Shown here: positions 1 to 64,000 of the stretch, piece after piece
Layout of the letters: each line of letters starts with the position of its first letter
Position numbering within the stretch: the first letter of the stretch is position 1
IMG/VR virus record: IMGVR_UViG_3300032294_001260
Source of the DNA: a virus
Taxonomy: Duplodnaviria > Heunggongvirae > Uroviricota > Caudoviricetes
DNA: 64,000 nt
Reading direction: 5' to 3' (one strand)
Notes under the pieces: generated by a model
What the model saw: only the letters and a program-made list of their open reading frames with translations
What the model was told of the DNA's origin: nothing
Database searches by the model: none
Position numbers and translations under genes: made by a program

Positions 1-1689
1 TAAGTTGGACTGGCTGCTTCCATTAGCAGTTGCAGTTACGTTTACTGTCGCCGTGTTGTTAAAGTTGATGTTGCTTCTGGTTAGAATCAAATTACCATTA
101 GCAAAAACAGCAACGGTGTTTGCCGCATTATTTGCTTGATTGAACGCACCGCTGACATCTGCAGTAGATGTTACGTTAACGGTGAATGATATGTTTGACT
201 GGGTAGTGCCGTTCGCAGTTACGCTAACGTTTACAGTCGAGGTGTTGTTGAAGTTTAAATTGCTTCTGGTCAGAATTAGCCCACCATTAGCAAAAACGGC
301 AACGGTGTTTGCTGCAGTGTTCGCTTGATCAAACGCAGAGTTTGCTTGGTCTCTTGCAGTATTTGCTTGATCTCTTGCAGTGTTTGCTTGAGCAAAAGCA
401 CTTTGTGCCACACTGGTAGCGGTGTTTGCTTGATTGTATGCCGCACTGATTCCAGTAGAAGTTGTGTTTACTGTGAAATCAACGTTTGATTGCGAAGACC
501 CATTAGCAGAAACGCTGACATTAACTGTCGCGCTATTATTAAAATTTAGATTGCTTCTGGTTAAAATCAAATTACCATTGGCAAAAACGGCAACTGTATT
601 AGCGGAATTATTAGCAGTTGAAAATGCGGAGTTTGCTTGATCTCTTGCAGTGTTTGCTTGAGTAAATGCACTCTGCGCAATAGATGTTCCAGTATTTGCT
701 TGACCATATGCAGCATTTGCTTGACCGTAAGCATTCTGCGCCGTCGTGGTTGCTGTATTCGCTTGTGTATAAGCCAGATTTGCTTGAGCAAACGCTGAGT
801 TTGCTTGATCTCTTGCAGTATTTGCTTGAGTAAATGCACTCTGCGCAATAGATGTTCCAGTATTTGCTTGGGTGTAGGCCGAGTTTGCTTGGGCAAACGC
901 ATTCTGAGCCACGTTAGTAGCGGTGTTTGCTTGGGTGTAGGCCAAGTTTGCTTGGGCAAATGCTGAGTTTGCTTGAGAAAATGCACTCTGCGCAATAGAT
1001 GTTCCAGTATTTGCCTGATCATAAGCCAAATTTGCTTGACCATATGCAGCATTGGCTTGAGAGTACGCATTCTGTGCGGTCAATTGCGCAGTAGTAATTC
1101 CAGATCCCGTGGTGTTCACGGAGAAACTTAGATTAGCATTACCACTGGTTCCCGAAGACAGTGAGACATTTACTGTCGCGGTATTGTTGAAGTTCAGCGA
1201 TACTGAGTTGATTGTTGATACATCATTTGCAGAAACGAGAACTGTATTTGCTGCATTATTTGCGGCGACATAAGCGGCGTTGGCTTGAGAGTAAGCATTA
1301 TTTGCTTGATTGTATGCAGTGTTTGCTTGGTCTCTTGCGGTGTTTGCTTGTGCAAATGCACTCTGTGCAACTGTTGATGCGCTATTGGCAAGTGTTAATG
1401 CGGAGTTTGCTTGATCAAACGCAGCGTTGGCTTGGTTGTATGCTGCGGTGCTATTATTAGCCGTGGTTGTATCTGTTTTGATAACCAAGTCAACATTAGC
1501 AGTGCCGCCATTGAACCAATAATCTAGAACTGAATTGTTTGCCCCTAAAATACCAACGGTCAATCCGATAAATCTTTGTTCTGCTGGAATAGACGTTAGT
1601 GCCAAATTCACATTGGCATAAGGACCAAACCTATTATCACTAGGTTTCGGTGCTTTGATGTCTAAATTGTCGTTAAGTAGAATAGGCAT
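1..1689 (-). CDS. Partial (C-terminus beyond the left window edge) fibre-like structural protein with A/N/Q-rich tandem repeats (QANxAxxQANxA... and 'LILTRSNLNFNN(T/S)ATVNV(S/T)' units)
   Basis: Hand translation of the minus-strand frame with codon tops divisible by 3. ATG at 1689-1687 overlaps the upstream stop (TTAATG). N-terminus is MPILLNDNLDIKAPKPSDNRFGPYANV.... The frame is open to position 1 (last codons ...NFNNTATVNVTATANGSSQSNL). It is not in the ORF table because it is incomplete. Confidence 0.6.
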   Translation of the reverse strand, partial: MPILLNDNLDIKAPKPSDNRFGPYANVNLALTSIPAEQRFIGLTVGILGANNSVLDYWFNGGTANVDLVIKTDTTTANNSTAAYNQANAAFDQANSALTLANSASTVAQSAFAQANTARDQANTAYNQANNAYSQANAAYVAANNAANTVLVSANDVSTINSVSLNFNNTATVNVSLSSGTSGNANLSFSVNTTGSGITTAQLTAQNAYSQANAAYGQANLAYDQANTGTSIAQSAFSQANSAFAQANLAYTQANTATNVAQNAFAQANSAYTQANTGTSIAQSAFTQANTARDQANSAFAQANLAYTQANTATTTAQNAYGQANAAYGQANTGTSIAQSAFTQANTARDQANSAFSTANNSANTVAVFANGNLILTRSNLNFNNSATVNVSVSANGSSQSNVDFTVNTTSTGISAAYNQANTATSVAQSAFAQANTARDQANTARDQANSAFDQANTAANTVAVFANGGLILTRSNLNFNNTSTVNVSVTANGTTQSNISFTVNVTSTADVSGAFNQANNAANTVAVFANGNLILTRSNINFNNTATVNVTATANGSSQSNL

Positions 1690-2936
1690 TAACTGTTTCT
1701 AAACTCTATTGATCCGCTGGTTGTCGTCGCAAATCCGCTTATGTAAATCTTGTATGGAACTCCGTTCCAATATGCATTAGGCGAGTTTGTGTTGTTTGTA
1801 ACTGGTGCAAGAATAAACTGTCCCGCGCCAATATCACCATTATTTAATGCTGTGTTATACCACTTGGTTTTTGTGGCGTTCGCGGCTGGATGTGCCATCC
1901 ATACAAATTGTGCAGAGGCATTGAAAGTGACAGACACGGTTCCACTTGAATCAGCCAATACTTTGTTAGTTGATCCCGCCTGAATCGCAGCAGAGATGCC
2001 CGATGCATTTGGTTGTGTTCCAGACACGCCCCAGAAATAAGGATATATTCCAGTGACACTAGTGGTTGATGCTGCTTGAAATGCGCTGCACGCAGACTGA
2101 GGAGCGTCCACGCTTCTTACCGCAGATGGTCTTGAATCCAAAACGCCTTTATTGTTTAGTTTAGCCAATCCAGCATTATATGCCGAAATAGCGGACCAAG
2201 TAGTTGTACCAGAAGCGACGACGTTTGAATCAACGTGGCTGTGTGTATACGAAAAGTTTGGATTATTTGGATCCGCATAGCCAAACTGAGACCCGATGTT
2301 GCTGGTTGGCACCGCCGTCAGAGAACTACTGGTGCTAATATTAGAACCCTGTCGTCGAATGGCAATCGACGTAAATGGTCCCACATCGTTTTCAACGCCC
2401 GTGACCGAAATGGACTGAGAAATGGTTTCACCAATTTCTCGAATACCCGACACTGTTCCAGAAAAACTTAGTGTAGGAATTACATAAGTTGGATTTATAT
2501 CTGGGAATAGAATAGCATCCAGAACTTCCGTGATTTGTTTTGTCTTCCAGTATGCTGCTGATTGTGGAGTTGCGCCACCGACAGTAATACTGACAACACC
2601 GTCATCAACATTACTGCTGTAAACTTTGGCAGTATTTGCAATCTGGTCTGTGTATTGTTTTGTGCTTGCGTGATTGTTTAATGAAGGCGATGAGATAACT
2701 TCAATCTGATTTAATTGAACTCTACCGTTTGTATCTCGTGCAACTAATGAATTAGCGACGTTTAAAGATGTTCTATTTTCTATGATTTCGACAAAACTTG
2801 AGCCGCCAATATTGATGACAACGTTTGAAGTGTTGCCGATAAAAAGAGTGTCGCTGACAAATGAATAGGCTAACTCACCCTCTTCGAGAGTGATCGGCGC
2901 TGCGTTCGAAGTAGAACGTTTGATCTGAAGGGCCAT
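1689..2936 (-). CDS. Virion structural protein, putative tail fibre/baseplate-associated
   Basis: 415-aa ORF in the structural operon, with ATGA/TAATG coupling to its neighbours. Ser/Thr/Asn/Gly-rich beta-type composition. No specific family recognised. Confidence 0.5.
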   Translation of the reverse strand: MALQIKRSTSNAAPITLEEGELAYSFVSDTLFIGNTSNVVINIGGSSFVEIIENRTSLNVANSLVARDTNGRVQLNQIEVISSPSLNNHASTKQYTDQIANTAKVYSSNVDDGVVSITVGGATPQSAAYWKTKQITEVLDAILFPDINPTYVIPTLSFSGTVSGIREIGETISQSISVTGVENDVGPFTSIAIRRQGSNISTSSSLTAVPTSNIGSQFGYADPNNPNFSYTHSHVDSNVVASGTTTWSAISAYNAGLAKLNNKGVLDSRPSAVRSVDAPQSACSAFQAASTTSVTGIYPYFWGVSGTQPNASGISAAIQAGSTNKVLADSSGTVSVTFNASAQFVWMAHPAANATKTKWYNTALNNGDIGAGQFILAPVTNNTNSPNAYWNGVPYKIYISGFATTTSGSIEFRNS

Positions 2937-3169
2937 TAAAACTCTCCGCCATCTACCTTCGACGCCGTCTTGACAATATATGTATTCGTATTCGAGTCAT
3001 ACACTAAAGTATCACCAGTCTGCTGCACCGAAGAATTAACATCGGGTAACTGACCCAATGATACGGTGTCTAAAACTCTTGCGATTTTACTGAATGAAAC
3101 TCGACCTATAGATGTATTAGATCCAATTATCGTTTTTCGATTTTGTTTTAGACTAACTTTTATCTTCAT
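2936..3169 (-). CDS. Small structural-module protein
   Basis: 77-aa ORF, translationally coupled (overlaps by 1 nt at both ends) within the fibre operon. Confidence 0.35.
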   Translation of the reverse strand: MKIKVSLKQNRKTIIGSNTSIGRVSFSKIARVLDTVSLGQLPDVNSSVQQTGDTLVYDSNTNTYIVKTASKVDGGEF

Positions 3170-3498
3170 TTTGTGACTTGTGGTGTGACTGTTATGATTC
3201 CCTCCACAATACGAGTCACGACATTCGCAGCATCTTTCATTTTAATATCGTAGACATAACGACCCGCTTTTATATTTGCTGTAGTTGCGGCGTTCATGGT
3301 CACCATGACATTTCCATTTGCAGCATCGGTGATGGAGATCGTTAAATTTGCAGTCGGTCTTGTTGAATAATACGACTTACGAATCTGTCCCGTGAAGACA
3401 TAGTTCGTGAGGTTGATAGACATGCCATCATCACCAACTAAGTCTAATTGGGATTCGTAATTTGCGCCTTGATCGATTACTAATTCTGCGTATGGCAT
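3166..3498 (-). CDS. Hypothetical structural protein (Ig/beta-sandwich-like composition)
   Basis: 110-aa ORF. ATGA overlap with the downstream gene. Confidence 0.4.
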   Translation of the reverse strand: MPYAELVIDQGANYESQLDLVGDDGMSINLTNYVFTGQIRKSYYSTRPTANLTISITDAANGNVMVTMNAATTANIKAGRYVYDIKMKDAANVVTRIVEGIITVTPQVTK

Positions 3499-3528
3499 TG
3501 ATTTCTCTAATTATGGTTTCCGCAATTA

Positions 3529-4167
3529 TTAGTTCAAACCGTCTACCGTAGTGGTAAAACTGAAAGATCTTACTAATAAGGTGTTAAAAGATTCGTCTTT
3601 GATTGTAAGGGTTCCCTCGGCACCAGCGGTTGCTGGATCTGGGGTCCAAGCAGATCCATTCCAATCTGCTCTGGCAAGAACCACCCACGATCTGGTTGTC
3701 GAAAGGATCAAATCAGTCCCAGTAGCAGAACTACTGTTGTGTAAAGACCCAGAAGAAATATTTACTTGAGCGTAATATTGACTGTTCGATCCAGATTGCA
3801 GCCAAGTCCAAGAAGCGGCAGTAAAATTTCCAGTTTGTGAATTACCTTTGACGATAGTTGCTGTACCATCTGACTTTAAGTTGTAATATATAGCAACTTC
3901 AGCGTAGTTCTGAGAATTTTGCCAAAAAGCGGGAAAAGTGTGAGATGCTGTATATGATATGTTTCCATTCGTTGAATAATCTGCAACAGCGGATCCATCA
4001 ATACCTTTGTATGCTGGAAATTGAATTCCCCAGCGGCATTGGGCAAATGAGATGGATCCGCTACTTCGACTAGCAAGATTTCTCACATACCCATCATTTA
4101 AATTGTTTCTACTCGAACCAATATGATTGTTGATATCACTCATACTGGTTGACGCTGGTGTCGGCAT
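3529..4167 (-). CDS. Hypothetical structural protein
   Basis: 212-aa ORF, Ser/Thr/Asn-rich, in the fibre operon. Confidence 0.4.
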   Translation of the reverse strand: MPTPASTSMSDINNHIGSSRNNLNDGYVRNLASRSSGSISFAQCRWGIQFPAYKGIDGSAVADYSTNGNISYTASHTFPAFWQNSQNYAEVAIYYNLKSDGTATIVKGNSQTGNFTAASWTWLQSGSNSQYYAQVNISSGSLHNSSSATGTDLILSTTRSWVVLARADWNGSAWTPDPATAGAEGTLTIKDESFNTLLVRSFSFTTTVDGLN

Positions 4168-4170
4168 CTA

Positions 4171-4509
4171 TCAACTCCAAGGAAATTCGGTCACTTCTTC
4201 ATGTGGACTATTTTTGTCCCTGATTTGTTTCTCAATCTGTTCTTTGACATGCCGCCAATAGTGATCCACGACAATCGACTTGACCCAGCCTAATACAGTC
4301 TCTTCAGTAAGAGTCTCATAAGAAACAAACTGCGATTGATCTATCTTTGATGGATTGAATGGTGTTGCGCCAAAGAAAACGCCAGTCGTTCCATTTTCAT
4401 CCGTGCCAGTGCAAGTCCATCTAACACCGATAACTACATCTGACTTATCATCAGTAGTCACCTTTTTCATTTGAATCACTTCCCAAGCGTAACTGACTGC
4501 CATAATCAA
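4171..4509 (-). CDS. Hypothetical protein
   Basis: 112-aa ORF. 4-nt overlap (ATGA) with the fibre gene upstream. Confidence 0.4.
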
Positions 4510-6986
4510 CCTCTCTTTGTTAGTAAAGTTTTCAATTCTTCAATTTGAGTCTGTTGCTCTTTAATTGCTTCAATCAACAATGGTATAAGTTTATCGTAAT
4601 GGACGGTCTTGTAATTCTCACCAGACTTCGAGTACTCAACGCCATCGTCATCTACTGCGATGTCGAATGGAGCGCGTGTAACGACATGAGGTAGAACTGC
4701 TTCCACTTCTTGAGCCGAAACACCAACCTTTTCTTCGGTGCTGTTGTATCCAAACTTCTTAGCAACATCATTCTCGACATAGTAGTAACCATTTAGGCAC
4801 ATCAATTTTTCTAATGCCTTATCAATTCTGCCCCTAACAGTCTTCAATCTAATGTCTGAGTAATAGGCTGTGATGTTGTTTGTTGCTCGAATTTCGCCAG
4901 TTGTACCCGATGCTCCAGTACCTACTCCGAGTGAGTTAATGTAGACTGTGTTTAGAACGGTTTGTCCCGCAGCACTATTACCATCAACATAGAATGATGT
5001 GTCATTGCTATCGTAGAATATTGGAGCGCGGAAAGTTCCACTGGTAATGTAATCTCCAGTACCGCTGCCCTTATTCGTTAGATTCGGGAACGATACAGAA
5101 GACAACACTGTAGAAAGCGAAGATCCACCGACACTGCCCGCATTACCATCAATACTGATTGGCCACGTTGAACCGAAACTGGTGCCATCGACCTGAACGC
5201 CGAGTCTCGCCGTGCTGCCGTGCGCTGGACAATCCATCCAACCAATACGAATTGTATTGCCGCAGAATCCTTGTTCTATAGGCGTATATCCTAGAGAACC
5301 CGCTGGACCAGTTGGACCCGTTGGGCCAGGAGGACCGCTGCCGCCGCTGCCACCAGTTGGACCCGTTGGTCCCTGCAAGCCGATGGTGCCAGGAGGACCG
5401 ACGGGACCAGTTGGACCCGTTGGACCAAAGGGACCAGTGCCGCCGCTGCCACCAGTTGGACCCGTTGGTCCCTGCAAGCCGATGGTGCCAGGAGGACCGA
5501 CGGGACCAGTTGGACCCGCTGGACCAGTTGGGCCTGTGCCGCCGCTGCCACCACTTGGACCCGTTGGTCCCTGCAAGCCGATGGTGCCAGAAGGACCGAC
5601 GGGACCAGTTGGACCCGCTGGACCAGTTGGGCCTGTGCCGCCGCTGCCACCACTTGGACCCGTTGAACCCGTTGGTCCTTGCAATCCGATGGTGCCAGGG
5701 GGGCCAGGGGGGCCAGCGGGGCCAGTGCCGCTAGGGCCTGTAGGGCCTTGTAGACCGATGTTACCAGTTGGTCCAGGGGGGCCATTGGGGCCAGAGGGAC
5801 CAGTGCCGCCAGGGCCTGTGGGGCCTGTTGATCCAGTTGGACCCTGTATGCCGATGGGGCCTATTGGACCAGTTGGACCAGTGCCACCAGGGCCTGTGGG
5901 GCCAGTTGATCCAGTTGGACCCTGTATGCCGATGGGGCCTATTGGACCAGTTGGACCTGTGCCGCTAGGGCCTGTGGGGCCTGTTGCGCCTGTTGGGCCA
6001 GGGGAGCCAGCGCCAGTTGCACCCTGAGCGCCAACTAGACCTTGAGTGCCAGTCGCGCCCTGTGTGCCAATCGTGCCAGGTGAGCCGCTCGGTCCAGTCG
6101 TTCCAACACCAATCGGACCCTGTGTGCCAGTCGCGCCCTGTGTGCCAGTTGCGCCCTGTGTGCCAGGTGTTCCCGTTGGACCCGTGCCACCCGTTGTACC
6201 CGTTGCACCAGCGGGACCAGTTGGACCAGTTGCACCTTGAGGACCAGTGCCGCCACTAGGACCAGTTCCACCAGTCACACCAGTCGCGCCTTGGGTTCCA
6301 CTCGGACCTTGAGATCCCGCTGCACCCTGAGTTCCCGCGCCAACCGCACCTTGTGAGCCAATACCTAATGGACCTTGTGCACCTTGAATTCCCGTGATGC
6401 CTTGAGATCCGATTGTTCCTTGAGATCCGATTGTTCCTTGAGATCCCGACCCAGTTGGACCCTGTGTTCCATTCGCACCTTGCGCATTTCCCGCAATACC
6501 CTGAGTTCCTTGCGGCCCTCCTGGTGGCCCCGCAGCACCAGTTGCACCTTGAGCGCCACCGCCAACTCCAGTCGCAGTAGCCAAAGATTTTAGATTAGCC
6601 CACACTCGACGATTGATAGGTGAAGCAAAATTAACACTAAGCCCCGTCATAACACCGATAAGTGGCTTATCTATGTTAACGGTATTAGTATCCCATGCAA
6701 TAGTTGTGATTTTTGTTCCAAGTTCAACGTTTGTCCCACTAACCACCATCCCTGGAAAAATATACCCCTGCAGTGTACTCGAAGTAAGGGTAAATGAAGA
6801 TGCACCCGATGAACCAGTTGAAACAGTGCCCGTGTAACTTGAGTTCTTATAAACAAGAACATGGTTTTCCTCAGCAGCAACACCGAGATTCGGTTCTGCC
6901 TCGCCGAGTTTCATAAACTGATATCTACCGTCCGTTAAATTATCAAACGGTACAACCTTTTCTTTTCCACTTGCAATCTCAGTCAT
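4506..6986 (-). CDS. Tail fibre protein with a long collagen-like (G-x-x)n triple-helix region and a C-terminal intramolecular chaperone/autoproteolytic (peptidase S74-like) domain
   Basis: 826-aa ORF. More than 450 aa of GxT/GPx repeats, including near-identical 40-aa units ([33 protein letters not shown]). C-terminus is ...[41 protein letters not shown]...[25 protein letters not shown], which is typical of S74 chaperone domains of endosialidase and phage fibres. Confidence 0.75.
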
Positions 6987-6997
6987 GGTTTTACTTC

Positions 6998-7333
6998 TTA
7001 AGCGTTAGCGGTTTCTAGATATGAAAAAATAAACTTAAAGTTGGCGTTATTAGCGCGAACATACAAACGATTTCCTTCTTCGATTACTAGTCTTCCAGTT
7101 AAGAAAGAACCAGCATCATTTGCTGGAACTTCCATTCCTTTAATAATTTCAGTATTACCACCAGCACGATATAGATTAGCACTGACGTTGCCCGTGGTTG
7201 ATCCAGTATTTACAAACTGGGCCAAAAGAACAACGGTCGAGACTCCAATTGGAGCCTGATATGCCAACACATCACTTGTTGTTACTGTGGTGTTGCTTGA
7301 TTTAAATGTATTGAGTGGTACTAATACTGCCAT
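6998..7333 (-). CDS. Hypothetical structural protein
   Basis: 111-aa ORF between the two large fibre genes. Confidence 0.4.
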
Positions 7334-7348
7334 TTTATTTACCTATAT

Positions 7349-10300
7349 TTATGAGTCTAGCGCAAGGACGAATGGGGTAATCTGAGCGAACAAACTACGA
7401 GTAAACGTTCTACCCGACAGAGTTCCCGTGTTGAAGTTGATGGTTAGATCTTCACCAATTCTAAAGTTACCGAACTGGTCTGTTGAAGTGAAGTACACAA
7501 TACCACCATTACTTGAAACGGTTTCGTTGACTTGAATAATGTCTCCACCGTTTCGAGGAAGGGCCACATCAACTGAGGTACCAGATCCGACAAACTCAAA
7601 TGTCTGACCCGATGCAGACAACGCAGACTTCTGATAGAAGAACACGTTTGCATTTGCTGGTAGACCATTTGGATATGAAGTTCCATTCAAAGTCAAAGTT
7701 CCAGTGATACGCTCATCAAGTTCAAGAGTTGTAATGTCACCGTTTGATGATGCCGCAGTGATTGTTCTGTATTTTGGAATCACAAGGCTCGTATCTAAAC
7801 CAGCGACAGTCAATGTGCCAGAAACGGGAAGAGTAATGTCTTGTGTAAATCTTCCAGGGGTTCCGTTTGGAGCAGTCTGTCCATTGATGATTGTATTCCA
7901 GTTCGTATATGTTCCAGAACCAACTGAACTTGTAATGTTTAAAACAGCAGTCTCAGCATCAACGTTCCAACTTGTCACGGTGGCGATGAAGTAGTTACTT
8001 CCATCATAAGAAATTTTCAGTATGTCGCCGACTTGGTAGCCAGGGCCGAGTTGGACATCGAGGGTGGTTTCACCTTCAATGTTCATTACAAGACCCAGAT
8101 ATGGTTTTGTGTTGGATGTAATATTGAAGCGCGGGTCGGTGCATGCAGAAATCGAACTGACCTTAACCTCGAAGCCAGTTTGGTTATTAGCACCATATAC
8201 AGTTTCAAGATATGCTATGACTTCTTTTGCGATGAAGTTTGAGTTCCAATACAACTGCGCTGCTGCATTTTGTGCATTAGTGTTTGTATTTGAAGTCAAT
8301 CCAACTGGAGATGGTGCTGGCGCTACGTTCGGGCCATTTGTAATGATGCTCGTGATCAAGTCAATATTGGTATTAACAGAAGCCACTTCAGTTGTCGTTG
8401 ATGGTATCTGAGAAACGTTGCTCTGAGATACCGCGACTTGATATCGCAATTCTGTAGGAACTGCTACGCCTCTTAAAATGTAAGAAGCCAACGACTTGAT
8501 GTGCTGATATGCTGCTACAGTTTGCGGTGCTTCATCACCCACGGCACTTATTTCAGTGTATCCGTAGTAGTAGACACCAGATTGAATTGCTTGCTTATTA
8601 CCACCCCACTTCAGATCAAAACTAATGCTGTCTGTAATGTACCCAACGTCACGCGAACACTTTTCTGTGTCATAGACGAGGATTGGATACTGATTGGCGA
8701 TAAATGCCAATGCTTCCGCTTGCATGTAAGACTTATTGGCTAGAAGCAGCGTGTATGCATTTTGGTTGTTTGGATTTGAGTTAGCAGTCAATCCACTAAA
8801 CACGATGTTGTTTGTTATGTTTGCTGTGCCAACTTGCAATATGCGAACAATGGTGTTGATGCTATTTGCCACCATGTTTGCTTCAATGAAGGTTGCGGAT
8901 CCAGCGGCGGTGGTGTTTTGTGAAACTGCGCTCTGATAACGAGTTCCGCTAGTGTCGCGCTGAACAACCTTCGTAACCAGCGTTTCTAAGTAATTGAATG
9001 TGGCAATTGTTGGTACAAGTTGCGTCTGTGGAATACTGTCAATGACATCTTGGTTCCAATACTGAATACCAGCAAATGTTGACTGCGAATTTCCAGAGAA
9101 CAACATATCGACTGATAGAGTATTTGCAATCAATCGCGTATCACGTTCACATTTTGTTGTGTTGAATACAAAGCCAGACTTACCAGTCATCAACAGCGGT
9201 CCAACGCCATTTGCGACAAGTCCGCGATTACCAAAGTTGACGTTACAGTTACCCATCGATGCAGTTCCGCCAGATTCGGCTAGGAATGCATCTTCACAGC
9301 AAATACCGTAGATAGAAACCAACTGGGCATATCCCATGTTCCTTATCACAACACCGTCGCCACCAGAATTGAATTGGGTAAATTGAGCAGACACGAAACT
9401 GCGTAATCCAGCAGATTTGTATCCGTCGATTTCCATACCAGCACCACAGACAATTTTCACCGTCCAATTTGAATATGTGCCGCGACCGACGACTTTGGTT
9501 GCGTTTATGATTAATTGGCCAGTGCCAGGGTTGTAGGAGATGACCTTACCAACCATGAAATTTACGGCGTCATAATACAAACGAATGTAGTTCGTTGTCG
9601 TGATATTGGAAATTGCAGTTCCGATAGTGAGCGTTTTTGTTCCAGTTGAAATTGTTAAACTGGTTGTGCTGTTTGATACTGGAATATCTGCAGTAACCGA
9701 CGCTAGATTGTATAGATACGGTGATGCAGTAATATGGCTGCTATATCTTACAGTATTTGCAACTGGTGTTGCTGAAATAGGAATATCAATGTAATATGTT
9801 GAAGTGTTGTCTGGAACAGTTGTCCATGCTGTATTGACTGTCGCGGTTTTAGTTTCTACGTTATAAGAAACAATCCCACGCGATTGGCCAGATCCAGTAC
9901 CACCGTCGATGGTAATTCTCATCTCGCGATAGTAATCATCCATACTGACGCCAGTGACGGCTTCGGTGCTATCTAGCACGATGGCTTGAGAAGTTGCGCT
10001 CTGCGCAGTTCCAATTTCAACGTTCGAAGGAAACGCGACGGCGTGTGATGGCTTCAAGTGACCGCGAACTGCAAGCCCCGTGATATAGCAAGAGTTTGAG
10101 ACCCAGAAAATATCTTTGGTTGGAGTTTCTGGTCTAACTGTTGTAATACGCTGGTCAATACCATGGATAGTAGTGAACTGTGGAAGAATTAAAGGCGTCT
10201 TCTCAACATACACCCCAGCCGAAATCTTAATCGTGGTGAATGGTGTTGCAGCATTCAATGCGGCACGAATCGTTCTCTTCGGCTGCCCTGGCTCCTTCCC

Positions 10301-10510
10301 CGAATTCGAGTCACTGCCAGACACAGAAACATAGATGGTATTATTTGATGTGGGTTCGCCACCGACTTCAGCAATGCTGCCGTCCAACAACTTCATATAA
10401 ATTGCGGCATCGGCGTAGTTTAGTGCCAATTCACCCAATTCTAAGGAATCGGCAAGTGGTTTATCGCCCGAGATCCCAGATCTTTTTAGCAGAATTCTAT
10501 CGTCTGACAT
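7349..10510 (-). CDS. Tail fibre/tail spike with right-handed parallel beta-helix (pectate-lyase-fold) domain; possible polysaccharide depolymerase
   Basis: 1053-aa ORF. The N-terminal conserved fibre motif is ILLKRSGISGDKPLADSLELGELALNYADAAIYMK. This is followed by TIYVSVSGSDSNSGKEPGQPKRTIRAALNAATPFTTIKISAGVYVE, which matches the classic pectate-lyase_3 / beta-helix start. Confidence 0.6.
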   Translation of the reverse strand: MSDDRILLKRSGISGDKPLADSLELGELALNYADAAIYMKLLDGSIAEVGGEPTSNNTIYVSVSGSDSNSGKEPGQPKRTIRAALNAATPFTTIKISAGVYVEKTPLILPQFTTIHGIDQRITTVRPETPTKDIFWVSNSCYITGLAVRGHLKPSHAVAFPSNVEIGTAQSATSQAIVLDSTEAVTGVSMDDYYREMRITIDGGTGSGQSRGIVSYNVETKTATVNTAWTTVPDNTSTYYIDIPISATPVANTVRYSSHITASPYLYNLASVTADIPVSNSTTSLTISTGTKTLTIGTAISNITTTNYIRLYYDAVNFMVGKVISYNPGTGQLIINATKVVGRGTYSNWTVKIVCGAGMEIDGYKSAGLRSFVSAQFTQFNSGGDGVVIRNMGYAQLVSIYGICCEDAFLAESGGTASMGNCNVNFGNRGLVANGVGPLLMTGKSGFVFNTTKCERDTRLIANTLSVDMLFSGNSQSTFAGIQYWNQDVIDSIPQTQLVPTIATFNYLETLVTKVVQRDTSGTRYQSAVSQNTTAAGSATFIEANMVANSINTIVRILQVGTANITNNIVFSGLTANSNPNNQNAYTLLLANKSYMQAEALAFIANQYPILVYDTEKCSRDVGYITDSISFDLKWGGNKQAIQSGVYYYGYTEISAVGDEAPQTVAAYQHIKSLASYILRGVAVPTELRYQVAVSQSNVSQIPSTTTEVASVNTNIDLITSIITNGPNVAPAPSPVGLTSNTNTNAQNAAAQLYWNSNFIAKEVIAYLETVYGANNQTGFEVKVSSISACTDPRFNITSNTKPYLGLVMNIEGETTLDVQLGPGYQVGDILKISYDGSNYFIATVTSWNVDAETAVLNITSSVGSGTYTNWNTIINGQTAPNGTPGRFTQDITLPVSGTLTVAGLDTSLVIPKYRTITAASSNGDITTLELDERITGTLTLNGTSYPNGLPANANVFFYQKSALSASGQTFEFVGSGTSVDVALPRNGGDIIQVNETVSSNGGIVYFTSTDQFGNFRIGEDLTINFNTGTLSGRTFTRSLFAQITPFVLALDS

Positions 10511-10533
10511 TTTATATCCTAATTTGATTAAAA

Positions 10534-10899
10534 CTATTTAGGCTGTAAGTTTTTTACGTTGTCAGCCTTTAATTCTTCTAAATTTACAGTTTCTGCGAGC
10601 CACAATTCCAAGTTTTCTTTAGTAACTTCGGTTCCCGAAACTTTACTATCGACATTCCAAGTCGGCAACTCAGCAACTTTTAATCCAGTAGATGCCCAAC
10701 TGATAATATTGTTCGATTCGTCAAGTTCCACGGTTTCTATTTTATAGATGATGTGGACGAACTGAAAATCATTCAAATCGGGTTGTGGGTCATGTCCAGC
10801 GCCAATAATTGTTAGATGATGTTGAATCATATTATTCTGACTCGCACCTTGAATGTTTGTGGCGAAACAGTTCCAAACCCAAACGTGGTTCCCGTCCAC
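10534..10899 (-). CDS. Hypothetical protein (start uncertain; 5' region overlaps the upstream ORF)
   Basis: 121-aa ORF. Confidence 0.3.
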   Translation of the reverse strand: MDGNHVWVWNCFATNIQGASQNNMIQHHLTIIGAGHDPQPDLNDFQFVHIIYKIETVELDESNNIISWASTGLKVAELPTWNVDSKVSGTEVTKENLELWLAETVNLEELKADNVKNLQPK

Positions 10900-11531
10900 A
10901 GCCAGTAAGTTATATTATTTATATTGTCATAGGTTCCATTCGGGACCAAAGAGGCGCTACGATTCAGTGTCACGGTAGATCCGATGGTTACGGAAATTGA
11001 AATCCAAGGATTACCCCATCCAGTGGCTCTATGATCACCCGCCATCATGAATGTGGCAGTATCTGGAACACTTGTCACCACGCCTTGTGCATAATCAAAA
11101 ACTGAACTAATTGGACCATTCAAATCTAGGTTGTATGTGCTTTTACCCAAATAATCCACGTTGCCCAGTGTCCCGCCGCTCGAATCGGTGTAAACCAAGC
11201 CTAAAGCATTTGATGCCGTCGTTGACCATACACCCGCCTTGGTTTCGTAAAAACCAAACCCACCGTCAACATAAAAACTTTGAGAGGATGTATAGTTATT
11301 GGACTCAAAGTCTTTGTCTACAACATGTGTTGTGTTGCTTCGAAAGTCACTAAATCGCATGGTCCCCGATGATGGGATTTTGATGTTGTTCTCGTGTTGA
11401 GCAACACCGCCGTTCCAACCCAAAAAATTGCCACAAGCAAGGTAGGCGCGAAAATTGTTAGGTATTGTCCCACCAACTCCAAATTCATTGATGATTTCGG
11501 ACAGCCTAATAGTTCCAGTACCTAGAGGCAT
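10827..11531 (-). CDS. Hypothetical structural protein
   Basis: 234-aa ORF. TAATG-type coupling to the collagen-like fibre gene upstream. Confidence 0.4.
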   Translation of the reverse strand: MPLGTGTIRLSEIINEFGVGGTIPNNFRAYLACGNFLGWNGGVAQHENNIKIPSSGTMRFSDFRSNTTHVVDKDFESNNYTSSQSFYVDGGFGFYETKAGVWSTTASNALGLVYTDSSGGTLGNVDYLGKSTYNLDLNGPISSVFDYAQGVVTSVPDTATFMMAGDHRATGWGNPWISISVTIGSTVTLNRSASLVPNGTYDNINNITYWLWTGTTFGFGTVSPQTFKVRVRII

Positions 11532-12919
11532 TATTTTCTCTCAAGTGTTTCGATTCTTTCGTTCAATTCTTTGATACATTGGATTAGAACTGGAACCAAC
11601 TTGTCATAGTTGACTCTCTTGTATCCGTCTTTACCAGTGACCACCATTGATGGATACATCAACTCAACCTCTTGGGCAAGAACACCAATTTGAATTGAGT
11701 CGTCATCACTGACTCCTTCTCGTTTAGCAAGATCGTTCCAATAGTATTCAACCGCAGAAATCTCTTTAATCTTCTGAGTTGCGTTGTAAATTTTACGCAC
11801 CACTGTCTTTAATCTGTAGTCAGAGGTAGCAGCATAGTCTGTTGCAGTTAGGGTTCCCGTGCTAGGTTGGAAAGACAACTTGGTTGAACTGACGTTAACT
11901 GTACTCAAGGATCCACTTGTGCTGACTGTGAATAGTGGATAGTAAGTCGAAGCCGATGCTGTTTCATCTGTGATGCTACCCGCCACACCCGAAGTGCCTT
12001 GTGCACCCGTTGCACCCGTTGCACCCTGTGCGCCCGTAGCGCCCTGAGATCCTACACCCTGACTTCCGCCGCCAGATGGACCTTGGATGCCCTGAACGCC
12101 CTGACTGCCGCTTGCAGAGGCACCCTGCGCACCAATAGCGCCCGTAGAACCTTGCGCACCTTGGGCTGTCCCGCCCACGACGCTGAACGAGACGTTTGCA
12201 TTTCCAGCAGCCGCACCAGTCCCGCTTGTGACGGTAACTGTTACGGTTGACGTATTGACAAAATTGATTTGTCGGCTATTTAAAGAAGACCCGCTGTTTG
12301 CAGATACTCTTGCCGTATTACCCGAAGAACTTGCAGCGGATAGCGCACTCTGACCCAAGTCGTAAGCCGTTTTTACTGCATTGAGTGTTGGCGCATGTAC
12401 GACACTTGAAGATGAAACCGAGTCAATTAGATTTGCTGTGGTCAACAGCGTGGTATAGCCAACCGATGCGTTATTACTCGATTGCCACACATTAGCAGTC
12501 GAGTTGAATCTGACTTCTACGTTTCGAGATGCTTGTCTGACTCTTATTGTTCCGTCGCCATCAGTTATTGCGTTTTTTCTTAGAAGAAGCAGATCTGAAT
12601 CATTGGTGATATCGCCAAAGTTTGTTTGAACGCCCAATACCGTCAAATTACCCACGGTTGCGTTTGAGGTAACTACCAATCCATTTGAAGAGACGTTTCC
12701 GCCAATGGATGCGTTTGCATTACCCTCAACAAGTAAAAGCGTTCCGCCCGTGCTTCTGGCTATTCTTAAAACGCCGTTTGCAAGTCTGAAGTCGCCCTCA
12801 TCTTTGACATAAGACGAGTTGCGAAGCATATTCCTATCTACGATAAGACTATTGGTGACTATACGCCACTCGTCGAACGAGTTTGACATTAAAACTGGTG
12901 ATATATTTGCGTTAGCCAT
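11531..12919 (-). CDS. Tail fibre protein with collagen-like G-x-x repeats and C-terminal S74-like intramolecular chaperone domain
   Basis: 462-aa ORF. Contains [56 protein letters not shown]-terminus is ...YRLKTVVRKIYNATQKIKEISAVEYYWNDLAKREGVSDDDSIQIGVLAQEVELMYPSMV...NYDKLVPVLIQCIKELNERIETLERK. Confidence 0.7.
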   Translation of the reverse strand: MANANISPVLMSNSFDEWRIVTNSLIVDRNMLRNSSYVKDEGDFRLANGVLRIARSTGGTLLLVEGNANASIGGNVSSNGLVVTSNATVGNLTVLGVQTNFGDITNDSDLLLLRKNAITDGDGTIRVRQASRNVEVRFNSTANVWQSSNNASVGYTTLLTTANLIDSVSSSSVVHAPTLNAVKTAYDLGQSALSAASSSGNTARVSANSGSSLNSRQINFVNTSTVTVTVTSGTGAAAGNANVSFSVVGGTAQGAQGSTGAIGAQGASASGSQGVQGIQGPSGGGSQGVGSQGATGAQGATGATGAQGTSGVAGSITDETASASTYYPLFTVSTSGSLSTVNVSSTKLSFQPSTGTLTATDYAATSDYRLKTVVRKIYNATQKIKEISAVEYYWNDLAKREGVSDDDSIQIGVLAQEVELMYPSMVVTGKDGYKRVNYDKLVPVLIQCIKELNERIETLERK

Positions 12920-13127
12920 TTTGTCCTCTGTCTATCAGGAATTGAATCATGGATTTAATTTCTGAAACTTCCTGCTTCAATTTATTTATTTCGGAATCTC
13001 TGCGCTTGTCGGCTTGATTTTTTAGCAACTCAGCATTATATGCTCTGACCACTGACAGGTCATCACATACAACTGCCATGCTGGTCAAGTCGCGACTATA
13101 TTTTGTGCCTTCTATCTTAACTCTCAT
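12912..13127 (-). CDS. Small coiled-coil protein
   Basis: 71-aa ORF. Confidence 0.3.
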   Translation of the reverse strand: MRVKIEGTKYSRDLTSMAVVCDDLSVVRAYNAELLKNQADKRRDSEINKLKQEVSEIKSMIQFLIDRGQNG

Positions 13128-13129
13128 AA

Positions 13130-16081
13130 TTAAGTTGTATAGAATCCAGCGTCAACATCACTGGTCACTGGCACCTCCCCTGGAACCGCCACCACCCTCA
13201 AGTTTTCGATCATAGGAACGACGGTTGGATCCGATGCGGTCATTCGAATTTTTACCGCAAAGTATTTAAACGATCCGCCGAGTGGCTGTGCCTTGCTGCC
13301 ATCAAAGTATTCAATCTGACCCTTGTTTACCGCATAGCGATATTCGAGAGGTACTAAGGTAATTTGATCTGGTGAGATGTTGTTATTCAAGACTGTCATT
13401 CTCTGCCATTTCTTGGTTGACATTGGATCTTTATCCAGACCAGACAATACTTTGAAATAGACCTGAATATCGGTGCCTTGAGGTTTGATTGCATCCAATT
13501 TTACGATGAGGTCGCCCGCATCAAATCCGCTCTTCAGTTCAACAATTCTTGTCTGATACTTGGCCAGAGAATTTCCACCCGAAATGTCAGTTTCACCATT
13601 GATGACAACCTGTGCATTTGACACGGCATTAGGCTCGGTGATGGTTATTGTCGGTGAAGTGAAATAGCCAGAACCAGCATTGATGACATTGATTGCTCGT
13701 ATTCCTCCACTGACCAACATTGATGGCAACACATTTGCAGTAGCCTTGTTTGATCCAATGTCTGGATCCGAGAAAGTCACAACGATATTGGCTGCGTTTG
13801 AGTGCGATCCAGTGCTTGTGATCGAAATCAAATTGTTGGAGATGCCAGCATTGTTGATGATGTTTTGAAGTCCAAAAATACTGAAACGCTCTTTGTTAAT
13901 AACAGGACTTACGGTATCGTCGCTGGTTGTCATGGTCACTTTAACATTTAAAGTTGCCGCATTAGCGCGAGGGATCAGTCTTCTTCTCTTAGAGGTAACG
14001 CTTGAGATATCTGTATCCCCGCCAAATTTGTAGATCTCATTGTTATTCAGTTTAATGTAATCGGTTACTGTGGTTCCATCCATCAACAAACTCTTCATCT
14101 CATAAGTTATGCTGGTTGGAGAGAACTGTTGCTCTGTTGCGGAGATTTTCACCGAATCCATCAAAATATTAGTCGTCAGATCTTCATCTGGATTAATTGT
14201 AAAGTAGACGGTCTTTGATGGACTAAATTTTGCTTTATTGATAACGAACATCAAATCCTGATTTAGAATTGGATTCCAGTTTGAAGCATTCATGGAAGTG
14301 AAAAAGTTTCCGACATATGGCTGCTCAGAAACGGTTCTTGAGTTTCCATTTTCGTCTGTATACACGCCACCCAATGTTGAAGTCCAAACTTCATAGTCTG
14401 GTGATTCGGTTATCAACTTGATAGCATATTCAGTTGAAGGTTCCAAATAAATTGGATCTTTGAATGAGAACTTGGTAAGAGTTGCCGCATTCGAAGTGCT
14501 AGGATTTGAAGACACTGTGATCCATGCGGGTTCAAGAGTTCTTTCTGCAATGATATCGTTTGAAGGCAACCCGCTCACCACTTTGGATATGGCTACGGTA
14601 AACGGCAATTGTTCTTCTGGGTCTGTTGGTTTACTCTTGAAGAATAGGTCAACAGAAGAGACAAACATTCCGTATGAAGACTTAACCTGCCCGTTCACAA
14701 TCTGATTTGAGATTGGAGTTGAGAAGGTCTGTGCCATGTATTTACGATCATTAGTCTTTCGTGTGTTTTCCAATACACTTGAAGGTGCTTGCTGAGTGTT
14801 TGGAGTCTGTTCACGAAGAACTGAGTTTCTAGCGTTGGTCTGAGAGTTAACTTTACCGAGAGCGTTATATTTGGCAATGGCTCTCATCTTGTATGAGTTG
14901 TCATTGTATGTGTCGGTATCAGAGATGGTGAATACTCGTTCACCCGTCAACCAGCGAAGATTGTTGGCTGATGGTATGTGGAAAACTCCGTATAGGGCAC
15001 CCACATCATCAACTTTATGGTCGCCAATTGAATACACTGTATTCGATGTTGGCAGTTCTGGCATGCTCTGGCTCAGAACAAGTTCTGTCCAGCCAAATGC
15101 GGTATTGGTTGATACTCCAACAATCTGAGAACTGAATCCCATGTTGGTTCCAGACACCACATACAAAGTATTACCCACAACATCAGAAATTCCATCGCGA
15201 GTAATGTTATTGGATGATATGACGATAGACTTCAGATTGGTTGTATTTGTAGAGGTAACGGCGGATGAAAATGCCAAATAAGAGTTTGTTGCGCTGACCT
15301 GAGATGTCAGAATGTTTCCAGAAATTGCATTGCCAGTTGAAGCAAAGACAATAGTCTCACCAGAAATAAAACGATTGTTTGCTAGAACATTAGACAGAAC
15401 TTTTTCGTCTGGATAGTATCGAGATAGATTCCAGATTCCGTCAGAGGTTGAACTTGTTGCGGTGACATTAGCGCGACCCAAAATTGGTTCAACGACTAAT
15501 GCTCCAGTTGAAGGTATGGCTGGATTGAAGATCCACTTCTTAACCTTACCCAAGAATGTGAAATTAGGCTGCAATGTTCCCGTATACCAAAAATCAGAAA
15601 TAGCGGAATCATTTGAAGTCTGATAGACCAAGTCACCATCTTTGAAGTCATTTGCAGTAAGATTTATTGCAGTGGGTCCCTTGGTTACTTCGAAAGTGAT
15701 GAAATTCTCATTGAGATAGATTAGGTTCTGGGTTGCGCTTCGGCTGGTTCCCAGAACTTCCGCATACGCATTAGATCTTAGTCCGTAGATACCTTCGTTG
15801 GTCTTAACAGAAGATAAGGCCAATTCAGAATTTACGTTGACTACTGATGCTCTTTGAGAGAAGTTATTGACTTTGATTTCGTCGAAAAAGAAATTTGGTT
15901 TTGCGTCTGGCTTTAAATTTTTAGCCGCAAAATTGATATCGTTTTCACGCACGAATGGAGTCAATCCAACAGAAGCAACTGCCTCAGTACCATAATCTCT
16001 GAGGATTTGGTTGGGCGTGTACGCCTTTTCTATTTGACGACGACGAGCCGCTTTTCTTTGTGCTTCTAAACCTTGTCCCAT
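13130..16081 (-). CDS. Large virion structural protein (baseplate/fibre-associated)
   Basis: 983-aa ORF in the structural operon. No specific family recognised. Confidence 0.5.
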   Translation of the reverse strand: MGQGLEAQRKAARRRQIEKAYTPNQILRDYGTEAVASVGLTPFVRENDINFAAKNLKPDAKPNFFFDEIKVNNFSQRASVVNVNSELALSSVKTNEGIYGLRSNAYAEVLGTSRSATQNLIYLNENFITFEVTKGPTAINLTANDFKDGDLVYQTSNDSAISDFWYTGTLQPNFTFLGKVKKWIFNPAIPSTGALVVEPILGRANVTATSSTSDGIWNLSRYYPDEKVLSNVLANNRFISGETIVFASTGNAISGNILTSQVSATNSYLAFSSAVTSTNTTNLKSIVISSNNITRDGISDVVGNTLYVVSGTNMGFSSQIVGVSTNTAFGWTELVLSQSMPELPTSNTVYSIGDHKVDDVGALYGVFHIPSANNLRWLTGERVFTISDTDTYNDNSYKMRAIAKYNALGKVNSQTNARNSVLREQTPNTQQAPSSVLENTRKTNDRKYMAQTFSTPISNQIVNGQVKSSYGMFVSSVDLFFKSKPTDPEEQLPFTVAISKVVSGLPSNDIIAERTLEPAWITVSSNPSTSNAATLTKFSFKDPIYLEPSTEYAIKLITESPDYEVWTSTLGGVYTDENGNSRTVSEQPYVGNFFTSMNASNWNPILNQDLMFVINKAKFSPSKTVYFTINPDEDLTTNILMDSVKISATEQQFSPTSITYEMKSLLMDGTTVTDYIKLNNNEIYKFGGDTDISSVTSKRRRLIPRANAATLNVKVTMTTSDDTVSPVINKERFSIFGLQNIINNAGISNNLISITSTGSHSNAANIVVTFSDPDIGSNKATANVLPSMLVSGGIRAINVINAGSGYFTSPTITITEPNAVSNAQVVINGETDISGGNSLAKYQTRIVELKSGFDAGDLIVKLDAIKPQGTDIQVYFKVLSGLDKDPMSTKKWQRMTVLNNNISPDQITLVPLEYRYAVNKGQIEYFDGSKAQPLGGSFKYFAVKIRMTASDPTVVPMIENLRVVAVPGEVPVTSDVDAGFYTT

Positions 16082-16096
16082 TATGAGTTATCCTCT

Positions 16097-19000
16097 TTAA
16101 ACTTTATCGTATCTACCAGAATTATATGACTCAGATATCCTTCCAGACCCTGGCGTCAAATACGACGTTTCCTTCCAACCCGAAACATAAGCGTTAGGAT
16201 CATCGACCGACGTTGCAACTGGAGCGTTGCCTGTCCATGTGCTATTTAAGAATGTTTCTGCAGCCGTCCCTAAGAAATTAATGTTTACTGGAACCAGTGA
16301 TGTTGGTTCTGTCACAGAAGTTACATTAGGGTCTGGTATATAGATCGAACTTGAGCCGCCAATAAATTGATAGTCACCCACCAAGAATGGATTGTTGTAG
16401 AATGTGTTTGTGTAGCCATTGCCACCCAAATTGACAACCAAAGAATTGGTTATCGCTGGGTATCCACCAGCCTCAGCCTGTTTCAATTCAAAGTAACGGC
16501 CCAGCGAATCTGTGATAGATGGCTGGTGTTCGGTTGAATAGAAGTAGTCGCTTTCTGGTGTTAGGGTCACAAACCCTTCAAATTTACCTATAATTGAAGT
16601 CTGTACCTTAGATGCTGAGTCTGGTGTATAGGTTTTCTGTGAGACTGCTGGAGTTTCTGTGTAGTTCAGTGTGATGAACTTGTCTAGGACATCGTTTTCT
16701 GTGGTATCCAATGCCTTCAATGTAAACCCAGTGATTTGCTTGTAGCAAGTCAACCTACCATTCTCGATAGAAGCAGAGAAGTCATTATTGGTATCTGCCA
16801 CACTCAGATCATTAAAATCATCAACCAATGTTCCATAAATTGGTTTGTTTATGGTTGGTGTGACTGGAGACTTGGGTGGATTGTCAATAATGTCAGACTC
16901 AGATTCTTTCAGATGTACAAACTTTTCCAAATCGGTCAGTCTTTCATCCAACTCAGAAATATCTCTCATCGTGTAGCGACGGTTGTCGAGATATTCGGCG
17001 TCAATTGAATTGTGCGATGCGGTATACGCTGGAATCTTTAGTTTGTAGATCGCGATAGCATCTTCATTTACTACTGGTTCTTGTGGAGCCAGTGATGGGA
17101 CGCCAGTCAATAACTTGAACTCCTTGTCTTTGGTGATAACGACTTTATCTAGACGAGGTAAGTAATATGAGTAGTCCAATTCGATTGGATCTGTAGGTCT
17201 CTGGATATAAGTCTCAGAGAACTTCTTGTTATCCGAGACAAGATACAGCATTCCATCATTCACCGCACCACCGACAAGAGCAGAAGATAGGGTGAATGTC
17301 TGTGCATTTTGTGCGTCTGCTACTCTTCTGGTCTGACCGTTTATTCTGACCAAACTGCCCACTGTTATTGGCGGACTGATGATGTTGGCTGTCTTGGCAG
17401 TATTTGCCTGAACTGTCAACCCACCAGATGCAACATTTATTCTAGGTGAGAGTAGTGTTGTAGTAAATGGATCTGTGAGCAGACCAGAGTCGCGAACTGG
17501 GCGCAAGTCTATGCTATCTCTTAGATTGTAGGTTATTCCGTTCTGACTCTTGTAGATCGGAATCAATTCATTTGCATAGAGTGTCTGTGCGTAAGATTTT
17601 GCAGACAGATAGCCGATACCAGCGTGGACGAAGTAATCGAACAGAACTGCGGTTTGTCCAGATGGTGGGGATGCGCCAGGTTTTAGTGTGATGGATGCGT
17701 GATCGTAGTAATTATCATTTTGACCGCTATCAAAAGCGTAACGGTCTGTGATATCGATCATGTTTGATGTGTTTGGCGCATGACTGATATTTGCAGAATC
17801 ATAGATCTTCTTGATACGAACAACATCAGACACGAAAAGCGGTTGCCGCTCCCCTGGAATCTTCGAAATAACATCCGATGTGGTGAACCACGCGATGCCA
17901 TTTGATGTGTTGATTTTTACGTTGGCGTAATTGATCACACCAGTCGCAAAGGCTAATGTATCACCCGAAGTCAGTGCCGAATTTGCTTGAACCAGTGTTT
18001 TGGTTCTACGAGTATCTTCGATTGCAGTCAACTTTACGGTGATGTAGACATCGGCGTCGAAAGATGTTCCAGATCCATTTGCAGTATTGATTATGATCTG
18101 ATCGTCGGTCGCTCTATAGACACTACGAGGGCTGACAGTTAGATCAATAATTTTGCCCGTATTTGCTCCAGTAACTGGAATGACAATGATGTTTTCTTGG
18201 ATATCGGCGCTAGAAACCAATTGCCCATTTGTACCAAAATCAAATTTACCTTGGTCTGGTCCAGCAAGACCAAATGAGTATGATCCGTTACCGCCACCAA
18301 AACTTACTCTACGAATATAGCGTCGATATAGATCGACGTTGTCTTCGCTGTCATACTTGACGTAATAGTTTGGCAATTCAAAGAGGTTGCTATTATAGGA
18401 TGTATCTTGAAGTGACGCAGATCCAATAACATCTTTACTGTCAACGGAAACGTTTGCAGTCAGGTTTGCGCTCAAGAATGTCGATGTGTTTGGGCGAACG
18501 AAAGATTCTGCAGCAGAAATTGGTACAGATAGAGAGAACTTATCCCCAGCAAAGACTTGATTTGTAAACTTGGTTGCCAGTGCCGCAAGTTTAGTGTTGC
18601 CGTTGTAGTTCGTGATAATCGCAGATTGCCCCGCAGAATTACCAGTCAACATCGTAACAACACCATCTACATACGCGCTGGTGTTGGATGAGAAATATGA
18701 TGGCAGATAGATTTCATCGTAATACAAAGAATTCTGTCTGGCGGTTCCAACCATCGGAGTGAAATTGACATCAACCAAGTACAAGAAGTATTCGTTGTCG
18801 TCTTTTCTCTCAAAATTTTTGATCTTGGCAGAGCCAATTCGAGTTGCGTAATAAGAATGTGTATTACCGTTTAGTGTGATGAAATCTGAAGTTGCACAGT
18901 GAATATCAACTTCTTTCATATCTTGACTGAAGCAAGCGCCTTCTGATCCGCCGACAATATCGGTTGCTACAATTCTATTGCCGTAGTAGGCAGACAAGTT

Positions 19001-20059
19001 GTAGTTCTTATTGTCTTTGAAGGTTCTTGCTCTAGGAGCAGAGAGTTTTTGAGTTCCGATGGTCTCAAACTCGAACCCCTTCACATACGCTTTACCTGGC
19101 TCAATATTAATCAAAAACGTTTCCGTATTTTCCGCCACACCCGCTGGGGTGTTTGCCGAAAGATTGATTCTGAATGGCTTGACAACATAGTTGCCAGATT
19201 CATCGTAAGTACGGCGGGCCAAAGTCTTTTCCAACTCTGAGTAGATTGGATAAGAAACTTGACGAGTTATGACTCCATTTTCAACTCTTAGGAGTTCAAA
19301 GAATTTGCTATCGTCAACTGATTCTATTGCACGTTTAGATAGGACTAGGTTGAACTTGTATCGAGCCGCCCCTGGAGCCTGATAATTAAACGATTCCTGC
19401 GCTGGATCCAGAAGAGCGGTGTCTTCATTTTCCGTCACAACACTTTCATCTATCTCCAATCCAACTCTATAGGTTGGAGATGCGTTGTATGGGTCAAGTA
19501 CGATGGTTTGTTGAGCAACCTTAACAAAGAATCCACCAACATAAAACACACCATCGTTAATAGTTACGGTGGAGCCAGTGCCCGTGAAGTTTGGGCTTGA
19601 AATATTTGCCGAATACAGTCCGTCTCCAGCGGTGCTAATAGTCTGTCCTGCTTGGAAGTTAGGGCCGCGAAGATATTTGATCAACAGAGTTCTGTCTGTT
19701 GACGAAGAATAGGTCTGCACCACACGTGCGCGAGTTTTTGGTGTCACTGAATTGTATACGGTAACGTTTAAAAAGTTGTCCAGATCAATATCTGAACCAC
19801 CAAATTGCTTATCTAATTTAATATAGGTGGCAGAGGTGTCTAGAGTGAGATGTCCACCAATAACGGGCGAACCGTCTTGGAAAATGTGGTTACCAAATTG
19901 TTTGATTTGATTCTGGATAATAGACTGAATCTGAGTCAGTTCTCTTGCCTGAACCGCGTAACTCGGGCGGAACAGTATACGCATATAGTTATTTTCTAGG
20001 GCACCATTAGTAGCCTCGAAATCGTCCCAATATGGCGCAGCGTTAAAGTCTATTGTCAT
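16097..20059 (-). CDS. Very large virion structural protein (conserved N-terminus DFNAAPYWDDFEATNGALENNYMRILFRPSYAVQARELTQIQSIIQNQI)
   Basis: 1320-aa ORF immediately downstream of the gp8 homologue. The N-terminal motif resembles a conserved block seen in large structural proteins of marine T4-like phages. Confidence 0.5.
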   Translation of the reverse strand: MTIDFNAAPYWDDFEATNGALENNYMRILFRPSYAVQARELTQIQSIIQNQIKQFGNHIFQDGSPVIGGHLTLDTSATYIKLDKQFGGSDIDLDNFLNVTVYNSVTPKTRARVVQTYSSSTDRTLLIKYLRGPNFQAGQTISTAGDGLYSANISSPNFTGTGSTVTINDGVFYVGGFFVKVAQQTIVLDPYNASPTYRVGLEIDESVVTENEDTALLDPAQESFNYQAPGAARYKFNLVLSKRAIESVDDSKFFELLRVENGVITRQVSYPIYSELEKTLARRTYDESGNYVVKPFRINLSANTPAGVAENTETFLINIEPGKAYVKGFEFETIGTQKLSAPRARTFKDNKNYNLSAYYGNRIVATDIVGGSEGACFSQDMKEVDIHCATSDFITLNGNTHSYYATRIGSAKIKNFERKDDNEYFLYLVDVNFTPMVGTARQNSLYYDEIYLPSYFSSNTSAYVDGVVTMLTGNSAGQSAIITNYNGNTKLAALATKFTNQVFAGDKFSLSVPISAAESFVRPNTSTFLSANLTANVSVDSKDVIGSASLQDTSYNSNLFELPNYYVKYDSEDNVDLYRRYIRRVSFGGGNGSYSFGLAGPDQGKFDFGTNGQLVSSADIQENIIVIPVTGANTGKIIDLTVSPRSVYRATDDQIIINTANGSGTSFDADVYITVKLTAIEDTRRTKTLVQANSALTSGDTLAFATGVINYANVKINTSNGIAWFTTSDVISKIPGERQPLFVSDVVRIKKIYDSANISHAPNTSNMIDITDRYAFDSGQNDNYYDHASITLKPGASPPSGQTAVLFDYFVHAGIGYLSAKSYAQTLYANELIPIYKSQNGITYNLRDSIDLRPVRDSGLLTDPFTTTLLSPRINVASGGLTVQANTAKTANIISPPITVGSLVRINGQTRRVADAQNAQTFTLSSALVGGAVNDGMLYLVSDNKKFSETYIQRPTDPIELDYSYYLPRLDKVVITKDKEFKLLTGVPSLAPQEPVVNEDAIAIYKLKIPAYTASHNSIDAEYLDNRRYTMRDISELDERLTDLEKFVHLKESESDIIDNPPKSPVTPTINKPIYGTLVDDFNDLSVADTNNDFSASIENGRLTCYKQITGFTLKALDTTENDVLDKFITLNYTETPAVSQKTYTPDSASKVQTSIIGKFEGFVTLTPESDYFYSTEHQPSITDSLGRYFELKQAEAGGYPAITNSLVVNLGGNGYTNTFYNNPFLVGDYQFIGGSSSIYIPDPNVTSVTEPTSLVPVNINFLGTAAETFLNSTWTGNAPVATSVDDPNAYVSGWKETSYLTPGSGRISESYNSGRYDKV

Positions 20060-20070
20060 TTAGAGTACCC

Positions 20071-21693
20071 TTAAAATTCTATCAAAAGTTTTACTGTTTC
20101 AGTTTGATTCAAAGACCTGACGATCTTTGCTTTGTTTTCGATGTAAAGTATTTCACCAGACAAAATATTTATGTCGGGTTCTATGACCGAAAATACCTGT
20201 GAATACACGCTGGTATTGTCTTTCTCATAGATTGTCTTAGTTGAAATTGCGCTAACGTCACCCTTGATATTGTTAACATACAGGACATTTTCTGTCGTAT
20301 CAAAGTGAACGACCGTAGCAGAGAACGTTGCAGCGGCAAACGAAGTTCCCACATATACGGTTTTGTCTGGTGTAAAGTCAATTGTTGGATTGTCCACAAA
20401 TATTTTGGTGTACATCGAATAGACTGTTGATGTGGCCAAAGAATTGTTGGATACGGTTGGATTATTGATCAAAGCAATCTGTCTGAAGTCGCTTGTTCCG
20501 TTGGTGTAAGTTGGCAAGTAGCCATTCACGGTGCCTTGAAAATCTACGCTGATCATTTGATCCGATGCACCCAATTCTCTGGCTGGATCCGAACCGTGAC
20601 CACCACGTGGACCTATTACTGCAACCAAGTTGGCAGTGGTTCCGCCAGATTTTAGTGCATCATTGATAGCGATATTGGCTGTCGTGTAATCAACTCCACC
20701 GTTTAAAATGTTGACATTGGTTATAACGCCATTGGCTACGTCTACGGTAACGTTTGCACCACTACCATCTCCAGTGACTGTCAAAATATTGTAATTGTTG
20801 ACGGTAGCCCCGTTGTAGTAACCAGAGCCTCCAGATATGATTTTAATGATATCCAGCGCCCCATTTTTAGCGTTTTCATAGACAGTCGTATCTCTGACTA
20901 CTGGCATGTGTGTATTGCTGAAGAACTTTTGCTTCAACCCGCTAGGAATAGTGTACAAATATTTCCATTTGTAGCCGTCGGAGGTTTGAATGTAAGGATT
21001 TTCTGGCAACTGCCCGCCAATAGTAATTTCTGGAGAAACCGTCGATGTTCCGTTGTTATTGTTGAACAAACACTTAAATACTTGGTCGGCAGTGTTGCGG
21101 ACATAGAATTTGTATGAATACTGGGTGTTTGAATCAACACTCTTGTAGAGTACTTGATTGGTGACAGCAGAAGAGAAGTTTGAGTTGACTTGAATGAAGT
21201 CACCCGCTACGTTGATTCGGACAATTTCTTTGGTTTCAGTCCCAATTTTAATGAAACTGCCCACAGAGAGCGACGGAGTGCTGAACGCCAAATTGATGCC
21301 ATTAGCCACCACGGTATTTGCCAAAGAATTGCTGACATTCACCGTCCCGCCAGATATAGCGGTGTCGAGAATTTTAATGTAAAGGTTGGCAGTCTGATCG
21401 TATGCGGTATACACAGTTCCGCTCTGCCAATCAATTCTGGGGACGACTGGCTGAATATCGCTGCCAATCAATTTCTTTAAAATAAGACCCCTCTTCACTA
21501 AATCGTTCTTATAATCGACGGTATCGTATGGGTCGGGCAGTGATGTATCGTCTAATAGGTTAACGTTTGATGAATTGGCCCACGGGATAGAGCGCCCCAA
21601 CATGACGTAGACTTTATTCTGACCCGAGGTTATGCCATATTCGAAGTTTTCGGCATTAATAACCCCAAAGTCTTTAGTGATAATCGATTTCAT
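20071..21693 (-). CDS. gp8: Baseplate wedge subunit, T4 gp8 homologue
   Basis: Blocks of the 540-aa ORF align with T4 gp8. ITSGQNKVYVMLGRSIPWANSSN aligns with IGSGPDKNTIFITFGRSEPWSSNEN. PVVPRIDWQSGTVY aligns with AVIPRRDWGDTRY. The C-terminus GEILYIENKAKIV...LLIEF aligns with GEMIYMENRPPII...ILFTF. Position is downstream of gp7/gp6. Confidence 0.7.
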   Translation of the reverse strand: MKSIITKDFGVINAENFEYGITSGQNKVYVMLGRSIPWANSSNVNLLDDTSLPDPYDTVDYKNDLVKRGLILKKLIGSDIQPVVPRIDWQSGTVYTAYDQTANLYIKILDTAISGGTVNVSNSLANTVVANGINLAFSTPSLSVGSFIKIGTETKEIVRINVAGDFIQVNSNFSSAVTNQVLYKSVDSNTQYSYKFYVRNTADQVFKCLFNNNNGTSTVSPEITIGGQLPENPYIQTSDGYKWKYLYTIPSGLKQKFFSNTHMPVVRDTTVYENAKNGALDIIKIISGGSGYYNGATVNNYNILTVTGDGSGANVTVDVANGVITNVNILNGGVDYTTANIAINDALKSGGTTANLVAVIGPRGGHGSDPARELGASDQMISVDFQGTVNGYLPTYTNGTSDFRQIALINNPTVSNNSLATSTVYSMYTKIFVDNPTIDFTPDKTVYVGTSFAAATFSATVVHFDTTENVLYVNNIKGDVSAISTKTIYEKDNTSVYSQVFSVIEPDINILSGEILYIENKAKIVRSLNQTETVKLLIEF

Positions 21694-21696
21694 TTC

Positions 21697-24600
21697 TTAC
21701 CCGTAAGGTTTGATAATTTTGTAGTTGACCGCTGTATACGATGGTAGTTTTTCATACAAAGTATTAGCCGTCACTGGTGAAGTGTTGGTAAATGTAACCG
21801 TATTGCCCGAAACAGATGCCACCGTCAGATTATATATGACGCTGTTCACATTAATTCTTATGAGATCCGATACTGCAAGGCTATCTGAAACTGGGTCATT
21901 ATTTGCATAAACCTTCGCTGCAGAACTACCAGAAGACAATATCAATCTACCGTCACCCAACCCTCCAATAGGAGTCTCTATTCGAATCAAATCATTTACT
22001 GGATCCACGAATGTTACGACTTTAGAGTAGATTCTGTTTTGAGCATTATTTGAACTATTTATTACGATAACATCGCCCACATTAGTTGTGGTTGAGAAAT
22101 TGGAGTTATTGCCGAACACCAAATTGCTTGTGTAGGATGTAATGACATTTGTAAATGCGGCTGAGTTAGATACGCCAATATCTGTTCTAATCTGTATCTT
22201 ATCATCGAGATTGTCCTTTATTAGGAACTTGGACAGCAATTGCATGCCCGCTGGGTGTGCAATCTTGTAGATGGAATCTTTGTATTCTTCTAATGGCTTT
22301 TCCGATTGAATCTCGTATGAGAAATTGTGGTAATAATCACCGTTCTGCAGTTTCTTATCTGCGCTCAAGAAGCCATCGGTGTTTAAATAGAATCCGCTAT
22401 ATCGGATCAACCCATTCAAGAACTGGGCTTCGGCTTTTGCCAAGCCGTCTCCATAGAATTTAGGATAACTTCTCTCAATTGCTGGATTGATTCCACCAAA
22501 AGAAATGGATGCATTAGAAACAGAGATGTTGACGGTCGCGTTACCCGTAGATGTATTGACTCTCAGACCCTCAGCCACGTTGAGGGAGCCGTTGTAGTTG
22601 AATACGCGAATGACTGCGGTGTTCCCGACCCTATAAATGGAATCGACAATCGCATTAAATGTCGAGTTGGCATTAGTGCTGCTGCCTTGCCAGACACCAG
22701 AGCCAGTTAGAATGACCGCACCAAAGGATAGATTATCAGTTAATATATCGGCAACTTTCAGAGAAACTATAGGGGCAGTCGAGTAATTATATCCTCTATT
22801 GATTATATCGAAACTTTGAATCTGGCCTAGTTCCCCGACTTCGGGTCTCAAGACTTCGCCATCACTCAATTGGTATGCGAACAACTGCGCACCAGTGCCC
22901 GTTGACGGTCCTCCAGAAGCATTGACAATCAAACATTCCGAACCGCCATAATAGCCTTCTCCGCGATTTACCAGCGTTGCTCCCGTGATGACCCCACCAG
23001 ACACAGTAAGGGTTGCTGTAGCGTCATATCCAATTCCAGTAAATACAATTTGATCGGTTGATTGATATCCGCTTCCGCCGTTGATGATTTCTATCGCAGA
23101 CAACTTACCCAAGTTGTGAACATCTGCTCTTAAATCCATCTTCAGGACATAGTTTTGAATGTTCGTGTCGTTGATATTATTTTCAAAGTTTCTATCCAAA
23201 AATAAGGTCTTAGTCTGAGTTGTTCCACCCAAGACGACGTAGTCAATGACGTTCACATAATGGCTGGCATCACCAGTGTCTAAGAATAGTCTAGCGCCAG
23301 TGTAGATCCCATTTGATGAACTGAATGATGGGTTGGTATAACTCAATTGAATTGAGTTGTTGAGACGGTTGTAATTACTAAACTGTCCAGGTGAGATGGT
23401 GATCAGACCAAACTGTTCAGTGAAATCTGTATCATAGACCGAAGTTGCTTCCAACGTTGGTGTCTGATCGAAGAATGATCCCGTATCAACAAGGCTGATG
23501 ACATTGATCCTACCCATTCGAATGGTGTCGGTACTAAACGCCAGAGCCAAGGAAGTGTTAATATTTGCAAAGGTGAAGTTATCAAATCCGTATGACGCAT
23601 TGCTCAATAGAACGTCTCTTTTAAAATAGATCGTATCAGTATTTACCGTAACATCTGCGTATTCACTCGGATCTTCCGAAACTGATCCGATGATTAAATT
23701 GGCACCAATTCCACTGTTAGACACGATTTGAATCAAAGAATTTGGATAATCTCTGAAGAGATAGCCGCGTTTTACTAGAGCGACACTTTCTAATTGGGCT
23801 GTCGATACATTTCCGACTGTTGCAACGGCTTTTACTGAATCTATTGAATTGCTCAAACCGCTGTATAAAATAACTGGATCACCCGAAACGTAACGCTTTC
23901 CGTTTTGAATTACGCCCAAGCGATTTCGAGTGAGATTGATTCCAGAAATGAGGGAGATGATCTCAGAAGAGAACGTTGATGTATTATTTGTATTTGGATC
24001 AACGTATTCGATTAACAGATTTTCATTGGTCTGAAATGGTCGTTTGACATTTGAGACATATAGTTCGACAATTTCTCTGCCCGTGTCTTTGTCTACTGTT
24101 CTGTTGGCAGTTTCTATCACACAAGTAGAACGCGACACCTCGCCAATACCTCGACGCTTCTCCAACAACTCGAAGTTGAAGTTTTTGTATTCGCTGGGTT
24201 GGATTTTGTACAGACTTTGATTTTGGTAGATATAGGTTGTGTTGCTAGATTTAAATGGAACGTCCACTCGAAGAAAATCACCAGCGGCATTAACGCTTAC
24301 CACATTTCTTTTTTCTGAATCTATTTGAATGGATGCATTTGCGGCTATTCCATAGGAGATTAGATTTCCACTAGAAGAGACCACATTTGCTGTAGCATTT
24401 AAGACACTAACGCTTGATCCTTCAACCAAAGTCAGTGTATCAGATATCGATATTCTCAATGCTTGCGGCAGTTTCCATTTGCCATCAGATGCTCTGAGGA
24501 TATCGGCTTTAGGAAAATAGACTTCGGCTTCTTGTCCATAAAGAACTCTGAAAAGAAACTTCAACCCATCTGGGGTTCCTTTCTTGGCATAAAAATCTCT

Positions 24601-24876
24601 GGATGCCTTTACAAGTTTAGCAGTAGACAGTTCAGTTCTGTCTGGGAAACTGGGAATGTATTTTTCTTTGAAGTATTTGAGTAAATCGTCGCGGGTTGAA
24701 TCAACATCAGCATAGTCATAGAGTCTTTTACCCGTGTAGATCGTCTTGTCTTCTTGCTCCATGTACTCGTAGTACTTTTTCAAAAGCAATACGAAATTAG
24801 AATACGACTCATCCCCGCGAATAAAATCGGGTAGTTGTCTTTCTATGAGAGTTGAAACGTAGTTATTGGCAAACAT
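21697..24876 (-). CDS. gp7: Baseplate wedge initiator, T4 gp7 homologue
   Basis: 1059-aa ORF (T4 gp7 is 1032 aa). The block DFYAKKGTPDGLKFLFRVLYGQEAEVYF aligns with T4 gp7 DFYSTKGIEASYKFLFKVLYNEEVEIE. Synteny gp25-gp6-gp7-gp8. Confidence 0.65.
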   Translation of the reverse strand: MFANNYVSTLIERQLPDFIRGDESYSNFVLLLKKYYEYMEQEDKTIYTGKRLYDYADVDSTRDDLLKYFKEKYIPSFPDRTELSTAKLVKASRDFYAKKGTPDGLKFLFRVLYGQEAEVYFPKADILRASDGKWKLPQALRISISDTLTLVEGSSVSVLNATANVVSSSGNLISYGIAANASIQIDSEKRNVVSVNAAGDFLRVDVPFKSSNTTYIYQNQSLYKIQPSEYKNFNFELLEKRRGIGEVSRSTCVIETANRTVDKDTGREIVELYVSNVKRPFQTNENLLIEYVDPNTNNTSTFSSEIISLISGINLTRNRLGVIQNGKRYVSGDPVILYSGLSNSIDSVKAVATVGNVSTAQLESVALVKRGYLFRDYPNSLIQIVSNSGIGANLIIGSVSEDPSEYADVTVNTDTIYFKRDVLLSNASYGFDNFTFANINTSLALAFSTDTIRMGRINVISLVDTGSFFDQTPTLEATSVYDTDFTEQFGLITISPGQFSNYNRLNNSIQLSYTNPSFSSSNGIYTGARLFLDTGDASHYVNVIDYVVLGGTTQTKTLFLDRNFENNINDTNIQNYVLKMDLRADVHNLGKLSAIEIINGGSGYQSTDQIVFTGIGYDATATLTVSGGVITGATLVNRGEGYYGGSECLIVNASGGPSTGTGAQLFAYQLSDGEVLRPEVGELGQIQSFDIINRGYNYSTAPIVSLKVADILTDNLSFGAVILTGSGVWQGSSTNANSTFNAIVDSIYRVGNTAVIRVFNYNGSLNVAEGLRVNTSTGNATVNISVSNASISFGGINPAIERSYPKFYGDGLAKAEAQFLNGLIRYSGFYLNTDGFLSADKKLQNGDYYHNFSYEIQSEKPLEEYKDSIYKIAHPAGMQLLSKFLIKDNLDDKIQIRTDIGVSNSAAFTNVITSYTSNLVFGNNSNFSTTTNVGDVIVINSSNNAQNRIYSKVVTFVDPVNDLIRIETPIGGLGDGRLILSSGSSAAKVYANNDPVSDSLAVSDLIRINVNSVIYNLTVASVSGNTVTFTNTSPVTANTLYEKLPSYTAVNYKIIKPYG

Positions 24877-26945
24877 TATTCAACTGACTTGACTTCAATA
24901 TTAATTGACACAGAATCTTCATCGTCGATGGTTATGATTCGACTTCTTGCAGACTCGAAATTGGTGCTTGATGGCTTGGCAGTGATTTTCAGTATTTTCA
25001 TAGGATCATCAATATCAAGTGGAGCAAACTGATTTAATTTAATAACGCCAAACTGATAATCGATTGTTCCAGCAGAGGCGTTCAAAATGGTTTTGATATT
25101 ATTGTTGTCAAAATAATAACTTCTAACAATACCATATCGACCCTGAACACCCACGCTAAATGATGCGGTATTATCCAGAACTTCCTGATAGTACAGATAT
25201 GCTGTCGCAGTGGTGTAGTTCACCCCAGCATTATCAATCACGATAGAAGTGATCTTGCCGTTGACCACGATTGGGTATGCATTTGCTCCTATACCATCAC
25301 CTAAAATCCTTATCTCTGGAATATCCTCATAGACCTTTGGCGCTGAGATGATAGAAATGTTCTCAACCCCCGACGACGACCCCGTCGTCTCCTCAAAGAA
25401 ACAGGCTCGAACAATTTCCTCTTTATCCCTCTGCAAAAATGCTGGCGCAGAAAACAACTTATATTTGGTGTCTTCTCTCGACAGCGCAGTTCCAAAATCT
25501 ATGGTGTAATTTCTTGATACGTTAAATGCGGGTTCAATTCTCTTTTGAATGGTTGCCGAAGCATCACTAAAACTGATACTTAAATCCGAATCATCGATAT
25601 CTCTGAGCATTCTAGACAACTTGAACTTGCTATTGAAGTTGTCTAGATTGTTGTTTCTATAAGCCACGATGGCATTTCGAACCAAGGTTTTAATGGCGTC
25701 TGTGGATCTACTTGTTTTGGTTGGATCATAATAGACGCTAGCAAACACGTTAATGTAGTTGTAATCAACGTCAATGAACTCTGGCGTAACAGTCATAACC
25801 GAAATTGGTTTGACAATATCATTGATGACCGTCAACTTTTCGCTTTCGGTTACCTGATATCCAGTTGAAGGTTTGGCGGCGATGAAGACTTTGCCATAGA
25901 TTGGCGGATCATTTTCTTCCCCACCCCAGACATTCACAGCATCAAAATAAGGATACTTGGCGTTGATCAACGAGATGATGTCATCTTTGGTGACGCCTCT
26001 GTTATTTGATATGAATGTTTTAGGTGCTGTGAATCGAATTCGATCTATAGATTCTCGGTCAGCACCACCACTGGCTGGTTCAATTGGAAATATGATGTGT
26101 GTGCTAAATCCACCCACAGATTCAATCAAAGAAAATGCGTTAGCCTTATTAGCGGATTCTCCGTTAGTCTTGACATACGTTGCAACAACAATATTGCCAT
26201 TGGTCAAGCCCTTTCCGATTGTATCATCACCGAAATAGATCCTGAACTTGCCGTTTCTGGTCTCATCCAAGTAATACACCGCCGAGTCGGTCAAGACAGT
26301 TGTGGCGTCCGTTGCCAAAATGAATTTTTGTGAACGGAGACTTGTCGCAGACTCCTGAACCAAAACCTCTAAAGTAGAAGTGTCGATATTGTCGTCTGGC
26401 AATTCAAATGATTGCGTTGGATTGTTTGTAGCGTCATATGTAAAGGTATACGATAGAGGTTGACCTTCTTTGATATAAAGGTTGTCAAAGCAAAAACGTC
26501 CGCACGCTGGGTCGTAAACGCCGACCATAGTTTCTGGATTGACGAACACATAAGAAATAGAATTGATCGGCGCTGCTTGGAATCTGGTGAATCTAGGCAG
26601 TGTCAATGTGGTCTGAGTATTTCCCGCTGGGCGAGTGATTTGAAGATTGATTTTTGCCCTCGCCGAAGTCGCAGAAACGGGTGTGTACCCCAACATCTTG
26701 GCGTGAGAGACGACAGAATCTCTTAATAGAGCCGTATCCAAAAACATTTCATTGGCAATCATATTGTTGTAGAAAGCCATGTAATGAGTGTTGTATGCCA
26801 AAATATCCAATAGAGTGCTCATACCAGAGGCTTCAAAGTCAAAATCAGTAAATTCTGACTGATCTCTTAAGAATTCTTTGAGATTTTGTTTAATTTCAAA
26901 GAAATCTAACTCAGAAATGACAAGTTTTTGGTCTATGTTAGCCAT
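24876..26945 (-). CDS. gp6: Baseplate wedge subunit, T4 gp6 homologue
   Basis: 689-aa ORF. N-terminus FFEIKQNLKEFLRDQSEFTDFDFEASGMSTLLDILAYNTHY aligns with T4 gp6 EIKQNLIEWLNGQNEFLDYDFEGSRLNVLCDLLAYNTLY. GGADRESIDRIRF aligns with GGDPEDIERIRE. KVFIAAKPSTGY aligns with YAFIAAKPKSGL. Confidence 0.85.
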   Translation of the reverse strand: MANIDQKLVISELDFFEIKQNLKEFLRDQSEFTDFDFEASGMSTLLDILAYNTHYMAFYNNMIANEMFLDTALLRDSVVSHAKMLGYTPVSATSARAKINLQITRPAGNTQTTLTLPRFTRFQAAPINSISYVFVNPETMVGVYDPACGRFCFDNLYIKEGQPLSYTFTYDATNNPTQSFELPDDNIDTSTLEVLVQESATSLRSQKFILATDATTVLTDSAVYYLDETRNGKFRIYFGDDTIGKGLTNGNIVVATYVKTNGESANKANAFSLIESVGGFSTHIIFPIEPASGGADRESIDRIRFTAPKTFISNNRGVTKDDIISLINAKYPYFDAVNVWGGEENDPPIYGKVFIAAKPSTGYQVTESEKLTVINDIVKPISVMTVTPEFIDVDYNYINVFASVYYDPTKTSRSTDAIKTLVRNAIVAYRNNNLDNFNSKFKLSRMLRDIDDSDLSISFSDASATIQKRIEPAFNVSRNYTIDFGTALSREDTKYKLFSAPAFLQRDKEEIVRACFFEETTGSSSGVENISIISAPKVYEDIPEIRILGDGIGANAYPIVVNGKITSIVIDNAGVNYTTATAYLYYQEVLDNTASFSVGVQGRYGIVRSYYFDNNNIKTILNASAGTIDYQFGVIKLNQFAPLDIDDPMKILKITAKPSSTNFESARSRIITIDDEDSVSINIEVKSVE

Positions 26946-27337
26946 TATCTAACCTTCTCTAGAAACATGCTTATAGTTACGGGATCTTCTAAATTATTGA
27001 TGAAAAAACGAATGGTAACGGCATAACGATTGTCATCGGGTTGAGCCTGAACTCTTATAGCATCTATTCCAACACGAGGCTCAAAATTTCTAATCGAATC
27101 TTCTATTTCGGTTCTTAAAATATTTGCGGTGATAAAGGATACATCTTCAAACAAGATGCTTCTCACTCTAGTCCCATATGAAGGTCGAAAGGGCTTCTCA
27201 TATAGGTTGGTCAAAATGAGATTTTTCAGTGCGCCGACAATCGCAGCATTTCCCGTTCTTCTGACGACATCTTTGGTCACGGGGTGCGCAATAAAACGCA
27301 GATCTAAATCTTTGTACTCTCTGACTTCTAGTGACAT
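26945..27337 (-). CDS. gp25: Baseplate wedge subunit, gp25/GPW lysozyme-like family
   Basis: 130-aa ORF. ILTNLYEKPFRPSYG aligns with T4 gp25 IITTRKGSRPFDPEFG. NFEPRV aligns with NYEPRI. The IRF motif is present. 1-nt overlap with gp6. Confidence 0.85.
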   Translation of the reverse strand: MSLEVREYKDLDLRFIAHPVTKDVVRRTGNAAIVGALKNLILTNLYEKPFRPSYGTRVRSILFEDVSFITANILRTEIEDSIRNFEPRVGIDAIRVQAQPDDNRYAVTIRFFINNLEDPVTISMFLEKVR

Positions 27338-27358
27338 TTAACACACCTTTTAAAGTAT

Positions 27359-29026
27359 TTAGCACGGCTGTGTGCAAGGATCCACTGGTTTGGTTCCGAG
27401 ATCTGGTTCATTGTCAACCCCAACATCCCCATTACCGCCAGCCGCAGTCTGAGGTCTGTATTGATACTGAACGTCATTTAAGTCTGGCAGATCTTTATAG
27501 TCTGATGGGATATTGTCATTAGGATCAACTGGTGGAATTAAAAATTCCTTATATTCTGTATCTGCTTGGTCAAGTATGTCTGGCAAATCATTAATTGTGG
27601 CGTCACACCCCTGACGAAGTGGGTTTGGAGACAGAATTAGGTTTAGGTATTGGTCTGACGAATCATCTGGGTTTTCTGGATCATCGCCTTTCTTTTTCTT
27701 GGAGCAACTTGATTGGAATAGTTTTAACATACCCTTCAACATGCCTTTGACCGCATTGATTGCGCTCAAGTCTTGTTTGACGCTGTCTACAAGTTCTTGT
27801 CTCTTTAGATCCAACTCATCGGTTATTTCTTCGAGATAACTTACGAGTTCAGACTCAGACAACTCTCTGATTGCATCGTTCTGTAGTTCATCTAACAATC
27901 TTTGAAGTGTTCTGTTGACTGCGTTTAGAATATCAGCCCTCTGTAAAGACTGCGTCACGTGTACGGGTTTAGCCGCATCAATTGTTGCGTAAGTGCCATC
28001 AGATTTTCGATATCTAGTCTGGAATCCATCCGACAACGAGGCGTTTAAATTTGTTGAAAGTTGGTCAATTTCATCGAACATTGCCAGAATATCGTCTGGC
28101 GAATTGGATTCGATAACTCTCTGCACGGGAGTTTCATCGGCCACCTTGAAGATTCTTTGCGGCTCATTTAATGCTCTCAGTGGCTGATCAACCACGATTT
28201 CGGTATCGGTGACCTGTAGGACGTAATACTCTTTTTCGTCATAGTAAACTTTGTTATTAGCCACCAAGGAATCGGTAAATGTTGTACCGTTACCCGTAAT
28301 CACGTTACCCAGACAAATACTATTGGCTACAAATTCACTCTTTATGCGAAGAGTCTGGTCTGTAGATACAGTCTCAAATGCGGTATCGACGACAAATCCA
28401 GTCTCAATATTCAATTCTATCTCTGTATTAGAGAATCGTAGTGGCGATAGAACCGTTAAAAAATCACCCAGAGCATTGATGGATTCTACTTGTTTGATTT
28501 CGCTATTGACGTTGATGTACACGCCAGACTTTAATCTGATGCTGGCCAGATTTAATTGCTGAAGATCATTAGAGTAAATGATGGTACTAGCGGTTGAGAC
28601 ATCGTAGTTGACGGTGTTTCCCGTAGGCTCAAAGATTTTACCTACCACTGTTCTTTCTAGATTGTTTATCACAATCGTGTCACCAATTTTAACAATCGGA
28701 TACACTGGCATCGATGTGTTTGCAACGACAGTGAAGGACGACACGTTCACGCTTGCATTCTGTATGACGGTATTCCCATATAAGGACTGTAGCGTCAACA
28801 CTTTGTCTTCAACTTGAGTACCCGAGATTTCTCTAACGTGATTGCCGAATGATTGGGTAGCATCGTAGAGTGTATTCCCCAGAATGCTCCACTGACCCAT
28901 TGGCATTCCTAAGAAATTCTGATTTGATGCGGCTTGCGCTTGACCGAGAACGTTTAAGAGGTTATTTCGGGCGCTAACAATGGCTGGATTGGTGTTAGCA
29001 AATAGATCCGTGAGGGTGTTCTTCAA
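27359..29026 (-). CDS. Hypothetical baseplate-region protein (start uncertain: the ORF table uses TTG; the first ATG is MPMGQW)
   Basis: 555-aa ORF between the gp5 and gp25 homologues. Acidic C-terminus. See the finding on its upstream in-frame extension. Confidence 0.45.
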   Translation of the reverse strand: MKNTLTDLFANTNPAIVSARNNLLNVLGQAQAASNQNFLGMPMGQWSILGNTLYDATQSFGNHVREISGTQVEDKVLTLQSLYGNTVIQNASVNVSSFTVVANTSMPVYPIVKIGDTIVINNLERTVVGKIFEPTGNTVNYDVSTASTIIYSNDLQQLNLASIRLKSGVYINVNSEIKQVESINALGDFLTVLSPLRFSNTEIELNIETGFVVDTAFETVSTDQTLRIKSEFVANSICLGNVITGNGTTFTDSLVANNKVYYDEKEYYVLQVTDTEIVVDQPLRALNEPQRIFKVADETPVQRVIESNSPDDILAMFDEIDQLSTNLNASLSDGFQTRYRKSDGTYATIDAAKPVHVTQSLQRADILNAVNRTLQRLLDELQNDAIRELSESELVSYLEEITDELDLKRQELVDSVKQDLSAINAVKGMLKGMLKLFQSSCSKKKKGDDPENPDDSSDQYLNLILSPNPLRQGCDATINDLPDILDQADTEYKEFLIPPVDPNDNIPSDYKDLPDLNDVQYQYRPQTAAGGNGDVGVDNEPDLGTKPVDPCTQPC

Positions 29027-29304
29027 ACCCTGATAGTTATTTGCCGTGAAGTTTTTCAGCGCAGAGTCAGCCGCCTCCAGTGCCTTTTGAATGTCTGCTG
29101 GTAAAGTGAAATCGTCTTTTAAGCCACTGATGAACGATTTACCATTAGAGATGGCATTTCGAATATTGGCTATTAGAGATTCTAGACTCTTTGGAGGGAA
29201 TCCAATTTTTGCAAATGGAATCGGCGATCCCGTGAAGGTGATCGCAAGCGTCTGCAGAAGAGGTAAACCCCCAATCAGACATAGAATCCACTTGATTACG
29301 CTAC

Positions 29305-29463
29305 TTAATGATAGTGCGACACGTACTCCTTTACTGTAATTTCCTTGAAGGGAAATTTGTGCTTGACCAAAAACTCATGTTCTTTTTTAGTTATAGGCTC
29401 GGATTGGTTTACCTTTTTCATGATAGACCAATATTGTTGAATCTCTTTGGAATGGAAACACAT
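29305..29463 (-). CDS. Small hypothetical protein (52 aa, MCFHSKEIQQYWSIMKKVNQSEPITKKEHEFLVKHKFPFKEITVKEYVSHYH)
   Basis: Hand-found ORF, below the ORF-table size cut-off. ATG at 29463, 3 nt after the gp5 stop. Confidence 0.25.
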   Translation of the reverse strand: MCFHSKEIQQYWSIMKKVNQSEPITKKEHEFLVKHKFPFKEITVKEYVSHYH

Positions 29464-29465
29464 AT

Positions 29466-31058
29466 TTATGATGGTATTTGACCGAATGTTACATTCGCGG
29501 TTGACTGCGTCGTTGAGTCATCGACCACGACTTTAGTATTAGCCAGAAGATCCGCATTCAGAGTCTGCATCACGGAATTTGCACTGTCTAATTGCGCATT
29601 CAACGTTTTAACTCGCTCCTGTTCCAAAAAGCCCATACCATCTGTAGATTCGTATTTGTTTGCAGAACGGGTTTTAACCAATTTAGGAACTCGTCTATTC
29701 CATCTATTAGCCGATAGAGCGGATATTTTGTTCTTTGGTTCACTAGAAACGACGGGCAAGATGTTGGTGAGTGCGCTATTCAAATCAGATTTTAGGGTGG
29801 ATACCCAGAAATTTGATCCCGCAATCTTCACCCCAGTGTTCAGTTCTGTTGGTACTGTATAGTCTCCAGAGTATCCAATTCCAGATAGAGCAGCCTTAAC
29901 TGTCGCGTTGATTGGGTTTGCAGTTGCGGATAGCGTGGTCAATCTACCAGAACTGATGCTGGTTTCAGAACCACCGTAAATCGCGGTGTAGACTTCACTC
30001 TTAATATCGGCTCTGGCCACACCAGTGAGTTTAGCCTCACCACCAGCAAACATGTCTAAAGAATTGCCAGAAGTGATCTTGACGTTCTTTCCTTTGATAT
30101 TGACATCCCCAGATGACACCAGATCAAAGCCATCACACTCGATCACCAATTTGCCATTGATGCGAACAAACATATTTCCTTGAACGGTCTGATGATGATT
30201 GCCAGCGGTATATTCGCGGCTATCGCCCATGGTGATATCTTGTTTATTGTTGAATGACTTCAATTTCACCGAACCAGAAGGGAGGAATTCTAGTGTGGAT
30301 CCAGTTCTGTGGGACAACTGCACCCGTTCAAAGTTAGGCGTATCGTCTACTTCAATGGCATGACCAGATTCCGACTCATAAGCATTGTTGAATGGGTACT
30401 TGGCATTAAACGAAGGGAAAGATTCCTTCCAAGAATATCCCTCTGCACTTTTGATTCCAATAACTCTATTCTTTCTTTGGTAATCAATTGTCGTATTGGC
30501 AATGGATTCGCTTCTAGATCCCAAGGATGCCCCAGTGTTAGCACTTTCAACTCTGTCGGGTCTAGTCAATCTGGAGATAGAAGGTTCGTCCAGATGTTCT
30601 GGATTTCTTTTTGGTACGTCATTGACTATTTGTGGGCCAGCAGCATTGGCGGTAATTTTTGATGATTTTATCTTGGATGGGAAAAAGTTACCCATCGCCG
30701 CTTTCTGTTCGCTGGTGTATGGGTCAGTGAAGCCCATATTAGCCTGTCTGATGTTGTCGGGGATTCCAGGGACGGTGCCGAGGATGATAGGAAAACGGCT
30801 CTCAAGACCATCAGCGAAGAAACCAAAAACCATAGTGCCTTCGGGTGGGGGTTTCACCATAGCCGCACCAATTGGCACAATTGACTGTGCCCACGGCAGA
30901 TCTTCTATTGGAATTTGGGTTGTATCGTGAGTGTGAAACCCGAAACAACGAACTTGACATCGACCCGCATTTAATGGGTCGTTACGATTTTCGACAACAC
31001 CAAACCACCAAATAAAATGGTTTATGCCCATGAAATTTTTGTCGAACGCCTCAGTCAT
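29466..31058 (-). CDS. gp5: Baseplate hub/central spike protein, T4 gp5 homologue (N-terminal OB-fold; no obvious lysozyme domain)
   Basis: 530-aa ORF. INHFIWWFGVVENRNDPLNAGRCQVRCFGFHTHDTTQIPIEDLPWAQ aligns with T4 gp5 N-terminus LNWFVGVVEDVMD...RVRVRIHG.H...IPTEDLPWA. The C-terminal region is rich in beta-helix-like repeats. Confidence 0.75.
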   Translation of the reverse strand: MTEAFDKNFMGINHFIWWFGVVENRNDPLNAGRCQVRCFGFHTHDTTQIPIEDLPWAQSIVPIGAAMVKPPPEGTMVFGFFADGLESRFPIILGTVPGIPDNIRQANMGFTDPYTSEQKAAMGNFFPSKIKSSKITANAAGPQIVNDVPKRNPEHLDEPSISRLTRPDRVESANTGASLGSRSESIANTTIDYQRKNRVIGIKSAEGYSWKESFPSFNAKYPFNNAYESESGHAIEVDDTPNFERVQLSHRTGSTLEFLPSGSVKLKSFNNKQDITMGDSREYTAGNHHQTVQGNMFVRINGKLVIECDGFDLVSSGDVNIKGKNVKITSGNSLDMFAGGEAKLTGVARADIKSEVYTAIYGGSETSISSGRLTTLSATANPINATVKAALSGIGYSGDYTVPTELNTGVKIAGSNFWVSTLKSDLNSALTNILPVVSSEPKNKISALSANRWNRRVPKLVKTRSANKYESTDGMGFLEQERVKTLNAQLDSANSVMQTLNADLLANTKVVVDDSTTQSTANVTFGQIPS

Positions 31059-32425
31059 GAATTTCTCGCTTTTCTATAATGTACAGAAGTTTTATTAGCA
31101 CTATCTAACTTTGATGATAGAGTGTTTTTATTCAAGGTTAATATTGTTTGGTGTTGTCCAGAAGCGGTCAATACGTGTCGAGTTTTGGTTATCATGTATT
31201 TACCCGACAGGAATGGATCGATACTGCGCTCATTTCTTCTGTTTGGAGAGAATGAAGGCATCTCGACTTCCACAATACTTCCAACTGTAAATAGAACATT
31301 GCCGCCCACGGTGCATACCATGGCAGTATTGTTCAACAGATTCAGCATACTTTCTCTCTGCAAAACGGTATTTTCGACATTAGTGTCTGTGACTCTGAAC
31401 GCTCTAGATACCAGATATGGCGAATCTGACTGTGACTTGTTTGTCATCTGGTAAAAATATTTATTGCCATGTTCTGCTAGAAAATCCTTTTCGTTTCGAT
31501 TTTTTGCATCGTTAACGGGTAAGTTTTTGCCGTCGATAAAATTGATATCCGCCATGTCATCCACGCTGTAATCTATGGCTTGATAATCCTGCCTTAAAAT
31601 ATCCAAAGTATATAACCTACCAGAATACGTTAAGTTTTGTGTGTTTTTTAAGATGTCAAAAGACGGCAGAAACTTCAGTTTGGTCATCTGATTGGCGTTC
31701 TTGTATGCCGCTGTGCTCGAATTTTCGGTCAATTTAGCGTTGCTATAATTTAGGGTTACTAGTGGACTTCTCTTAAACAGCGTCTCGAAAGATAAAAAAT
31801 TGTACCCGTAAAAGTTCTCAAAGAAAAAGAATGGAGAATAGTTTTGGCTAAACGCATTCGTGGTCAAAAGATTTATGGCATCGAAAGGATGCATTGACGG
31901 GATAATAAAGTCCTGTATACCCACAGAAGCCTCAAAATTGTTCAATAGATCCATTTTCTTAGAGTTTATTTTCAAATCTTGAGTGCAGATCGAATCAATA
32001 TATTTGCTAATTTGCTGACCCTTGAAGGATCTGGAGACAATAATTTGATTCGAAAAAATCAATTCTTCAGAGCAGAAGTGGATGACATAAGATTGAGCCA
32101 TCGAATCTTCGGGTGATTTTTCGGTTATTTTGTAGATTCTAAATGACTTTTGGAATTTTGATAGCGGGTCGGTTTCGCCAGGTTTGTTGAAGGAGAGGAA
32201 GAGGTATTCATTACCGTGCAACTGCAACTCTGCCTGTATATTGACGCCATCTTTCAATTCAATGCTGCCCATAATGACGTTTAATTTCTGCAGCATATCC
32301 TCGTAAATGTTTATGGTATTCCAAAGCCCCGTCAATTCTTTGGGAATCCCAGTTACGGAATTGATAATAGAAACAGAATTGAATACTACATCACGTGTGG
32401 ATGTATTAGTCGATAAATTAGTCAT
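31055..32425 (-). CDS. Hypothetical baseplate-associated protein
   Basis: 456-aa ORF between the gp53 and gp5 homologues. ATGA overlap with gp5. Confidence 0.4.
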   Translation of the reverse strand: MTNLSTNTSTRDVVFNSVSIINSVTGIPKELTGLWNTINIYEDMLQKLNVIMGSIELKDGVNIQAELQLHGNEYLFLSFNKPGETDPLSKFQKSFRIYKITEKSPEDSMAQSYVIHFCSEELIFSNQIIVSRSFKGQQISKYIDSICTQDLKINSKKMDLLNNFEASVGIQDFIIPSMHPFDAINLLTTNAFSQNYSPFFFFENFYGYNFLSFETLFKRSPLVTLNYSNAKLTENSSTAAYKNANQMTKLKFLPSFDILKNTQNLTYSGRLYTLDILRQDYQAIDYSVDDMADINFIDGKNLPVNDAKNRNEKDFLAEHGNKYFYQMTNKSQSDSPYLVSRAFRVTDTNVENTVLQRESMLNLLNNTAMVCTVGGNVLFTVGSIVEVEMPSFSPNRRNERSIDPFLSGKYMITKTRHVLTASGQHQTILTLNKNTLSSKLDSANKTSVHYRKARNS

Positions 32426-33101
32426 TTAATACTGTTCGCAACTCGTTAGACATAACCTGAACATACTGACTCTTGAGTAGTTTGATTGTTCTCTTTTCTT
32501 CGTTCAATTCAGTTTCATAGTCATAAACATATACGGGTTTATATGTACTTTCCACCGTAAGAGTTGATGTGATTGCAGAATTTGGATCGGAGTTGTTTGC
32601 TCTGAATACCACAGTTTCAGTTACGGGCAGATTCAATGGCTGCAACGTAATTGTGTTTGATGTATATTGATATTGTTCTTGGGTGACGATGTATTTCTCT
32701 GTGGTGGTTGTGGCCAGTCCATTAACCTCAGACAGAGTTTTTTCTACTACCAATTCATAATGATGAATCGTTGAATATGCGCTTGAGATATTCGTATACC
32801 CGTATTGCTTGAGTATTTTATCTTCCAGTTCAGATTGTAATAGTGGGAAATCAAATTGCGGATCTTTTAAATTGTTGACGATACATATAATCCAATGTAG
32901 TGTCGGATCACCGTATTGTTGAAACGCGACAATTTCTGGAGTATCGCCATCTTTTAACTGATATTTGTAGAAGATGACGGCATTATCAAGTATTTCGGGC
33001 TTTGCTCTGAATCTAGCAAATATATTAGTCACAGCCTTCGGGCTGTCGTTCAATAGATTAAATGCGTAAATGGTTTTGGGTAGCGCACTGAAATATTGCA
33101 T
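32418..33101 (-). CDS. gp53: Baseplate wedge subunit, T4 gp53 homologue
   Basis: 227-aa ORF. IVAFQQYGDPTLHWIICIVNNLKDPQFDFP aligns with T4 gp53 LANAIYGNPQLYWVLLMCNDNYDPYYGW. Confidence 0.65.
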   Translation of the reverse strand: MQYFSALPKTIYAFNLLNDSPKAVTNIFARFRAKPEILDNAVIFYKYQLKDGDTPEIVAFQQYGDPTLHWIICIVNNLKDPQFDFPLLQSELEDKILKQYGYTNISSAYSTIHHYELVVEKTLSEVNGLATTTTEKYIVTQEQYQYTSNTITLQPLNLPVTETVVFRANNSDPNSAITSTLTVESTYKPVYVYDYETELNEEKRTIKLLKSQYVQVMSNELRTVLND

Positions 33102-34315
33102 TAGTATGATGCCCCAGAGTAACTGATGTCGTTTCTGCTAATCATAGTGGTTTCGGTGAATGACAGTGTGAGTTTAGTTTCGACTGGGGATCCATCGTAA
33201 TGGGTCGCATATCCATTAGGAGCATAATCCACTTGAATATCATTCAAAACACACTGTTTTGTCTTGAACAAAAATGAATTTTCGTCACCACGGTGGTGGA
33301 ATTCCATGATAAATCTTGCGGGTGGGACGTAAAATCTACCCGAAGTATTGTCATTAATATAGGGTGCAGAATAATATTTGAAGGTGTTTATGATATCTTT
33401 GATCCTCATTGCTTCCGACTGATTTCGAGGAACTAAACGAAAGTCAAAGTTGAAAGTTCTTAGGGTGGGTGAATTGTAAAGCAGTTCCATCTGTGGATTG
33501 ATTGCTTTACCCGTGGTCCCGAATACCAGTAAATTTGTTAATTCTTGGCTGCTCTGTATGCCAGGTAACAGGCCCGCCGCCGTCTGTATAACATATGGAT
33601 CAGTTGCCCCAGCAGATTTACCCTTTACGTCAGCAATAGCCTGAGCAAGAAATCCCGCATTACCCAACACGCTAGTAACACTGATGGCATCATAATCATG
33701 AGAATATCCAGCCCTTAAAGTATCTGGCATGAATAAAACTACGGTATGTTCTGCCCTCAGATCTATGTTTCTTTGAAGCGAGAATCCAGCAAATCGCTGT
33801 TTTAGAACATCTGAAACTGGACCGACACCGACCGCTTTCCCGATTGAATCTGCTATAGATTGACCAGTATTCAAAGCAACATCAGTCAACCCAAAAGAAA
33901 ATTCTGACGCCTGTTGTCTTGTGGCGTCCACGAAATTAAGTATCTCATTGCCGCCCGTCTTTAATGATTTGGTTCTAGGATCATAGGCACCACCTATAGA
34001 TCCAGTGTTAGTATCGTAAATGTAGAAAACCACGTATGGCATTTCCGAGTTTTCCAGTTCCATTGGAAAACTGTAGACCGACGATTTGTTTATTCTGCCT
34101 TGCTCAAGGAACTTGTCTTCGCCGCTGTAGTCTCTTTTTGCGGTAGTGGAGACTTCTTCTGGTGTCTGGGCGTTGGTTGCCGCGCTGGGTAGAGCGACGT
34201 TCCCATTTTTGTCCAAGGTTAGCCACGGTTGAGATGGGTTTATTATACCCGCATTTTGACCGCCGCCCGCAGATGCGGCAAACCAACTCCAAAAAGATTT
34301 TTCTTTTTCTGCCAT
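33101..34315 (-). CDS. Baseplate/tail-tube-associated protein, possibly the gp48-like tail tube cap (tube-protein-like C-terminus)
   Basis: 404-aa ORF. The C-terminal region (MELLYNSPTLRTFNFDFRLVPRNQSEAMRIKDII...RFYVPPARFIMEF) resembles the gp19/48/54 tube fold. The gene assignment is by position only. Confidence 0.4.
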   Translation of the reverse strand: MAEKEKSFWSWFAASAGGGQNAGIINPSQPWLTLDKNGNVALPSAATNAQTPEEVSTTAKRDYSGEDKFLEQGRINKSSVYSFPMELENSEMPYVVFYIYDTNTGSIGGAYDPRTKSLKTGGNEILNFVDATRQQASEFSFGLTDVALNTGQSIADSIGKAVGVGPVSDVLKQRFAGFSLQRNIDLRAEHTVVLFMPDTLRAGYSHDYDAISVTSVLGNAGFLAQAIADVKGKSAGATDPYVIQTAAGLLPGIQSSQELTNLLVFGTTGKAINPQMELLYNSPTLRTFNFDFRLVPRNQSEAMRIKDIINTFKYYSAPYINDNTSGRFYVPPARFIMEFHHRGDENSFLFKTKQCVLNDIQVDYAPNGYATHYDGSPVETKLTLSFTETTMISRNDISYSGASY

Positions 34316-34326
34316 GAAAAGTTCCT

Positions 34327-34334
34327 ATAAATAC
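34327..34334 (+). promoter_or_regulatory. TATAAATA (T4-type late promoter -10 motif) 4 nt upstream of the first plus-strand ATG (34339)
   Basis: Exact TATAAATA on the plus strand in the 23-nt gap between the divergent operons. Confidence 0.35.
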
Positions 34335-34338
34335 GAGT

Positions 34339-34773
34339 ATGGCTTACAGCGGTAAATTTAGTCCAAAAAACACTAATAAATATTTAGGCGATCCTACGAA
34401 CATATGGTTTAGAAGTTTGTGGGAGCGTCGGGTTATGGTTCATCTGGACAGCAATGAAAATGTGATCGGATGGTCTAACGAAGAGATTGTAATCCCCTAT
34501 TTATCGCCAATCGACAACCGTTATCATCGTTATTTTCCAGACTTTTTCATTAAAGTCAGAAACAAAAAGGGTCTAATCGAATCGTTTATTTTGGAAGTCA
34601 AGCCACATAGTCAAGCACAGCCGCCCCAGAAACGCAGTAGAGTCACCAAACAATACATCAAAGAGGTTGCGACTTGGGGCATAAACGAGGCCAAATGGCA
34701 AGCCGCTGTCGAATATTGTAAAGATAGGAACTGGCAGTTTAAAGTCGTCACAGAAAAACACTTAGGAATTTAA
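34339..34773 (+). CDS. PD-(D/E)XK-type nuclease-like protein (TnsA N-terminal-like motif SLWERRVMVHLDSNENVIGWSNEEIVIPY...HRYFPDFFI)
   Basis: 144-aa ORF. The motif pattern resembles TnsA_N / restriction-endonuclease-like fold proteins that are common in phages. Confidence 0.4.
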   Translation: MAYSGKFSPKNTNKYLGDPTNIWFRSLWERRVMVHLDSNENVIGWSNEEIVIPYLSPIDNRYHRYFPDFFIKVRNKKGLIESFILEVKPHSQAQPPQKRSRVTKQYIKEVATWGINEAKWQAAVEYCKDRNWQFKVVTEKHLGI

Positions 34774-35322
34774 ATGGCATCATTACTCGATAAAATGAAG
34801 AAGCAGATGTCTGCCGTCAGTATCAGACCCAGAACGGCTGAGGCTAGATGGTGGTTGGGTGAAAAAATAGCCTCTCTAAGAATTCCCAGCAACAGAAGTA
34901 ATATTCTAAACGACCCCAAAAGAATTTCGTCCAAAACCTTCATTGGGCGAATGTATTTCTATCACTATGACCCAAAATGGAAACACATCCTCCCAGTTTG
35001 GGACAAGTTTCCTCTGGTTATACCCATGGAAATGTATGATGATGGATTTTTGGCCATGAACCTGCACTATCTGGACATTTACAGCAGACTGGCTCTGTTA
35101 GACAAACTGCACGATTTTATTAGCAACACTAAATACAATGACACAACTAGGTTTAATCTATCATATTCTTTGCTTGCCAGTTCGAAGAGGTACAAGTTAT
35201 TCGAACCTTGCATCAAAAGATATCTCTACAGTCACATCATGTCGTCGATAATTTACATTGAACCAGACCAATGGGAAACGGCGATTTTCCTACCAACAGA
35301 AAAGATGATCTATAAACGATAA
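34774..35322 (+). CDS. Hypothetical protein
   Basis: 182-aa ORF, abutting both neighbours (ATGA-type junctions). Confidence 0.4.
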   Translation: MASLLDKMKKQMSAVSIRPRTAEARWWLGEKIASLRIPSNRSNILNDPKRISSKTFIGRMYFYHYDPKWKHILPVWDKFPLVIPMEMYDDGFLAMNLHYLDIYSRLALLDKLHDFISNTKYNDTTRFNLSYSLLASSKRYKLFEPCIKRYLYSHIMSSIIYIEPDQWETAIFLPTEKMIYKR

Positions 35323-36188
35323 TGGCAGAAAATTCAACGACAGTGCCTCTTGTTAGCACCAACCCAGATCAGTCGCTGCAGACATTTATGGGGCAAGACT
35401 TCTTAAAGTCTTCCCAATTTATGTTTATGATGCCAGTTCTGCCCTTTGACTATAGTCTGATCTCAGCAAAAAGCCCTCGCGGGTTTTCTATGTTCTGCGA
35501 GTCCGTAGAGTTCCCTGGAAAAAACTCCGTCGGCGTGGATTATAAGATTCCAGGTAGGAATAAGATAAAGGTTCCCTATTCACGTGAATACCCAGAAGTC
35601 ACCATGACTTTCATTCACAATGTCGAGATCCCAGTCTATGATATTTTCACTTACTGGATAGATTTTATTACACAAGATTTCAATAGCGTAGAGACTCGAT
35701 ACTTTGATGAAGTTGTGTCCGATTTTACTCTATTCCAATATACAGAATTTCCCGCCGCACCATACGGTAAATTTAAAGGATTGAATTCGATATTGAATTC
35801 CATCGACAAAATAAACAGATATTTTTTCGATAGTTCTAAACTATTCAAATTCACTGATATCGGGCAGGAGTTCATAAACAACGTCAACAACGTATCTAAT
35901 CTGAATGTATCAAAACAACCATACTACACGATCACATTCAAGGACGCTTATCCATTAAGCATTGCGCCAATGACCGCCAACTGGGCTGATGATGGATTTC
36001 ATAGATTATCGGTGACGTTTACATACGAGTCGTATTCAGTCAACGACGCAACAACCAAGAGTAACAAGATCAGTGAATTGGAAAACGTGAAACTGAAAAG
36101 CAAAAAAATTGCTAATGCATTGAATTCGTTGGACGGTATTATTTCTTCCACAACCAACCCTGGTGGCGGCTACACTGGTAAATCATGA
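35322..36188 (+). CDS. Tail-tube family protein (gp19/gp48/gp54 superfamily); likely baseplate tail-tube initiator/cap
   Basis: 288-aa ORF. The N-terminal motif SSQFMFMMPVLPFDYS matches the tube-family signature (T4 gp54 NNMFSCVFATTP; gp19 NLFQVEI). Confidence 0.5.
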   Translation: MAENSTTVPLVSTNPDQSLQTFMGQDFLKSSQFMFMMPVLPFDYSLISAKSPRGFSMFCESVEFPGKNSVGVDYKIPGRNKIKVPYSREYPEVTMTFIHNVEIPVYDIFTYWIDFITQDFNSVETRYFDEVVSDFTLFQYTEFPAAPYGKFKGLNSILNSIDKINRYFFDSSKLFKFTDIGQEFINNVNNVSNLNVSKQPYYTITFKDAYPLSIAPMTANWADDGFHRLSVTFTYESYSVNDATTKSNKISELENVKLKSKKIANALNSLDGIISSTTNPGGGYTGKS

Positions 36189-36200
36189 TGAGGTATTATT

Positions 36201-36959
36201 ATGCCATTGCCTAAAATAAGTCTACCCGTATTTGAATTGAAAATTGTCACTAGAGAAGATCCGATAAAGTTCAGACCTTTTCTAGTCAAAGAAGAAAAAC
36301 TGTTGCTGATGGCTCTACAGAGCGAAGACAGCCAGACAATTCTCAAAACAATCAAGCAAGTCATCAACAATTGCTTGATTGACGATATTAATATAGACGA
36401 CATTCCAATTTTTGATATCGAATATTTGTTCTTGAACTTGAGAGCAAGATCGGTCGGAGAAAAACTGGATACCAATTTTTTATGTCAAAACATAGTGCGA
36501 ACAACTCAAGACGATGCGGGTAATGAGATTCCAGTTCAGTGCCAGAACTTGATGGAGGTTTCTATCAATCTCCTTGAAGTTGTGCCACCATTTGTTCCAA
36601 CAAAACCAAACAAAATTCAATTCACTAACACGGTTGGAATTCAGTTAAAGTATCCGACAATTGGTGAATTTGTTGATGTAGAGGGTCTTCTATTTTCGGA
36701 AGACAATGATCAGGTCTATGACTTGATCATGGAATGCTCGGAATATGTCTACGATGAGACCAGCCTTTACTATACCAAAGAAACGACCAAAGAAGAATTC
36801 TATACATTCCTAGAGAGTCTGACTCAAGAACAGTTTGATAAGATCCTAGAGTTTTTGCAGAATTTACCTAAACTGAAACTGGACATAGAACATAAATGCG
36901 GGAAATGTGGGTTCGACCACAAATTGCATTTGGAGGGTCTCAACGATTTTTTTACCTAA
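36201..36959 (+). CDS. gp26: Baseplate hub subunit, T4 gp26 homologue
   Basis: 252-aa ORF. IPIFDIEYLFLNLRARSVGE aligns with T4 gp26 LPLYDFEYLFLQIRKHSVGE. KYPTIGEF aligns with RQPTIKDL. The C-terminal zinc ribbon KCGKCGFDHKLHLEGLNDFF aligns with CPKCGKEHDVYLRGTKHFL. Confidence 0.75.
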   Translation: MPLPKISLPVFELKIVTREDPIKFRPFLVKEEKLLLMALQSEDSQTILKTIKQVINNCLIDDINIDDIPIFDIEYLFLNLRARSVGEKLDTNFLCQNIVRTTQDDAGNEIPVQCQNLMEVSINLLEVVPPFVPTKPNKIQFTNTVGIQLKYPTIGEFVDVEGLLFSEDNDQVYDLIMECSEYVYDETSLYYTKETTKEEFYTFLESLTQEQFDKILEFLQNLPKLKLDIEHKCGKCGFDHKLHLEGLNDFFT

Positions 36960-36997
36960 CCTTTCGTAATGCTTCTCTGAAAAACTACTACAATAAC

Positions 36998-37174
36998 ATG
37001 TTCACATTAACTCACCAGTACAAATATACGCTGACAGAGTTAGAGAACATGTTGCCGTGGGAGCGTGATATGTATATCACAATGGTAAATACTTGGGTTA
37101 AAGAAGAAACCGAGAGAGTCAAACAAACTGAAGAATCGCTGAAGAAATTATTTAAAGGCAACAGACGAAGATAA
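36998..37174 (+). CDS. Small hypothetical protein (MFTLTHQYKYTLTELENMLPWERDMYITMVNTWVKEETERVKQTEESLKKLFKGNRRR)
   Basis: Internal ATG of ORF 36896..37174. The upstream part overlaps gp26 in another frame. ATGTCA overlaps the next gene start. Confidence 0.3.
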   Translation: MFTLTHQYKYTLTELENMLPWERDMYITMVNTWVKEETERVKQTEESLKKLFKGNRRR

Positions 37175-39615
37175 TGTCACTAACATTACTAGCAACAAAA
37201 CTATACACAATCAAGTCGAGAAAAAATTCCACACTCGCTTCAGCATTTTCAACCATGCTGAAGGAAGATTTGGCGATGCGATTGTCTGTATATAATCTCG
37301 TTAGAATTATAACTCGATCAGAATTTTTAGCGACCGTTGCTCAAGCCAAATATGGTAAAAGAACGCCGTTGGAAAAAGAAGAGTTTACTCAAGAAAAAAG
37401 AAGACAAGAGAACGATGCTAAATTTAAGAAATATACCTTAAACTCAATAGCAAATCTGAACAATAAAATAAACACTTTAGTCGCTATTTCTGAAAGGAAT
37501 ACCGCACTCATTACTAATCTATATTCTGAATTGGGTGCGTACAAAAATAAAAAGACTCCGAATTATGCTTCTCTGAATAACATCAAAGATCCGACAGCCG
37601 TTCGCATACTGACTAGGTCAAAGACTGTCAAAGGTCAACTAGATGAGATAAACAGTAAGTTGGCTAGTTTATCTCAAAATAAAATGCCGTTCACCAAAAA
37701 AATGGCATCTAAGAAGCAAGAACCTAAAAAAGAAGAAGATCTCGCCAATAAAATATTCTCGATTCTGAGTAGACGCTCAGTGATAAATGCGCTGGTCAAA
37801 GGATTGGGTCCGTTAGTTGCGGCATCTTTGATTAATGCTGGTATTCACTCAACCAAAAGAGAAATTCAAAGAAGAACGGGAGTACCCGAAGATCAGATTG
37901 AAGGCAGTAATCCTTATAATCAGGTAACCGATAAATGGGTAATGGGTGCTGGTGCGCTCGGTGTTGGATATCTGGCATTGAAACTAAGAAAAATGTACAA
38001 ATATTTTAAGACGCCAGCAGTTAAAATTCCTCCGCCAACTGCACCGTCCGCCCCGATGACTAGAGTGCCGCCACCAGTCGCTCCGAATCCCACCGCACCA
38101 ACTGCACCGCCATCCAGAGCGGTGAGACCGCCAGCGCCATCGACCATGGCACAGCGATTTGTAGATCGAAATGGAAAACCGTTGCGCGGTGCTGCACTAA
38201 GATCTGCTCAAGAAAAAGCCGCCAAATTAGAAGCAAAGGCATTTAGCAGTGTCGCGGAATACAGGCAAACCCTGATTAGATCAAGATTGGGGAATGCGTT
38301 GCGCAGCGCTGGAAGAATCTTTGGAACTGGGCCACAGACAATAGCCCTTGTAATGCAAGGCGCTGCTGAAATGGCTAGCGGTAGAGCGGGTAAAGAAGTT
38401 CACGATCAGATGCAAAATATTGCCAAAAAATTTGGCATTAGATTTATTCGTGCTGAAAATGGAACTCCAATCTACGAAATAAATGGTCAACAATATATCA
38501 GCCAAAATCTACCACCAGAATACCAAGTCATTTTAGATGCGTATATCGGTGATACTCGGTCTGGGTCAGCGCGTTTAGCCAGAGAAAAAATTGCAGCAAA
38601 CCCAGCATTATACAATTCATTAATTGTGCAAGGTCCACCCGTTGTAGAGAAAAGTGGAATCGAATCTTCCGTTATCGCAGCCGCAAAAGCGGCGACTATA
38701 TCAGTGCCAGAACCTTCTATGAGGGATGCTGGGGCGGTTTCCGCGCCTAGACCAGTCGGAACCGCGACTGATCTAGGAACGCTCCCGAGCGCATCATATG
38801 CGCCGAATCAGCCAGTTGGCACAGAAACAGTAAAACAAATCATAGTACAGGCGGCGAACCTAGTTGGAGTCGATCCCGCAATCATGTTGGCTATGGGTGA
38901 AAATGAAAGTTCTTTCGACCCAAATGCCGTGCCAATAGATCCTAAGACTGGAAAAATCATAGGAAGCGCGAAAGGTCTGTTCCAATTTCTGAATGCTACA
39001 TGGAATGATATGATCAAAAATTACGCTAAACAGTATCCAGAACTCCATAGAGGTCCATTCGATCCTATGGCTAATGCTATTGCGGGCGCTTTGTATGCAA
39101 AAGAAAACGTGCGTATATTAAGAAAGAAAAAAATTCCAGTGACAGGCACAACCGTTTATGGTGCACATTTTCTAGGTGCGGGTGGTGCTACTAAATTATT
39201 TTCAGCGCCACCGAATGCATTAGCGGTGCGAGTTTTCCCTAAAGAAGCCGAGAATAATCCTTGGGTATTCAAAAATAAAGATGGATCCAGTAAAACCATT
39301 CAAGAGATCATAGATTATTTGTATAGGAAAGTTGGTTCAAAGGCTGAAAAATATAAAGCAGACCTCGTTCGAATTAGACCGCCGCCGATGGTCGCATCAA
39401 ACCAAAACCAGATGATCTCTACTCCTCCGATGTCATCTCAATCAGCGACTTCAAATGATATGAGAGCAGAAGCAACTTCAATTGCTGCACTGGCTGGTGT
39501 GAATGCACTATCAGAACAAGTTTCGGCTGGATTTAAAGAAGTTATCAGGGATCGAGCATTCAATCAACCAGATGACCCTTCTTGCGAAAATCCTGAATTG
39601 AAGTACTACATGTAA
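37174..39615 (+). CDS. Tape-measure-like / hub protein with N-terminal coiled coil, TM segment, Pro-rich linker and C-terminal lytic transglycosylase (SLT) domain; plausible gp29 analogue
   Basis: 813-aa ORF. A proline-rich run PPPTAPSAPMTRVPPPVAPNPTAPTAPPSRAVRPPAP is present. The SLT signature is GENESSFDPNAVP...SAKGLFQFLNATWND. It follows gp26 and a tube-family gene. Confidence 0.6.
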   Translation: MSLTLLATKLYTIKSRKNSTLASAFSTMLKEDLAMRLSVYNLVRIITRSEFLATVAQAKYGKRTPLEKEEFTQEKRRQENDAKFKKYTLNSIANLNNKINTLVAISERNTALITNLYSELGAYKNKKTPNYASLNNIKDPTAVRILTRSKTVKGQLDEINSKLASLSQNKMPFTKKMASKKQEPKKEEDLANKIFSILSRRSVINALVKGLGPLVAASLINAGIHSTKREIQRRTGVPEDQIEGSNPYNQVTDKWVMGAGALGVGYLALKLRKMYKYFKTPAVKIPPPTAPSAPMTRVPPPVAPNPTAPTAPPSRAVRPPAPSTMAQRFVDRNGKPLRGAALRSAQEKAAKLEAKAFSSVAEYRQTLIRSRLGNALRSAGRIFGTGPQTIALVMQGAAEMASGRAGKEVHDQMQNIAKKFGIRFIRAENGTPIYEINGQQYISQNLPPEYQVILDAYIGDTRSGSARLAREKIAANPALYNSLIVQGPPVVEKSGIESSVIAAAKAATISVPEPSMRDAGAVSAPRPVGTATDLGTLPSASYAPNQPVGTETVKQIIVQAANLVGVDPAIMLAMGENESSFDPNAVPIDPKTGKIIGSAKGLFQFLNATWNDMIKNYAKQYPELHRGPFDPMANAIAGALYAKENVRILRKKKIPVTGTTVYGAHFLGAGGATKLFSAPPNALAVRVFPKEAENNPWVFKNKDGSSKTIQEIIDYLYRKVGSKAEKYKADLVRIRPPPMVASNQNQMISTPPMSSQSATSNDMRAEATSIAALAGVNALSEQVSAGFKEVIRDRAFNQPDDPSCENPELKYYM

Positions 39616-39644
39616 AAAAAAGAGGGGCTGTTTCCAGCCCCTCT
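39613..39644. terminator. Bidirectional rho-independent terminator hairpin (AGAGGGGCUG-UUUC-CAGCCCCUCU) between convergent genes; the U8 tract is on the minus-strand (gp32) side
   Basis: 10-bp GC-rich perfect stem at 39621-39644, flanked by A8 on the plus strand, which reads as U8 for the minus-strand transcript. Confidence 0.75.
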
Positions 39645-39688
39645 GAAACTTCAACTTAAACGCACTCCGTGCTTATTGAAGAAGTTTA

Positions 39689-40585
39689 TTACTCAGCAGC
39701 CAACTTCTCGAAGAAGGACATGTCATCATCATCAACGGTGACTTCTTCAGCAGTGACCCTCTTAGCGGGAGCAGAGCGAACGGCGGGAGCGGGTGCTTCC
39801 TCATCGTCAACTCGCTTGGCTGTTGCACCAGCAACACCACCAGCGCCGAGAACCTTGTCCAACTTCGCCTTGAGTTCATCATAGGTCTTGAAGTTCTCGG
39901 GCTTCAAGAAATCCTTGAGTGAATAGGCAGACTTCCAGACCTTTTCGATCTTGTCATCGTCACCATCAAACAATGCAGACTGAGCGTCAAACTCAGACTT
40001 ATCATAGTTGCGATAGCCTTCGTAGTTGCGGATCTTCAACTTGAAGTTTGCACCTTTCCAGAAATCGAAAGGATTCATTGGCTTCTCATCCTCAAACTCT
40101 GGGGCGATCTTCGCGTTGATCTTTTCGTAGATCTTCTTACCATACTTGAACAAGAAAACCTTACCCTCATTATCTGGGCGCTTCGGATCAGAGACAACAA
40201 GAATATTGCTAATATACGCCAGACGACGCTTCTGCTTACGAGCGATTTCCTTGTTTGCTTCGATGCCGCTGTTCCAGAGCACAGAATTGTACTCAGAAAC
40301 TGGATCGTTCTTGCCGAGGGTAGTCAAAGAATTTTCGATATACCAACCACCTGGACCCTGAAACCCGTGATTCCAAATTTGGACCCACGGAAGCCCATCT
40401 TCACCGTCAACGGCTGGCGTATCGAGGAAACGGATGACTGCATAACCGTTACCAGATGCATCGACTTCGGGTGACCAAAAACGATCATCAACATTCTTAC
40501 CACCACCGTTACCAGAAGCGGCGGCGTCTACAGCCCTCTTCAACTTATCAAGGGATGAACCCTTCTTTAGATTACTTAGTGACAT
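39689..40585 (-). CDS. gp32: Single-stranded DNA-binding protein, T4 gp32 homologue
   Basis: 298-aa ORF. GNGYAVIRFL aligns with T4 GNGQAVIRFL. IWNHGF aligns with LVNHGF. AYISNILVVSDPKRPDNEGKVFLFKYGKKIYEKINAKIA aligns with [39 protein letters not shown]. Acidic C-terminal tail. Confidence 0.9.
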   Translation of the reverse strand: MSLSNLKKGSSLDKLKRAVDAAASGNGGGKNVDDRFWSPEVDASGNGYAVIRFLDTPAVDGEDGLPWVQIWNHGFQGPGGWYIENSLTTLGKNDPVSEYNSVLWNSGIEANKEIARKQKRRLAYISNILVVSDPKRPDNEGKVFLFKYGKKIYEKINAKIAPEFEDEKPMNPFDFWKGANFKLKIRNYEGYRNYDKSEFDAQSALFDGDDDKIEKVWKSAYSLKDFLKPENFKTYDELKAKLDKVLGAGGVAGATAKRVDDEEAPAPAVRSAPAKRVTAEEVTVDDDDMSFFEKLAAE

Positions 40586-40653
40586 ATGTATTACTCCTTA
40601 TTGCGTTGTATGAATTGTATTTCGTCTTATCCACTTTCTTCATTGCCATAACA

Positions 40654-41124
40654 CTATATAGCAGAATTCTTTGAAAGTAAAGTTTTATGTTTATTCTTGG
40701 TTCTAATATTACTTTCACGAATTTTTCTTTTTGTTTCCTCTGAATGTTTGCGCCCAATCCTACTTGCAGCCATATTTTTTCTTGCTTGCTCAGTCCTCAT
40801 AGCAACACTTATTCTTTTTCTTGTTTCTTCTGATTTAGGTATACCTTTAGTTGCTTCGCTCAGTTTTCTTTTGTGTTCTTCAGAAAGAACTGCGCCCTTT
40901 CTTCGTTTGTTTGATTCTATTCTTGCTTGCCTTGCAGCCTCAGCAAAAGTAATTTGACCACTCAATGTTTTCCACGCAAGTTTATCTTGCCAACGACCAT
41001 GTTCTTCGAACAACTTCCGATGTGCTTCGGCGTGTTCTTCGACTGTGAGTTCGATAAGATTAGATGGATCGTCTGTTCCTCCCATGTGGCGAGGGACGAT
41101 ATGATGCTTGTGATAAATAGACAT
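40654..41124 (-). CDS. HNH homing endonuclease with NUMOD-like repeats, inserted between gp32 and gp59
   Basis: 156-aa ORF. The HNH core is HHIVPRHMGGTDDPSNLIELTVEEHAEAH. Three NUMOD-like repeats are present (HKRKLSEATKG, EETRKRISVAM, EETKRKIRESN). Confidence 0.8.
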   Translation of the reverse strand: MSIYHKHHIVPRHMGGTDDPSNLIELTVEEHAEAHRKLFEEHGRWQDKLAWKTLSGQITFAEAARQARIESNKRRKGAVLSEEHKRKLSEATKGIPKSEETRKRISVAMRTEQARKNMAASRIGRKHSEETKRKIRESNIRTKNKHKTLLSKNSAI

Positions 41125-41187
41125 GCTGGAATACTCCTTTACAGTTTCTAGAGCAGGTGGATGTTAGCGCATCGCGACCTGCATCTC

Positions 41188-41195
41188 TATTTATA
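41188..41195 (-). promoter_or_regulatory. TATAAATA late-promoter-like motif (minus strand) 64 nt upstream of the HNH gene start
   Basis: The plus strand reads tatttata. Confidence 0.3.
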
Positions 41196-41787
41196 CATCC
41201 AGAAGAATTTTCTTGGTCAACTCCTTGTACTTTTTAGTGTCTACAGACAAAAACGCACCATACTTACGAATCTTTCTACTAATCTTTGGGTAGATGATGT
41301 CGTCTGAAATCTTCTTATCCCAAATTCTTATAAAGTCAAAAATATTGTTGAGTATCACCATTGTTTCGATGGTAATTTGCTTTTGCATAAAACACATCAA
41401 CAATCTCGGGAACTGTCCATCTTCAACTTTAAACAAACTGTTAAATTCTTTTGGATCTGGGCAGATCGTTTGTAGATCTTCCAGATAGATCTTGCTCATG
41501 GAATCTGTAATTCTTCTCCACTCTTTATATTTTTCCTCAGCACCCTCTTCAAGCAAATCTTTAGTCCAGCCGTGATCACCGTATACAAAATTAGCAACCA
41601 AAAATGGAACCATCTGATCATCGTTATATTTACGTGCAAGACGATGGAACAGAAACTTGTCACGGCGTTTTTCGAATGCGTCCACAGAGACGCGAGTTTT
41701 CCCGTCATATTGAAAGAAGTTGTATTTTTCATTGGTAAAGTGAAGTTTGATTGCTTGATATGTGCAGTACAAGTTATAGCCGTTCAT
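41191..41787 (-). CDS. gp59: Helicase loader, T4 gp59 homologue
   Basis: 198-aa ORF. YNLYCTYQAIKLHFTNEKYNFFQYDGKTRVSVDAFEKRRDKFLFHRLARKY aligns with T4 gp59 YKLYLMIKQHMNGKYDVIKYNWCMRVSDAAYQKRRDKYFFQKLSEKY. Confidence 0.8.
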   Translation of the reverse strand: MNGYNLYCTYQAIKLHFTNEKYNFFQYDGKTRVSVDAFEKRRDKFLFHRLARKYNDDQMVPFLVANFVYGDHGWTKDLLEEGAEEKYKEWRRITDSMSKIYLEDLQTICPDPKEFNSLFKVEDGQFPRLLMCFMQKQITIETMVILNNIFDFIRIWDKKISDDIIYPKISRKIRKYGAFLSVDTKKYKELTKKILLDV

Positions 41788-41788
41788 A

Positions 41789-41956
41789 TCACTCCGACTG
41801 TTTGGATTCTTCTTGCTTATACAACTTCATAGCATTATCAAATGTGGTAAGTAGCAGCGGTAAAAATAGCCAGAACATTGAAGCGTCTTTAACGTAAATC
41901 AAAAATCCCGTGAAAGACCAAACGAAGATGTTCCAAATTAATGCTTGCCAACTCAT
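41789..41956 (-). CDS. Small membrane protein (55 aa, 2 TM: [55 protein letters not shown])
   Basis: Hand-found ORF below the table cut-off. Its stop sits one nt before the gp59 ATG. Confidence 0.3.
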   Translation of the reverse strand: MSWQALIWNIFVWSFTGFLIYVKDASMFWLFLPLLLTTFDNAMKLYKQEESKQSE

Positions 41957-42189
41957 ATAGGGAGTTTATCCCCTCTAGGTAAAAATCTCATTTTCATGGC
42001 TTCACCTTCAATGATACTTTTGAGTGAGTCGTTGATAAGTGTTGCTGCCATCTCAACTTCAAGATTGTTGCGTTCACAATATGTTGTGACTGCATCTATG
42101 TGATCAATTTTTTCCTCGATGGCCATATTCATGATCATCATAGAAAATTGATTCTTTTCTTCGCGAGTTGTCTTCGATTTAGATTTCAT
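41953..42189 (-). CDS. Small hypothetical protein (the position corresponds to gp33 in the T4 33-59-32 cluster, but no sequence support)
   Basis: 78-aa ORF. Confidence 0.3.
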
Positions 42190-43222
42190 ATGCGTTCAAA
42201 CTGGTATTTAATTGTTGAGTGACACGAACAAACGTAGTTCGCTTTGGAAGTTCCTTGAGTTCAGACGCGCCAACATAAGTGCATGCCGAACGCAGCCCTC
42301 CCAGAATTTCTTGCATCGTATTTGCAACTGGACCTTTGTAGCGAAGTTTTACGTGCTTGCCTTCCGATGCACGGTAATTAGCAACTCCGCCATTATGCAA
42401 ATCCATGGCTGACTTAGAACTCATGCCATAGAAATCAACTAGGCTTTGCCCTTCTAGTGTGTCTGTATATCCAGCGGGCAATCCTTCCTTATGCCCAGCA
42501 AGCATTGATCCGAGCATCACAAAATCGGCACCAGCGGCGAATGCCTTCACCACATCCCCAGCCACCGTGCACCCACCATCAGCAATGATATGACCCTTGA
42601 GACCGTGAGCCGCATCAGCACACTCAATCACCGCGCTCAATTGTGGATAGCCGATTCCCGTCATCTTCCTAGTCGTGCACACCGCCCCTGGACCAATCCC
42701 AACCTTCACAATGTCAACACCAGCGAGGATCAGTTCTTCTGTCATTTCCGCCGTGACAACATTACCAGCAATAAGAATAACGCTGGGATATCGATCACGG
42801 AACTTCTTAATGAAGTCAACAAACGATTGCGTATATCCATTGGCGACATCAATGCAAACGCGCATCAATCGATTACCGACTACGCTATACACGTTGTCAA
42901 ACTTCTGCAAATCACATTCGCTGATACCCAAGGAGTAAATGGAACTTTCCAATTTCTTTGAAAAGTGTTCAATCAAATCAGTATCTTTTTGGTGCTTGGT
43001 GAGTGCAACCATACATCGATGCCTGTTCAATTCGGCATCCATATCAAAAGTGCCGACACCGTCCATATTGGCGGCAATGATTGGAACACCAAACCAAGAA
43101 TTGTAAGATCGGAAAGTAAACAACCTTTCAAGTTTCACTTCACTTCTAGATGACAACGAAGATCGCTTCGGTGTGATCAGAACGTCTTTATAGTCTAACT
43201 TCACATCATCTAGTATACGCAT
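42179..43222 (-). CDS. guaC: GMP reductase (NADPH-dependent, IMPDH/GMPR family)
   Basis: 347-aa ORF, collinear with E. coli GuaC along the full length. [103 protein letters not shown]...[41 protein letters not shown]...GPV.NT...[26 protein letters not shown]. Confidence 0.9.
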
Positions 43223-43228
43223 AAAACC

Positions 43229-43855
43229 TCAATGATAAAAAATATGGTTTCCAATTTGATTTACAACTCTCTTCTCAGTAGCCCATGCTGGGTTTACATA
43301 CGTCGCATGGAAATACTTTGCAGATCCAATTATACCGTAACTTTTCTTTGAAATCAAAATATTCTCGGCAATCTTGTACGATTCATTCCACACAGAACTC
43401 GGACGAATTGTATTCTTTCCTTGGCATACCCAAGAAAATTGACAAGTGTTTCGAGTCCGCTGATAGACAACACCACAAACGGTTCGCGGGAACTCTCTGC
43501 TCTTGACTCGATTCATCGTGACTTCAGCGACAGCGATTTTACCAGCACGAGATTCGGATCCCGCTTCAAAGTAAATGTTCTTTGCAAGACACTCAACTTC
43601 AGTGCGAACTTTGCGCTGCTGATCATAAGACAGATTTAAAAATTCAACTCGACGACTCATGTGATCCAATTGAGACGTTAGAACTTGATTAGTTCTAATC
43701 TGGGCTTCATACATTTCCATCGTTCTGCTGTAGATATTGAATGGGACATAAAGTCCAAAGAATATCATAGCGAACAGCCCGCCCCATAGGCAGAAAAAGT
43801 TGTGATTACGATTAAAAAAGTTTTCTACACTACGAAGTATGTCTACTGCATTCAT
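43229..43855 (-). CDS. Membrane-anchored SleB-type cell-wall hydrolase (Hydrolase_2 family)
   Basis: 208-aa ORF with an N-terminal TM helix (FFCLWGGLFAMIFFGLYVPF). The C-terminal domain is IAVAEVTMNRVKSREFPRTVCGVVYQ...CQFSWVCQG...YFHATYVNPAW, the SleB/CwlJ signature. Confidence 0.75.
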   Translation of the reverse strand: MNAVDILRSVENFFNRNHNFFCLWGGLFAMIFFGLYVPFNIYSRTMEMYEAQIRTNQVLTSQLDHMSRRVEFLNLSYDQQRKVRTEVECLAKNIYFEAGSESRAGKIAVAEVTMNRVKSREFPRTVCGVVYQRTRNTCQFSWVCQGKNTIRPSSVWNESYKIAENILISKKSYGIIGSAKYFHATYVNPAWATEKRVVNQIGNHIFYH

Positions 43856-43879
43856 GTTGTTTCTCCATTATTGCAGAGG

Positions 43880-43908
43880 AAAGAAAGGGTGGCGGACCAC
43901 CGCCACCC
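43880..43908 (-). terminator. Rho-independent terminator-like hairpin (GGGUGGCGG-ACCA-CCGCCACCC) followed by a U-rich tract on the minus-strand transcript
   Basis: 9-bp GC stem at 43887-43908. The downstream sequence on the minus strand is UUUCUUUCC, followed by the SD and ATG of the SleB gene. Confidence 0.5.
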
Positions 43909-43914
43909 CCAGGG

Positions 43915-44148
43915 TTACTTACCGTTTGAAATGAACTCGTTTAAGCGTGTTGCTTTTTCGATTACATCATTCTCGGTGAAGTACTCTGGATATTCTGGTA
44001 GTGGTGGCATAGGGCTATTGTGTTCAAGTGCTTGTGAGCATTTCCAATTCCAGATCTCTGAAATTGACGATCTGGCTGTATGATACTCATCATGCAACAT
44101 ATCTTTTGCCAAGGTTACTAACGCTAGTCTAATTTCATATGGTGTCAT
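43915..44148 (-). CDS. Hypothetical protein
   Basis: 77-aa ORF. SD AAAGGAG sits 8 nt upstream. Confidence 0.4.
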   Translation of the reverse strand: MTPYEIRLALVTLAKDMLHDEYHTARSSISEIWNWKCSQALEHNSPMPPLPEYPEYFTENDVIEKATRLNEFISNGK

Positions 44149-44164
44149 AATATTCTCCTTTGTG

Positions 44165-44560
44165 TGTTGTTTGTGTTATGACAAATGGTGCGTTTATTCT
44201 GTTTCCAAGAAAACCCACCGAAAACTCAGGTATTCTAAATCGGCTTAAGCCGCAAGAGCCATGTCGTAAACATCATCGTTTGCGTTTACTTTGTTTGCGC
44301 GAATTACGTTCGTCGCCTTTCGGGTAGCCTTTGGTTTATTACTTGCCCTGTCGAAGCCAAATTCATCCCCGTCGGAAAGCCACCACGTACATTACTGCAG
44401 AGGTGGTGGGCATCTGATAATTTGGTGGAGATGTCGGGGGTCGAACCCGAGTCCAGAACACCTTTAGTCAAAGGTTGACTACCATTATTCCTTTATCCTA
44501 ATAGCGGGCGAGAGAAATCTCTTCGTTTAAGACTGGAGATTACAAGTTTCCAGTCCCCAT
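44165..44560 (-). ncRNA. ssrA: Circularly permuted (two-piece) tmRNA gene. Acceptor piece ~44560-44423, ending ...GGACUCGGGUUCGACCCCCGACAUCUCCACCA. Roughly 50-nt spacer. Coding piece starts at 44370 (GGGGAUGAAUUUGGCUUCGACAGGG...) and contains the tag ORF (resume GCA at 44283 or 44298 through UAA at 44247-44245), encoding (ANKVN)ANDDVYDMALAA. The 3' end of the coding piece is undetermined.
   Basis: Acceptor 3' strand CAUCUCC-A-CCA pairs with 5' GGGGAUG, including G3:U70 and A73 (AlaRS identity). The T-arm UCGGG-UUCGACC-CCCGA matches E. coli tmRNA GGACGCGGGUUCAACUCCCGCCAGCUCCACCA. The coding-piece head matches E. coli GGGGCUGAUUCUGGAUUCGACGGG. The tag ends in ALAA followed by UAA. The CCA-end piece precedes the GGGG 5' end, which is the gene order of permuted ssrA. 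Confidence 0.7.
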
Positions 44561-44568
44561 CACACGCA

Positions 44569-44727
44569 TTATCCCTTTAGCAGTTGTGGCTTGACCTGTT
44601 CGTTCAACTGCTTCTGCTGCACATCAAGATGAGCCTTATACTGCTCATTTGTCATTGAATGCAGTCCGACACAATATCCCGTTGGACTTCTTCCACAACT
44701 ACAACGATTTTTATTTGTCTGAGTCAT
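44569..44727 (-). CDS. Small Cys-rich zinc-ribbon-like protein (52 aa: MTQTNKNRCSCGRSPTGYCVGLHSMTNEQYKAHLDVQQKQLNEQVKPQLLKG)
   Basis: Hand-found ORF with SD GAGGA 8 nt upstream. Lies immediately upstream of the tmRNA acceptor piece. Confidence 0.35.
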   Translation of the reverse strand: MTQTNKNRCSCGRSPTGYCVGLHSMTNEQYKAHLDVQQKQLNEQVKPQLLKG

Positions 44728-44749
44728 GTTTAATCCTCATTTAAGAGTA

Positions 44750-44986
44750 TTATTTAGCCTCGCACCGCGAGAACAAATAGCGTCGTGCCGTGCTCATTTC
44801 TAAGTTCGACAGGAAGCCGTCTCCGTTCTTATCAGCCTGTTTGAACAGGCTCTGAGAGACTGTGCAATACCGATTGATGTCTTCGAAAGATACCTTTCCA
44901 TCCTTATCAAAATCGTATTGTGAGACACGATCTTGAGCAAAGACGGGAGAGGCTGCTAGGGCGAGGGTCAAAATTAGTTTCTTCAT
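44750..44986 (-). CDS. Secreted EF-hand calcium-binding protein (signal peptide + two EF-hand loops)
   Basis: 78-aa ORF. Signal peptide MKKLILTLALAASPVFAQD. Loops DFDKDGKVSFED and DKNGDGFLSNLE match the 12-residue EF-hand consensus. Confidence 0.55.
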   Translation of the reverse strand: MKKLILTLALAASPVFAQDRVSQYDFDKDGKVSFEDINRYCTVSQSLFKQADKNGDGFLSNLEMSTARRYLFSRCEAK

Positions 44987-45108
44987 GTGTTGTTACCTTT
45001 AGTATAAAATTTGCGGAAAAAAATGTAAGATAGCCCAAAATGCCACAAACATCACAACGGGAACTAAAATCAACCCCCAGTCCCTAATAAAATCTAGAAT
45101 GTAGTTCT

Positions 45109-45687
45109 TCAAAGTGCGTTGCTCAGTGTCGCTTCGCCGATCTGGCGGTTGCATGCGCACAGTTCATTCGTCTGAAGTGCATCAAGAACACGCAGTGTCT
45201 CATCAGCATTGCGACCGACATTCAGATTGTTTACGGTCACGTGCTGAATGACATTATCTGGATCGACGATGAACGTTGCACGAAGTGCGGCACCATGCTG
45301 TAGGTCAAATGCTCCAAGTTGATCAACCAGCCCTACAGTCGTTTCTTCGTAGTATTCACTGCCGCGATGTGTATCAGCAAAGAACCAGCAAGTGGTCTTC
45401 TTCAAGCCCTCATGTACATTCTTCCAAGCCAACTTGCAAAACTCGTTGTCGGTCGAACCGATGAGTAGAACTGCATCACGATCAGTGAACTCCTTGTTCA
45501 ACTCGTCGTAGGCAAGAATTTCTGTGGGGCACACAAAAGTGAAGTCCTTCGGATAAAACACGAAGATCTTCCACTGTCCAAAAAATGATGTTTCATCGAT
45601 GGTTTCAAATGCATCGTCGGGTGTGAGGGCACCAGGCTTTACGCCAGTGATGGTAAATTTTGACAACTTATGTCCAACTGTTTTCAT
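45109..45687 (-). CDS. Peroxiredoxin, typical 2-Cys AhpC/TSA family
   Basis: Contains FFYPKDFTFVCPTE (peroxidatic Cys) and a C-terminal resolving Cys region. Collinear with E. coli AhpC. The start is taken at the internal ATG (45687) preceded by AAGGAG, not at the table start 45792. Confidence 0.85.
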   Translation of the reverse strand: MKTVGHKLSKFTITGVKPGALTPDDAFETIDETSFFGQWKIFVFYPKDFTFVCPTEILAYDELNKEFTDRDAVLLIGSTDNEFCKLAWKNVHEGLKKTTCWFFADTHRGSEYYEETTVGLVDQLGAFDLQHGAALRATFIVDPDNVIQHVTVNNLNVGRNADETLRVLDALQTNELCACNRQIGEATLSNAL

Positions 45688-45735
45688 AGTCAACTCCTTT
45701 TCGTTTAAACTCCATAAAAATTCTTCATACGTCAT

Positions 45736-45900
45736 ATCAAGCAACAATATTGTATTGTTCGCGGAGAATCTTCTTGTATGGTTTGCCTTCAACCATCAAC
45801 TGCTCAACCAACTTCAGTCGGTCGGCGATGTCTGCAACGCCAGCCTTCTCCAGAGCAACCACAATGATTCGAAGTTCATCAATAGTAATGGGCAGATCCA
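45736..45900 (-). CDS. Small hypothetical protein (54 aa, MDLPITIDELRIIVVALEKAGVADIADRLKLVEQLMVEGKPYKKILREQYNIVA)
   Basis: Hand-found ORF with SD GAGGTG. It replaces the spurious N-terminal extension of the peroxiredoxin ORF. Confidence 0.3.
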
Positions 45901-45940
45901 TAATTCACCTCACACGACACATTATTACAAACATTATAAA

Positions 45941-46648
45941 TCAATTTGTTTTAAGAATCAACGACTTTCTCTTATACAGATCAATATAATACAGATCAAT
46001 ATATTTGATCAGTTCATTTTTATGGTGTATTAGATCGGCACCTTCCGTGATAAATTTTTGAACGGGGTGATGACCCTCAACACCAATTAATAGAATAGTC
46101 TTCTTAGCGAGCATGCCCGTCATTTCATGGAACATCTCGCGATATGCAACCGTCTGCATGAAATAGTTGCCAATATTTTCTGGATTTTTTATTTTATTTG
46201 AAGACTTCAAATCGAATACTGTTAGAACACCATCATACTCGGCGATGAAGTCTGCTGTACCCGCAATTTGCAGTTCATGGGAAAACAGTGCCCGCTCACT
46301 GCAATAAATGTTATTGACATGTAAATCTAGTTCTTTCTTAATTTTAAAGAACATAGATTTCACATTGGGCATCATTTCTATGTTTGAAATGTCTTCGTTA
46401 TTTAAATACATTTCAACAATCTTGTGAAGAATTGCTCCCCTTTTCGCGGCCATCCTTGATATTTTATTGGCTTCATCCTCACCAACGCGCTTTCTCCACT
46501 CTAGGATTTCTTTCCTATTGTATTCGGCAAGGATTGTGGTGACCGATGGATACTTTTTACCATTCGGTGTCAAGTAAGTTCTATGACCACCCTTTGAGTC
46601 TTCTCGAATCAACTCGGGTAAAACTGTCGGAACATGATTGAATTTCAT
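45941..46648 (-). CDS. PD-(D/E)XK nuclease superfamily protein (RecB/Cas4/YqaJ-like exonuclease motif GTADFIAEYDGVLTVFDLKSS)
   Basis: 235-aa ORF. Motifs II/III (D...E.K) are recognisable. Confidence 0.55.
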   Translation of the reverse strand: MKFNHVPTVLPELIREDSKGGHRTYLTPNGKKYPSVTTILAEYNRKEILEWRKRVGEDEANKISRMAAKRGAILHKIVEMYLNNEDISNIEMMPNVKSMFFKIKKELDLHVNNIYCSERALFSHELQIAGTADFIAEYDGVLTVFDLKSSNKIKNPENIGNYFMQTVAYREMFHEMTGMLAKKTILLIGVEGHHPVQKFITEGADLIHHKNELIKYIDLYYIDLYKRKSLILKTN

Positions 46649-46714
46649 AATAACCAGAAAGTAAATATCACTGACGAAGCCACATACTAATTATACAGAC
46701 GAGTCAAGTAAAAG

Positions 46715-47500
46715 TCAAGTTTTTTCCGATGCGGGTATCAAAACACCATCGCCATCTTTTGATCCATTTTCGTATTTTTCTGTGGCTATCAAAAAATCTT
46801 TGACCAGACTTGATCTCACGATATCCTCAGTTGTGAATTCTATATTTGTGAATGATGGCATCAGTTTAGCGATTTTGTGAAATTTCCAAAGCCCAGACTT
46901 GTCCTTGTTATTGCGGTACAGATCAGTTTGCTTGTAGTCGCCGCAGAAGATGATTTTTGAACGATATCCGACACGAGTCATGATCGTTGATAATTCTTCG
47001 AATGTCATATTTTGACACTCATCGACGATGATCACCGCATCGTCGAAACTCATTCCACGGATAAAACTGGTCGAGATGAATTCGATTCGCCCACACTCTT
47101 TTAATGCTTCGTAAGCATCGCGTCTAGCAAACAATGTATGGTAAATCTGCATGTATGGCTGTTCATACAGGCTCATTTTTTCCTCAACCGACCCTGGCGT
47201 AAACCCCAGATCGCGAGATTGGACTGCTGAACGGACAATCACCACTCTATGAAATGATGATGATTTGTCTAATACTTCTTCGATTGCTTTGTAACAAGCA
47301 ATGAACGACTTACCCGTTCCCGCTGAACCGCAAAGCATAACGAAGTAATCGCCCCTTGTATATGACTCAAAAAACTTTGCTTGGTTTGTCGTTAATGGTT
47401 CAAACTTCTTCAGTTCTGAAGCCTTAATTCTTTGAGGCTTTTTCTCTGAAGTCCCCTCACTAAATTCAATAACAGTGTTAGAATTTTTTTTCTTCGACAA
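46715..47500 (-). CDS. phoH: PhoH-like ATPase (phosphate-starvation-inducible protein family)
   Basis: 261-aa ORF. Walker A is GSAGTGKSF. The conserved PhoH blocks (IIVDECQNMT, IIFCGDYKQTD) are present. Confidence 0.85.
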   Translation of the reverse strand: MSKKKNSNTVIEFSEGTSEKKPQRIKASELKKFEPLTTNQAKFFESYTRGDYFVMLCGSAGTGKSFIACYKAIEEVLDKSSSFHRVVIVRSAVQSRDLGFTPGSVEEKMSLYEQPYMQIYHTLFARRDAYEALKECGRIEFISTSFIRGMSFDDAVIIVDECQNMTFEELSTIMTRVGYRSKIIFCGDYKQTDLYRNNKDKSGLWKFHKIAKLMPSFTNIEFTTEDIVRSSLVKDFLIATEKYENGSKDGDGVLIPASEKT

Positions 47501-47503
47501 AAC

Positions 47504-47821
47504 TTACCCCTTTTGTTGCTTTTTACGATGCTTTTCCAATACTTGGTCGGTCTTGATTCGCTTCCCAGATTTGCGAAGCACATTGTCTGCAAGCGGACTT
47601 CGCGGATTTTGTTCCGCGATCTTATGCATGACTTCCTTCCAAGTATTATCAGTTTTCTTTCCAGACATATCACCCGTTCCAGAATAACTGAACAATGGCG
47701 CTTCGCTGAAATGTCTGTGTAGATGTGGATTGTCTATCTTGAATTGATCATAGGCACTGATTGACATCACATGCTCTTCAATCTGTTTTGTTTTTATATT
47801 AAAAAATTCGTATGTTGGCAT
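47504..47821 (-). CDS. Hypothetical protein
   Basis: 105-aa ORF. Confidence 0.4.
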   Translation of the reverse strand: MPTYEFFNIKTKQIEEHVMSISAYDQFKIDNPHLHRHFSEAPLFSYSGTGDMSGKKTDNTWKEVMHKIAEQNPRSPLADNVLRKSGKRIKTDQVLEKHRKKQQKG

Positions 47822-47832
47822 ACATCACCTAT

Positions 47833-48480
47833 TCAATATGGGTATATTTTACCATTCTTAACAATAAATGCAGATAGAGAAATGTCTTTTGATGACAACG
47901 ACAAAAACGCATCCAGATTTCTTGAATCGTCGTCATACATCGAGGCTTTTTTAAATCTTTTAGCCTCTTTATCTTTAAAACTTGGAATTTTAGTGTTAAG
48001 AACTGCGGCGAGAGTTGCCCTCTTACCTTCAAAGGTACTCATCCCGAGATTCCCAGATCTCACAACGTGGATATTAGGTTTACCCATATCCAATCCATAC
48101 ATCTCGAATTTCTTCAAGAACCGTTCTTTGTCGTTGAAGTCTGATCTTGCTGTCAGAATGAGCACCATGGTATTTTCAGATTCTAGTGCTTGTTTGGCCC
48201 TTCTGAGATTTGAGGACAGGGGCTTTGCCGTCCTGAAAAATAGATTCGAATCTCTGAATTCAAAGAAATCGAATTGCTCTCCCATTTTTAATTTATAGCC
48301 ATTGAATTCTTCTGTGGAGAGTTTCTTTACAATTTTTCCGCCTTTAGTCACATAGACGTTAGTTTTGGGTGAAACAAAAAGGGTGTCGTCAATGTCCCAA
48401 ACAGATAGGTTATTGATCTTTGATGGCAAAGCATCAATTCTATTGAGTACACCTTCGAGTACTTTATTCTTAATATCCAT
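47833..48480 (-). CDS. HAD-superfamily phosphatase (motif I WDIDDTLF)
   Basis: The DxDxT motif lies near the N-terminus. The start is taken at the internal ATG 48480 (MDIKNKV...) to avoid overlap with the upstream gene. Confidence 0.5.
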   Translation of the reverse strand: MDIKNKVLEGVLNRIDALPSKINNLSVWDIDDTLFVSPKTNVYVTKGGKIVKKLSTEEFNGYKLKMGEQFDFFEFRDSNLFFRTAKPLSSNLRRAKQALESENTMVLILTARSDFNDKERFLKKFEMYGLDMGKPNIHVVRSGNLGMSTFEGKRATLAAVLNTKIPSFKDKEAKRFKKASMYDDDSRNLDAFLSLSSKDISLSAFIVKNGKIYPY

Positions 48481-48484
48481 CACT

Positions 48485-48949
48485 CTATTTATACCAACTC
48501 GGAACCTCGCGATTTTTCCAAGTTGCAAAACGAGCCTTGTGTATCCGATAATAGTTTCGATATGCGGCTACCGAATCCCCCAGAACCTTGGAATCTTCGG
48601 GCATAGCCTGTGGCGGATCTTGCCAATCGACAATGGGTATGTTTCTCGGCGAATCCAGCAAAGGCATCATCATAGATTCACACTTGTGGTACTTACCGTC
48701 ATACCGATGCTTGTATTCCACGATAAGAGAATACATCAGGTCATATAGCCAGCGGTAATGATCCATATTCCCGCGAACCCATACGGCGCTGGGATGATTA
48801 ACGTGGGAGGCTTTGTATAGCGTTTGCTCGCGTTGATCATTCAACTCCCAGCGACTGATACGGCGACCATTAGCAGTTTTATCGAGGTAGTGGTTGCCGT
48901 CAAGAATTCGATGCGCAGTGCAAAGCAACTGCGCTGATTCGAGAATCAT
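48485..48949 (-). CDS. Possible pyrimidine-dimer DNA glycosylase (T4 DenV / cv-PDG-like); weak
   Basis: 154-aa ORF. YDLMYSLIVEYKHRYDGK aligns with PBCV-1 PDG YDEIVVELVDRGYK. The C-terminus REVPSWYK aligns with T4 endoV QRPTWYKYY. Confidence 0.3.
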   Translation of the reverse strand: MILESAQLLCTAHRILDGNHYLDKTANGRRISRWELNDQREQTLYKASHVNHPSAVWVRGNMDHYRWLYDLMYSLIVEYKHRYDGKYHKCESMMMPLLDSPRNIPIVDWQDPPQAMPEDSKVLGDSVAAYRNYYRIHKARFATWKNREVPSWYK

Positions 48950-49090
48950 TTTTACAACATGCTTGTCGCAGTGATACTGCGCAGCGGTATTAGGTTGACG
49001 ATCCAGGAAGAAAATGTTAATTTTTATCTCCTATAAAATCTATTTCTACTTTAAAATGGTACTTGAGGGGATTGTAAAAGATGTTCATGA

Positions 49091-49372
49091 TCAATCCTTC
49101 ATCAAAAATTGATTGAGTTTCTCATTAGTCTCGGGTGAGAGTGTTAGATCTATAGTTCTGTCTTTTTCATTCCAGTATTCTTCAATTGCTCGCTTGGCAA
49201 ATTCCAATTCAACGTAATGACCTAGATACAAATCTTCATTGGCGCTGATTGGAATTTTCGCACCCCAAATGATTGTGAATGCGACATTGTACGCATGGCC
49301 GATAACTCTACCATCACTTTCTTTGAAATAGTAGTGGTTGTTTTTATCGGCAAGTCGCCATTGCCTTCGCAT
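49091..49372 (-). CDS. Hypothetical protein
   Basis: 93-aa ORF. Confidence 0.35.
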   Translation of the reverse strand: MRRQWRLADKNNHYYFKESDGRVIGHAYNVAFTIIWGAKIPISANEDLYLGHYVELEFAKRAIEEYWNEKDRTIDLTLSPETNEKLNQFLMKD

Positions 49373-49614
49373 CAGTTCAACCTGCTAACAGTCTTCAATT
49401 CTTCGAATGAACGAATTTTATTGCGATTGTGTGAAAGAGTATCAATCATGAGATTGTAATCTTCGGCGTTCAAAGTAGTCTTGTAGATCATGAAAGAAAT
49501 CTTCGCCATAACTGCGGCAACGGCATACGGCGAGAATTCCTCACCGATAAATCGTTCAGCGAGATTCATGAAAGAAATCTCAAGAGCCATCAACTCATTA
49601 TCGTTTGTATTCAT
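49372..49614 (-). CDS. Hypothetical protein
   Basis: 80-aa ORF, ATGA-coupled. Confidence 0.35.
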   Translation of the reverse strand: MNTNDNELMALEISFMNLAERFIGEEFSPYAVAAVMAKISFMIYKTTLNAEDYNLMIDTLSHNRNKIRSFEELKTVSRLN

Positions 49615-49618
49615 TTTA

Positions 49619-50008
49619 TTAGATCCCCAACTGCATTTTCAGGTCATTAAACTCCGCCTCACTGACGGTATCGAAATCACGATCAATAATCGGTACGGAT
49701 CCGTCTTCAACATCGCGGGTATTTACGGTAACCATCTTCTTGGTTGCCGTGGCCTTCGGAACTCTGCTCTCCATGCGTGATGCAATCTTACTTGCGTTTG
49801 TCAACGTATAAGACTCGGCCTTTCGACCGTTTCGATTGGTCTGAATTTCTGCATTGAAATCCTTACGCAGCGTGCAAATGTAGACCATTGCACTTGCTAC
49901 GGAACAATCCAAAGTAGCAGTAATCTCTTCAGTCTTTACGGGCTTGCCGCTCTTCATGAGATTGTAGAGGGACAGGATAGTCTTCGACGGTTTCTTAGTA
50001 TTAGCCAT
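49619..50008 (-). CDS. Hypothetical protein
   Basis: 129-aa ORF. Confidence 0.4.
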   Translation of the reverse strand: MANTKKPSKTILSLYNLMKSGKPVKTEEITATLDCSVASAMVYICTLRKDFNAEIQTNRNGRKAESYTLTNASKIASRMESRVPKATATKKMVTVNTRDVEDGSVPIIDRDFDTVSEAEFNDLKMQLGI

Positions 50009-50080
50009 GATTCACTCCATTAATGATTGACAGAAAAATTATACACTAGCAAATTTAAAAAGTAAACGCTCAGTGGCGGT

Positions 50081-50716
50081 TTACGCGGCATTCTTCACAG
50101 TCTTATCGGTGAGATACCGAGTTGTGAAAGTTCGAAGATCGTGATCAGCGTTCAGTCGCGCCTCCTTCTCGATCTCATCAATCGGGGCAACCTCGGGGTT
50201 GATTACTTCACAGTTCCGTGCCCAGACCCACACAATGTTCTTGTGTGTCGGATACTGCTTGCCGTTCGGCGCGGTGTAGGTGGTCATTTCATCGTCGAGG
50301 GCGATGCCGAGTTTCGGTTCAATCGAAGCGCGATAACCCATACCATATGCGCGACGGATCACGACGACAACCTTACCTTCGGTGCCCTTGGCAGTCCTGC
50401 CGCGCACAACCTTTACCGTGCGACCATTGATCGCGGGATCCTTCGCGGTCGAATTGAACGCGCTAGTCATTTCCTCGACCCGACGATTGTACATGAAGTT
50501 GTGATACCGCTGCAATGCAGCCTCATCAATATCAATGGTCACTTCCTCGTTGTCCCAGAGCAAATCTCTGGCGATTGCACCGCGCTCGTTGATCGAATAT
50601 GCAACGCGACAATACTCCCAGATATCCGACATAACCTGAACCGACTCCGATTGCACCATGTAGGTGGAGTTGACGTTCTCGATGCGGTTTTCGTTCATTC
50701 TGCTACGCTTGATCAT
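50081..50716 (-). CDS. Hypothetical protein
   Basis: 211-aa ORF. It is the first gene downstream of early-promoter cassette copy 0. Confidence 0.4.
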   Translation of the reverse strand: MIKRSRMNENRIENVNSTYMVQSESVQVMSDIWEYCRVAYSINERGAIARDLLWDNEEVTIDIDEAALQRYHNFMYNRRVEEMTSAFNSTAKDPAINGRTVKVVRGRTAKGTEGKVVVVIRRAYGMGYRASIEPKLGIALDDEMTTYTAPNGKQYPTHKNIVWVWARNCEVINPEVAPIDEIEKEARLNADHDLRTFTTRYLTDKTVKNAA

Positions 50717-50740
50717 TTTAATGAATCTCCAGAGGTATTA

Positions 50741-50828
50741 ACTGTTTATCAACCCTATAAGAATATTCTACTTAAAATTTAAAAAAGAATCAATAGGAAA
50801 AATTTACACGAAATCAACGACTTACGCG
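50741..50828 (-). promoter_or_regulatory. Early-promoter cassette copy 0 (sigma70-like TTGATT-17-TAGAAT + conserved ATTCTTATAGGG leader)
   Basis: Member of a roughly 75-nt repeat family (see findings). Confidence 0.5.
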
Positions 50829-51134
50829 CTAGCGGGACAGCATCGCCTTTCGCGCCACCGTCCACTCTTCTTCTTCGCCGACGCGGCAAATTGCATCAGC
50901 CGATGCGCGATCTTGGACCGCTGAGTCTTTTGCCTCCAGAGCCGCCCAGACTAATGTTGCCGCCGCCGTCGCAAATGTCGCGGCATCCGTGTCATATGCC
51001 GCTTTTGCGGCACTCAATGCGGCGGGTGCTGATCGCAAAGTGCACATCTGTTCCCAAGCGGGACCGTAACCACCAGCATCAGCAAAGGTCTGGTGTTGCT
51101 CAAGACGAGTCCACATTTTGCTCAAGGTAGTCAT
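50829..51134 (-). CDS. Paralogue 1 of the GC/Ala-rich small-protein family (MW.RL.QHQ.FAD..GYG.AW..MC..R)
   Basis: 101-aa ORF with the conserved N-terminal motif MTTLSKMWTRLEQHQTFADAGGYGPAWEQMC. Confidence 0.55.
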   Translation of the reverse strand: MTTLSKMWTRLEQHQTFADAGGYGPAWEQMCTLRSAPAALSAAKAAYDTDAATFATAAATLVWAALEAKDSAVQDRASADAICRVGEEEEWTVARKAMLSR

Positions 51135-51142
51135 TAGATTAT

Positions 51143-51245
51143 CCCCGTGTCGATCACTATAAGAGTATTATGATCTAATATCGGGCAAATGTAAAGGTGA
51201 AAAATCTTAATGGAATCAAAGACTTACGATGTTCCCGAAGTTTGT
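51143..51245 (-). promoter_or_regulatory. Early-promoter cassette copy 1 (TTTACA-17-CATAAT, diverged) plus upstream terminator-like hairpin CCCGAA-ACAAAC-UUCGGG
   Basis: Shares cactataaga(g/a)tatta and gaaatcaa..acttac with the other copies. Confidence 0.4.
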
Positions 51246-51275
51246 TTCGGGAACATCTATTAGGGGTAACAAGAA

Positions 51276-51623
51276 TTAGTCAAGCCTCGAACCAGCATAG
51301 GCTTCGATGCCCGCATTACGGAGAACATCAGCATATGCACGAGCATAGGCTTCCTTGCGAGTAATGCTCTGGCCACCTTCACTAACCCAGACGCAAAGAC
51401 CGCTAGGATAGTTTTTGCTTGCAACGCCAGCCTTCTTTGCCCAGCGACCCCAAGCGGTGTTACCTTGGAATTCGATCCACGCGAAACCACAGGCACCCTC
51501 GGCGACAAACCACTGCTGTCCGCCGCGCTCGCTGACCACCATCGGGGTTGGAACGGCGGCGACGAGTGCACGCATACCAGCGTTGTGAGCAGCATCATGA
51601 AGGGAACAAAAATCAAAACTCAT
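51276..51623 (-). CDS. Hypothetical protein (Trp/Gly-rich)
   Basis: 115-aa ORF. Preferred over the overlapping 51260..51616 frame because it looks more protein-like. Confidence 0.4.
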   Translation of the reverse strand: MSFDFCSLHDAAHNAGMRALVAAVPTPMVVSERGGQQWFVAEGACGFAWIEFQGNTAWGRWAKKAGVASKNYPSGLCVWVSEGGQSITRKEAYARAYADVLRNAGIEAYAGSRLD

Positions 51624-51655
51624 ATAGTTTTCCTCACGAAATAAAATAATGAGAA

Positions 51656-51910
51656 TTAAACGCGAAAGTGATCATAATTCCGAATCTTGCTGTTTCGGTT
51701 TGTGGTGTATTCCACAAACTCGACAGACTTACCAGCATTACGCAACGCAGTGATAAGCAACTGCGCATCGAGATCTTCTTCGAGGAAGACCCGATCTTTT
51801 CGCTGATAAGAATAAGAAGAAATGCTGTTCAGATCCACATATTTCTCAAGAGTCTTGCGGCTCACAGAAAGCCAGCCGTGGCCAGGGTCTGAGTAGAAAT
51901 ACAGTTTCAT
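51656..51910 (-). CDS. Hypothetical small protein (MKLYFYSDPGHGWLSVSRKTLEKYV...)
   Basis: ATG at 51910, preceded by AAGGAACGAACT from the cassette. The table ORF starts at an upstream GTG that lies inside the cassette. Confidence 0.45.
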   Translation of the reverse strand: MKLYFYSDPGHGWLSVSRKTLEKYVDLNSISSYSYQRKDRVFLEEDLDAQLLITALRNAGKSVEFVEYTTNRNSKIRNYDHFRV

Positions 51911-51927
51911 AGTTCGTTCCTTGTTAA

Positions 51928-52005
51928 TCACTATAAGAATATTATGCCTAATTCTTGCTAAAAACGCAACAGGAAAAACTCTAATGAAATCAACTACTTA
52001 CGAGA
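51928..52005 (-). promoter_or_regulatory. Early-promoter cassette copy 2 (TTGCGT-17-CATAAT)
   Basis: taatcactataagaatattatgcctaattcttgctaaaaacgcaacaggaaaaactctaatgaaatcaactacttac. Confidence 0.5.
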
Positions 52006-52201
52006 ATGAAAGACGCTGGCGTTCGCCAATTTTCCAAACAGCAGCAACTTCATCGTAGTCCAAACGCAATGGAAGAGAGTTTTTATCGGCGGCGACCCAT
52101 GTCATTTTATGGGGGCTAACCTCGTATCTCGTCACTTCAAAATCCATAGTATAGCCGCTTTTGAAAACGACTCGCAACTTGAATACAGTTTCGAATGTCA
52201 T
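51998..52201 (-). CDS. Small hypothetical protein (67 aa, MTFETVFKLRVVFKSGYTMDFEVTRYEVSPHKMTWVAADKNSLPLRLDYDEVAAVWKIGERQRLSFS)
   Basis: C-terminal in-frame part of table ORF 51998..52414, starting at the internal ATG. The ATG overlaps the stop of paralogue 2 (TAATG). Confidence 0.45.
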   Translation of the reverse strand: MTFETVFKLRVVFKSGYTMDFEVTRYEVSPHKMTWVAADKNSLPLRLDYDEVAAVWKIGERQRLSFS

Positions 52202-52491
52202 TAGATCCTCTCCGCTTTGTTGATGCGGTTGATCACATACGCTGCCATCTGCTCCGCAACCTCCGCCGCCGACGTCGCCGTCCCCGTCGCCGAAACGACC
52301 TGTACGACCCTCGCAGCCCACTCCGCCCATGCCGCATCCGCCCCCACAACCTCCGCCGAATACGCCGCCGCCTTCGCCGCCTCTGGTGTGCGCTCCTTGC
52401 ACATGGTCTTCCAAGCATCACCATAGCCGCGTTCGTCTGCAAAGGACTGATGCTGCTCAAGACGCGCCCACATCTTTTTAAGGTCACTCAC
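52201..52491 (-). CDS. Paralogue 2 of the GC/Ala-rich family
   Basis: MSDLKKMWARLEQHQSFADERGYGDAWKTMCKERT... with Ala-rich centre and the ...INKAERI C-terminus. Confidence 0.55.
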   Translation of the reverse strand: MSDLKKMWARLEQHQSFADERGYGDAWKTMCKERTPEAAKAAAYSAEVVGADAAWAEWAARVVQVVSATGTATSAAEVAEQMAAYVINRINKAERI

Positions 52492-52763
52492 GGCTTTATC
52501 TCCCTCATCGTGTCGATGGCGAGTTCGCTATATTGGTCAACCCTCGCCGCAGCAGCCGCCACCGCAGCCCTCGCTTCTGCCGCAGCCCTCGCAAACCACG
52601 CCGCTTCCGACGCCTCGAACGCGCCCGCCGCAGCCGCTGCCTGCCATGCCTCCCACGCAGTATCAGCCGTTCGCTTTCGGCACATTTTGCGCCACGCTTT
52701 AGCGTACTTGGACTTCGGCTTGTGCGCTTCCAGCACCGCCCACATTGTGTCAAGATTAGTCAT
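52488..52763 (-). CDS. Paralogue 3 of the GC/Ala-rich family
   Basis: Internal ATG of table ORF 52488..52970: MTNLDTMWAVLEAHKPKSKYAKAWRKMCRKRT.... TAATG overlap with paralogue 4. Confidence 0.5.
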   Translation of the reverse strand: MTNLDTMWAVLEAHKPKSKYAKAWRKMCRKRTADTAWEAWQAAAAAGAFEASEAAWFARAAAEARAAVAAAAARVDQYSELAIDTMREIKP

Positions 52764-53047
52764 TAGATGTTCTCCGCTTTGTTGATGAAACAAATCGCTT
52801 CCGCCGCCGAATACGCCGCCGATGCCGCAGCCCTCGCCGCCCACGCCGCATTCGCCGCATACGCCGCACCCGCCGCCCACGCCTCCCTCGCCTCCTCCCA
52901 CGCCTCCCTCGCCTCCCTCGCCGCCGCCTCCGCTGCCTTTGGTGTGCGCTCTTCGCACATCCGCTTCCATTTCTTTCCATAGCCGCGCTCATCTGCGATC
53001 GGCTGGTGTTCTGCGAGACGAATCCACATTGTGTCAAGATTAGTCAT
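52763..53047 (-). CDS. Paralogue 4 of the GC/Ala-rich family
   Basis: MTNLDTMWIRLAEHQPIADERGYGKKWKRMCEERT...AAEAICFINKAENI. Confidence 0.55.
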   Translation of the reverse strand: MTNLDTMWIRLAEHQPIADERGYGKKWKRMCEERTPKAAEAAAREAREAWEEAREAWAAGAAYAANAAWAARAAASAAYSAAEAICFINKAENI

Positions 53048-53349
53048 TAGATGTTCTCCGCTTTGTTGATGTACCAGATCGCGTCTTCTGCATACTCAAC
53101 CAGAGACCCCGTTGTCGCAGCCCACGCCATCATCGCCGCATCCGCAGCCGAGCGCAACCTAGCCTTCTGCGCTGATGCCCCAGCCCACGCCGCATCCAAC
53201 GCTGCGGCTTTTAACGTCGCTCCCGCAATTGTTGCTACATCTGGTGTGCGCTCTTGGCACATTGTGCGCCAAACATCGCCGTAACCACCAGCATCGGCAA
53301 AGGACTGATGCTGCGCGAGACGAGTCCACATTTCGTTAAGGTTTGTCAT
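53047..53349 (-). CDS. Paralogue 5 of the GC/Ala-rich family
   Basis: MTNLNEMWTRLAQHQSFADAGGYGDVWRTMCQERT...AIWYINKAENI. The start is taken at the ATG behind the cassette SD. TAATG overlap with paralogue 4. Confidence 0.55.
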   Translation of the reverse strand: MTNLNEMWTRLAQHQSFADAGGYGDVWRTMCQERTPDVATIAGATLKAAALDAAWAGASAQKARLRSAADAAMMAWAATTGSLVEYAEDAIWYINKAENI

Positions 53350-53356
53350 TGTTAGT

Positions 53357-53436
53357 TCCTTGTTAATCACTATAAGAATATAGTGCCTAATTCTTACTAA
53401 AAACGCAACAAGAAAAACTCTAATGAAATCAATGAC
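53357..53436 (-). promoter_or_regulatory. Early-promoter cassette copy 3
   Basis: taatcactataagaatatagtgcctaattcttactaaaacgcaacaagaaaaactctaatgaaatcaatgacttag. Confidence 0.5.
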
Positions 53437-53811
53437 TTAGACAATCCCGAGTTTTGCATTCATCTCGTTGATTTCTTCTGGGGTGGCGATCTTCAATGCG
53501 CTAGGTCGCTGCTGCTTGATTCGCAACATCCGCTGAGATCCAGCCTTAAGGCGCTTGGCTTCTGCCTTGGCAGCACGCGCAGCCGCTTTTTCAGCACGCT
53601 TCGCCTCACGCGCTGCCTTCACAGCCGCACGATGATCTTCCTTCACGATGCGATCTATCCGCGTCTCGCGGCGAATCTCGGCGCGGAGAGCACTCTGCAT
53701 CTGTCGCGACACCTTAATCGCCTCGCGAGTCGCCTTTATGGCACCGATCATATCCTTCACAACCTGACGCTCACGAGCCAGATTCGCCTTCATTTCGTTA
53801 AGACTACTCAT
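53437..53811 (-). CDS. Basic coiled-coil protein (Lys/Arg/Ala-rich, histone H1-like composition)
   Basis: 124-aa ORF. RAAVKAAREAKRAEKAAARAAKAEAKRLKAG. Confidence 0.45.
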   Translation of the reverse strand: MSSLNEMKANLARERQVVKDMIGAIKATREAIKVSRQMQSALRAEIRRETRIDRIVKEDHRAAVKAAREAKRAEKAAARAAKAEAKRLKAGSQRMLRIKQQRPSALKIATPEEINEMNAKLGIV

Positions 53812-54116
53812 GGCTTTACCACTGTGATCGCGTCGATGGCGCGTTGAGCGTCGTAGTCAGTCATCGCCGCCTTGACTGTCGCATCCGCCGCAAAAGTCGC
53901 CGCCCGATTCGCCCACGACGCCTCCGCCGCAACCTTCCCAGCCTTCGCCGAATACGCCGCGTTCGCTGCAACCATCGCCGCATCCGCCGCAGCCCTCCCC
54001 GCTTTAACGGTGCGCTCCTTGCACATTGTTTTCCACGCATCTCCATAGCCTCGCCTGTCTGCGATAGGCTGATGTTGCGCAAGATGGTTCCACATTTCGT
54101 TTACAGTAAGACCCAT
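53808..54116 (-). CDS. Paralogue 6 of the GC/Ala-rich family
   Basis: MGLTVNEMWNHLAQHQPIADRRGYGDAWKTMCKERT.... Confidence 0.55.
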   Translation of the reverse strand: MGLTVNEMWNHLAQHQPIADRRGYGDAWKTMCKERTVKAGRAAADAAMVAANAAYSAKAGKVAAEASWANRAATFAADATVKAAMTDYDAQRAIDAITVVKP

Positions 54117-54127
54117 AAAATTCTCCT

Positions 54128-54358
54128 TTAAAAGTTACGAAGATTGAACTGCCCACGAGTGGTCAGTTCCATGATAACATTAGCCATTTTGACAATCATC
54201 TCATCCTTGTTCTCGACACCACGAACCTTGTTGTCGATACCAAGTTCGCCACCAAATACCTCAACAAAATCAAAAGTGCTGTGGGCACTTTGGCGACCGA
54301 TCTTGATGACCTGTTTTGTAGCAGTGTTCATTTTAGAAATCATCCTAGAAATCCTCAT
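54128..54358 (-). CDS. Hypothetical small protein
   Basis: 76-aa ORF downstream of cassette copy 4. Confidence 0.4.
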   Translation of the reverse strand: MRISRMISKMNTATKQVIKIGRQSAHSTFDFVEVFGGELGIDNKVRGVENKDEMIVKMANVIMELTTRGQFNLRNF

Positions 54359-54389
54359 TTACTACAGAGAGAGCATTTCCCCATCCGAT

Positions 54390-54465
54390 AAGACAATTAT
54401 GCTTGAAACGATTGAAAAACGCAATAGTAAAAACTCTAATGAAATCAACTACTTACACGTGCCCG
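54390..54465 (-). promoter_or_regulatory. Early-promoter cassette copy 4 (TTGCGT-17-CATAAT)
   Basis: gataagacaattatgcttgaaacgattgaaaaacgcaatagtaaaaactctaatgaaatcaactacttac. Confidence 0.5.
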
Positions 54466-54699
54466 TTTCGGGCGCGGTCGAATGAGAGACATCGCGTAGC
54501 GGATGTCATTTTCGTTTCCCACCGACTTGCTGCCGCAGTCGTACCCCTCAAACCAATACTCATCGCACAAGTGTAGGAACACGCGACCGTCATCCATGCC
54601 CGCTCCCTCAATCTCATCGATGCGCGGGTCGGCTGCGACTTTTACGAGCGCTCGCATCGGCGAGAAACCATTGGCGTCGGTGATCTTGGCGCGGCTCAT
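54445..54699 (-). CDS. Hypothetical protein
   Basis: 84-aa ORF. Confidence 0.4.
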   Translation of the reverse strand: MSRAKITDANGFSPMRALVKVAADPRIDEIEGAGMDDGRVFLHLCDEYWFEGYDCGSKSVGNENDIRYAMSLIRPRPKRARVSS

Positions 54700-55031
54700 G
54701 CCGCATTCCGCTGCTGTTGTGCGGCACCCGACTCGATCTCGGCGAGGGCTGCGTCAATCAGCCCATCACCGACGCGCTCAAGGTCGCGCTCCAGTGACCA
54801 ACGACGGTACTCAAAGTCTTGAATCCCCGCCCTATTGGCAAGGGCATTCAGCCGCATGACGTTCGGCCTGTCACCGTTATTATAAAAACGGTAATACAAG
54901 TTCATGAACCTACGATAGTTTTCAAGGGCGGGCGTGTTGCAAGAACCCATGAAAGGAATGTACAACTGGACCGAATTGGTCTCCGCTTCGCGCCGTCCGT
55001 TCCAGAGAGTTTCAAGATTGTTGATGTTCAT
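54696..55031 (-). CDS. Hypothetical protein
   Basis: 111-aa ORF downstream of cassette copy 5 (SD AGGAGA). Confidence 0.4.
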   Translation of the reverse strand: MNINNLETLWNGRREAETNSVQLYIPFMGSCNTPALENYRRFMNLYYRFYNNGDRPNVMRLNALANRAGIQDFEYRRWSLERDLERVGDGLIDAALAEIESGAAQQQRNAA

Positions 55032-55057
55032 GTGAATCTCCTAATTCCTGATCCAAT

Positions 55058-55130
55058 AAAACAATTATGCTTGAAATGATCGAAAAACGCAATAGTAAAA
55101 ACTCTAATGAAATCAATAACTTGCGTGTGG
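55058..55130 (-). promoter_or_regulatory. Early-promoter cassette copy 5
   Basis: aataaaacaattatgcttgaaatgatcgaaaaacgcaatagtaaaaactctaatgaaatcaataacttgc. Confidence 0.5.
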
Positions 55131-55225
55131 CCGTAAAACCTCCTGCAATCGGTTTACAGCGGATCTATCTGGGGTGGGGATAAGGTTAGGGGATTGGGGG
55201 CAGAACGCCGCCAATAGGACTGTAT

Positions 55226-55438
55226 TCAGTTTTCGCTTGAATAAGTTATTTTCCACTGTTTCTGAACAGATGTTTGGACGAACGTCCTAGTGGAAGGGTC
55301 AGCACCGAAGTCGCGAACGTATACGGTCTTGCCGCCGTCGGGACTTTCATAAATTTTAGCAGGTCTGTCTACTTCAATGTGCTGACCGTCGCTGGATGCT
55401 TTACAGACTGCTGCTTCTGTGTAAAAAATCGTGTTCAC
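55226..55438 (-). CDS. Hypothetical small protein
   Basis: 70-aa ORF, ATGA-coupled to the glutaredoxin gene. Confidence 0.4.
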   Translation of the reverse strand: MNTIFYTEAAVCKASSDGQHIEVDRPAKIYESPDGGKTVYVRDFGADPSTRTFVQTSVQKQWKITYSSEN

Positions 55439-55665
55439 TGATTCACTCCAAAGTGTTTCACGAGATCATCGTGTCCGCCGATGTATTCACCGTCGAGAAA
55501 AATCTGCGGCACGGTGCGAGCAAGGGGAACGGACTCAAGAAGTTGATCCTTTGTGTACCCGAACCCGATGACTCTTTCTTCGATCTCGTATCCTTTGTTA
55601 CGAAGAAGAACTTTTGCTTTAACACAATACGGACAAGACTCTTTAGACCAAACAATTGCTTTCAT
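55435..55665 (-). CDS. nrdC: Glutaredoxin (CPYC active site), T4 NrdC-like
   Basis: 76-aa ORF MKAIVWSKESCPYCVKAKVLL...TVPQIFLDGEYIGG. The redox motif and the glutaredoxin fold pattern are classic. SD TAGGAGAAATC. Confidence 0.8.
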   Translation of the reverse strand: MKAIVWSKESCPYCVKAKVLLRNKGYEIEERVIGFGYTKDQLLESVPLARTVPQIFLDGEYIGGHDDLVKHFGVNQ

Positions 55666-55687
55666 GATTTCTCCTAAAGATATGAAT

Positions 55688-55761
55688 TGGTAGCGGGGGA
55701 TGGAATTGCACCACCGACCCTCGGATTATGAGTCCGATGTTCTGCTACTGAACTACCCCGC
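55688..55761 (-). tRNA. tRNA with anticodon CAU (Met or Ile2/lysidine type); 6-bp GC acceptor stem, unusual T-loop UGCAAUU
   Basis: Hand-folded. D-arm GUUC/GAAC. Anticodon arm UCGGA-CUCAUAA-UCCGA. T-stem GGUGG/CCAUC. Ends ...CCCCCGCUACCA. Confidence 0.5.
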
Positions 55762-55865
55762 AATTTTATTCTTTTGCTGCTTTTTCTTCCCGAAGATGCG
55801 TTCCCAGTTCTCATCAAACTGTTTTCTGGGAACACTCAGCGGTCTAGGCTTACTACCCTTTCCGC

Positions 55866-56438
55866 TCACGCCGCTTTCCTCCAGACTCGACTGGTCTTTG
55901 GAATGCTTGCCTTCAAGAATTCCATTTGGTCCGCAAGAACCTTTCGATTCTTCAAAAGAATTCTTTCATGCACTGTTGGTGCATACGGAACATAGAGCAG
56001 ATGCATCTTTGCTTCTTCTGGTGTCTTCCAGCCCTTACGATGATTGCACACACGGCATGCAGTCACACAGTTTGACCAGTAATTCTTACCGCCGCGTGAC
56101 TTTGGCAGCACGTGATCGATGGTCAATTGGCTAGTGTTGAATTCATCACCACAATATGCGCAGATGTACTGATCGCGGGCATACAGCGTCATACGATCAG
56201 CGAACACAGTCTGTGTGTTGTAAAACTTGTCGCCAAGAATAGGACCACTCACACCGATGATTGACGAAATGTCAATCCGTGATTGTTCTCCATACTGGTT
56301 GTATCCACCCAGCATGGTCTTCAATTTTTCGCCGAGTTCCCAAACGACCTTTTCCTTTGCGTAATAGCAAGCAGCGATTTCAAAATCGCACCAGTCTTTT
56401 GGAGCACCACCCTTGTCTACAACCAATACCAATGACAC
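55866..56438 (-). CDS. HNH endonuclease (McrA-like; DHVLPKSRGG...NCVTACRVCNHRKG), GTG start
   Basis: 190-aa ORF. SD AAGGAG sits 9 nt upstream of the GTG. It is preceded by TATAAATA (56469-56476, minus strand). Confidence 0.7.
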   Translation of the reverse strand: MSLVLVVDKGGAPKDWCDFEIAACYYAKEKVVWELGEKLKTMLGGYNQYGEQSRIDISSIIGVSGPILGDKFYNTQTVFADRMTLYARDQYICAYCGDEFNTSQLTIDHVLPKSRGGKNYWSNCVTACRVCNHRKGWKTPEEAKMHLLYVPYAPTVHERILLKNRKVLADQMEFLKASIPKTSRVWRKAA

Positions 56439-56468
56439 GACACAATCTCCTTCAATTTAACATCACAA

Positions 56469-56476
56469 TATTTATA
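56469..56476 (-). promoter_or_regulatory. TATAAATA late-promoter-like motif upstream of the HNH gene
   Basis: The plus strand reads tatttata. Confidence 0.35.
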
Positions 56477-56510
56477 TTATAAATCTAAATTTATTAAAAA
56501 TCAAGCAATA

Positions 56511-57641
56511 TTAATTTTCACCCTTTTTGGCTACTGCAATACCATTGTTGTGTTCAACGGCGAAATTACCCGCTCTTTCAATGTTTGGACCGCCGCCCTT
56601 AAATTTAAGGCCAGCAATAACACCCCGATTTTCTGGAATACCGTGGATGGCTTTGTCTAAATGACGGTGATCATGTTCGTCGCCATCAATAACGGGATAT
56701 GATTTACCAGTTTCTTCATCATGAACATGTGTCGGAAGTGGAGTTGATGATTTTTTACCGCGTGATGGAATGTTAAATGCCATCGCCGCAACACCACCTC
56801 TATCTAGATGTCTACGAACTTGATTCCAATTACTTTCGTCGTGATTCAATCCAGTTGATGATAGGGTAAGATGATAATTTGATGGCTTTCTTTTATGATT
56901 AGTTCTACCAGCAATTTTAGTATAATCATAGAATGAAACGTCGCCATGCTTTTCAAATAATTTTGGTGCTAGATGTTCATGAGGAATATCTGACAAAACA
57001 TTTAAACGAACTGCAAGTTTTTTACCCTTTCTAGTCGCAGTTTTCTTTGCATTCTCAATTTCATTGTCGAGTTTAGCGTAAAACAAATGTGGGTGATCGA
57101 AGAATTTGAGTGTTTTGTTGATACGTCCGCGACGTACATTTGACATTGTACCGCGACCCGCAGCAGATCCTAAGCAAGCAGCCTTACATTCTTTTGATGC
57201 TGCTGGGCACACATCAATACCAGACATGGTTGACGGTGCCAGTGACAGAGCCTTAGTAGTATATTCTGGAATCTTTTCACCAGACTTGGCTAACTTTGGA
57301 TTCGATGCTTCGTTCCCCAAAAGATTCCCTTCTCCGAGAACTCTCTTCGCTTCTGTTCTCATTGCTCGCTGTTCTTCTGGAGAAGCATTAAAATATTTTT
57401 CCGCCCCCTCACGAACTTTATGCCAGTGATTCCCGCCCTCTTCACTCGGTGAAGGAATGCCGCTAGATGGGGTGGTTGGATGTTCTGATGCAACATGAAC
57501 ATTAGGATTTTCAACCTTTATGGGAATATCGGTCAATTTCATCTCATCAAGAACGCCCTCAAACAAAGAAATGAAATTATCCATTTCAAAAGAGAATTCT
57601 TTGAGTTCTTTTTCGACAATATATTGCTTAAATCCTAACAT
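56511..57641 (-). CDS. Hypothetical protein with Cys cluster (GIDVCPAASKECKAACLGSAAGRG) and His-rich C-terminal region
   Basis: 376-aa ORF. Confidence 0.45.
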   Translation of the reverse strand: MLGFKQYIVEKELKEFSFEMDNFISLFEGVLDEMKLTDIPIKVENPNVHVASEHPTTPSSGIPSPSEEGGNHWHKVREGAEKYFNASPEEQRAMRTEAKRVLGEGNLLGNEASNPKLAKSGEKIPEYTTKALSLAPSTMSGIDVCPAASKECKAACLGSAAGRGTMSNVRRGRINKTLKFFDHPHLFYAKLDNEIENAKKTATRKGKKLAVRLNVLSDIPHEHLAPKLFEKHGDVSFYDYTKIAGRTNHKRKPSNYHLTLSSTGLNHDESNWNQVRRHLDRGGVAAMAFNIPSRGKKSSTPLPTHVHDEETGKSYPVIDGDEHDHRHLDKAIHGIPENRGVIAGLKFKGGGPNIERAGNFAVEHNNGIAVAKKGEN

Positions 57642-57699
57642 TTGAAGGCACCTTTAGTTAAGGGGATGAGTATTTTATATTTATGTTTTTCCCGTTTTA

Positions 57700-57936
57700 T
57701 CAGAAAGATATGGCCAAAACGGTCAGTTGTTTGGACGCAGTTTGGCCTTCTCCGATATAGAGACTTTCTGGAGAATTCCACTGGGTAGGTGACGCTTGGA
57801 CGTTGTTTTCTTTTAAAAATTTGATCAAATCGTCTACTTTTTCGGATTCCACCGAAATGTAGGCTTCGCTTAGATTGACTGCGCTGATCTGATCAATTAG
57901 ATCTAAAACGTTCTGATATTCCATAATATACTCCAA
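57700..57936 (-). CDS. Hypothetical protein
   Basis: 78-aa ORF. Confidence 0.35.
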   Translation of the reverse strand: MEYIMEYQNVLDLIDQISAVNLSEAYISVESEKVDDLIKFLKENNVQASPTQWNSPESLYIGEGQTASKQLTVLAISF

Positions 57937-57939
57937 GAA

Positions 57940-58263
57940 CTATTGAATATGGTTGTATTTAGCATATTCCTTTGTCATGTATATTTGGAGCGCGTCCAGC
58001 AATTTTACAATTCTATGTCTTTGATTGTTGCCCGTTAGTTCTAGTGTTTCATTCCTTAGAGTACCGAGAATTAATAGAACATCTCGGCCAGAAATTTGCT
58101 GTTTTCTTATTTGTGTGAGCAAATTTCTATATGCTCGGGCTTGAGGATAGACTTTTTCGTTGGGGACTCCAGATGAGGACGCCCCCCTATTCTCTAAGGC
58201 ATCACATAGCATGTCTATGTGAGGTTGTAAGTCTTCGAATTTGAATTTTTTTGTTTCTGTCAT
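57940..58263 (-). CDS. Hypothetical protein (start taken at the internal ATG 58263, because the table start 58302 lies inside tRNA-Arg)
   Basis: MTETKKFKFEDLQPHIDMLCDALENRG.... Confidence 0.4.
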   Translation of the reverse strand: MTETKKFKFEDLQPHIDMLCDALENRGASSSGVPNEKVYPQARAYRNLLTQIRKQQISGRDVLLILGTLRNETLELTGNNQRHRIVKLLDALQIYMTKEYAKYNHIQ

Positions 58264-58268
58264 AAAAG

Positions 58269-58344
58269 TGGCGCGGATGGAGAGATTCGAACTCCCGACC
58301 ATCAGGTTCGAAGCCTGAGTCTCTATCCACTGAGTTACATCCGC
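58269..58344 (-). tRNA. tRNA-Arg (anticodon UCG)
   Basis: GCGGAUG/CAUCCGC acceptor. Anticodon arm UCAGG-CUUCGAA-CCUGA. T-arm GGGAG-UUCGAAU-CUCUC. G73 and CCA are encoded. Confidence 0.75.
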
Positions 58345-58357
58345 GTTATGTTTTAAA

Positions 58358-58433
58358 TGGTGCCCTCGACAGGATTCGAACCTGTGTTTTTCAGTTTAGG
58401 AAACTGATGCCTTATCCACTAGACTACGAAGGC
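58358..58433 (-). tRNA. tRNA-Arg (anticodon CCU)
   Basis: GCCUUCG/CGAGGGC acceptor. Anticodon arm UCAGU-UUCCUAA-ACUGA. T-arm ACAGG-UUCGAAU-CCUGU. CCA encoded. Confidence 0.75.
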
Positions 58434-58600
58434 GATGGTCCCCACTTACCGACGGGGCACATTGTCGTTTTCCATTGAGTTTTTAATTTGAGAATGCATC
58501 CGCATTTAGAGCAAACACCGATTTTATTGTGTTCGCATTTTTGGCAAATTGCCAATCTTTGATTCTTGACTTCTTCAGAAGCGATTCTACTATCAAACAT
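58424..58600 (-). CDS. Small Cys-rich protein (58 aa, MFDSRIASEEVKNQRLAICQKCEHNKIGVCSKCGCILKLKTQWKTTMCPVGKWGPSPS); the 3' end overlaps tRNA-Arg(CCU) by ~10 nt
   Basis: Hand-found ORF between two tRNA genes. SD AGGAT. Confidence 0.3.
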   Translation of the reverse strand: MFDSRIASEEVKNQRLAICQKCEHNKIGVCSKCGCILKLKTQWKTTMCPVGKWGPSPS

Positions 58601-58613
58601 ATACGATCCTAAA

Positions 58614-58688
58614 TGGTGCGGAAAGAGGGATTCGAACCCTCATCATCGGTTTGGAAGACCGACATAATAGCCCTTATACGATTTCCGC
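58614..58688 (-). tRNA. tRNA-Gly (anticodon UCC)
   Basis: GCGGAAA/UUUCCGC acceptor. Anticodon arm UCGGU-CUUCCAA-ACCGA. T-arm GAGGG-UUCGAAU-CCCUC. A73, CCA. Confidence 0.75.
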
Positions 58689-58708
58689 ATCTTTTGCCAA
58701 ACTCTGCG

Positions 58709-59350
58709 TTAATCCCATTTAATTTTTCTACCTAATTCCCAACCATATGGAAGTGGATCGTTTTTGTTGATTCTAATACTATTTTTTAAACTTTTATTGT
58801 GAATCCACATTTTACCGTATTGAGAATTTTTGCTCCCTTTAGAAGATATTGCCAGTTTTTCGCTGATTTTCTTTTTACTTTCTTCCGTATGCTTTTTACC
58901 TTTCCAATTGGGGGCAGATATTTTTCTTTCCTTATGCCATATTTTTAATCTTGTTGATACAGATTCATTTAGTTTTTTTCTGTATGTTGGATCAGTATTC
59001 ACTTTTTGCATGTGGAGTGATTTTTTACCATTCTCAACCTTCCAAGATTGGTCAATTAAAGAATTTACATAATCAAACCCACCGAAGCCACCTTTCTTGA
59101 GATTGTATGTATTGTTTTCACTAATGAATTCTTCAGTAACTATCTCGGCTTCTTTAGCAAACATATCTTCTGGATTATCAAATACAAACAGAATTTCTTT
59201 TTTGAAATTCTCGATACCATATTTTTGTATGGCGTATTTCAAATACTTCCCAGAACCCAAATAATCGTCATTCAGTTCAACGGTCTTATGAGTTCCAATA
59301 TAGAACTTGCCATTGACCTGATTTGTCGTCTTATAAACGATATAGAACAT
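58709..59350 (-). CDS. GIY-YIG homing endonuclease (Seg-like) within the tRNA cluster
   Basis: 213-aa ORF. N-terminus YIVYKTTNQVNGKFYIGTHKT matches the GIY-(10-11)-YIG signature. Lys-rich C-terminal DNA-binding region. Confidence 0.75.
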   Translation of the reverse strand: MFYIVYKTTNQVNGKFYIGTHKTVELNDDYLGSGKYLKYAIQKYGIENFKKEILFVFDNPEDMFAKEAEIVTEEFISENNTYNLKKGGFGGFDYVNSLIDQSWKVENGKKSLHMQKVNTDPTYRKKLNESVSTRLKIWHKERKISAPNWKGKKHTEESKKKISEKLAISSKGSKNSQYGKMWIHNKSLKNSIRINKNDPLPYGWELGRKIKWD

Positions 59351-59372
59351 AGGAATCTCCTGTTACTATATG

Positions 59373-59380
59373 TATTTATA
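59373..59380 (-). promoter_or_regulatory. TATAAATA late-promoter-like motif about 20 nt upstream of the GIY-YIG gene (followed by SD AGGAGA)
   Basis: The minus strand reads TATAAATACATATAGTAACAGGAGATTCCTATG. Confidence 0.4.
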
Positions 59381-59410
59381 AAAGTTCGAGCCTTGACGGA
59401 GGCTCATGTG

Positions 59411-59484
59411 TGCGAGTGGTGGGATTCGAACCCACACTTTTGAGATTTTAAGTCTCATGCCTCTGCCGATTGCGCTACACTCGC
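59411..59484 (-). tRNA. tRNA-like gene with anticodon UAA (Leu-type anticodon) but a 5-nt variable loop and weak D-stem; A73; CCA not encoded
   Basis: GCGAGUG/CACUCGC acceptor. D-loop has A14 and G18G19. Anticodon arm UGAGA-CUUAAAA-UCUCA. T-arm GUGGG-UUCGAAU-CCCAC. Confidence 0.4.
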
Positions 59485-59492
59485 CAAAAATT

Positions 59493-59568
59493 TGGTCAAG
59501 GTGAGAGGACTCGAACCTCCAACTTCGACGCCCCAAACGTCGCACTCTACCAATTGAGTTACACCCTG
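59493..59568 (-). tRNA. tRNA-Pro (anticodon UGG)
   Basis: C1-G72 acceptor CAGGGUG/CACCUUG. Anticodon arm CGACG-UUUGGGG-CGUCG. T-arm GGAGG-UUCGAGU-CCUCU. A73, CCA. Confidence 0.7.
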
Positions 59569-59607
59569 ATTTTTGTATCATACTACATTTATATAGCAAA
59601 GTCAAAC

Positions 59608-59683
59608 TGGTGGGACCACTAGGATTTGAACCTAGAATCAAAGAATTATGAGTTCTCTGCATTGACCGTTATGCTATAGTCCC
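59608..59683 (-). tRNA. tRNA with anticodon CAU (Met or Ile2)
   Basis: GGGACUA/UGGUCCC acceptor. D-stem GCAU/AUGC. Anticodon arm GAGAA-CUCAUAA-UUCUU. T-arm CUAGG-UUCAAAU-CCUAG. A73, CCA. Confidence 0.65.
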
Positions 59684-60084
59684 AAAACTTTTCTTGAAAT
59701 AATACCATGTGCGACATCACGTTCTTTATCATATCTTTCTGGATCTAACATCGGATATAGATGCTTTGTTCCATTCGGTTTTATATCAAATTGAGAACCC
59801 ATCGGGACAAGATGTTTAGTGTGCAATTTTCTGAATTCTGTTTCATCCACAACAACTGGTTCACCTATCGTAACAGCACCTATCGCTTTAGCCTTTCCTT
59901 CTCCAGTTTTTACGATGGAAACTCGTTTACCGATATAAGGCTTAAGAGAATTTGTATCGCGAGTTTCATAATATTTTTCACCGTCTACAATTTTATCTGC
60001 ATACGATATACCAGCCTCGGTGTCGCTTCTTACGTTAATACCTATATCTGAATTTTCTTTAATGAAAGATTTAAAGGAAAGCAT
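59674..60084 (-). CDS. Hypothetical protein, possibly ASCH/PUA-like fold
   Basis: 136-aa ORF. Weak pattern only. The 3' end overlaps the tRNA at 59608-59683 by ~10 nt. Confidence 0.3.
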   Translation of the reverse strand: MLSFKSFIKENSDIGINVRSDTEAGISYADKIVDGEKYYETRDTNSLKPYIGKRVSIVKTGEGKAKAIGAVTIGEPVVVDETEFRKLHTKHLVPMGSQFDIKPNGTKHLYPMLDPERYDKERDVAHGIISRKVLGL

Positions 60085-60116
60085 GGTGATAAATCCTCAA
60101 AAATAACTCCAGATAT

Positions 60117-60710
60117 TTATCTAAGAGTCTTTGAATGAATTGTATACCACTTCTTGTCAATCGGATTCATGTGAAACAGTCCAATATAATTCGAGTCCAC
60201 CGTTTCAACGATCTCGATCTTTTTGATATTGTCGAGAACGTAATACTTCCTTCCGTTTTTGACGACAAGAATCATATGCATCTCATCTGCATACGCATTA
60301 ACTTTCACCAGAGTGATATACATCATCGAGTTCGGGATTCCCAAACTTAAGAGTTCTTTTCTTTTAGACAAAACAAAGTCATCGCAATCACCACTCGCCG
60401 AATAGAAAAAATCAATTTTCCTATCACCGAGGGTTGATGTCCACCTATCCATTTTCCCATACTTGGGTTTGTCGGCGGCGAATCGAAACTGGTTATATTT
60501 AAAATTGACTTTGTGCAAAATCGGTAGAAGTTCCTCTTCTTTAAATTTCACGGGCTTCGATGTGTCAATTTCATCGCTGCAAGATGGATCATTTGATCCT
60601 TCTAGTTGACAATATTCAACCCATTGATAGGGAACTTCGACCGTTTTCGCAGAAATTTCCCCGACGGGAAAAAGGAGCAGTGCTGCAAAAAGTTTGTGAT
60701 ACTTCTTCAT
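60117..60710 (-). CDS. Secreted transglutaminase-like cysteine peptidase (BTLCP family; GDCDDF motif)
   Basis: The start is taken at MKKYHKLFAALLLFPVGEISA (signal peptide) with SD AAGGTAAGG. Motif is DRWTSTLGDRKIDFFYSASGDCDDFVLSKRKELLSLGIP...ADEMHMILVV. Confidence 0.55.
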   Translation of the reverse strand: MKKYHKLFAALLLFPVGEISAKTVEVPYQWVEYCQLEGSNDPSCSDEIDTSKPVKFKEEELLPILHKVNFKYNQFRFAADKPKYGKMDRWTSTLGDRKIDFFYSASGDCDDFVLSKRKELLSLGIPNSMMYITLVKVNAYADEMHMILVVKNGRKYYVLDNIKKIEIVETVDSNYIGLFHMNPIDKKWYTIHSKTLR

Positions 60711-60770
60711 ACCCCTTACCTTATCACATTTGACCAGAAAAGTAAAGGGTGAATTGAAAAATGATAGAAT

Positions 60771-60862
60771 TGGTGCTCCCGCTTGGACTTGAACCAAGAC
60801 TAACCGCTAATCTGGCGAATCGGGATTATAAGTCCCGTCGTGCTACCTTACACTACAGGAGC
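60771..60862 (-). tRNA. Class II (long variable arm, ~17 nt) tRNA with apparent anticodon UAU; A73; CCA encoded
   Basis: GCUCCUG/CGGGAGC acceptor. 3-bp D-stem with G18G19. Anticodon arm CGGGA-CUUAUAA-UCCCG. Extra arm UCGC-CAGAUUA-GCGG. T-arm CUUGG-UUCAAGU-CCAAG. Confidence 0.5.
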
Positions 60863-60959
60863 GAATGGCGGAAGGCAGTGTACTCGAAACACATCCCCGA
60901 AGAAACCATCTGTTTAGCAAACAGCGACAGATCCTCTCTGCTTTACCTTCCAATTAAAT

Positions 60960-61169
60960 TTATTTATCCTCAACACAAGCCTTTGGTTTACCATCAGTGT
61001 CAACAAGAGCAGTTACGGCAACACCCTTTCCGCTGTTGATGATGACATACTTGGTCCCCTCGATACACCGCACAGTGTATCCATTCGCTGTGCTGCTAAT
61101 AGTGTCTTCAAAGCCACCACAACCAGAGAGTAGGGCGAGGATAGAAAAACTGACCAGAATCTTTTTCAT
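60960..61169 (-). CDS. Small lipoprotein (lipobox LLSGC)
   Basis: 69-aa ORF MKKILVSFSILALLSGCGG.... Confidence 0.5.
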   Translation of the reverse strand: MKKILVSFSILALLSGCGGFEDTISSTANGYTVRCIEGTKYVIINSGKGVAVTALVDTDGKPKACVEDK

Positions 61170-61188
61170 ATTATATTCCTTTCAAAAG

Positions 61189-61262
61189 TGGAGCGGGTAG
61201 CGAGAATCGAACTCGCACGATAACCTTGGCAAGGTCACAGGCAACCATTACATCATACCCGC
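61189..61262 (-). tRNA. tRNA-Gly (anticodon GCC)
   Basis: GCGGGUA/UACCCGC acceptor. Anticodon arm UGACC-UUGCCAA-GGUUA. T-arm CGAG-UUCGAUU-CUCG. U73, CCA. Confidence 0.65.
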
Positions 61263-61268
61263 AAAAAC

Positions 61269-61344
61269 TGGTGCATGGTGTAGGACTCGAACCTACATGA
61301 TTCACCGTGTAAAGGTGACGCTTAACCTCTCAGACCAACCATGC
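61269..61344 (-). tRNA. tRNA-Val (anticodon UAC)
   Basis: GCAUGGU/ACCAUGC acceptor. Anticodon arm UCACC-UUUACAC-GGUGA. T-arm GUAGG-UUCGAGU-CCUAC. A73, CCA. Confidence 0.7.
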
Positions 61345-61350
61345 ATAAAC

Positions 61351-61427
61351 TGGTGCCCTCGGACAGATTCGAACTGTCACTGATTAGTTCCTAAGACTAA
61401 CGCCTCTGCCAGTTGGGCTACGGGGGC
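61351..61427 (-). tRNA. tRNA with anticodon UAG (Leu-type anticodon) but class I body (5-nt variable loop); A73
   Basis: GCCCCCG/CGAGGGC acceptor (one C:A mismatch). Anticodon arm UUAGU-CUUAGGA-ACUAA. T-arm GACAG-UUCGAAU-CUGUC. Confidence 0.5.
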
Positions 61428-61434
61428 ATAAAAA

Positions 61435-61522
61435 TGGCGGAGATTGATAGCATCGAACTATTACCGATTTCTCAGTACTACGATTTTCAAGACCGTTCGA
61501 GGAGCCAACCTCAGCAATCTCC
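61435..61522 (-). tRNA. tRNA-Ser (anticodon UGA), class II
   Basis: GGAGAUU/AAUCUCC acceptor. G73. Anticodon arm ACGGU-CUUGAAA-AUCGU. Long extra arm. T-arm UAGUUCGAUGCUA. Confidence 0.7.
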
Positions 61523-61531
61523 GTGTTAAAA

Positions 61532-61607
61532 TGGCGCGCTCGGCAGGATTCGAACCTGCGTCATTCTGCTTAGAAGGCAGATGCCTTATCCACTAGACTA
61601 CGAGCGC
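61532..61607 (-). tRNA. tRNA-Arg (anticodon UCU)
   Basis: GCGCUCG/CGAGCGC acceptor. Anticodon arm UCUGC-CUUCUAA-GCAGA. T-arm GCAGG-UUCGAAU-CCUGC. G73, CCA. Confidence 0.75.
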
Positions 61608-61622
61608 ATTAAACTTTATTTA

Positions 61623-62426
61623 TTACTTCTTACCGCTAAACATCAGAGCATCGAAGTTCGCGGGAACAACAATGGTCTGAACCTTGCCATCGCGAATGCC
61701 TTCGCTGATGTTGATCATCGCCATTGCTTGCATGTACTCAACAGCGCCCTTGTTGGCGTTAAGAGCAGCAATACGTTCTGCTTCCTTCTTTGCAGTTTCG
61801 ACTTCTACTTCCTTCTTCTTCAATTCATTCTGTGCGCGAACCAATTCGTTTGCGCTCGCGACAATATTGTCTGCGGGCAGAATGCTGCGAACAAGAATCT
61901 GCTGAACTACAATCGAACCGTCCAACTTTTCTTCGGCGAGAGAAGAAATCATGCTCTCACGAATTTCCTGCTCAATCTGAGCACGATTGTCATTCATCTT
62001 CAGCGACTCGTACCTGCGAGCACTCTTGTATGCTGCATTGCGAGCAACCTGAAACACATAATTGTACATCAAAAGGATATCGCCTTCCTCAGTTGCAGAG
62101 TGGAAACTGCGATTCTTGTTGACATAGAGTTCAGCAACACTCTGAGGATTGATGCTGTAAACCACAGCCATGTCAAAGTCCTTGACGGTGCTGTTATCAC
62201 TTGCCAGCGGAGTCATGTTGGAAACGTTGACCTGAACATCCTTGACGGGGAAGGTCAAAACATCGCCAATCAAAACCTGATTGAATGAGCCAGGGAGCAA
62301 TTCGCCTTGCTGAACCTGCTTGTCAAACCCAACTCGAACCCCGACTTCACCAGTCTCAATACGAGTACAACCCGTAAGAGCAAGGCTAACGGCGGTGACA
62401 ATCGACACAGTAGCAAAATATTTCAT
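61623..62426 (-). CDS. SPFH/band-7 (prohibitin/HflC-like) domain lipoprotein
   Basis: 267-aa ORF. Lipobox LALTGC. Band-7 core (IETGEVGV...LLPGSFNQV...DMAVVYSINPQSVAELYV) and a C-terminal coiled coil. Confidence 0.6.
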   Translation of the reverse strand: MKYFATVSIVTAVSLALTGCTRIETGEVGVRVGFDKQVQQGELLPGSFNQVLIGDVLTFPVKDVQVNVSNMTPLASDNSTVKDFDMAVVYSINPQSVAELYVNKNRSFHSATEEGDILLMYNYVFQVARNAAYKSARRYESLKMNDNRAQIEQEIRESMISSLAEEKLDGSIVVQQILVRSILPADNIVASANELVRAQNELKKKEVEVETAKKEAERIAALNANKGAVEYMQAMAMINISEGIRDGKVQTIVVPANFDALMFSGKK

Positions 62427-62436
62427 ATTGTTCCTC

Positions 62437-62625
62437 TTAGAAAATTAAAACAAATGTAGTCAAAAATAAAACTGTCAGTACAGAACAAAGTATACTGTAT
62501 CCAACGAGTTTAGTCAACTCCAATTTTTGCTTTTTGGTTGTACTTCGGAATGCTTGAATGCCGAAGAAGAATCCACCAAAAATAAGAAGAAATGCTAACA
62601 AAATTTTAAACATAAAAAACTCCAT
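62437..62625 (-). CDS. Small hydrophobic membrane protein (2 TM)
   Basis: 62-aa ORF MEFFMFKILLAFLLIFGGFFFGIQAF.... Confidence 0.4.
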   Translation of the reverse strand: MEFFMFKILLAFLLIFGGFFFGIQAFRSTTKKQKLELTKLVGYSILCSVLTVLFLTTFVLIF

Positions 62626-62634
62626 GTTAAAAAT

Positions 62635-62711
62635 TGGTGCCCAGAGTGGGAGTCGAACCCACAGAAGTTCGGGTTTGAGCCGAACATGTTTGCCAATTAC
62701 ATCACCTGGGC
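62635..62711 (-). tRNA. tRNA with anticodon CAA (Leu-type anticodon) but class I body (5-nt variable loop); A73
   Basis: GCCCAGG/UCUGGGC acceptor. D-stem AUGU/ACAU. Anticodon arm UUCGG-CUCAAAC-CCGAA. T-arm GUGGG-UUCGACU-CCCAC. CCA encoded. Confidence 0.5.
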
Positions 62712-63105
62712 AAAAATATGGTGCCAGTGTTGCTGGCTCGGGAATCCCAGTCCTCGGCAGTTAGAGACTGCTTACATACCACCCTACTCTAACCATATTG
62801 AAGCACACTGCCGATTATAGCACCGTCTTTTCCGTGCTTTACTCTAGCCATTACACTATCTTAAGACAGTGTCATTGATTGAGGCTGCAATGCATAAGAC
62901 TAAACAATATGCTTCAATATGGTATAAGAGACAGGTTCAGTAATCCCAACTGCTCATTGCGCAGGGCAATTTAGGTCGAAGCCACCCGCCATTTACATAT
63001 ACCATATTGAAACACACTATGCAGAAGTCTCTAATCTCGCCTCAACAGAGGCATAACACACGACCTCAGTGCTTCGGTGTGTCCAAAATATAGTGTGCTT
63101 CAATA

Positions 63106-63181
63106 TGGTGTCCAGTACTGGGATTGAACCAGTGACCTCTACCTTGTCATGGTAGCGTTCGTGCCGCTGAACTAACTGGAC
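63106..63181 (-). tRNA. tRNA-Val (anticodon GAC)
   Basis: GUCCAGU/ACUGGAC acceptor. D-stem GUUC/GAAC. Anticodon arm CUACC-AUGACAA-GGUAG. T-arm ACUGG-UUCAAUC-CCAGU. A73, CCA. Confidence 0.65.
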
Positions 63182-63530
63182 AGTAAGATTGAGAAGGGCT
63201 GAGATTACACCCTTTCTAGAAATGCTTCTGGCATTATAGTTAGTCTTGCGAACCAACCTTCTCCAGACATCCACTGATGTTCTTTTCGATACACCAGTAC
63301 ACTTCCAACATCGCCGTTTTTAAGGTCAGGCATTAGACCTTTCATCGTTGATTACTCTGTACCTTCTAATCCGTTGACCTTGCGAGCCATTCACCGTCGC
63401 TAAACCGTTACGAATATTTTTGTACAAACTCACTACACCTTGCGGGCTTCGCGAGACTCAGTTGACTTGCGTCCTGAGTGTTAGATGTTTTTCATCAACA
63501 ATAGAGACAGACTTTGCGTTTTAATCGTTA

Positions 63531-63600
63531 GATGGATTTGAACCACCAGCCGACTCCTCAAAATGGAGTTGCACTACCATTGTGCTACAACTGTAACCTA
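63531..63600 (-). tRNA. tRNA-Lys(UUU)-like element with good D-arm, anticodon arm and T-arm but no closing acceptor stem (pseudo-tRNA, split or intron-containing tRNA?)
   Basis: UAGCACAAUGGUAGUGCA D-arm. Anticodon arm ACUCC-AUUUUGA-GGAGU. T-arm GGUGG-UUCAAAU-CCAUC. Flanks are not complementary. Confidence 0.25.
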
Positions 63601-64000
63601 CTATGATGTGCTGTCTCTGTTGCTGCGTAATGTTTTGAATTACGCAATACAACACACCACGTACCTTTCGTCTTGCTCGACTACTCAGTCGCATGTCACG
63701 ACCAATGTTTGCCTGAAGCACCCATCAACCGTTAATGCTGCGTCTCAACCCTTGGCTGCAAGACCTCGGATCAAAACACTACTCTTTCCTATGCCTGTTA
63801 ACAAGTTAGTATTGTGTTGAGGTCGGCACTACCCGTTACTCTCTGTCTGCCCGCTTTACCCTTGCGGGAGCATAAGCAGATATTCTTTCCAACACACTTG
63901 CGTCACAGTTACAACCATCGGTCTTATCAATGATCGCATCCTCGCGGATGTAGGCAAGTTTGCATAGATGAACCTATTGCTAGGCGCAGTCCTGTAGGAG

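Follow-up and report, generated by a model that had tools for sequence, protein, structure and literature searches.

Why would a lytic T4-like phage carry an enzyme of purine interconversion? The conversion of pyrimidine pools by phages, through dCMP deaminase and thymidylate synthases, is textbook knowledge; to our knowledge, phage purine interconversion has hardly been examined. A stretch of 64,000 nucleotides from a Caudoviricetes virus (IMG/VR record IMGVR_UViG_3300032294_001260), referred to here as the window, raises this question. A preliminary description had identified one of its open reading frames as a phage-encoded GMP reductase gene (guaC), proposed to rebalance purine pools. Is the encoded protein a genuine GMP reductase? 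Is the gene a stable possession of the phage? And what might the phage gain from it?

Enzyme identity and active site

The reading frame is intact and occupies exactly the following interval:

42179..43222, minus strand: guaC, class-1 NADPH-dependent GMP reductase, 347 aa, ATG start; matches to PF00478, NF003470 and PDB structures

A Pfam search assigns residues 9-336 to PF00478 (E 8.8e-71) and finds one IMPDH/GMPR barrel domain, without a CBS (Bateman) insertion. PF00478 spans both GMP reductases and IMP dehydrogenases. Could the protein then be a GuaB-like IMP dehydrogenase without CBS, or another barrel enzyme of the IMPDH/GMPR/FMN-oxidoreductase type? A weak secondary match to FMN_dh and the PHROGs label of its family, just 'dehydrogenase' (phrog_9582), would fit such a reading, but the equivalog models point the other way. 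With NF003470, the GMP reductase equivalog, the score is 509.8 bits (cutoff 397) over residues 1-343 of 347, whereas IMPDH equivalog models reach 100-202 bits against cutoffs of 481-779. TIGR01302, one of the latter, aligns to residues 109-325 only (201.9 bits, cutoff 481.5). TIGR01305, proposed beforehand as a check alongside PF00478, yields 475.4 bits, slightly below its trusted cutoff of 492.15. In the PDB, the best relatives of window GuaC are human GMPR1 and GMPR2 (392-414 bits, E 1e-123 to 1e-117; top match GMPR1 2ble, E 2.7e-123), and identity to solved GMPR structures is about 60%. The best IMPDH in the PDB scores at most 192.5 bits (E 1e-55 or weaker), leaving the GMPRs some 220 bits ahead. 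Salmonella GuaC, likewise 347 aa, is collinear with the window protein end to end at 58% identity, in keeping with the earlier claim of a full-length, intact enzyme. The Arg-Tyr flap, which we take to be the water-activating segment of IMPDH, appears to be missing from the window protein. With GMP reductases ahead in both the HMM and the PDB comparisons, the IMPDH identity is effectively refuted, and we assign it a negligible probability. On sequence criteria the identity as a GMP reductase is secure, and NADPH-dependent reductive deamination of GMP to IMP is the predicted reaction.

Cellular GuaC/GMPR proteins (E. coli, Salmonella; human 2ble, 2a7r, 2bzn, 2c6q) resemble the window protein in their length of about 345 aa, in the lack of CBS and in a single (beta/alpha)8 barrel, a fold assigned to the phage protein from its sequence. 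The catalytic apparatus is intact: on alignment, C182, T184 and E287 are identical to Cys186, Thr188 and Glu289, which the E. coli enzyme needs for activity (PMC2525682). Loss of these residues, named beforehand as a possible objection, is not what the alignment gives. Their equivalents are invariant in all 120 phage-clade proteins, and window GuaC keeps every column that is invariant in 62 cellular GuaC sequences (74/74). A C-terminal motif reported in the preliminary description is found at residue 308. The active-site loop, which starts at residue 175, had been quoted as GIGPGSVCTTR; this is the E. coli version, and the window protein differs in having Ala for Ser. In GMPR/IMPDH structures the loop Ser (E. 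coli Ser184) presumably touches the substrate phosphate, and affinity could drop with Ala in its place. The exchange occurs in 1 of the 120 phage-clade proteins. Ala is also natural at this position in 4 of the 62 cellular sequences. A further difference from cellular GuaC lies in three residues (D, F, E) that are fixed in the phage clade and absent from all 62 cellular sequences sampled.

Gene neighbourhood and distribution among phages

Unlike its cellular relatives, window GuaC is encoded inside a gp33-gp59-gp32 block. The features of the region are, in the direction of guaC:

44236..44530, minus strand: permuted (two-piece) tmRNA gene, betaproteobacterial type (ARAGORN; RF01850, 108.5 bits; RF04321, 138.9 bits)
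43885..43910, minus strand: strong terminator-like hairpin, 11 pairs (8 G-C), just 5' of the Hydrolase_2 gene; consensus match only
43229..43855, minus strand: Hydrolase_2 (SleB-like) cell-wall hydrolase (PF07486, E 4.7e-27; PHROG endolysin families)
43227..43230, minus strand: Shine-Dalgarno-like GAGG that overlaps the Hydrolase_2 stop codon and lies 4 nt 5' of the guaC ATG; read from the sequence
41953..42189, minus strand: gp33 late-transcription coactivator (PF16805, E 1.3e-14; phrog_254)
41789..41956, minus strand: small conserved ORF of 55 aa in the gp33-gp59 interval (tblastn matches in many related loci; gene call in one of them, L087)
41191..41787, minus strand: gp59 helicase loader (PF08993, PF08994; phrog_269)
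40654..41124, minus strand: HNH/NUMOD3 homing endonuclease between gp59 and gp32 (phrog_655; NUMOD3 and HNH)
39689..40585, minus strand: gp32 single-stranded DNA-binding protein, last of the block (PF08804; phrog_224)
39621..39644, minus strand: terminator-like hairpin of 10 pairs and then a T-run, directly 3' of gp32; consensus match only

Viral genes lie on both flanks of guaC, with gp33, gp59 and gp32 downstream and PhoH, an exonuclease, the tmRNA and the hydrolase upstream; baseplate and tail genes of the T4 type are close by. The Hydrolase_2 gene, whose product has a hydrophobic N-terminal segment, ends 6 nt before guaC, as expected from the earlier placement of guaC next to a SleB-like hydrolase. 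The other neighbours named there, genes 59 and 32, are not in direct contact, as gp33 and the 55-aa ORF intervene. gp33 begins within the last 11 nt of guaC, an arrangement suggestive of co-transcription and translational coupling. From the 6-nt gap and this overlap we infer that guaC probably shares a transcript with the genes for replication and late transcription; the timing of its expression might follow theirs. The hairpins at 43885..43910 and 39621..39644 are possible 5' and 3' boundaries, respectively, of a unit running from Hydrolase_2 through guaC and gp33 to gp32. A sigma-70 promoter scan of 39.5-47.7 kb returned 18 sites against 17.6 expected, no signal above chance. The window has 6 copies of the T4 late-promoter motif TATAAATA, none of them upstream of guaC or of the Hydrolase_2 gene.

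How widespread is this arrangement? Proteins 75-84% identical to window GuaC occur on at least 544 viral contigs of IMG/VR, and the identical protein is present on at least four independently assembled contigs. The gene order from Hydrolase_2 to gp32 is common to all sampled loci, including those of the deepest members of the phage GuaC clade: Hydrolase_2 adjoins guaC in 76/76 related loci, gp33 lies immediately 3' in 86/86, and gp59 belongs to the block in 52/52. The tmRNA gene, about 1 kb upstream of guaC, is found in all 12 related loci compared. The HNH/NUMOD3 endonuclease is specific to the window phage and absent from 52/52 related loci. Among phages, GuaC is 76-89% identical, at least as conserved as gp59 and gp33 and nearly as conserved as gp32. 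Window gp32 itself is 55-56% identical to gp32 of P-SSM2, P-SSM5 and Melnitz. Phage guaC is under strong purifying selection: dN is 0.09-0.20 and far below dS, with synonymous sites saturated. Because of this saturation (pS at least 0.66 in most pairs), dN/dS cannot be properly computed for most pairs; where computable it is about 0.08-0.13, and we rely on the qualitative relation of dN far below dS. The gene has 45.6% GC, close to the 43.3% of the window, whereas the closest bacterial genes have 61-64%.

Might guaC still be a non-working phage gene, either misassembled host DNA or a recent, decaying passenger? The closest annotated homologues are indeed cellular, and megablast of positions 41000-45000 found nothing similar among 50,697 phage records; the window phage therefore has no close cultured relative in that collection. 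This reading, however, is refuted by the recurrence of the identical protein on separate contigs, perfect synteny in 86 viral loci, phage-like composition, strong purifying selection, the intact frame and the monophyly of the phage clade described below. We consider a non-working gene to be hardly credible. Fixed throughout a large group of T4-like phages not yet in culture, guaC is no sporadic passenger. With viral genes on both flanks, conservation among related viruses and purifying selection, it has the genomic hallmarks of a phage auxiliary metabolic gene, which would alter host metabolism when expressed during infection. GMP reductase is a strongly constrained gene across hundreds of viral contigs, and guaC could act as a marker gene for this phage clade in lake viromes.

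Origin of the gene and hints at the host

Where did the phages obtain guaC? In a neighbour-joining tree with Kimura distances, not a maximum-likelihood tree, the phage GuaC clade is monophyletic with 100% bootstrap support and sister to alpha-/betaproteobacterial GuaC with 77% support. The guaC of this phage clade has a single origin, and the window phage did not pick it up recently. The closest cellular GuaC proteins found are those of Sulfuritalea and other Rhodocyclales, with loci of 63-66% GC. These bacterial relatives were sought by exact 8-mer peptide patterns of the query, a search that a closer donor without those 8-mers could escape.

The tmRNA gene offers a further clue. Its betaproteobacterial two-piece type is, we assume, carried by Dechloromonas and other Rhodocyclales. 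Together with the Rhodocyclales-like GuaC, it is a hint that fits a GC-rich host. Comparison by blastn of the tmRNA region with phages, and of a high-GC patch with plasmids, gave no match and so no clue to the host. From the tmRNA type, from a GOLLD RNA and from where the nearest bacterial genomes come, we infer that the phage clade is freshwater-associated.

Proposed role and precedents among phages

What benefit could the enzyme bring? The joint explanation that we judge best, and hold to be rather probable, is that of a functional GuaC, acquired once, kept by vertical descent and serving to shift purines from G to A. An ancestor of a large uncultured clade of T4-like myophages, related to the branch that comprises cyanophages, pelagimyophages and Melnitz, would have gained guaC once from a proteobacterial source and handed it down at the fixed spot Hydrolase_2 -> guaC -> gp33 -> gp59 -> gp32. 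In the infected cell, the enzyme would catalyze the reaction GMP + NADPH + 2H+ -> IMP + NADP+ + NH4+ via a covalent Cys182 intermediate, with assistance from Thr184 and Glu287. Guanylate from the host GTP pool and from RNA turnover would be converted to IMP, host PurA and PurB would take IMP to AMP, and ribonucleotide reductase would then lead towards dATP. The purine pool would thereby move from G to A, suiting the phage's base composition of about 43% GC, and GuaC would be the purine counterpart of the T4 pair of dCMP deaminase and thymidylate synthase. The T4 enzymes dCMP deaminase (cd) and thymidylate synthase, and cyanophage MazG, are known or proposed to shift pools from G+C to A+T. They belong to unrelated families that act on pyrimidines or dNTPs, and their likeness to GuaC would be one of mechanism only.

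Rebalancing of purines from G to A by window GuaC is plausible. The preliminary description had argued from an AT-rich genome; at 43.3% GC the window is not markedly AT-rich, which makes the premise weak, and it works only with a GC-rich host. That a difference in GC content between host and phage motivates the conversion is conjecture. The substrate of GMPR is the ribonucleotide GMP, and dGMP from host DNA would not be directly recycled by it. Companion genes of nucleotide metabolism (purA, purB, nrd, cd, thyX) were found neither in the 64-kb window nor in about 10 kb beyond its left end, which is the extent of the search outside the window, as the ENA contig does not go past the right end of the window. 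The same genes and mazG were absent among the ORFs scanned at 47.8-60.8 kb. The rest of the route from G to A would therefore be provided by the host or encoded elsewhere in the phage genome.

Two other readings accept the enzyme as a true GMP reductase and place its benefit elsewhere. The same evidence for enzyme identity would apply if the phage profited from draining guanylate (GMP, GDP and GTP), in order to shut off the host or to counter its defence; the targets might be the (p)ppGpp stringent response, c-di-GMP signalling, cGAMP-type defence signalling or host translation. The position of guaC among early-type replication and transcription genes, near candidates for host manipulation (tmRNA, PhoH, peroxiredoxin), is compatible with such a function, and the only moderate AT bias of the phage weakens the motive for pool rebalancing. 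Against this, GTP is required for the phage's own translation and dGTP for about 21% of its bases, no conserved partner gene related to defence or signalling adjoins guaC, and the idea is entirely one of analogy, for which a literature search provided no support. We regard it as unlikely. Less likely still, in our estimate, is that guaC is kept for its by-products, either NH4+ in nitrogen-poor water or a redox reset through the oxidation of NADPH to NADP+. By established biochemistry the stoichiometry does yield NH4+ and NADP+. Redox genes are nearby, an AhpC/TSA peroxiredoxin in the window and a CMD/AhpD-like protein and a 2OG-Fe(II) oxygenase in relatives, and in Melnitz-type relatives the tmRNA is under a glutamine (nitrogen-status) riboswitch (PMC9004378). 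Yet the single NH4+ released from each GMP is little nitrogen, and guaC has no linked gene for nitrogen assimilation. As for the redox genes, they vary among relatives and are located upstream of both the tmRNA and the hairpin at 43885..43910, which precedes the Hydrolase_2-guaC unit, and no glutamine riboswitch is present in the window at the Rfam gathering score.

The shift of purines from G to A is our preferred reading. In a bolder form, very abundant uncultured freshwater T4-like phages of about 43% GC, infecting GC-rich Betaproteobacteria, would have a dedicated strategy of GC-to-AT nucleotide conversion, with GuaC as its purine arm. Their hosts might be, for example, Rhodocyclales such as Sulfuritalea, at about 63-66% GC, whose RNA and GTP pools would oversupply G and undersupply A, so that GuaC would be needed for a normal burst size; fixation of the gene beside gp33, gp59 and gp32 would then amount to co-regulation with replication. 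We advance this version tentatively and consider it more doubtful than probable. More speculative is the notion that phage GuaC has broadened its substrate range to dGMP, letting host DNA be reused directly. If the G-to-A role holds true, a purine branch would be added to the ways in which phages tune host nucleotide pools.

Have GMP reductases been met in phages before? They have already been annotated, and window GuaC adds one more; the finding overturns no current view and represents a solid but unsurprising case of a host-type enzyme of nucleotide metabolism in a phage. In our literature search, phage GMP reductases appeared at the level of annotation only, with no experiment. One deep-ocean pelagimyophage genome is described, in a single line on auxiliary genes, as unique in having a GMP reductase (Zaragoza-Solas et al. 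2020, PMC7029224). This phage belongs to the same broad T4-like pelagimyophage/cyanomyophage branch, and the likeness to window GuaC is drawn by annotation alone. In contrast to this single marine genome, the clade of the window phage has guaC in every member, shows betaproteobacterial features and is apparently tied to freshwater. Among the matches listed (60 of 79) from the 50,697 records, the cultured phages with class-1 GuaC include Caulobacter phage Cr30 and three jumbo phages. The initial remark that such genes are uncommon in T4-like phages thus applies to cultured ones, where Cr30 stands alone among these listed matches, but not to the uncultured relatives, in which the gene is fixed. 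Like the window phage, Cr30 (KF301602, AGS80910) is a T4-like myophage with a class-1 GuaC, annotated as GMP reductase. Its protein is only 40% identical to that of the window, has the loop GIGPGGQCLTR, and is encoded among RNA ligase and hypothetical genes rather than beside gp33. Both Cr30 and XacN1 GuaC branch apart from the window's phage clade; for Cr30, this position indicates an independent acquisition. The jumbo phages XacN1 and Xoo-sp13 (Xanthomonas) and RAS14 (Stenotrophomonas), with genomes of 300-385 kb, have annotated GMP reductases of 47% identity over 95% of the length in other gene contexts; their separate branch is represented in the tree by XacN1. The loop of XacN1, which alone of the three was aligned, reads GIGPGAMCTTR and has Ala as in window GuaC.

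Enzyme identity and active site

The guaC gene of the phage is an ATG-initiated ORF encoding 347 aa; the preliminary description had proposed an intact gene with exactly these boundaries.

42179..43222, minus strand, guaC

Is its product a GMP reductase or an IMP dehydrogenase? A Pfam search identified a single IMPDH/GMPR barrel in the window GuaC, at residues 9-336 (E 8.8e-71), and did not detect a CBS domain. The NCBIfam equivalog model for GMP reductase, NF003470, matches residues 1-343 with 509.8 bits (cutoff 397 bits), and the score for the older GMP_reduct_1 model, TIGR01305, falls slightly short of the cutoff (475.4 versus 492.15). We rejected an IMP dehydrogenase identity, as all IMPDH models remain far below their cutoffs (e.g. 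TIGR01302, 201.9 versus 481.5). The top matches among solved structures are human GMPR1 (2ble, E 2.7e-123) and GMPR2 (2a7r, 2bzn), and the best IMPDH structure reaches E 9e-56. Alignment with the 347-aa GuaC of Salmonella is collinear, with 58% identity. The model scores and top structures thus bear out the earlier choice of GMP reductase over IMPDH, an assignment that is strongly supported at the level of sequence.

C182, T184 and E287 of the window protein align with E. coli Cys186, Thr188 and Glu289; a complementation assay showed that mutating these compromises the GMPR activity (PMC2525682). The catalytic residues are therefore intact, as had been anticipated, and they are unchanged in 120/120 proteins of the phage clade, i.e. 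uncultured T4-like relatives with a GuaC close to that of the window. Among 62 cellular class-1 GuaC, 74 alignment columns show no variation; the window protein keeps each of them, and 71 of the 74 are kept by every protein of a 37-member phage-clade sample. The C-terminal motif described earlier is present; the active-site loop, which had been read as GIGPGSVCTTR, carries Ala in place of Ser. Within the phage clade this replacement is confined to the window phage (1/120) and is seen again in independent assemblies of it. Ala is likewise the loop residue of phage XacN1 and of 4 of the 62 cellular GuaC, and we treat it as a tolerated variant.

Gene neighbourhood and distribution

The features surrounding guaC are, in 5' to 3' order on the minus strand:

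44750..47500, minus strand, conserved module upstream of the tmRNA: PhoH, PD-(D/E)XK exonuclease, AhpC/TSA peroxiredoxin, secreted-looking EF-hand protein
44236..44530, minus strand, permuted (two-piece) tmRNA gene, betaproteobacterial type (RF01850 108.5 bits, RF04321 138.9 bits)
77-aa ORF
43885..43910, minus strand, terminator-like hairpin, GC-rich, 11 pairs, very strong
Hydrolase_2 (SleB-like) cell-wall hydrolase
guaC
gp33, late-transcription coactivator
55-aa ORF
gp59, helicase loader
40654..41124, minus strand, HNH/NUMOD3 homing endonuclease
gp32, single-stranded DNA-binding protein
second terminator-like hairpin

A gap of 6 nt separates the Hydrolase_2 gene from guaC, with a GAGG box on the hydrolase stop codon, and guaC overlaps gp33 by 11 nt. 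The initial placement of guaC between a SleB-like hydrolase and genes 59/32 was roughly correct, since the hydrolase lies upstream and gp59 and gp32 downstream, but it left out gp33, the immediate and probably translationally coupled neighbour. Only ~30 nt lie between the hairpin at 43885..43910 and the start codon of Hydrolase_2, so that a promoter would have little space. The hairpin might act as a leaky terminator, or might serve in processing or stabilising the tmRNA-orf77 transcript.

More than 120 metagenomic proteins in a large protein database are 76-84% identical to the window GuaC, and at least 544 viral contigs in an IMG/VR scan encode a relative. All contexts examined share the phage arrangement, including those of the deepest clade branches (proteins P0059 and P0100), and the examined relatives carry T4-type baseplate and tail genes beyond gp32. 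In the 86 loci fetched, gp33 is always immediately downstream of guaC (86/86); Hydrolase_2 is immediately upstream in 76/76, and gp59 and gp32 follow gp33 in 52/52. None of the 52 related loci spanning the gp59-gp32 interval contains the HNH/NUMOD3 gene, which is therefore probably a recent mobile insertion. CMD/AhpD-like and 2OG-Fe(II) oxygenase genes occur in relatives (loci L001, L002) and are missing from the window.

Among the matches listed (60 of 79), the only cultured phages with a true class-1 GuaC are XacN1, Xoo-sp13, RAS14 and Cr30. The first three enzymes are 47% identical to the window GuaC and that of Cr30, a T4-like Caulobacter phage, 40%; in all four the gene context differs. 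Phage GuaC belongs to PHROG family phrog_9582. Phage GMP reductases are already known as annotations in several genomes, with a single sentence on that of a deep-ocean pelagimyophage (PMC7029224), and we found no functional study of any of them in the literature. What is new here is a guaC that is fixed, syntenic and strongly constrained across a large uncultured clade.

Origin, selection and possible host

We built a distance-based neighbour-joining tree from 106 sequences and 338 columns, with 100 bootstraps, in which the GuaC of the phage clade are monophyletic with 100% bootstrap support. Alpha- and betaproteobacterial GuaC form the sister group (77% support); the Salmonella, Cr30 and XacN1 proteins branch outside. 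A scan of 185,579 species genomes, which relied on exact peptide patterns taken from the query, placed the nearest cellular GuaC in Sulfuritalea and further Rhodocyclales; their identity of 61-64% is well below that inside the phage clade. GC content is 45.6% for guaC (GC3 44%), 43.3% for the window and 61-64% for Sulfuritalea genes. Taken together, monophyly, tree position, cellular identity and GC indicate one old acquisition of guaC, after which the gene was inherited vertically and its composition ameliorated. The comparisons likewise indicate that Cr30 and the jumbo phages gained their GMP reductase genes independently.

The gene is under purifying selection: pairwise dN is 0.09-0.20 with saturated synonymous sites, and dN/dS is about 0.08-0.13 for the computable pairs. 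Across the same phage pairs, identity is higher for GuaC (76-89%) than for Hydrolase_2 (48-79%) and gp33 (70-88%); gp59 reaches a similar level, and gp32 a slightly higher one. Judged by these measures, constraint on guaC equals that of core replication genes.

No nucleotide match to the guaC region (41000-45000) was present among 50,697 phage records. The gp32 of the phage is 54-56% identical to those of Prochlorococcus/Synechococcus myophages and Methylophilales phage Melnitz, which places the phage in the cyanomyophage/pelagimyophage/Melnitz branch of T4-like phages. The two-piece tmRNA of Melnitz immediately precedes gp33 (PMC9004378), whereas in the window Hydrolase_2 and guaC fill this interval, with the tmRNA some 1 kb upstream of guaC. 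The tag of the window tmRNA, as predicted by ARAGORN, is ANDDVYDMALAA. Melnitz-type phages carry an alphaproteobacterial-type tmRNA at the equivalent site; the betaproteobacterial type of the window phage is kept in 12/12 related loci (L001, L091, L094, L095, L102, L105, L107, L128, L131, L134, L139, L148). The tmRNA type is a possible host clue; with the nearest cellular GuaC in Rhodocyclales (loci of 63-66% GC), it makes a GC-rich betaproteobacterial host plausible but not proven.

Possible roles and further features

What might a phage gain from GMP reductase? Genes 33, 59 and 32 of T4 are pre-late genes. Gene spacing and the T4 paradigm suggest that guaC would be co-transcribed with Hydrolase_2, gp33, gp59 and gp32 and expressed in the replication phase. 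GMP reductase is the sole known route from guanylate back to IMP, from which PurA and PurB lead to adenylate. A phage genome with less G+C than host nucleic acids could benefit from turning surplus G into A, a reasonable role by analogy with T4-type phages, which convert C to T by dCMP deaminase and thymidylate synthase. Against this rebalancing stand the substrate of the enzyme, which is GMP and not the dGMP freed from host DNA, and base composition: the AT-rich genome invoked in the preliminary description is AT-biased, but only moderately so (43.3% GC). A third point against it is the absence of companion purine genes from the sequence covered, namely the window and roughly 10 kb beyond its left end. 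Alternatively, the benefit may lie in depletion of the guanylate pool, blunting GTP-dependent host responses, in ammonium release, or in NADPH oxidation.

Elsewhere, the window contains:

55688..63594, minus strand, tRNA array, 15 genes among ORFs
63196..63660, minus strand, full-length GOLLD RNA (RF02032, 218 bits, gathering score 150, model positions 1-416)

The GOLLD RNA, at the end of the array, encloses a tRNA-Lys gene (63523..63594). At 92 nt, the tRNA-Ile gene (anticodon tat, 60771..60862) is unusually long, perhaps because of an insertion or intron. Accessory genes among the tRNAs (55435..56438, 58709..59350, 60117..60797, 61623..62426, minus strand) include a glutaredoxin, a second HNH endonuclease, a NUMOD3-containing ORF, a BTLCP transglutaminase-like cysteine protease (Peptidase_C93) and a Band_7/SPFH protein. 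A high-GC island (50200..55000, peak 52200..53000) reaches 62-64% GC, compared to 43% for the genome, with strongly negative GC skew and dense small minus-strand ORFs. Save for one weak PHROG hit, Pfam and PHROG gave practically nothing for these ORFs, and the island has no match in a plasmid collection; it may be recently gained foreign or host-like DNA.

Follow-up and report, generated by a model that had tools for sequence, protein, structure and literature searches.

The window (the whole 64-kb stretch of DNA that was analysed) comes from a T4-like phage genome that encodes gp32, gp59, the gp33 coactivator, PhoH and baseplate proteins and carries a bank of 15 tRNAs; the same phage is also present in ENA ERZ28593791 and Logan ERR2848542. 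Within its replication and late-transcription gene block lies a predicted circularly permuted ssrA gene, on the minus strand at about 44486-44187, a narrower span than the 44560-44165 given in the preliminary description. ARAGORN calls this gene "tmRNA*" (permuted) at 44154-44515 on the minus strand, with the tag ANDDVYDMALAA. Two Rfam covariance models match it from end to end and above their gathering scores, namely RF04321 tmRNA_permuted (138.9 bits, gathering score 47, E = 3.4e-27, model positions 1-213 of 213) and RF01850 beta_tmRNA (108.5 bits, gathering score 84, E = 4.5e-32, model positions 1-331 of 331). RF01850 is the best lineage-specific model, and the alpha and cyano models score lower and were removed by clan competition. 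The ARAGORN and Rfam runs proposed in the preliminary description are thus positive, and its central claim of a permuted two-piece tmRNA in a phage genome is borne out by ARAGORN, by RF04321 and by covariation. Its view of the tag as gamma/beta-like also fits, because the best lineage-specific model is beta_tmRNA.

The order on the minus strand is acceptor piece, spacer and coding piece, with the T-arm and CCA upstream of GGGGAUGAAUUUGGCUUCGAC (44370-44350). The 3' tRNA-like module (44448-44423) occurs once in the 64 kb, whereas chance predicts 0.00 copies. Downstream of the coding piece the window has no further copy, which excludes a one-piece tmRNA gene with a downstream 3' end, the alternative named in the preliminary description. 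All the elements described there (T-arm, CAUCUCC, A and CCA upstream of the GGGG module) are present. It was an overstatement, however, that the modules are near-copies of the E. coli termini, as a BLAST search against 5,426 E. coli genomes aligned ssrA with no more than some 45 nt of the 3' module, at 82% identity.

The acceptor piece (44486-44423, about 64 nt) was delimited by a homology boundary with 34 relatives, by the Rfam alignments and by covariation; at its 5' edge homology begins abruptly, with an identity of 0.94 inside versus 0.59 in the flank. It contains an invariant AU and the P2b strand GGUAGU (44483-44478), the P2a strands (44460-44454), the T-arm UCGGG-UUCGACC-CCCGA (UCGGGUUCGACCCCCGA, 44450-44434), the acceptor 3' strand CAUCUCC (44433-44427), the discriminator A (44426) and the encoded CCA (44425-44423). 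The intervening spacer of 52 nt (44422-44371), presumably removed during maturation, holds a 7-bp hairpin formed by CCACCAC (44409-44403) and GUGGUGG (44386-44380). The coding piece (44370-44187, about 184 nt with an approximate 3' end), delimited by ARAGORN, Rfam, covariation and co-folding, starts with the acceptor 5' strand GGGGAUG (44370-44364), which forms seven pairs with the acceptor 3' strand including G3:U70, a perfect pairing, as stated in the preliminary description. It continues with the 3' strands of P2a (44350-44344) and P2b (44328-44323), and with PK1 (44322-44297), in which the hairpin GCG-A-CGAA/UUCG-CGC is joined by a 2-bp pairing of its loop (CG) with an upstream CG. Further along are the tag reading frame (44283-44245), the P5 hairpin CGGC-UUAA-GCCG (44252-44241), whose loop contains the stop codon, and, at the PK2 position, a 3'-terminal pseudoknot (44230-44188) with S1 of CC-GAG paired to CUUGG, S2 of GUG-GUUU paired to AAAC-CAC and the conserved loop GGAAACAGAA. 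The tRNA-like domain is complete, comprising a 7-bp acceptor stem with G3:U70, the discriminator A, an encoded CCA and a T-arm. The mature RNA would be compact, about 250 nt, with two pseudoknots only, whereas tmRNAs typically have four (PMC11915505).

The proposed structure is well conserved among related viral sequences. In 35 distinct relatives, the 56 pairs of the structure are paired in 92.0% of cases, compared with 36.7-47.2% in slid controls, and 31 pairs are changed on both sides, compared with 11.7±2.3 in shuffled data (none of the 500 shuffles reached 31). Helices 1-4 are 98.6-100% paired with compensatory changes. The acceptor helix is 100% paired, and its G3:U70 pair is UG in all 35 sequences; the T-arm (5-bp stem, 7-nt loop) is 100% paired with two pairs changed on both sides; and P2b and P2a are 100% and 98.6% paired, respectively, each with four of six pairs changed on both sides. 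The PK1 hairpin (helix 7) is 91.6% paired with five of seven pairs changed on both sides, and the 2-bp helix 6 of PK1 is 92.8% paired with both pairs covarying. Because this second stem is short, the PK1 pseudoknot is less secure than its hairpin and is the weakest of the gene's tmRNA features. In the 3' pseudoknot, S2 is 93% paired with four of seven pairs changed on both sides, as illustrated by the variants GACC:GGUC, GACUCA:UGAGUC and GGUAGGU:ACCUACC, and most viral permuted tmRNAs share the AACAGA motif, as does the Rfam alpha_tmRNA consensus. In all 39 unique sequence contexts a hairpin surrounds the stop codon; P5 scores low in the pairing test with 35 relatives only because MAFFT misaligned that helix.

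The preliminary description had suggested a joint fold of the two pieces as a check on P2, and the outcome is mixed. The pieces co-fold more strongly (ddG -16.1 kcal/mol) than the coding piece does with shuffled acceptor pieces (-8.8±3.2 kcal/mol), but P2 was not recovered in the single-sequence minimum free energy (MFE) fold, which prefers a non-conserved alternative. Two MFE-favoured alternatives are a UAGUCAA/UUGACUA hairpin inside the acceptor piece and GGUGUUCUGGA paired over 12 bp with the region after P5. Neither is conserved, while P2a and P2b covary, and both were therefore discarded as candidates for the functional fold.

The spacer matches the mature RNA in its degree of conservation, and its hairpin covaries. 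Its within-clade identity is 0.90, six of the seven hairpin pairs are changed on both sides with 99.2% of cells paired, and 79% of the spacers folded independently (n = 38 unique) have z < -2. On a more speculative view, the spacer might serve specifically as a scaffold for processing, or be a small RNA in its own right, instead of mere filler. Current Rfam models treat this hairpin as unstructured.

The tag frame reads GCA AAC GAU GAU GUU UAC GAC AUG GCU CUU GCG GCU UAA. ARAGORN places the resume codon GCA at 44283-44281, exactly where the preliminary description had put it, and the stop codon UAA at 44247-44245. The resume context includes U-5/A-4 at 44288-44287, and the corresponding alignment columns (T203/A204 and the GCA at G208-A210) are invariant among the relatives. 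Across 13 unique tag ORFs in the clade, third-position changes are synonymous (Leu CTT/CTC/CTA, Ala GCT/GCG/GCC), lengths differ by whole codons only and the UAA is invariant. The middle of the tag varies widely among related phages (DVYDM, DYYEM, DSFTPM, SNYDM and AYYDQELP), and the start AND... and the end ...LAA are fixed.

About 40 nt downstream of the tmRNA is a 77-aa ORF (MTPYEIRL..., 44148-43915, minus strand) with an AAGGAG ribosome-binding site, for which no Pfam or PHROGs family was matched. No terminator was found between the tmRNA and this ORF, which is probably on the same transcript; the first intrinsic terminator downstream of the tmRNA, an 11-bp GC-rich stem followed by a T-run, lies at 43910-43885 on the minus strand. 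In most relatives an equivalent terminator directly follows the tmRNA tail. A homolog of the 77-aa ORF is the immediate downstream neighbour of the tmRNA at 13 related loci and is 0.8-3 kb away at 6 others, so that the ORF is better regarded as a variable neighbour than as a specific insertion between tmRNA and terminator. Upstream of the gene on the minus strand, no sigma-70-like promoter was found, and inspection by eye for T4-late-like sites gave only weak matches (GATAAAGG), none of them consistent across relatives. As for protein partners, tblastn searches of the 64-kb window with the E. coli proteins SmpB, SspB and ClpP as queries found no SmpB homolog (best E = 2.2) and no SspB- or ClpP-like gene, and neither RNase P nor AlaRS is encoded in the window. 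The lack of an SmpB gene in the window implies that function would depend on a compatible host SmpB.

The gene was also compared with two-piece and one-piece tmRNAs of bacteria. Bacterial two-piece tmRNA of the beta lineage was reportedly described by Sharkady and Williams in 2004, a paper cited in PMC9004378. The bacterial beta form (RF01850) resembles the window gene in the start of the acceptor piece (AUGGUUGU), P2, the standard T-loop, the PK1 hairpin and the tag pattern ANDE/D..F/Y.ALAA. It differs from the window gene in its 3'-terminal 9-bp hairpin, in place of which the window gene has a pseudoknot (when forced onto P5 of the window gene, this hairpin gives mismatches and low posterior probability), in a spacer of about 32 nt in the consensus versus 52 nt, and in an embedded sigma-70 promoter (UUGA..UAuAAU) that has no counterpart in the window. 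A standard one-piece tmRNA (RF00023), by contrast, has the unpermuted order, four pseudoknots and a single RNA of about 360 nt. We scanned 185,579 bacterial genomes with the T-arm/acceptor module of the window gene and found 41 matches, 38 of which ARAGORN recognises as tmRNA, all one-piece; no permuted bacterial twin was among these matches, and the one-piece result is silent on the origin of the permuted form. The one-piece ssrA of Neptuniibacter shares the T-loop and acceptor of the window gene, its 32-nt 3' module differing only at pattern wildcards, and its tag ANDDNYALAA is similar, with a matching resume context and P5.

Some 100 viral contigs in IMG/VR carry this type of gene (ARAGORN tmRNA* in 99 of 100). 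In GenBank phages, no BLAST match was found for the gene (521 nt, distant mode) or for the 24 kb around it (near mode); at E ≤ 10, only tRNA-like-domain fragments of about 45 nt were matched, and many of the matches are attachment-site-like fragments of about 35 nt from a tmRNA 3' end. The preliminary description had regarded a phage-borne permuted tmRNA as rarely if ever described, which is wrong: tmRNA genes were reported in 402 of 18,146 phage genomes, and of the 133 unique forms, 53 are two-piece tmRNAs from isolate phages (Buchholz et al. 2022, PMC9004378); 79 unique phage sequences are included in a tmRNA database of 2025 (PMC11915505). Because phage-encoded two-piece tmRNAs were known before, the window gene is a further example and not a new kind.

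Two of the phage genes are informative for comparison. Methylophilales phage Melnitz (Kyanoviridae, MZ577097), with a two-piece ssrA (PMC9004378), is like the window phage a T4-like aquatic myovirus (gp32 55% identical), and its tmRNA, permuted according to both ARAGORN and RF04321, occupies the same locus between PhoH/PDDEXK exonuclease and gp33 coactivator-gp59-gp32. Its tag ANDNYVPVDYALAA is in the same AND...ALAA style, its 3' pseudoknot has a similar ...AAACAGAA... loop and, as in the window, no SmpB is reported. Melnitz differs in having an alpha-type tRNA-like domain (RF01849, 106.7 bits) with the T-loop GGGGGCAGUACCC, a spacer of 159 nt versus 52 nt and a glutamine riboswitch at the 3' end, and no DNA-level similarity to the window gene was found. 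An Rfam search found no riboswitch at the window gene at E ≤ 1; given this and the T-arm GGGGGCnGUACCC of RF01849 versus UCGGGUUCGACCCCCGA in the window, the alpha_tmRNA subtype was rejected. In the cultured Stenotrophomonas phage vB_SmaS-DLP_6 (KU682439), a soil phage that infects a gammaproteobacterium, we found a permuted tmRNA gene that is unannotated in the record. Like the window gene, it is beta-type (RF01850, 103.7 bits; RF04321, 136.8 bits) and, in a large phage genome, adjoins a bank of tRNAs, its acceptor piece begins AUGG.UGU, and a spacer hairpin is followed by a UUGAU leader; its ARAGORN tmRNA* tag ANDDSFAPMAIAA is almost identical to ANDDSFTPMALAA of the IMG/VR clade of the window gene. 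The DLP_6 and window genes nevertheless share only about 55% identity, the DLP_6 spacer is 31 nt versus 52 nt, and its 3' pseudoknot differs in sequence and lacks the AACAGAA loop of the window gene. The DLP_6-related Stenotrophomonas phages Mendera, Moby and YB07 are listed as "Permuted" in Table S1 of Buchholz et al. (PMC9004378).

Judging from these sequence comparisons, the gene is very probably a genuine, functional, circularly permuted ssrA of a T4-like phage that gives rise to a two-piece tmRNA of the beta structural type. Most likely its product acts like any other two-piece tmRNA, depending on RNase P, AlaRS and SmpB of the host and rescuing stalled ribosomes during infection. The roles suggested in the preliminary description, ribosome rescue and tagging for proteolysis, are the standard hypotheses for such an RNA. 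A single precursor RNA would be transcribed, in the window phage probably running into the 77-aa ORF and ending at the terminator at 43910-43885, and the spacer hairpin may hold the CCA end and G1 together in a pre-tRNA-like manner. Host RNase P would then cleave 5' of G44370 and host nucleases would trim back to the encoded CCA, so that the spacer would be excised and the 64-nt and ~184-nt pieces would stay base-paired via P2a and P2b. The RNA would be charged with alanine by host AlaRS and brought by host SmpB and EF-Tu to ribosomes stalled on broken mRNAs, translation would resume on the tag frame to append ANDDVYDMALAA, and host proteases (ClpXP-type, recognising ...LAA) would degrade the tagged product. 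As a conjecture, the phage may gain translation capacity, complementing its bank of 15 tRNAs, when host mRNA is degraded, host ssrA transcription is off or defence nucleases cut RNAs.

Other functions have to be weighed against ribosome rescue. The RNA might be a decoy that binds host SmpB, AlaRS or ribosomes and thereby blocks host trans-translation. A proposed precedent is the RNA of mycobacteriophage DS6A, which consists of the tRNA-like domain (TLD) only; according to Hudson et al. 2014 (PMC4131195), tmRNA is strongly inhibited by a molecule made up of the TLD alone, which may act by titration of SmpB, and both the missing SmpB gene in the window and the reduction of the pseudoknot set to two would suit an inhibitor. 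The window gene, however, is not a TLD-only RNA of the DS6A type, as it has a complete tag frame, and this frame is under translational selection (synonymous changes, whole-codon indels, an invariant resume context and stop, and the ...ALAA end); PK1 and P5 are kept as well, and a pure decoy would need neither these nor the tag frame. We therefore consider a decoy quite improbable. The variability of the tag middle between fixed AND... and ...LAA ends could alternatively mean that a phage-specific tag is the main purpose, with rescue secondary and the middle (..DVYDM..) redirecting tagged proteins to another adaptor, to slower or faster degradation or to recycling. Selective tagging of host proteins for recycling has been raised by Buchholz et al. 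(PMC9004378). The window, for its part, encodes no SspB- or ClpP-like protein. A tmRNA, moreover, acts on any stalled ribosome and cannot select its substrates. The conserved tag elements are those that Flynn and co-workers reportedly found in 2001 (a study cited in PMC5587285) to be recognised by SspB/ClpX-type machinery in E. coli, and we regard this explanation as slightly less probable still than a decoy.

The gene might also be host ssrA DNA acquired, for example, by integration at ssrA, and carried along without function. Integration often takes place at tmRNA genes, and prophages do contain pieces of ssrA (PMC9004378, PMC12656738); the many ~35-nt attachment-site-like 3'-end fragments among the GenBank phage matches would fit this view. 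The window gene, in contrast, is complete in both pieces and sits inside the T4-like replication/late-transcription block, about 100 viral contigs have retained it, with substitutions that are compensatory or synonymous, and no decaying relatives with broken stems or a frameshifted tag were seen. In addition, all 38 bacterial tmRNA genes with the same module are one-piece and none is permuted. A functionless relic is thus the least probable of these three explanations, and ribosome rescue by an ordinary two-piece tmRNA is preferred.

With regard to origin, the beta-type permuted ssrA might be a phage-resident lineage among T4-like phages, irrespective of the tmRNA form of the host, rather than a recent betaproteobacterial loan, a proposal that we hold to be rather doubtful at present. 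It is consistent with the finding that a phage of Stenotrophomonas, a bacterium that presumably has a one-piece tmRNA, carries this gene type and a tag motif that is nearly identical, with the absence of a permuted bacterial twin of the tRNA-like module among the 41 genome matches, and with the alpha-type gene of Melnitz at the same locus. These findings leave the understanding of tmRNA unchanged, and extend the short list of two-piece tmRNAs encoded by phages by a well-supported example that has about 100 relatives in metagenomes. They also show that cyanophage-like T4 phages can carry an ssrA of either the alpha or the beta type in the interval from PhoH/exonuclease to gp33-gp59-gp32. The two-pseudoknot architecture of about 250 nt and the covarying spacer hairpin are useful for annotation and experiments, and the unannotated tmRNA of DLP_6 offers a tractable cultured system for the function of phage tmRNA. 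If the lineage is indeed phage-resident, the permuted ssrA genes of bacteria could have been brought by phages, or could even have originated in them.

Read 5' to 3', the minus strand carries ...UAAUGGUAGUCAACCUUUGACUAAAGGUGUUCUGGAC, a T-arm (UCGGG-UUCGACC-CCCGA), the acceptor end CAUCUCC-A-CCA, a 52-nt spacer and then GGGGAUGAAUUUGGCUUCGACAGGG... At 44154-44515 ARAGORN predicts a permuted tmRNA ('tmRNA*') whose tag is ANDDVYDMALAA* and whose resume codon lies at 44283, the position proposed in the preliminary description. In Rfam 15, full-length matches were found to RF04321 (tmRNA_permuted; 138.9 bits against a gathering score of 47) and RF01850 (beta_tmRNA; 108.5 bits against 84). A conventional one-piece gene, which that description had named as its refutation, was looked for and is excluded because the 3' tRNA-like module occurs only once in the window (0 copies expected by chance), upstream of the sole exact 5' module. 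The window gene is a genuine, well-conserved permuted tmRNA, as first described, and is detectable by the standard tools ARAGORN and Rfam. The view that its modules are near-copies of those of E. coli was overstated, as only ~45 nt align, with 82% identity.

Homology to relatives begins abruptly at ...AAUGGUAGU (~44486) and extends to ~44187 in the alignment, comprising an acceptor piece of ~64 nt (44486-44423), the spacer (44422-44371) and a coding piece of ~184 nt (44370-~44187). All three lie on the minus strand. Along the coding piece, the acceptor 5' strand is followed in turn by the strands of P2a and P2b (the helices joining the two pieces), the pseudoknot PK1 (44322-44297), the tag frame (44283-44245), the P5 hairpin (CGGC-UUAA-GCCG, its loop holding the stop codon) and a 3' pseudoknot with a conserved ...GGAAACAGAA... 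loop (44230-44188). The RNA has two pseudoknots, the typical number in tmRNAs being four (PMC11915505). P2 is missing from the single-sequence thermodynamic fold of the window RNA, and its support therefore comes from covariation; the fold does contain the acceptor stem, T-arm, spacer hairpin, PK1 hairpin and P5.

No DNA-level relative of the gene was found in the GenBank phage set; pattern scans of IMG/VR revealed the same arrangement in 49, later 100, viral contigs, 99 of the latter receiving a permuted-tmRNA call from ARAGORN. When an explicit 56-pair structure was scored on 35 distinct sequences, 92.0% of the cells were paired, compared with 36.7-47.2% when partners were slid by 1-3 columns, and the number of pairs changed on both sides was 31, which none of 500 shuffles reached (shuffled value 11.7±2.3). 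In these sequences G3:U70 is invariant, and pairing reaches 98.6-100% in the acceptor stem, T-arm, P2a and P2b. P5 scored poorly in this test only because it was misaligned; the stop codon is enclosed by a hairpin in all 39 unique contexts, each folded singly. Among 13 unique tag ORFs in the clade of close IMG/VR relatives, AND... and ...(A/P)LAA are kept, with variation at third codon positions (Leu CTT/CTC/CTA, Ala GCT/GCG/GCC), and the frames differ in length by whole codons only. The UAA stop, U-5/A-4 and the GCA resume codon are invariant in the clade. These patterns show that the tag is under translational selection.

Rfam treats the spacer as an unstructured loop. Conservation in the close clade is 90% for the spacer, 75% for the tag and 59% for the 5' flank, and six of the seven pairs of the spacer hairpin covary. 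Across all viral genes, 79% of 38 unique spacers fold with z < -2, the folded region usually spanning from just 3' of the CCA to 4-5 nt before G1. The spacer is thus more than free-running filler, and may serve as a processing scaffold.

The notion that a phage-borne permuted tmRNA has rarely if ever been described proved incorrect. Buchholz et al. (2022) scanned 18,146 phage genomes and found tmRNA genes in 402, representing 133 unique forms, of which ARAGORN classed 53 as two-piece, 50 of them from marine or aquatic phages (PMC9004378); the Stenotrophomonas phages Mendera, Moby and YB07 are entered as 'Permuted' in their supplementary table. A 2025 tmRNA database, the source of RF04321, holds 79 unique phage sequences (PMC11915505). 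Phage members of this class have been on record since 2022 or earlier, and one of them occupies the same locus in a related phage, the Methylophilales phage Melnitz (MZ577097). In Melnitz, PhoH is followed by a PDDEXK nuclease, two small ORFs, the tmRNA, the coactivator and gp59, with gp32 a few genes on, an order shared by the window with a few extra genes inserted. The Melnitz RNA is, however, of alpha type (RF01849, 106.7 bits) and has a glutamine riboswitch and a spacer of 159 nt, whereas the window RNA is of beta type with a 52-nt spacer and no riboswitch. A permuted tmRNA of the window's beta type is present in the cultured Stenotrophomonas phage vB_SmaS-DLP_6 (RF01850, 103.7 bits; tag ANDDSFAPMAIAA), ~55% identical to the window gene. 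ARAGORN and Rfam place it at L145:2951-3294 (L145 being the DLP_6 region; KU682439.2, ~102807-103150), where the GenBank record has no feature; ARAGORN's call shares its last ~17 nt with the annotated hypothetical CDS AAY80_156 (L145:3278-3448). The bacterial genomes with the window's exact T-arm and acceptor module (Neptuniibacter and others) all have one-piece genes, and no permuted counterpart was found among them. Because of these one-piece matches, and because the same type occurs in a phage of a gammaproteobacterium, 'beta-type' fails to identify the host. That there is a phage-resident lineage of beta-type permuted tmRNA seems rather unlikely.

The window belongs to a T4-like phage genome. 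Cyanophages P-SSM2 and P-SSM5, and Melnitz, have gp32 proteins 55-56% identical to that of the window, which also carries gp59, a gp33-type late-transcription coactivator, PhoH, a PD-(D/E)XK exonuclease and baseplate genes; the same phage is present in two environmental metagenome assemblies. An HNH/NUMOD3 homing-endonuclease-like ORF (40654-41124, minus strand) lies between gp59 and gp32, and is 156 or 143 aa long according to the gene callers of the two assemblies. No SmpB, SspB or ClpP homologs were found within the window. Fifteen tRNA genes, all on the minus strand (55688-63594), and a GOLLD RNA lie 11-19 kb from the tmRNA. The GOLLD RNA (63196-63660, minus strand; RF02032, full-length, 218.1 bits, gathering score 150) stands at the end of the tRNA bank, and its variable region harbours a tRNA-Lys(UUU) gene (63523-63594). 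The tRNA-Ile(UAU) gene (60771-60862) is unusually long at 92 nt, and DLP_6 likewise has a 92-nt tRNA-Ile-TAT (L145:4882-4973) near its tmRNA. A GC-rich island at 52001-54000 (57% GC against ~42% elsewhere in the window) shows strong negative GC skew, contains only small minus-strand ORFs (<=160 aa) and gave no match in an Rfam search.

Closer to the tmRNA (42179-45792, minus strand), auxiliary genes encode an IMPDH/GMP-reductase family enzyme (42179-43222), a SleB-type cell-wall hydrolase (43229-43855), a small EF-hand protein (44750-44986) whose hydrophobic N-terminus is signal-peptide-like by eye, and an AhpC/TSA peroxiredoxin (45109-45792). About 40 nt 3' of the tmRNA is a 77-aa ORF (MTPYEIRLALV...; 43915-44148, minus strand) with an AAGGAG ribosome-binding site and no Pfam or PHROGs family match. 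No terminator separates the two, the first intrinsic one being at 43910-43885. Related viral loci with a homolog of this ORF directly 3' of the tmRNA number 13, among them the divergent locus L051; in six more the homolog is 0.8-3 kb away. A sigma-70-like promoter was sought upstream of the tmRNA but not found. The stretch separating the tmRNA from the stop codon (44569) of the 52-aa ORF upstream contains a 7-bp hairpin (GACUGGA-(11 nt)-UCCAGUC; 44531-44555, minus strand). With only two U's after it, this hairpin is not a typical terminator; it could mark a processing site, or attenuate read-through into the tmRNA.

The best-supported reading is that the gene is predicted to specify an ordinary two-piece tmRNA using host factors. 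Computation shows the order of the gene's parts, its alanine identity elements, the piece-joining helices, and the tag with its resume context, and shows that each of them is under selection. A decoy of the type in mycobacteriophage DS6A, whose tmRNA-like RNA has a tRNA-like domain only, is improbable, being at odds with the selected tag frame, and the gene's completeness and conservation make a passenger or relic less probable still. A special-tag role is improbable and without support. As an ordinary two-piece tmRNA, the RNA would be transcribed as a single precursor, cut by RNase P 5' of G44370 and trimmed back to the encoded CCA. Once alanylated, it would be delivered to stalled ribosomes by SmpB and EF-Tu, ANDDVYDMALAA would be added to the stalled product, and proteolysis would follow via the ...LAA end. 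Hypothetically, the phage may benefit by keeping ribosomes free during host mRNA decay, host ssrA shut-off or RNA cleavage by defence nucleases, in agreement with earlier proposals (PMC9004378, PMC12656738).

What the first reader, a model, noticed from the sequence alone, without database searches (positions are those of the whole stretch)
50741..55135. Tandem array of six GC/Ala-rich paralogous small genes, each re-armed with a repeated ~75-nt early-promoter cassette
A ~75-nt sequence (…GAAATCAA(C/T)NACTTAC…AAAAACGCAA(C/T)AG…TTCTTATAG(G/T)G…) occurs at least 6 times: 50741, 51143, 51928, 53357, 54390 and 55058. On the coding (minus) strand each copy reads as a sigma70-like promoter (TTGCGT/TTGATT -17- CATAAT/TAGAAT), a conserved leader and an SD (AAGGAAC.AAC.ATG). 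Its 5' edge overlaps the stop codon of the preceding gene. Between the copies lie six paralogues (50829-51134, 52201-52491, 52488-52763, 52763-53047, 53047-53349, 53808-54116). They share the N-terminal motif M(T/S)xLxxMWxRLxxHQx(F/I)ADxxGYGxxWxxMCxERT. After the motif comes a hypervariable Ala/Trp-rich segment (AW…AW periodicity), and some end in YINKAENI. They are extremely GC-rich (GCC/GCG Ala codons) in an otherwise ~40% GC genome, which is why every alternative frame shows Gly/Arg/Pro-rich ghost ORFs. Several are coupled by TAATG overlaps. This looks like a recently amplified, diversifying early-gene family (candidate host-takeover or anti-defence proteins) of foreign compositional origin.
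Basis: seen in the sequence. Interest (0 to 1): 0.75.

Follow-up and report, generated by a model that had tools for sequence, protein, structure and literature searches.

The report
Phage early-gene island with IHF-promoter cassettes
A variable early-gene region of an uncultured freshwater T4-like phage is cut into six short operons by a repeated control cassette (a textbook IHF-binding site fused to a standard promoter), and it carries six old, diverged copies of a widespread phage protein family of unknown function.

Summary
The repeats and the paralogues are real. Six ~90-nt cassettes lie at 50746-55134 on the minus strand, and they are the only copies in the window. Six paralogous ~95-aa genes lie between them.

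The cassette is not a local duplication. It recurs, several copies per contig, in many uncultured phage contigs. Its most conserved part is a 28-nt box with all four canonical elements of an IHF-binding site (YAA-N4-TTGATT-N9-T5). The box sits at fixed spacing (4 nt) from a sigma70 -35/N17/-10 promoter. The closest known system is the PeSL cassette of T4-type phages, but RB49 PeSL-type promoters lack this box.

Synteny shows a hyperplastic region. Between the same backbone genes, relatives hold 1-3 cassettes; this phage holds 6 cassettes and 15 genes.

Only two cassettes directly precede a paralogue, and four paralogues share one operon.

The paralogues are old (34-52% identity), and five of six have a better match in another phage. 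They belong to an unannotated family (656 clusters at 50% identity) that also forms arrays in other phages. GC3 is high (0.55-0.72 against 0.41). One paralogue is 81-88% nt-identical to genes of temperate phages with 57-58% GC, so part of the array was acquired horizontally.

Protein function remains unknown: a confident six-helix bundle with no informative structural match.

The parts
55045..55134 (-). Cassette 1: IHF-like core CAAGTTATTGATT 55111-55123, T-tract ending at 55097, -35 TTGCGT 55087-55092, 17-nt spacer, -10 CATAAT 55064-55069. Drives the 111-aa and 84-aa genes.
54377..54466 (-). Cassette 2: IHF-like core 54443-54455, -35 TTGCGT 54419-54424, -10 CATAAT 54396-54401. A GCCCGaaaCGGGC hairpin lies just upstream (about 54465-54477). 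The 5' edge overlaps the TGA stop of the 84-aa gene. Drives the 71-aa gene, paralogue F and the 124-aa gene.
53361..53450 (-). Cassette 3: IHF-like core 53427-53439, -35 TTGCGT 53403-53408, -10 CACTAT 53380-53385. Overlaps the TAA stop of the 124-aa gene. Drives the operon E-D-C-B plus the 67-aa ORF.
51922..52011 (-). Cassette 4: IHF-like core 51988-52000, -35 TTGCGT 51964-51969, -10 CATAAT 51941-51946. Overlaps the TAA stop of the 67-aa ORF. A small hairpin lies at 52016-52029. Drives the 84-aa and 115-aa genes.
51147..51237 (-). Cassette 5: IHF-like core 51214-51226, -35 TTTACA 51190-51195, -10 CATAAT 51167-51172. Preceded by a 9-bp hairpin, GTTCCCGAA-acaaac-TTCGGGAAC, within about 51232-51262 (-19.9 kcal/mol for the 41-nt upstream segment). 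Drives paralogue A.
50746..50835 (-). Cassette 6: IHF-like core 50812-50824, -35 TTGATT 50788-50793, -10 TAGAAT 50765-50770. The 41-nt segment just upstream folds stably (-18.4 kcal/mol). Drives the 211-aa gene and the backbone genes downstream of it.
53808..54116 (-). Paralogue F (102 aa, ends -VVKP). Second gene of its operon. ATGA overlap with the next gene.
53047..53349 (-). Paralogue E (100 aa, ends YINKAENI). First gene behind cassette 3.
   Evidence: AF2 model pLDDT 91
52763..53047 (-). Paralogue D (94 aa, ends FINKAENI). TAATG coupling on both sides. Contains 9/18/21-nt tandem repeats at 52826-52925.
52488..52763 (-). Paralogue C (91 aa, short 'HKP-KSKYAKAW' core variant, ends -EIKP). 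It is 75% aa and 81% nt identical to a gene of temperate lambdoid-like contig L061. Its 3' half plus the junction is 88% nt identical to L060.
52201..52491 (-). Paralogue B (96 aa, GTG start in a GTGA overlap with C, ends RINKAERI).
50829..51134 (-). Paralogue A (101 aa, the most divergent copy, with its own C-terminus). The only gene behind cassette 5.
54445..55031 (-). Two unrelated small genes (111 aa at 54696-55031, 84 aa at 54445-54699) joined by an ATGA overlap. GC3 is 0.63 and 0.67. No family match.
54128..54343 (-). 71-aa gene. Cassette 2 and its leader (GGATGGGGAAAT) recur with similar sequence in other phage contigs (L007, L008/L082).
53437..53811 (-). 124-aa Lys/Arg/Ala-rich predicted coiled-coil gene (pI 11.1). 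It has homologues (34-81% identity) at this locus in several relatives.
51276..52201 (-). Three unrelated small genes: a 67-aa ORF at 51998-52201 (not called by the public gene callers), an 84-aa gene at 51656-51910, and a 115-aa gene at 51276-51623 (weak match to phrog_22149).
52715..53085 (-). Two successive gene junctions (E/D and D/C) that share an exact 48-nt stretch, CATCAACAAAGCGGAGAACATCTAATGACTAATCTTGACACAATGTGG, while the gene bodies are only about 50% identical. This is the only sign of recent recombination or gene conversion within the array.
   Evidence: family D6
55135..55225 (-). Non-coding stretch between backbone gene g70 and cassette 1. Its 3' part (CCGCTGTAAACCGATTGCAGGAGGTTTTAC) is conserved in other phage contigs (L021, L008, L028).
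55226..55438 (-). Backbone gene g70, the upstream border of the hyperplastic region. It is conserved next to Grx and HNH in relatives.
49619..50008 (-). Backbone gene g129, the downstream border of the hyperplastic region in relatives. The 211-aa gene at 50081-50716 lies between it and cassette 6.

Best explanation
The stretch is the core of a hyperplastic early-gene region in an uncultured freshwater T4-like myophage, probably with a betaproteobacterial host.

Six copies of a modular regulatory cassette divide it into six short, translationally coupled operons. Each cassette contains, in order:
1. sometimes a terminator-like hairpin;
2. a canonical IHF-binding site (YAA-N4-TTGATT-N9-TTTTT);
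3. exactly 4 nt further on, a sigma70 promoter (-35, 17 nt, -10);
4. a 30-52-nt leader with a Shine-Dalgarno sequence.

Inferred mechanism: host IHF binds at about -70 to -40 and bends the DNA sharply. Host sigma70 RNA polymerase then fires these promoters at the start of infection. Because every module carries the same ~90 nt, homologous recombination between cassettes adds, removes and swaps gene modules, as proposed for PeSLs.

Among the modules are six old members of a widespread, unannotated phage protein family. Each is about 95 aa and predicted to form a six-helix bundle. A 35-aa N-terminal core is under purifying selection; the Ala/Trp-rich helices that follow are variable. At least part of the array came by horizontal exchange with higher-GC temperate phages, and N- and C-terminal halves have been reshuffled within the GCG-rich middle.

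The proteins most likely act as small soluble binding proteins made early in infection (host takeover or counter-defence). This last step is inference only.
For: Cassette:
- Six copies with identical geometry.
- Full cassettes, several per contig, occur in other phage contigs; L135 has 17 nhmmer cassette matches in about 12.5 kb.
- Information content peaks at TAA, TTGATT and the T-tract, not at the promoter hexamers.
- In 38 unique promoter-linked sites the three positions are Y/A/A in 38/38 while N4 varies. The -35 starts 4 nt after the T-tract in 33/38, and the spacer is 17 nt in 37/38.
- The opposite strand, AAAAACTCTAATGAAATCAA-N4-TTR, aligns in register with the lambda att string AAAAAAGCATTGCTTATCAATTTGTTG. 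That string is confirmed in the literature; its identity as the H' IHF site is from my own knowledge.
- All four canonical IHF elements listed in PMC1874591 are present.
- The composite motif occurs 6 times in the window against 0.08 expected.
- The same 20-mer also sits next to iteron-like repeats and next to tRNA genes, which are classic IHF contexts.

Hyperplastic region:
- The backbone HNH-Grx-g70 ... g129-g80-g154-g215 is conserved. The interval holds 1 cassette in about 0.85 kb in L158 (also 1 in L163, L185 and L106), up to 3 in L007 and L075, and 6 cassettes with 15 genes in 5.2 kb here.

Family:
- 656 clusters at 50% identity, 416 with E<1e-10.
- Arrays in L044 (5 copies), L003 (3), L051 (3), L060 (3) and L043 (2).
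- AF2 pLDDT 91, six helices.
- Omega is 0.13 in the core and 0.86 in the rest. dS is 1.30 against 0.18, which indicates a mosaic history.
- GC3 is 0.55-0.72 against 0.41; GCG is 66% of Ala codons against 19%.
- 88% nt identity over 162 nt with temperate-type contig L060.

Host and phage type:
- gp5, gp6-like, gp59 and gp33-like genes.
- A betaproteobacterial-type tmRNA and a GOLLD RNA.
Against: - No binding, transcription-start or timing data exist. IHF binding and early expression are inferred from sequence alone.
- The IHF site centre is about -52, closer to the promoter than in the best-known IHF-activated sigma70 promoters (own knowledge). The box could work differently, for example as an UP-like element, a roadblock or a site for a phage factor.
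- Terminator hairpins are present upstream of only about half of the window copies, and only 7 of 38 motif-matched sites across the window and related loci have a strong one.
- Only 64 kb of a contig of about 130 kb could be examined, so the genome-wide distribution of the cassette in this phage is unknown.
- No recombination event between cassettes has been observed directly.
- High GC3 is seen for the family in every low-GC phage examined. It may be partly intrinsic to the family rather than a mark of recent transfer.
Confidence: 0.65

Rival explanations
1. One reading: a recent in-situ amplification of one foreign gene. Each copy would be re-armed with its own promoter cassette, and the copies would now be diversifying as anti-defence or host-takeover proteins.
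For: - The genes are tandem and translationally coupled.
- An exact 48-nt identity at two successive junctions indicates some recent intra-array recombination.
- Codon usage is foreign-looking.
- Omega is about 0.86 in the variable segment of one pair.
Against: - Paralogues are 34-52% identical to each other, and five of six have better matches in other phages.
- Similar arrays exist in unrelated phages, including temperate ones.
- Only 2 of 6 cassettes directly precede a paralogue, and 3 drive unrelated genes.
- The cassette is a clade-wide promoter, not a local by-product of duplication.
Confidence: 0.1
2. The conserved 28-nt box is not an IHF site. It would instead be an UP-element-like contact for the RNA polymerase alpha subunit (possibly phage-modified, as for T4 early promoters), or the site of a phage-encoded factor. 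The match to the IHF consensus would be coincidental.
For: - The box is AT-rich and lies at -66 to -40, where UP elements and the extended conservation of T4 early promoters lie (own knowledge).
- IHF binding has not been tested.
- The spacer between TTGAT and the T-tract is more conserved than IHF alone would require.
Against: - All four canonical IHF elements are present in the correct register.
- The conservation pattern fits the IHF consensus exactly: YAA invariant, N4 free, TTGATW invariant, and a TT/AA step 9 bp away.
- The same 20-mer occurs beside iterons and tRNA/att-like sites, where an UP element makes no sense.
Confidence: 0.2
3. The cassette is primarily a recombination or mobility module. 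IHF-bent cassettes would be substrates for excision and integration of gene mini-circles, and promoter activity would be secondary.
For: - Cassette number and the genes between cassettes vary between relatives at one locus.
- PeSLs are reported to form mini-circles by recombination between flanking copies (PMC2839356).
- IHF is a classic co-factor of site-specific recombination (own knowledge).
- The box begins with stop codons (TAA, often TAG and TGA in other frames), so it can close any upstream ORF.
Against: - No recombinase gene is linked to the cassettes in the window.
- Every copy is co-oriented with genes and carries a well-spaced -35/-10 plus a leader and SD.
- No junction or circle has been observed.
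Confidence: 0.12
4. The GC-richness of the paralogues is intrinsic to the family (Ala-rich sequence plus GCG-repeat DNA) and says nothing about foreign origin.
For: - Family genes have GC about 0.6 and GC3 0.6-0.75 in every low-GC phage examined (window, L017/L044, L049, L050, L051), and are only slightly above background in phages of 53-60% GC.
- The other GC-rich spot in the window (5000-6500) is explained by collagen-like Gly repeats in a tail fibre.
Against: - GC3 and synonymous codon choice (GCG, GAG, AGG/CGC) are shifted, not just amino-acid composition.
- Unrelated neighbours in the island also have raised GC3 (0.58-0.67).
- There is direct nucleotide-level similarity (81-88%) to genes of temperate phages with 57-58% GC.
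Confidence: 0.25
5. The family is a phage version of Imm5-like immunity proteins. The arrays would be 'polyimmunity' loci that neutralise variants of a host or competitor toxin.
For: - The best BFVD structural match is a phage protein annotated 'Imm-5-like domain-containing' (prob 0.96, TM 0.62, E 0.5).
- Homogeneous tandem arrays of immunity genes are known from polymorphic toxin systems (PMC3482391).
Against: - No Pfam Imm5 or Imm5-like match for any of 67 members, even at E<=10, nor for long-form relatives.
- No toxin gene lies nearby.
Confidence: 0.08

Closest known systems
PeSL (promoter-early stem-loop) regulatory cassettes of T4-type phages (RB49/phi1, PST/T4, nt-1/KVP40; Arbiol et al. 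2010 PMC2839356; Comeau et al. 2014 PMC4122927)
   Same: - A repeated composite element of about 70-90 nt with an AT-rich upstream part, a sigma70-like -35/N17/-10, and a leader with SD and start codon.
- Co-oriented with small ORFan genes and clustered in a hyperplastic region.
- Cassette number and the genes between cassettes differ between related phages.
- The -35 variants TTGCNT and TTTACW resemble the reported nt-1/KVP40 (TTGYVH) and PST/T4 (TTTACW) consensus.
   Different: - The hallmark stem-loop is facultative here: strong in 3 of 6 copies.
- The most conserved part is a 28-nt IHF-consensus box at fixed phasing. This box is absent from all 46 strong promoter-like sites in the first 50 kb of RB49 and is not mentioned in the PeSL text read (all of PMC4122927 parts 1-2; term-search excerpts of PMC2839356).
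- Mini-circle formation has not been tested.
IHF-dependent phage early promoters and canonical IHF sites (lambda pL, Mu Pe; lambda attP H' site). From own knowledge plus PMC1874591.
   Same: WATCAA-N4-TTR, a 5' A-tract and two ApA steps 9 bp apart, in the same register as lambda H'. The site lies upstream of a sigma70 promoter that would be used at the start of infection.
   Different: - The site abuts the -35 hexamer (centre about -52) instead of lying at about -80 to -90.
- It is repeated as a standard part of many promoters of a virulent T4-like phage.
- No binding data exist.
Hypervariable internal-protein (IP) locus of T-even phages
   Same: Tandem small genes with a conserved N-terminus and variable bodies, in a recombination-prone locus flanked by repeated regulatory sequences (mentioned in PMC4122927).
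   Different: - The conserved N-terminus here is a folded 35-aa core, not a 10-aa capsid-targeting peptide.
- There is no conserved (L/I)xE cleavage motif.
- The family also occurs in temperate and non-T4 phages.
Polyimmunity loci and Imm5-like proteins of polymorphic toxin systems (Zhang et al. 2012, PMC3482391)
   Same: Arrays of small, mostly helical paralogues. There is a weak structural resemblance to one phage protein annotated Imm-5-like.
   Different: No sequence-profile match and no associated toxin. The setting is a phage early region.

Membership tests
PeSL regulatory cassette | Sigma70-like early promoter (-35, about 17 nt, -10) | tested here: met
   All six copies have a 17-nt spacer and score 6-10 of 12 against the consensus. 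In related loci, 37 of 38 have a 17-nt spacer. Promoter activity itself was not tested.
PeSL regulatory cassette | Stem-loop (terminator) immediately upstream of the promoter | tested here: inconclusive
   Hairpins precede cassettes 5, 6 and 2: the 41-nt upstream segments fold at -19.9, -18.4 and -13.5 kcal/mol (z = -4.4, -3.7, -2.0). Cassette 4 has a weak one, cassette 3 none, and cassette 1 was not scored. Seven of 38 motif-matched sites across the window and related loci have z < -3. No hairpin lies inside the cassette.
PeSL regulatory cassette | Located in hyperplastic regions beside variable small ORFs, and associated with indels between relatives | tested here: met
   The same backbone interval holds 1 to 6 cassettes and 2 to 15 genes in related phages.
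PeSL regulatory cassette | Recombination between copies (mini-circles) | not testable with these tools
   Needs inverse PCR or long reads from infected cells.
Canonical IHF-binding site | WATCAA core | tested here: met
   AATCAA on the opposite strand in 6 of 6 copies. TTGAT is invariant in the secondary copies.
Canonical IHF-binding site | TTR located 4 bp 3' of the core | tested here: met
   YAA on the gene strand in 6 of 6 copies and in 38 of 38 related sites, with N4 variable.
Canonical IHF-binding site | A-tract of 4-6 A in the 5' half | tested here: met
   T5 on the gene strand, at a fixed distance, in 6 of 6 copies.
Canonical IHF-binding site | Two ApA (TpT) steps 9 bp apart at the kink sites | tested here: met
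   The AA of ATCAA and the AA of CTAATG are 9 bp apart. A TT or AA step at that position is seen in 10 of 11 divergent copies read from the alignment. Elements are as listed in PMC1874591.
Canonical IHF-binding site | Specific binding and bending by IHF | not testable with these tools
   Needs a gel shift or footprint.
Imm5 / Imm-5-like immunity proteins | Match to Pfam PF14423 or PF21805 | tested here: not met
   No match in 67 family members at E<=10, nor in long-form relatives.
Imm5 / Imm-5-like immunity proteins | Fold similarity | tested here: inconclusive
Imm5 / Imm-5-like immunity proteins | Adjacent toxin gene | tested here: not met
   No toxin domain among neighbours in five different genomic contexts.
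T4 internal proteins | Short N-terminal capsid-targeting sequence ending in a conserved (L/I)xE cleavage site | tested here: not met
   The LxE motif is present in only some copies (LSK, LKK and LDT in A-D). The conserved part is a 35-aa folded core.
DNA-mimic anti-restriction proteins (Ocr, ArdA, Arn type) | Strongly acidic surface (pI about 4) | tested here: not met
   The pI of the six copies is 4.9-9.3. The family median is 5.4, with a range of 4.2-10.5.

The most novel reading that the evidence does not exclude
The cassettes are IHF-assisted 'plug-and-play' modules. The host IHF bend would both boost early transcription and promote recombination between cassettes, for example by mini-circle excision and integration. 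This would let virulent T4-like phages capture ready-made gene arrays from temperate phages of the same host. The Ala/Trp-rich family would be a polyimmunity-like portfolio of small inhibitors, each copy neutralising a different variant of a host defence or toxin effector.
Probability: 0.12. Interest if true: 0.8.

Novelty: new variant of a known kind. Interest (0 to 1): 0.55.

Why it matters
PeSL cassettes were proposed as the engine of gene shuffling in T4-type phages, but whether a protein co-factor takes part was left open. This clade offers a cassette in which a textbook IHF site is fixed in phase with the promoter. That gives two cheap, direct tests: IHF binding, and promoter activity with and without ihf. 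It also offers a candidate helper for both transcription and recombination.

The exact 20-mer occurs in more than 120 metagenome contigs from many samples. About 38 unique sites sit next to a sigma70-like promoter. It could therefore serve as a marker for early promoters in uncultured phage genomes.

The protein family (656 clusters at 50% identity) has no match in Pfam, PHROGs or NCBIfam, and two members tested by tblastn found nothing in about 50,000 deposited phage genomes. It recurs as arrays in virulent and temperate phages. That makes it a well-defined candidate set for screens of early-protein function such as host takeover or counter-defence.

The near-identical gene segment shared by a 42% GC T4-like phage and temperate phages of 57-58% GC is a concrete case of gene flow between the two lifestyles.

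Tried and rejected
Annotation searches that found nothing:
- Near-identity search of the region against INPHARED.
- tblastn of paralogue E and of family member P0107 against INPHARED.
- Pfam, PHROGs and NCBIfam scans of the paralogues, neighbours, long-form relatives and fusion proteins gave no credible family.
- PDB sequence-profile searches with A3 and A7.

Structure searches that were uninformative:
- Foldseek against the PDB had no hit below E 0.6.
- The afdb50 library was unavailable.

Other searches:
- Rfam found no RNA family inside 50.7-55.2 kb.
- RNA folding of the cassette itself gave z-scores of -1.8 to +0.25, so there is no internal structure.
- A GTDB genome scan for the family gave only two weak hits in 185,579 species representatives, so there is no host clue.
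- The attempt to reach the rest of the genome failed: the ENA scaffold ends at the window edge and the 130-kb JGI contig was not returned.
- A literature search for the cassette sequence gave 0 papers. A search for IHF plus T4-like early promoters also gave 0 papers.

Ideas considered and rejected:
- DNA mimic (pI not acidic).
- T4 internal-protein-like capsid targeting (no conserved cleavage motif).
- Sigma54 promoter (no GG at -24).
- MotA-box middle promoter (the spacing fits sigma70 -35, not a Mot box).
- T7-like single-subunit RNA polymerase promoter (weak resemblance only, a T4-like genome, and the other contexts of the 20-mer do not fit).
- An antisense ORF 'MKS(T/I)TY' on the opposite strand of the box (it runs antisense into the upstream genes).

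Full report
**1. What is in the sequence**

All features lie on the minus strand. I read the region and searched for repeats. A profile built from the six copies was then run over the whole window. It recovers exactly six cassettes:
- 55045-55134
- 54377-54466
- 53361-53450
- 51922-52011
- 51147-51237
- 50746-50835

E-values are 9e-17 to 3e-22, and the next best match anywhere in the 64 kb has E=1.7.

The six proposed genes align over their whole length, with M1 M7 W8 L11 H14 Y23 W27 M30 C31 R34 invariant. A family HMM finds these six and no others in the window.

GC rises to 55-64% at 52-54 kb against about 42% elsewhere. The gene junctions are TAATG (E/D, D/C, B/67-aa ORF) and GTGA or ATGA (C/B, F/124-aa gene).

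**2. Corrections to the description**

The six cassettes head six transcription units that together contain 15 genes:

| Cassette | Genes it drives |
|---|---|
| 1 | 111-aa gene, 84-aa gene |
| 2 | 71-aa gene, paralogue F, 124-aa gene |
| 3 | E, D, C, B, 67-aa ORF |
| 4 | 84-aa gene, 115-aa gene |
| 5 | A |
| 6 | 211-aa gene and onwards |

- Only two cassettes directly precede a paralogue, and four paralogues share one promoter.
- The 'AAGGAAC' leader is shared by cassettes 3 and 4 only.
- The upstream stop codon lies inside the cassette in three copies.
- The Ala codon responsible for the GC-richness is GCG (66% of Ala codons against 19% in 29 reference genes), not GCC (4%).

**3. Genomic setting**

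The window encodes T4-type baseplate, hub and tail-fibre proteins, gp59, a gp33-like coactivator and PhoH. It has no close relative among deposited phages.

It carries 15 tRNAs, a two-piece betaproteobacterial-type tmRNA and a full-length GOLLD RNA. This points to a freshwater T4-like myophage of a betaproteobacterium. The same sequence is present in ENA and JGI metagenome assemblies.

**4. The cassette belongs to a clade, not to this locus**

The 20-mer TTGATTTCATTAGAGTTTTT occurs in 26 IMG/VR stretches and in more than 120 metagenome contigs. The cassette profile finds full-length cassettes in many of these, often several per contig, always co-oriented with the genes. L135 has 17 matches in about 12.5 kb.

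Aligning 29 non-redundant copies gives this consensus:

cGTAAGTyATTGATTTCATTAGAGTTTTT-n4-(TTGCnT or TTTACw)-n17-(C/G/T)ATAAT

Information content peaks at TAA, TTGATT and the T-run rather than at the promoter hexamers. This also holds for the 11 copies that lack the exact 20-mer used for the search.

**5. The upstream box is a canonical IHF site (sequence shown, binding inferred)**

On the gene strand the box reads YAA-N4-TTGATW. This is the reverse complement of the IHF consensus WATCAA-N4-TTR. A T5 tract follows 9 nt downstream.

On the opposite strand, AAAAACTCTAATGAAATCAA-N4-TTA aligns position for position with AAAAAAGCATTGCTTATCAATTTGTTG of lambda att. The alignment includes the second ApA step 9 bp upstream of the AA of ATCAA. 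One search confirms that this string is a lambda-att sequence; that it is the H' IHF site is from my own knowledge.

These are the four elements that define a canonical IHF site according to PMC1874591.

Supporting counts:
- All six window copies match. The composite pattern occurs six times in the window against 0.08 expected.
- Among 38 unique promoter-linked sites from other contigs, the three TTR-complement positions are Y, A, A in 38/38 while the N4 positions vary.
- In the same set, the -35 hexamer begins 4 nt after the T-tract in 33/38, and the -35/-10 spacer is 17 nt in 37/38.
- This fixed phasing argues that the box and the promoter work together.

The same 20-mer also turns up beside iteron-like ACGGTTCCA repeats in soil contigs and directly beside tRNA genes. 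Replication origins and attachment sites are the other classic homes of IHF sites (own knowledge).

No HU/IHF-like signature was found in the six-frame translation of the window, so the host protein is the likely ligand.

**6. Relation to PeSLs**

PeSLs are composite elements with a terminator stem-loop, an AT-rich stretch, a sigma70 promoter and an SD. They cluster in hyperplastic regions of T4-type phages and are proposed, with inverse-PCR evidence, to mediate gene shuffling (PMC2839356 and PMC4122927).

Features that fit:
- The promoter, the leader and the location all fit.
- The reported nt-1/KVP40 early consensus TTGYVH-N17-TAWWAT resembles the TTGCGT copies here.

Features that differ:
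- The stem-loop is only facultative. The 41-nt segments upstream of cassettes 5, 6 and 2 fold stably. Cassette 4 has a weak hairpin and cassette 3 none; cassette 1 was not scored. Seven of 38 motif-matched sites across the window and related loci have z < -3.
- The cassette itself has no structure.
- In the first 50 kb of RB49, none of 46 strong promoter-like sites has an IHF core within 70 nt upstream. The IHF box is therefore a distinguishing feature of this variant.

**7. The locus is a hyperplastic region**

I mapped homologues of the island's genes, the cassettes and the family members onto all fetched loci. A conserved backbone appears: HNH - glutaredoxin - g70 - [variable] - g129 - g80 - g154 - g215.

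| Phage contig | Cassettes in the variable interval |
|---|---|
| L158, L163, L185, L106 | 1 (in L158: two small genes, about 0.85 kb) |
| L082, L030 | 2 |
| L007, L075 | 3 |
| This phage | 6, with 15 genes in 5.2 kb |

- A K/R-rich coiled-coil gene like the 124-aa gene has homologues at this locus in several relatives.
- The orthologue of the 211-aa gene in more distant phages is driven by a different terminator-plus-promoter element.
- In the related contig L044, the family array sits at a different locus, behind a CobS-like gene that is itself headed by the cassette.
- This is the pattern expected if cassette-bounded modules are gained and lost.

**8. The protein family**

Size and spread:
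- A profile of the six copies finds 81 relatives in the word-indexed database.
- An exhaustive HMM search finds 656 clusters at 50% identity, 416 of them with E<1e-10.
- None carries a Pfam, PHROG or NCBIfam annotation, and none was found in INPHARED.

Genomic contexts:
- T4-like phages (window, L044).
- A PolA-type phage (L003).
- Temperate lambdoid-type contigs with Cro, ERF, YqaJ and YbcO (L060, L061).

Copy number: multiple copies are common, with 5 in L044, 3 in L003, 3 in L051, 3 in L060 and 2 in L043. Single proteins holding two copies also exist.

Longer relatives: a family of 200-250-aa phage proteins shares the core motif (hhalign probability 98.7%).

Structure and chemistry:
- AlphaFold2 with a 67-sequence alignment gives a confident six-helix bundle (pLDDT 91, pTM 0.82).
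- Structure searches are uninformative. The one exception is a non-significant top hit to a phage protein annotated 'Imm-5-like', and no sequence profile supports that link.
- The proteins are not notably acidic.

**9. Age, origin and selection**

- The six copies are 34-52% identical to each other. Five of six score better against proteins from other phages than against any sister copy, so the array is not a recent amplification.
- The only recent intra-array event is a 48-nt exact identity at the E/D and D/C junctions.
- GC3 is 0.55-0.72 against 0.41 for reference genes, with shifted synonymous codon choice. Unrelated neighbours in the island are also raised (0.58-0.67).
- Family genes keep GC at about 0.6 in every low-GC phage examined, so part of the bias may be intrinsic.
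- Paralogue C is 81% nt-identical to a gene of the 58% GC temperate contig L061.
- The 3' half of C plus the GTGA junction and the start of B is 88% identical over 162 nt to L060, which holds the same kind of coupled pair.
- In the C/L061 pair, the N-terminal 36 codons have dS 1.30 and omega 0.13. The rest has dS 0.18 and omega 0.86. This means a conserved core under purifying selection, and a variable part that is relaxed or diversifying and was exchanged more recently. Recombination within the GCG-rich middle therefore shuffles the two halves. The counts are small (6 synonymous and 18 non-synonymous differences), so 'diversifying selection' is not shown.

**10. Verdict**

The finding is real. 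It is best described as a PeSL-type hyperplastic early region whose cassettes carry a canonical IHF site, populated in part by an old, horizontally mobile, unannotated protein family.

- The regulatory anatomy and the comparative genomics are shown.
- IHF binding, early timing and cassette-mediated recombination are inferred.
- Protein function is unknown, and my proposal (small early binding proteins for takeover or counter-defence) is a weak inference.
- Overall this is a new variant of a known kind, of moderate interest.

Noticed in passing
window 63196-63660 (minus): Full-length GOLLD RNA (Rfam RF02032, 218 bits against a gathering score of 150) with tRNA-Lys 63523-63594 embedded in it, at the edge of the phage tRNA cluster.
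   Followed up: no
window 44236-44530 (minus): A phage-encoded two-piece (permuted) tmRNA of betaproteobacterial type (RF01850 108 bits, RF04321 139 bits). ARAGORN gives the tag peptide ANDDVYDMALAA. This is a clue to the host.
   Followed up: partly
window 55688-63594 (minus): Cluster of 15 tRNA genes, including Arg-CCT. Arg-CCT reads AGG, which makes up 34% of Arg codons in the paralogues against 8% in reference genes.
   Followed up: no
window 5000-6500, inside ORF 4506-6986 (minus): A second GC-rich spot (57-66% GC). It lies in an 826-aa tail-fibre protein with collagen-like repeat matches, so there the GC-richness is explained by amino-acid composition.
   Followed up: partly
window 55135-55225: Non-coding stretch upstream of cassette 1. 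Its 3' part (CCGCTGTAAACCGATTGCAGGAGGTTTTAC, a possible small hairpin) is conserved in other phage contigs (L021 about 3855-3895, L008 about 1580-1619, L028). Function unknown.
   Followed up: no
metagenome loci L070, L084-L086, L096, L097, L100, L110, L113, L119 and others: The exact 20-mer of the IHF-like box occurs in a family of contigs that share the context AAATCCTGTCACCCCGACC-[box]. It is followed there by iteron-like repeats (ACGGTTCCA, three or more copies), which looks like a plasmid or phage replication origin.
   Followed up: no
metagenome loci L080, L081, L109, L112, L129, L159: The same 20-mer abuts what looks like the end of a tRNA gene (GGCTCCTCGACCTGGGCTCGAACC...), as expected for an integrase attachment site with an IHF site.
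   Followed up: no
L135 (Ga0209086_10001981), about 1000-12600: 17 cassette matches in about 12.5 kb, all on one strand. This contig would be the best material for defining the cassette and its gene modules.
   Followed up: partly
L060 9520-10578 and L061 3876-4429: Temperate lambdoid-type contigs (Cro, ERF, YqaJ, YbcO) carry a coupled pair of family genes downstream of ybcO, joined by the same GTGA junction as C/B in the window. In L060 the preceding 83-aa ORF also matches the family HMM (three hits in L060) and ends in -INKAEGKT.
   Followed up: partly
proteins P0082-P0087 and P0152, P0148, P0099, P0107, P0201: Some natural proteins hold two family domains in tandem. Others fuse one domain to unannotated C-terminal segments with the motif ...KPLTDE(E/Q)I...ARAIE.AHGI typical of small prophage proteins. 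The two-domain forms suggest that neighbouring paralogues may associate.
   Followed up: no
L003, L044, L054-L056: In three unrelated phage types, family genes lie within a few kb downstream of a gene pair encoding a MoxR/CobS-like AAA ATPase and a VWA/DUF2201 protein. This may only reflect shared early-region placement.
   Followed up: no
window 53437-53811 (minus): The 124-aa K/R/A-rich gene starts MSSLNEM..., resembling the MTNLNEMW start of the family, and its first 26 nt are 69% identical to the start of paralogue B (family D7). It does not match the family HMM. This may be a trace of recombination at gene starts.
   Followed up: no
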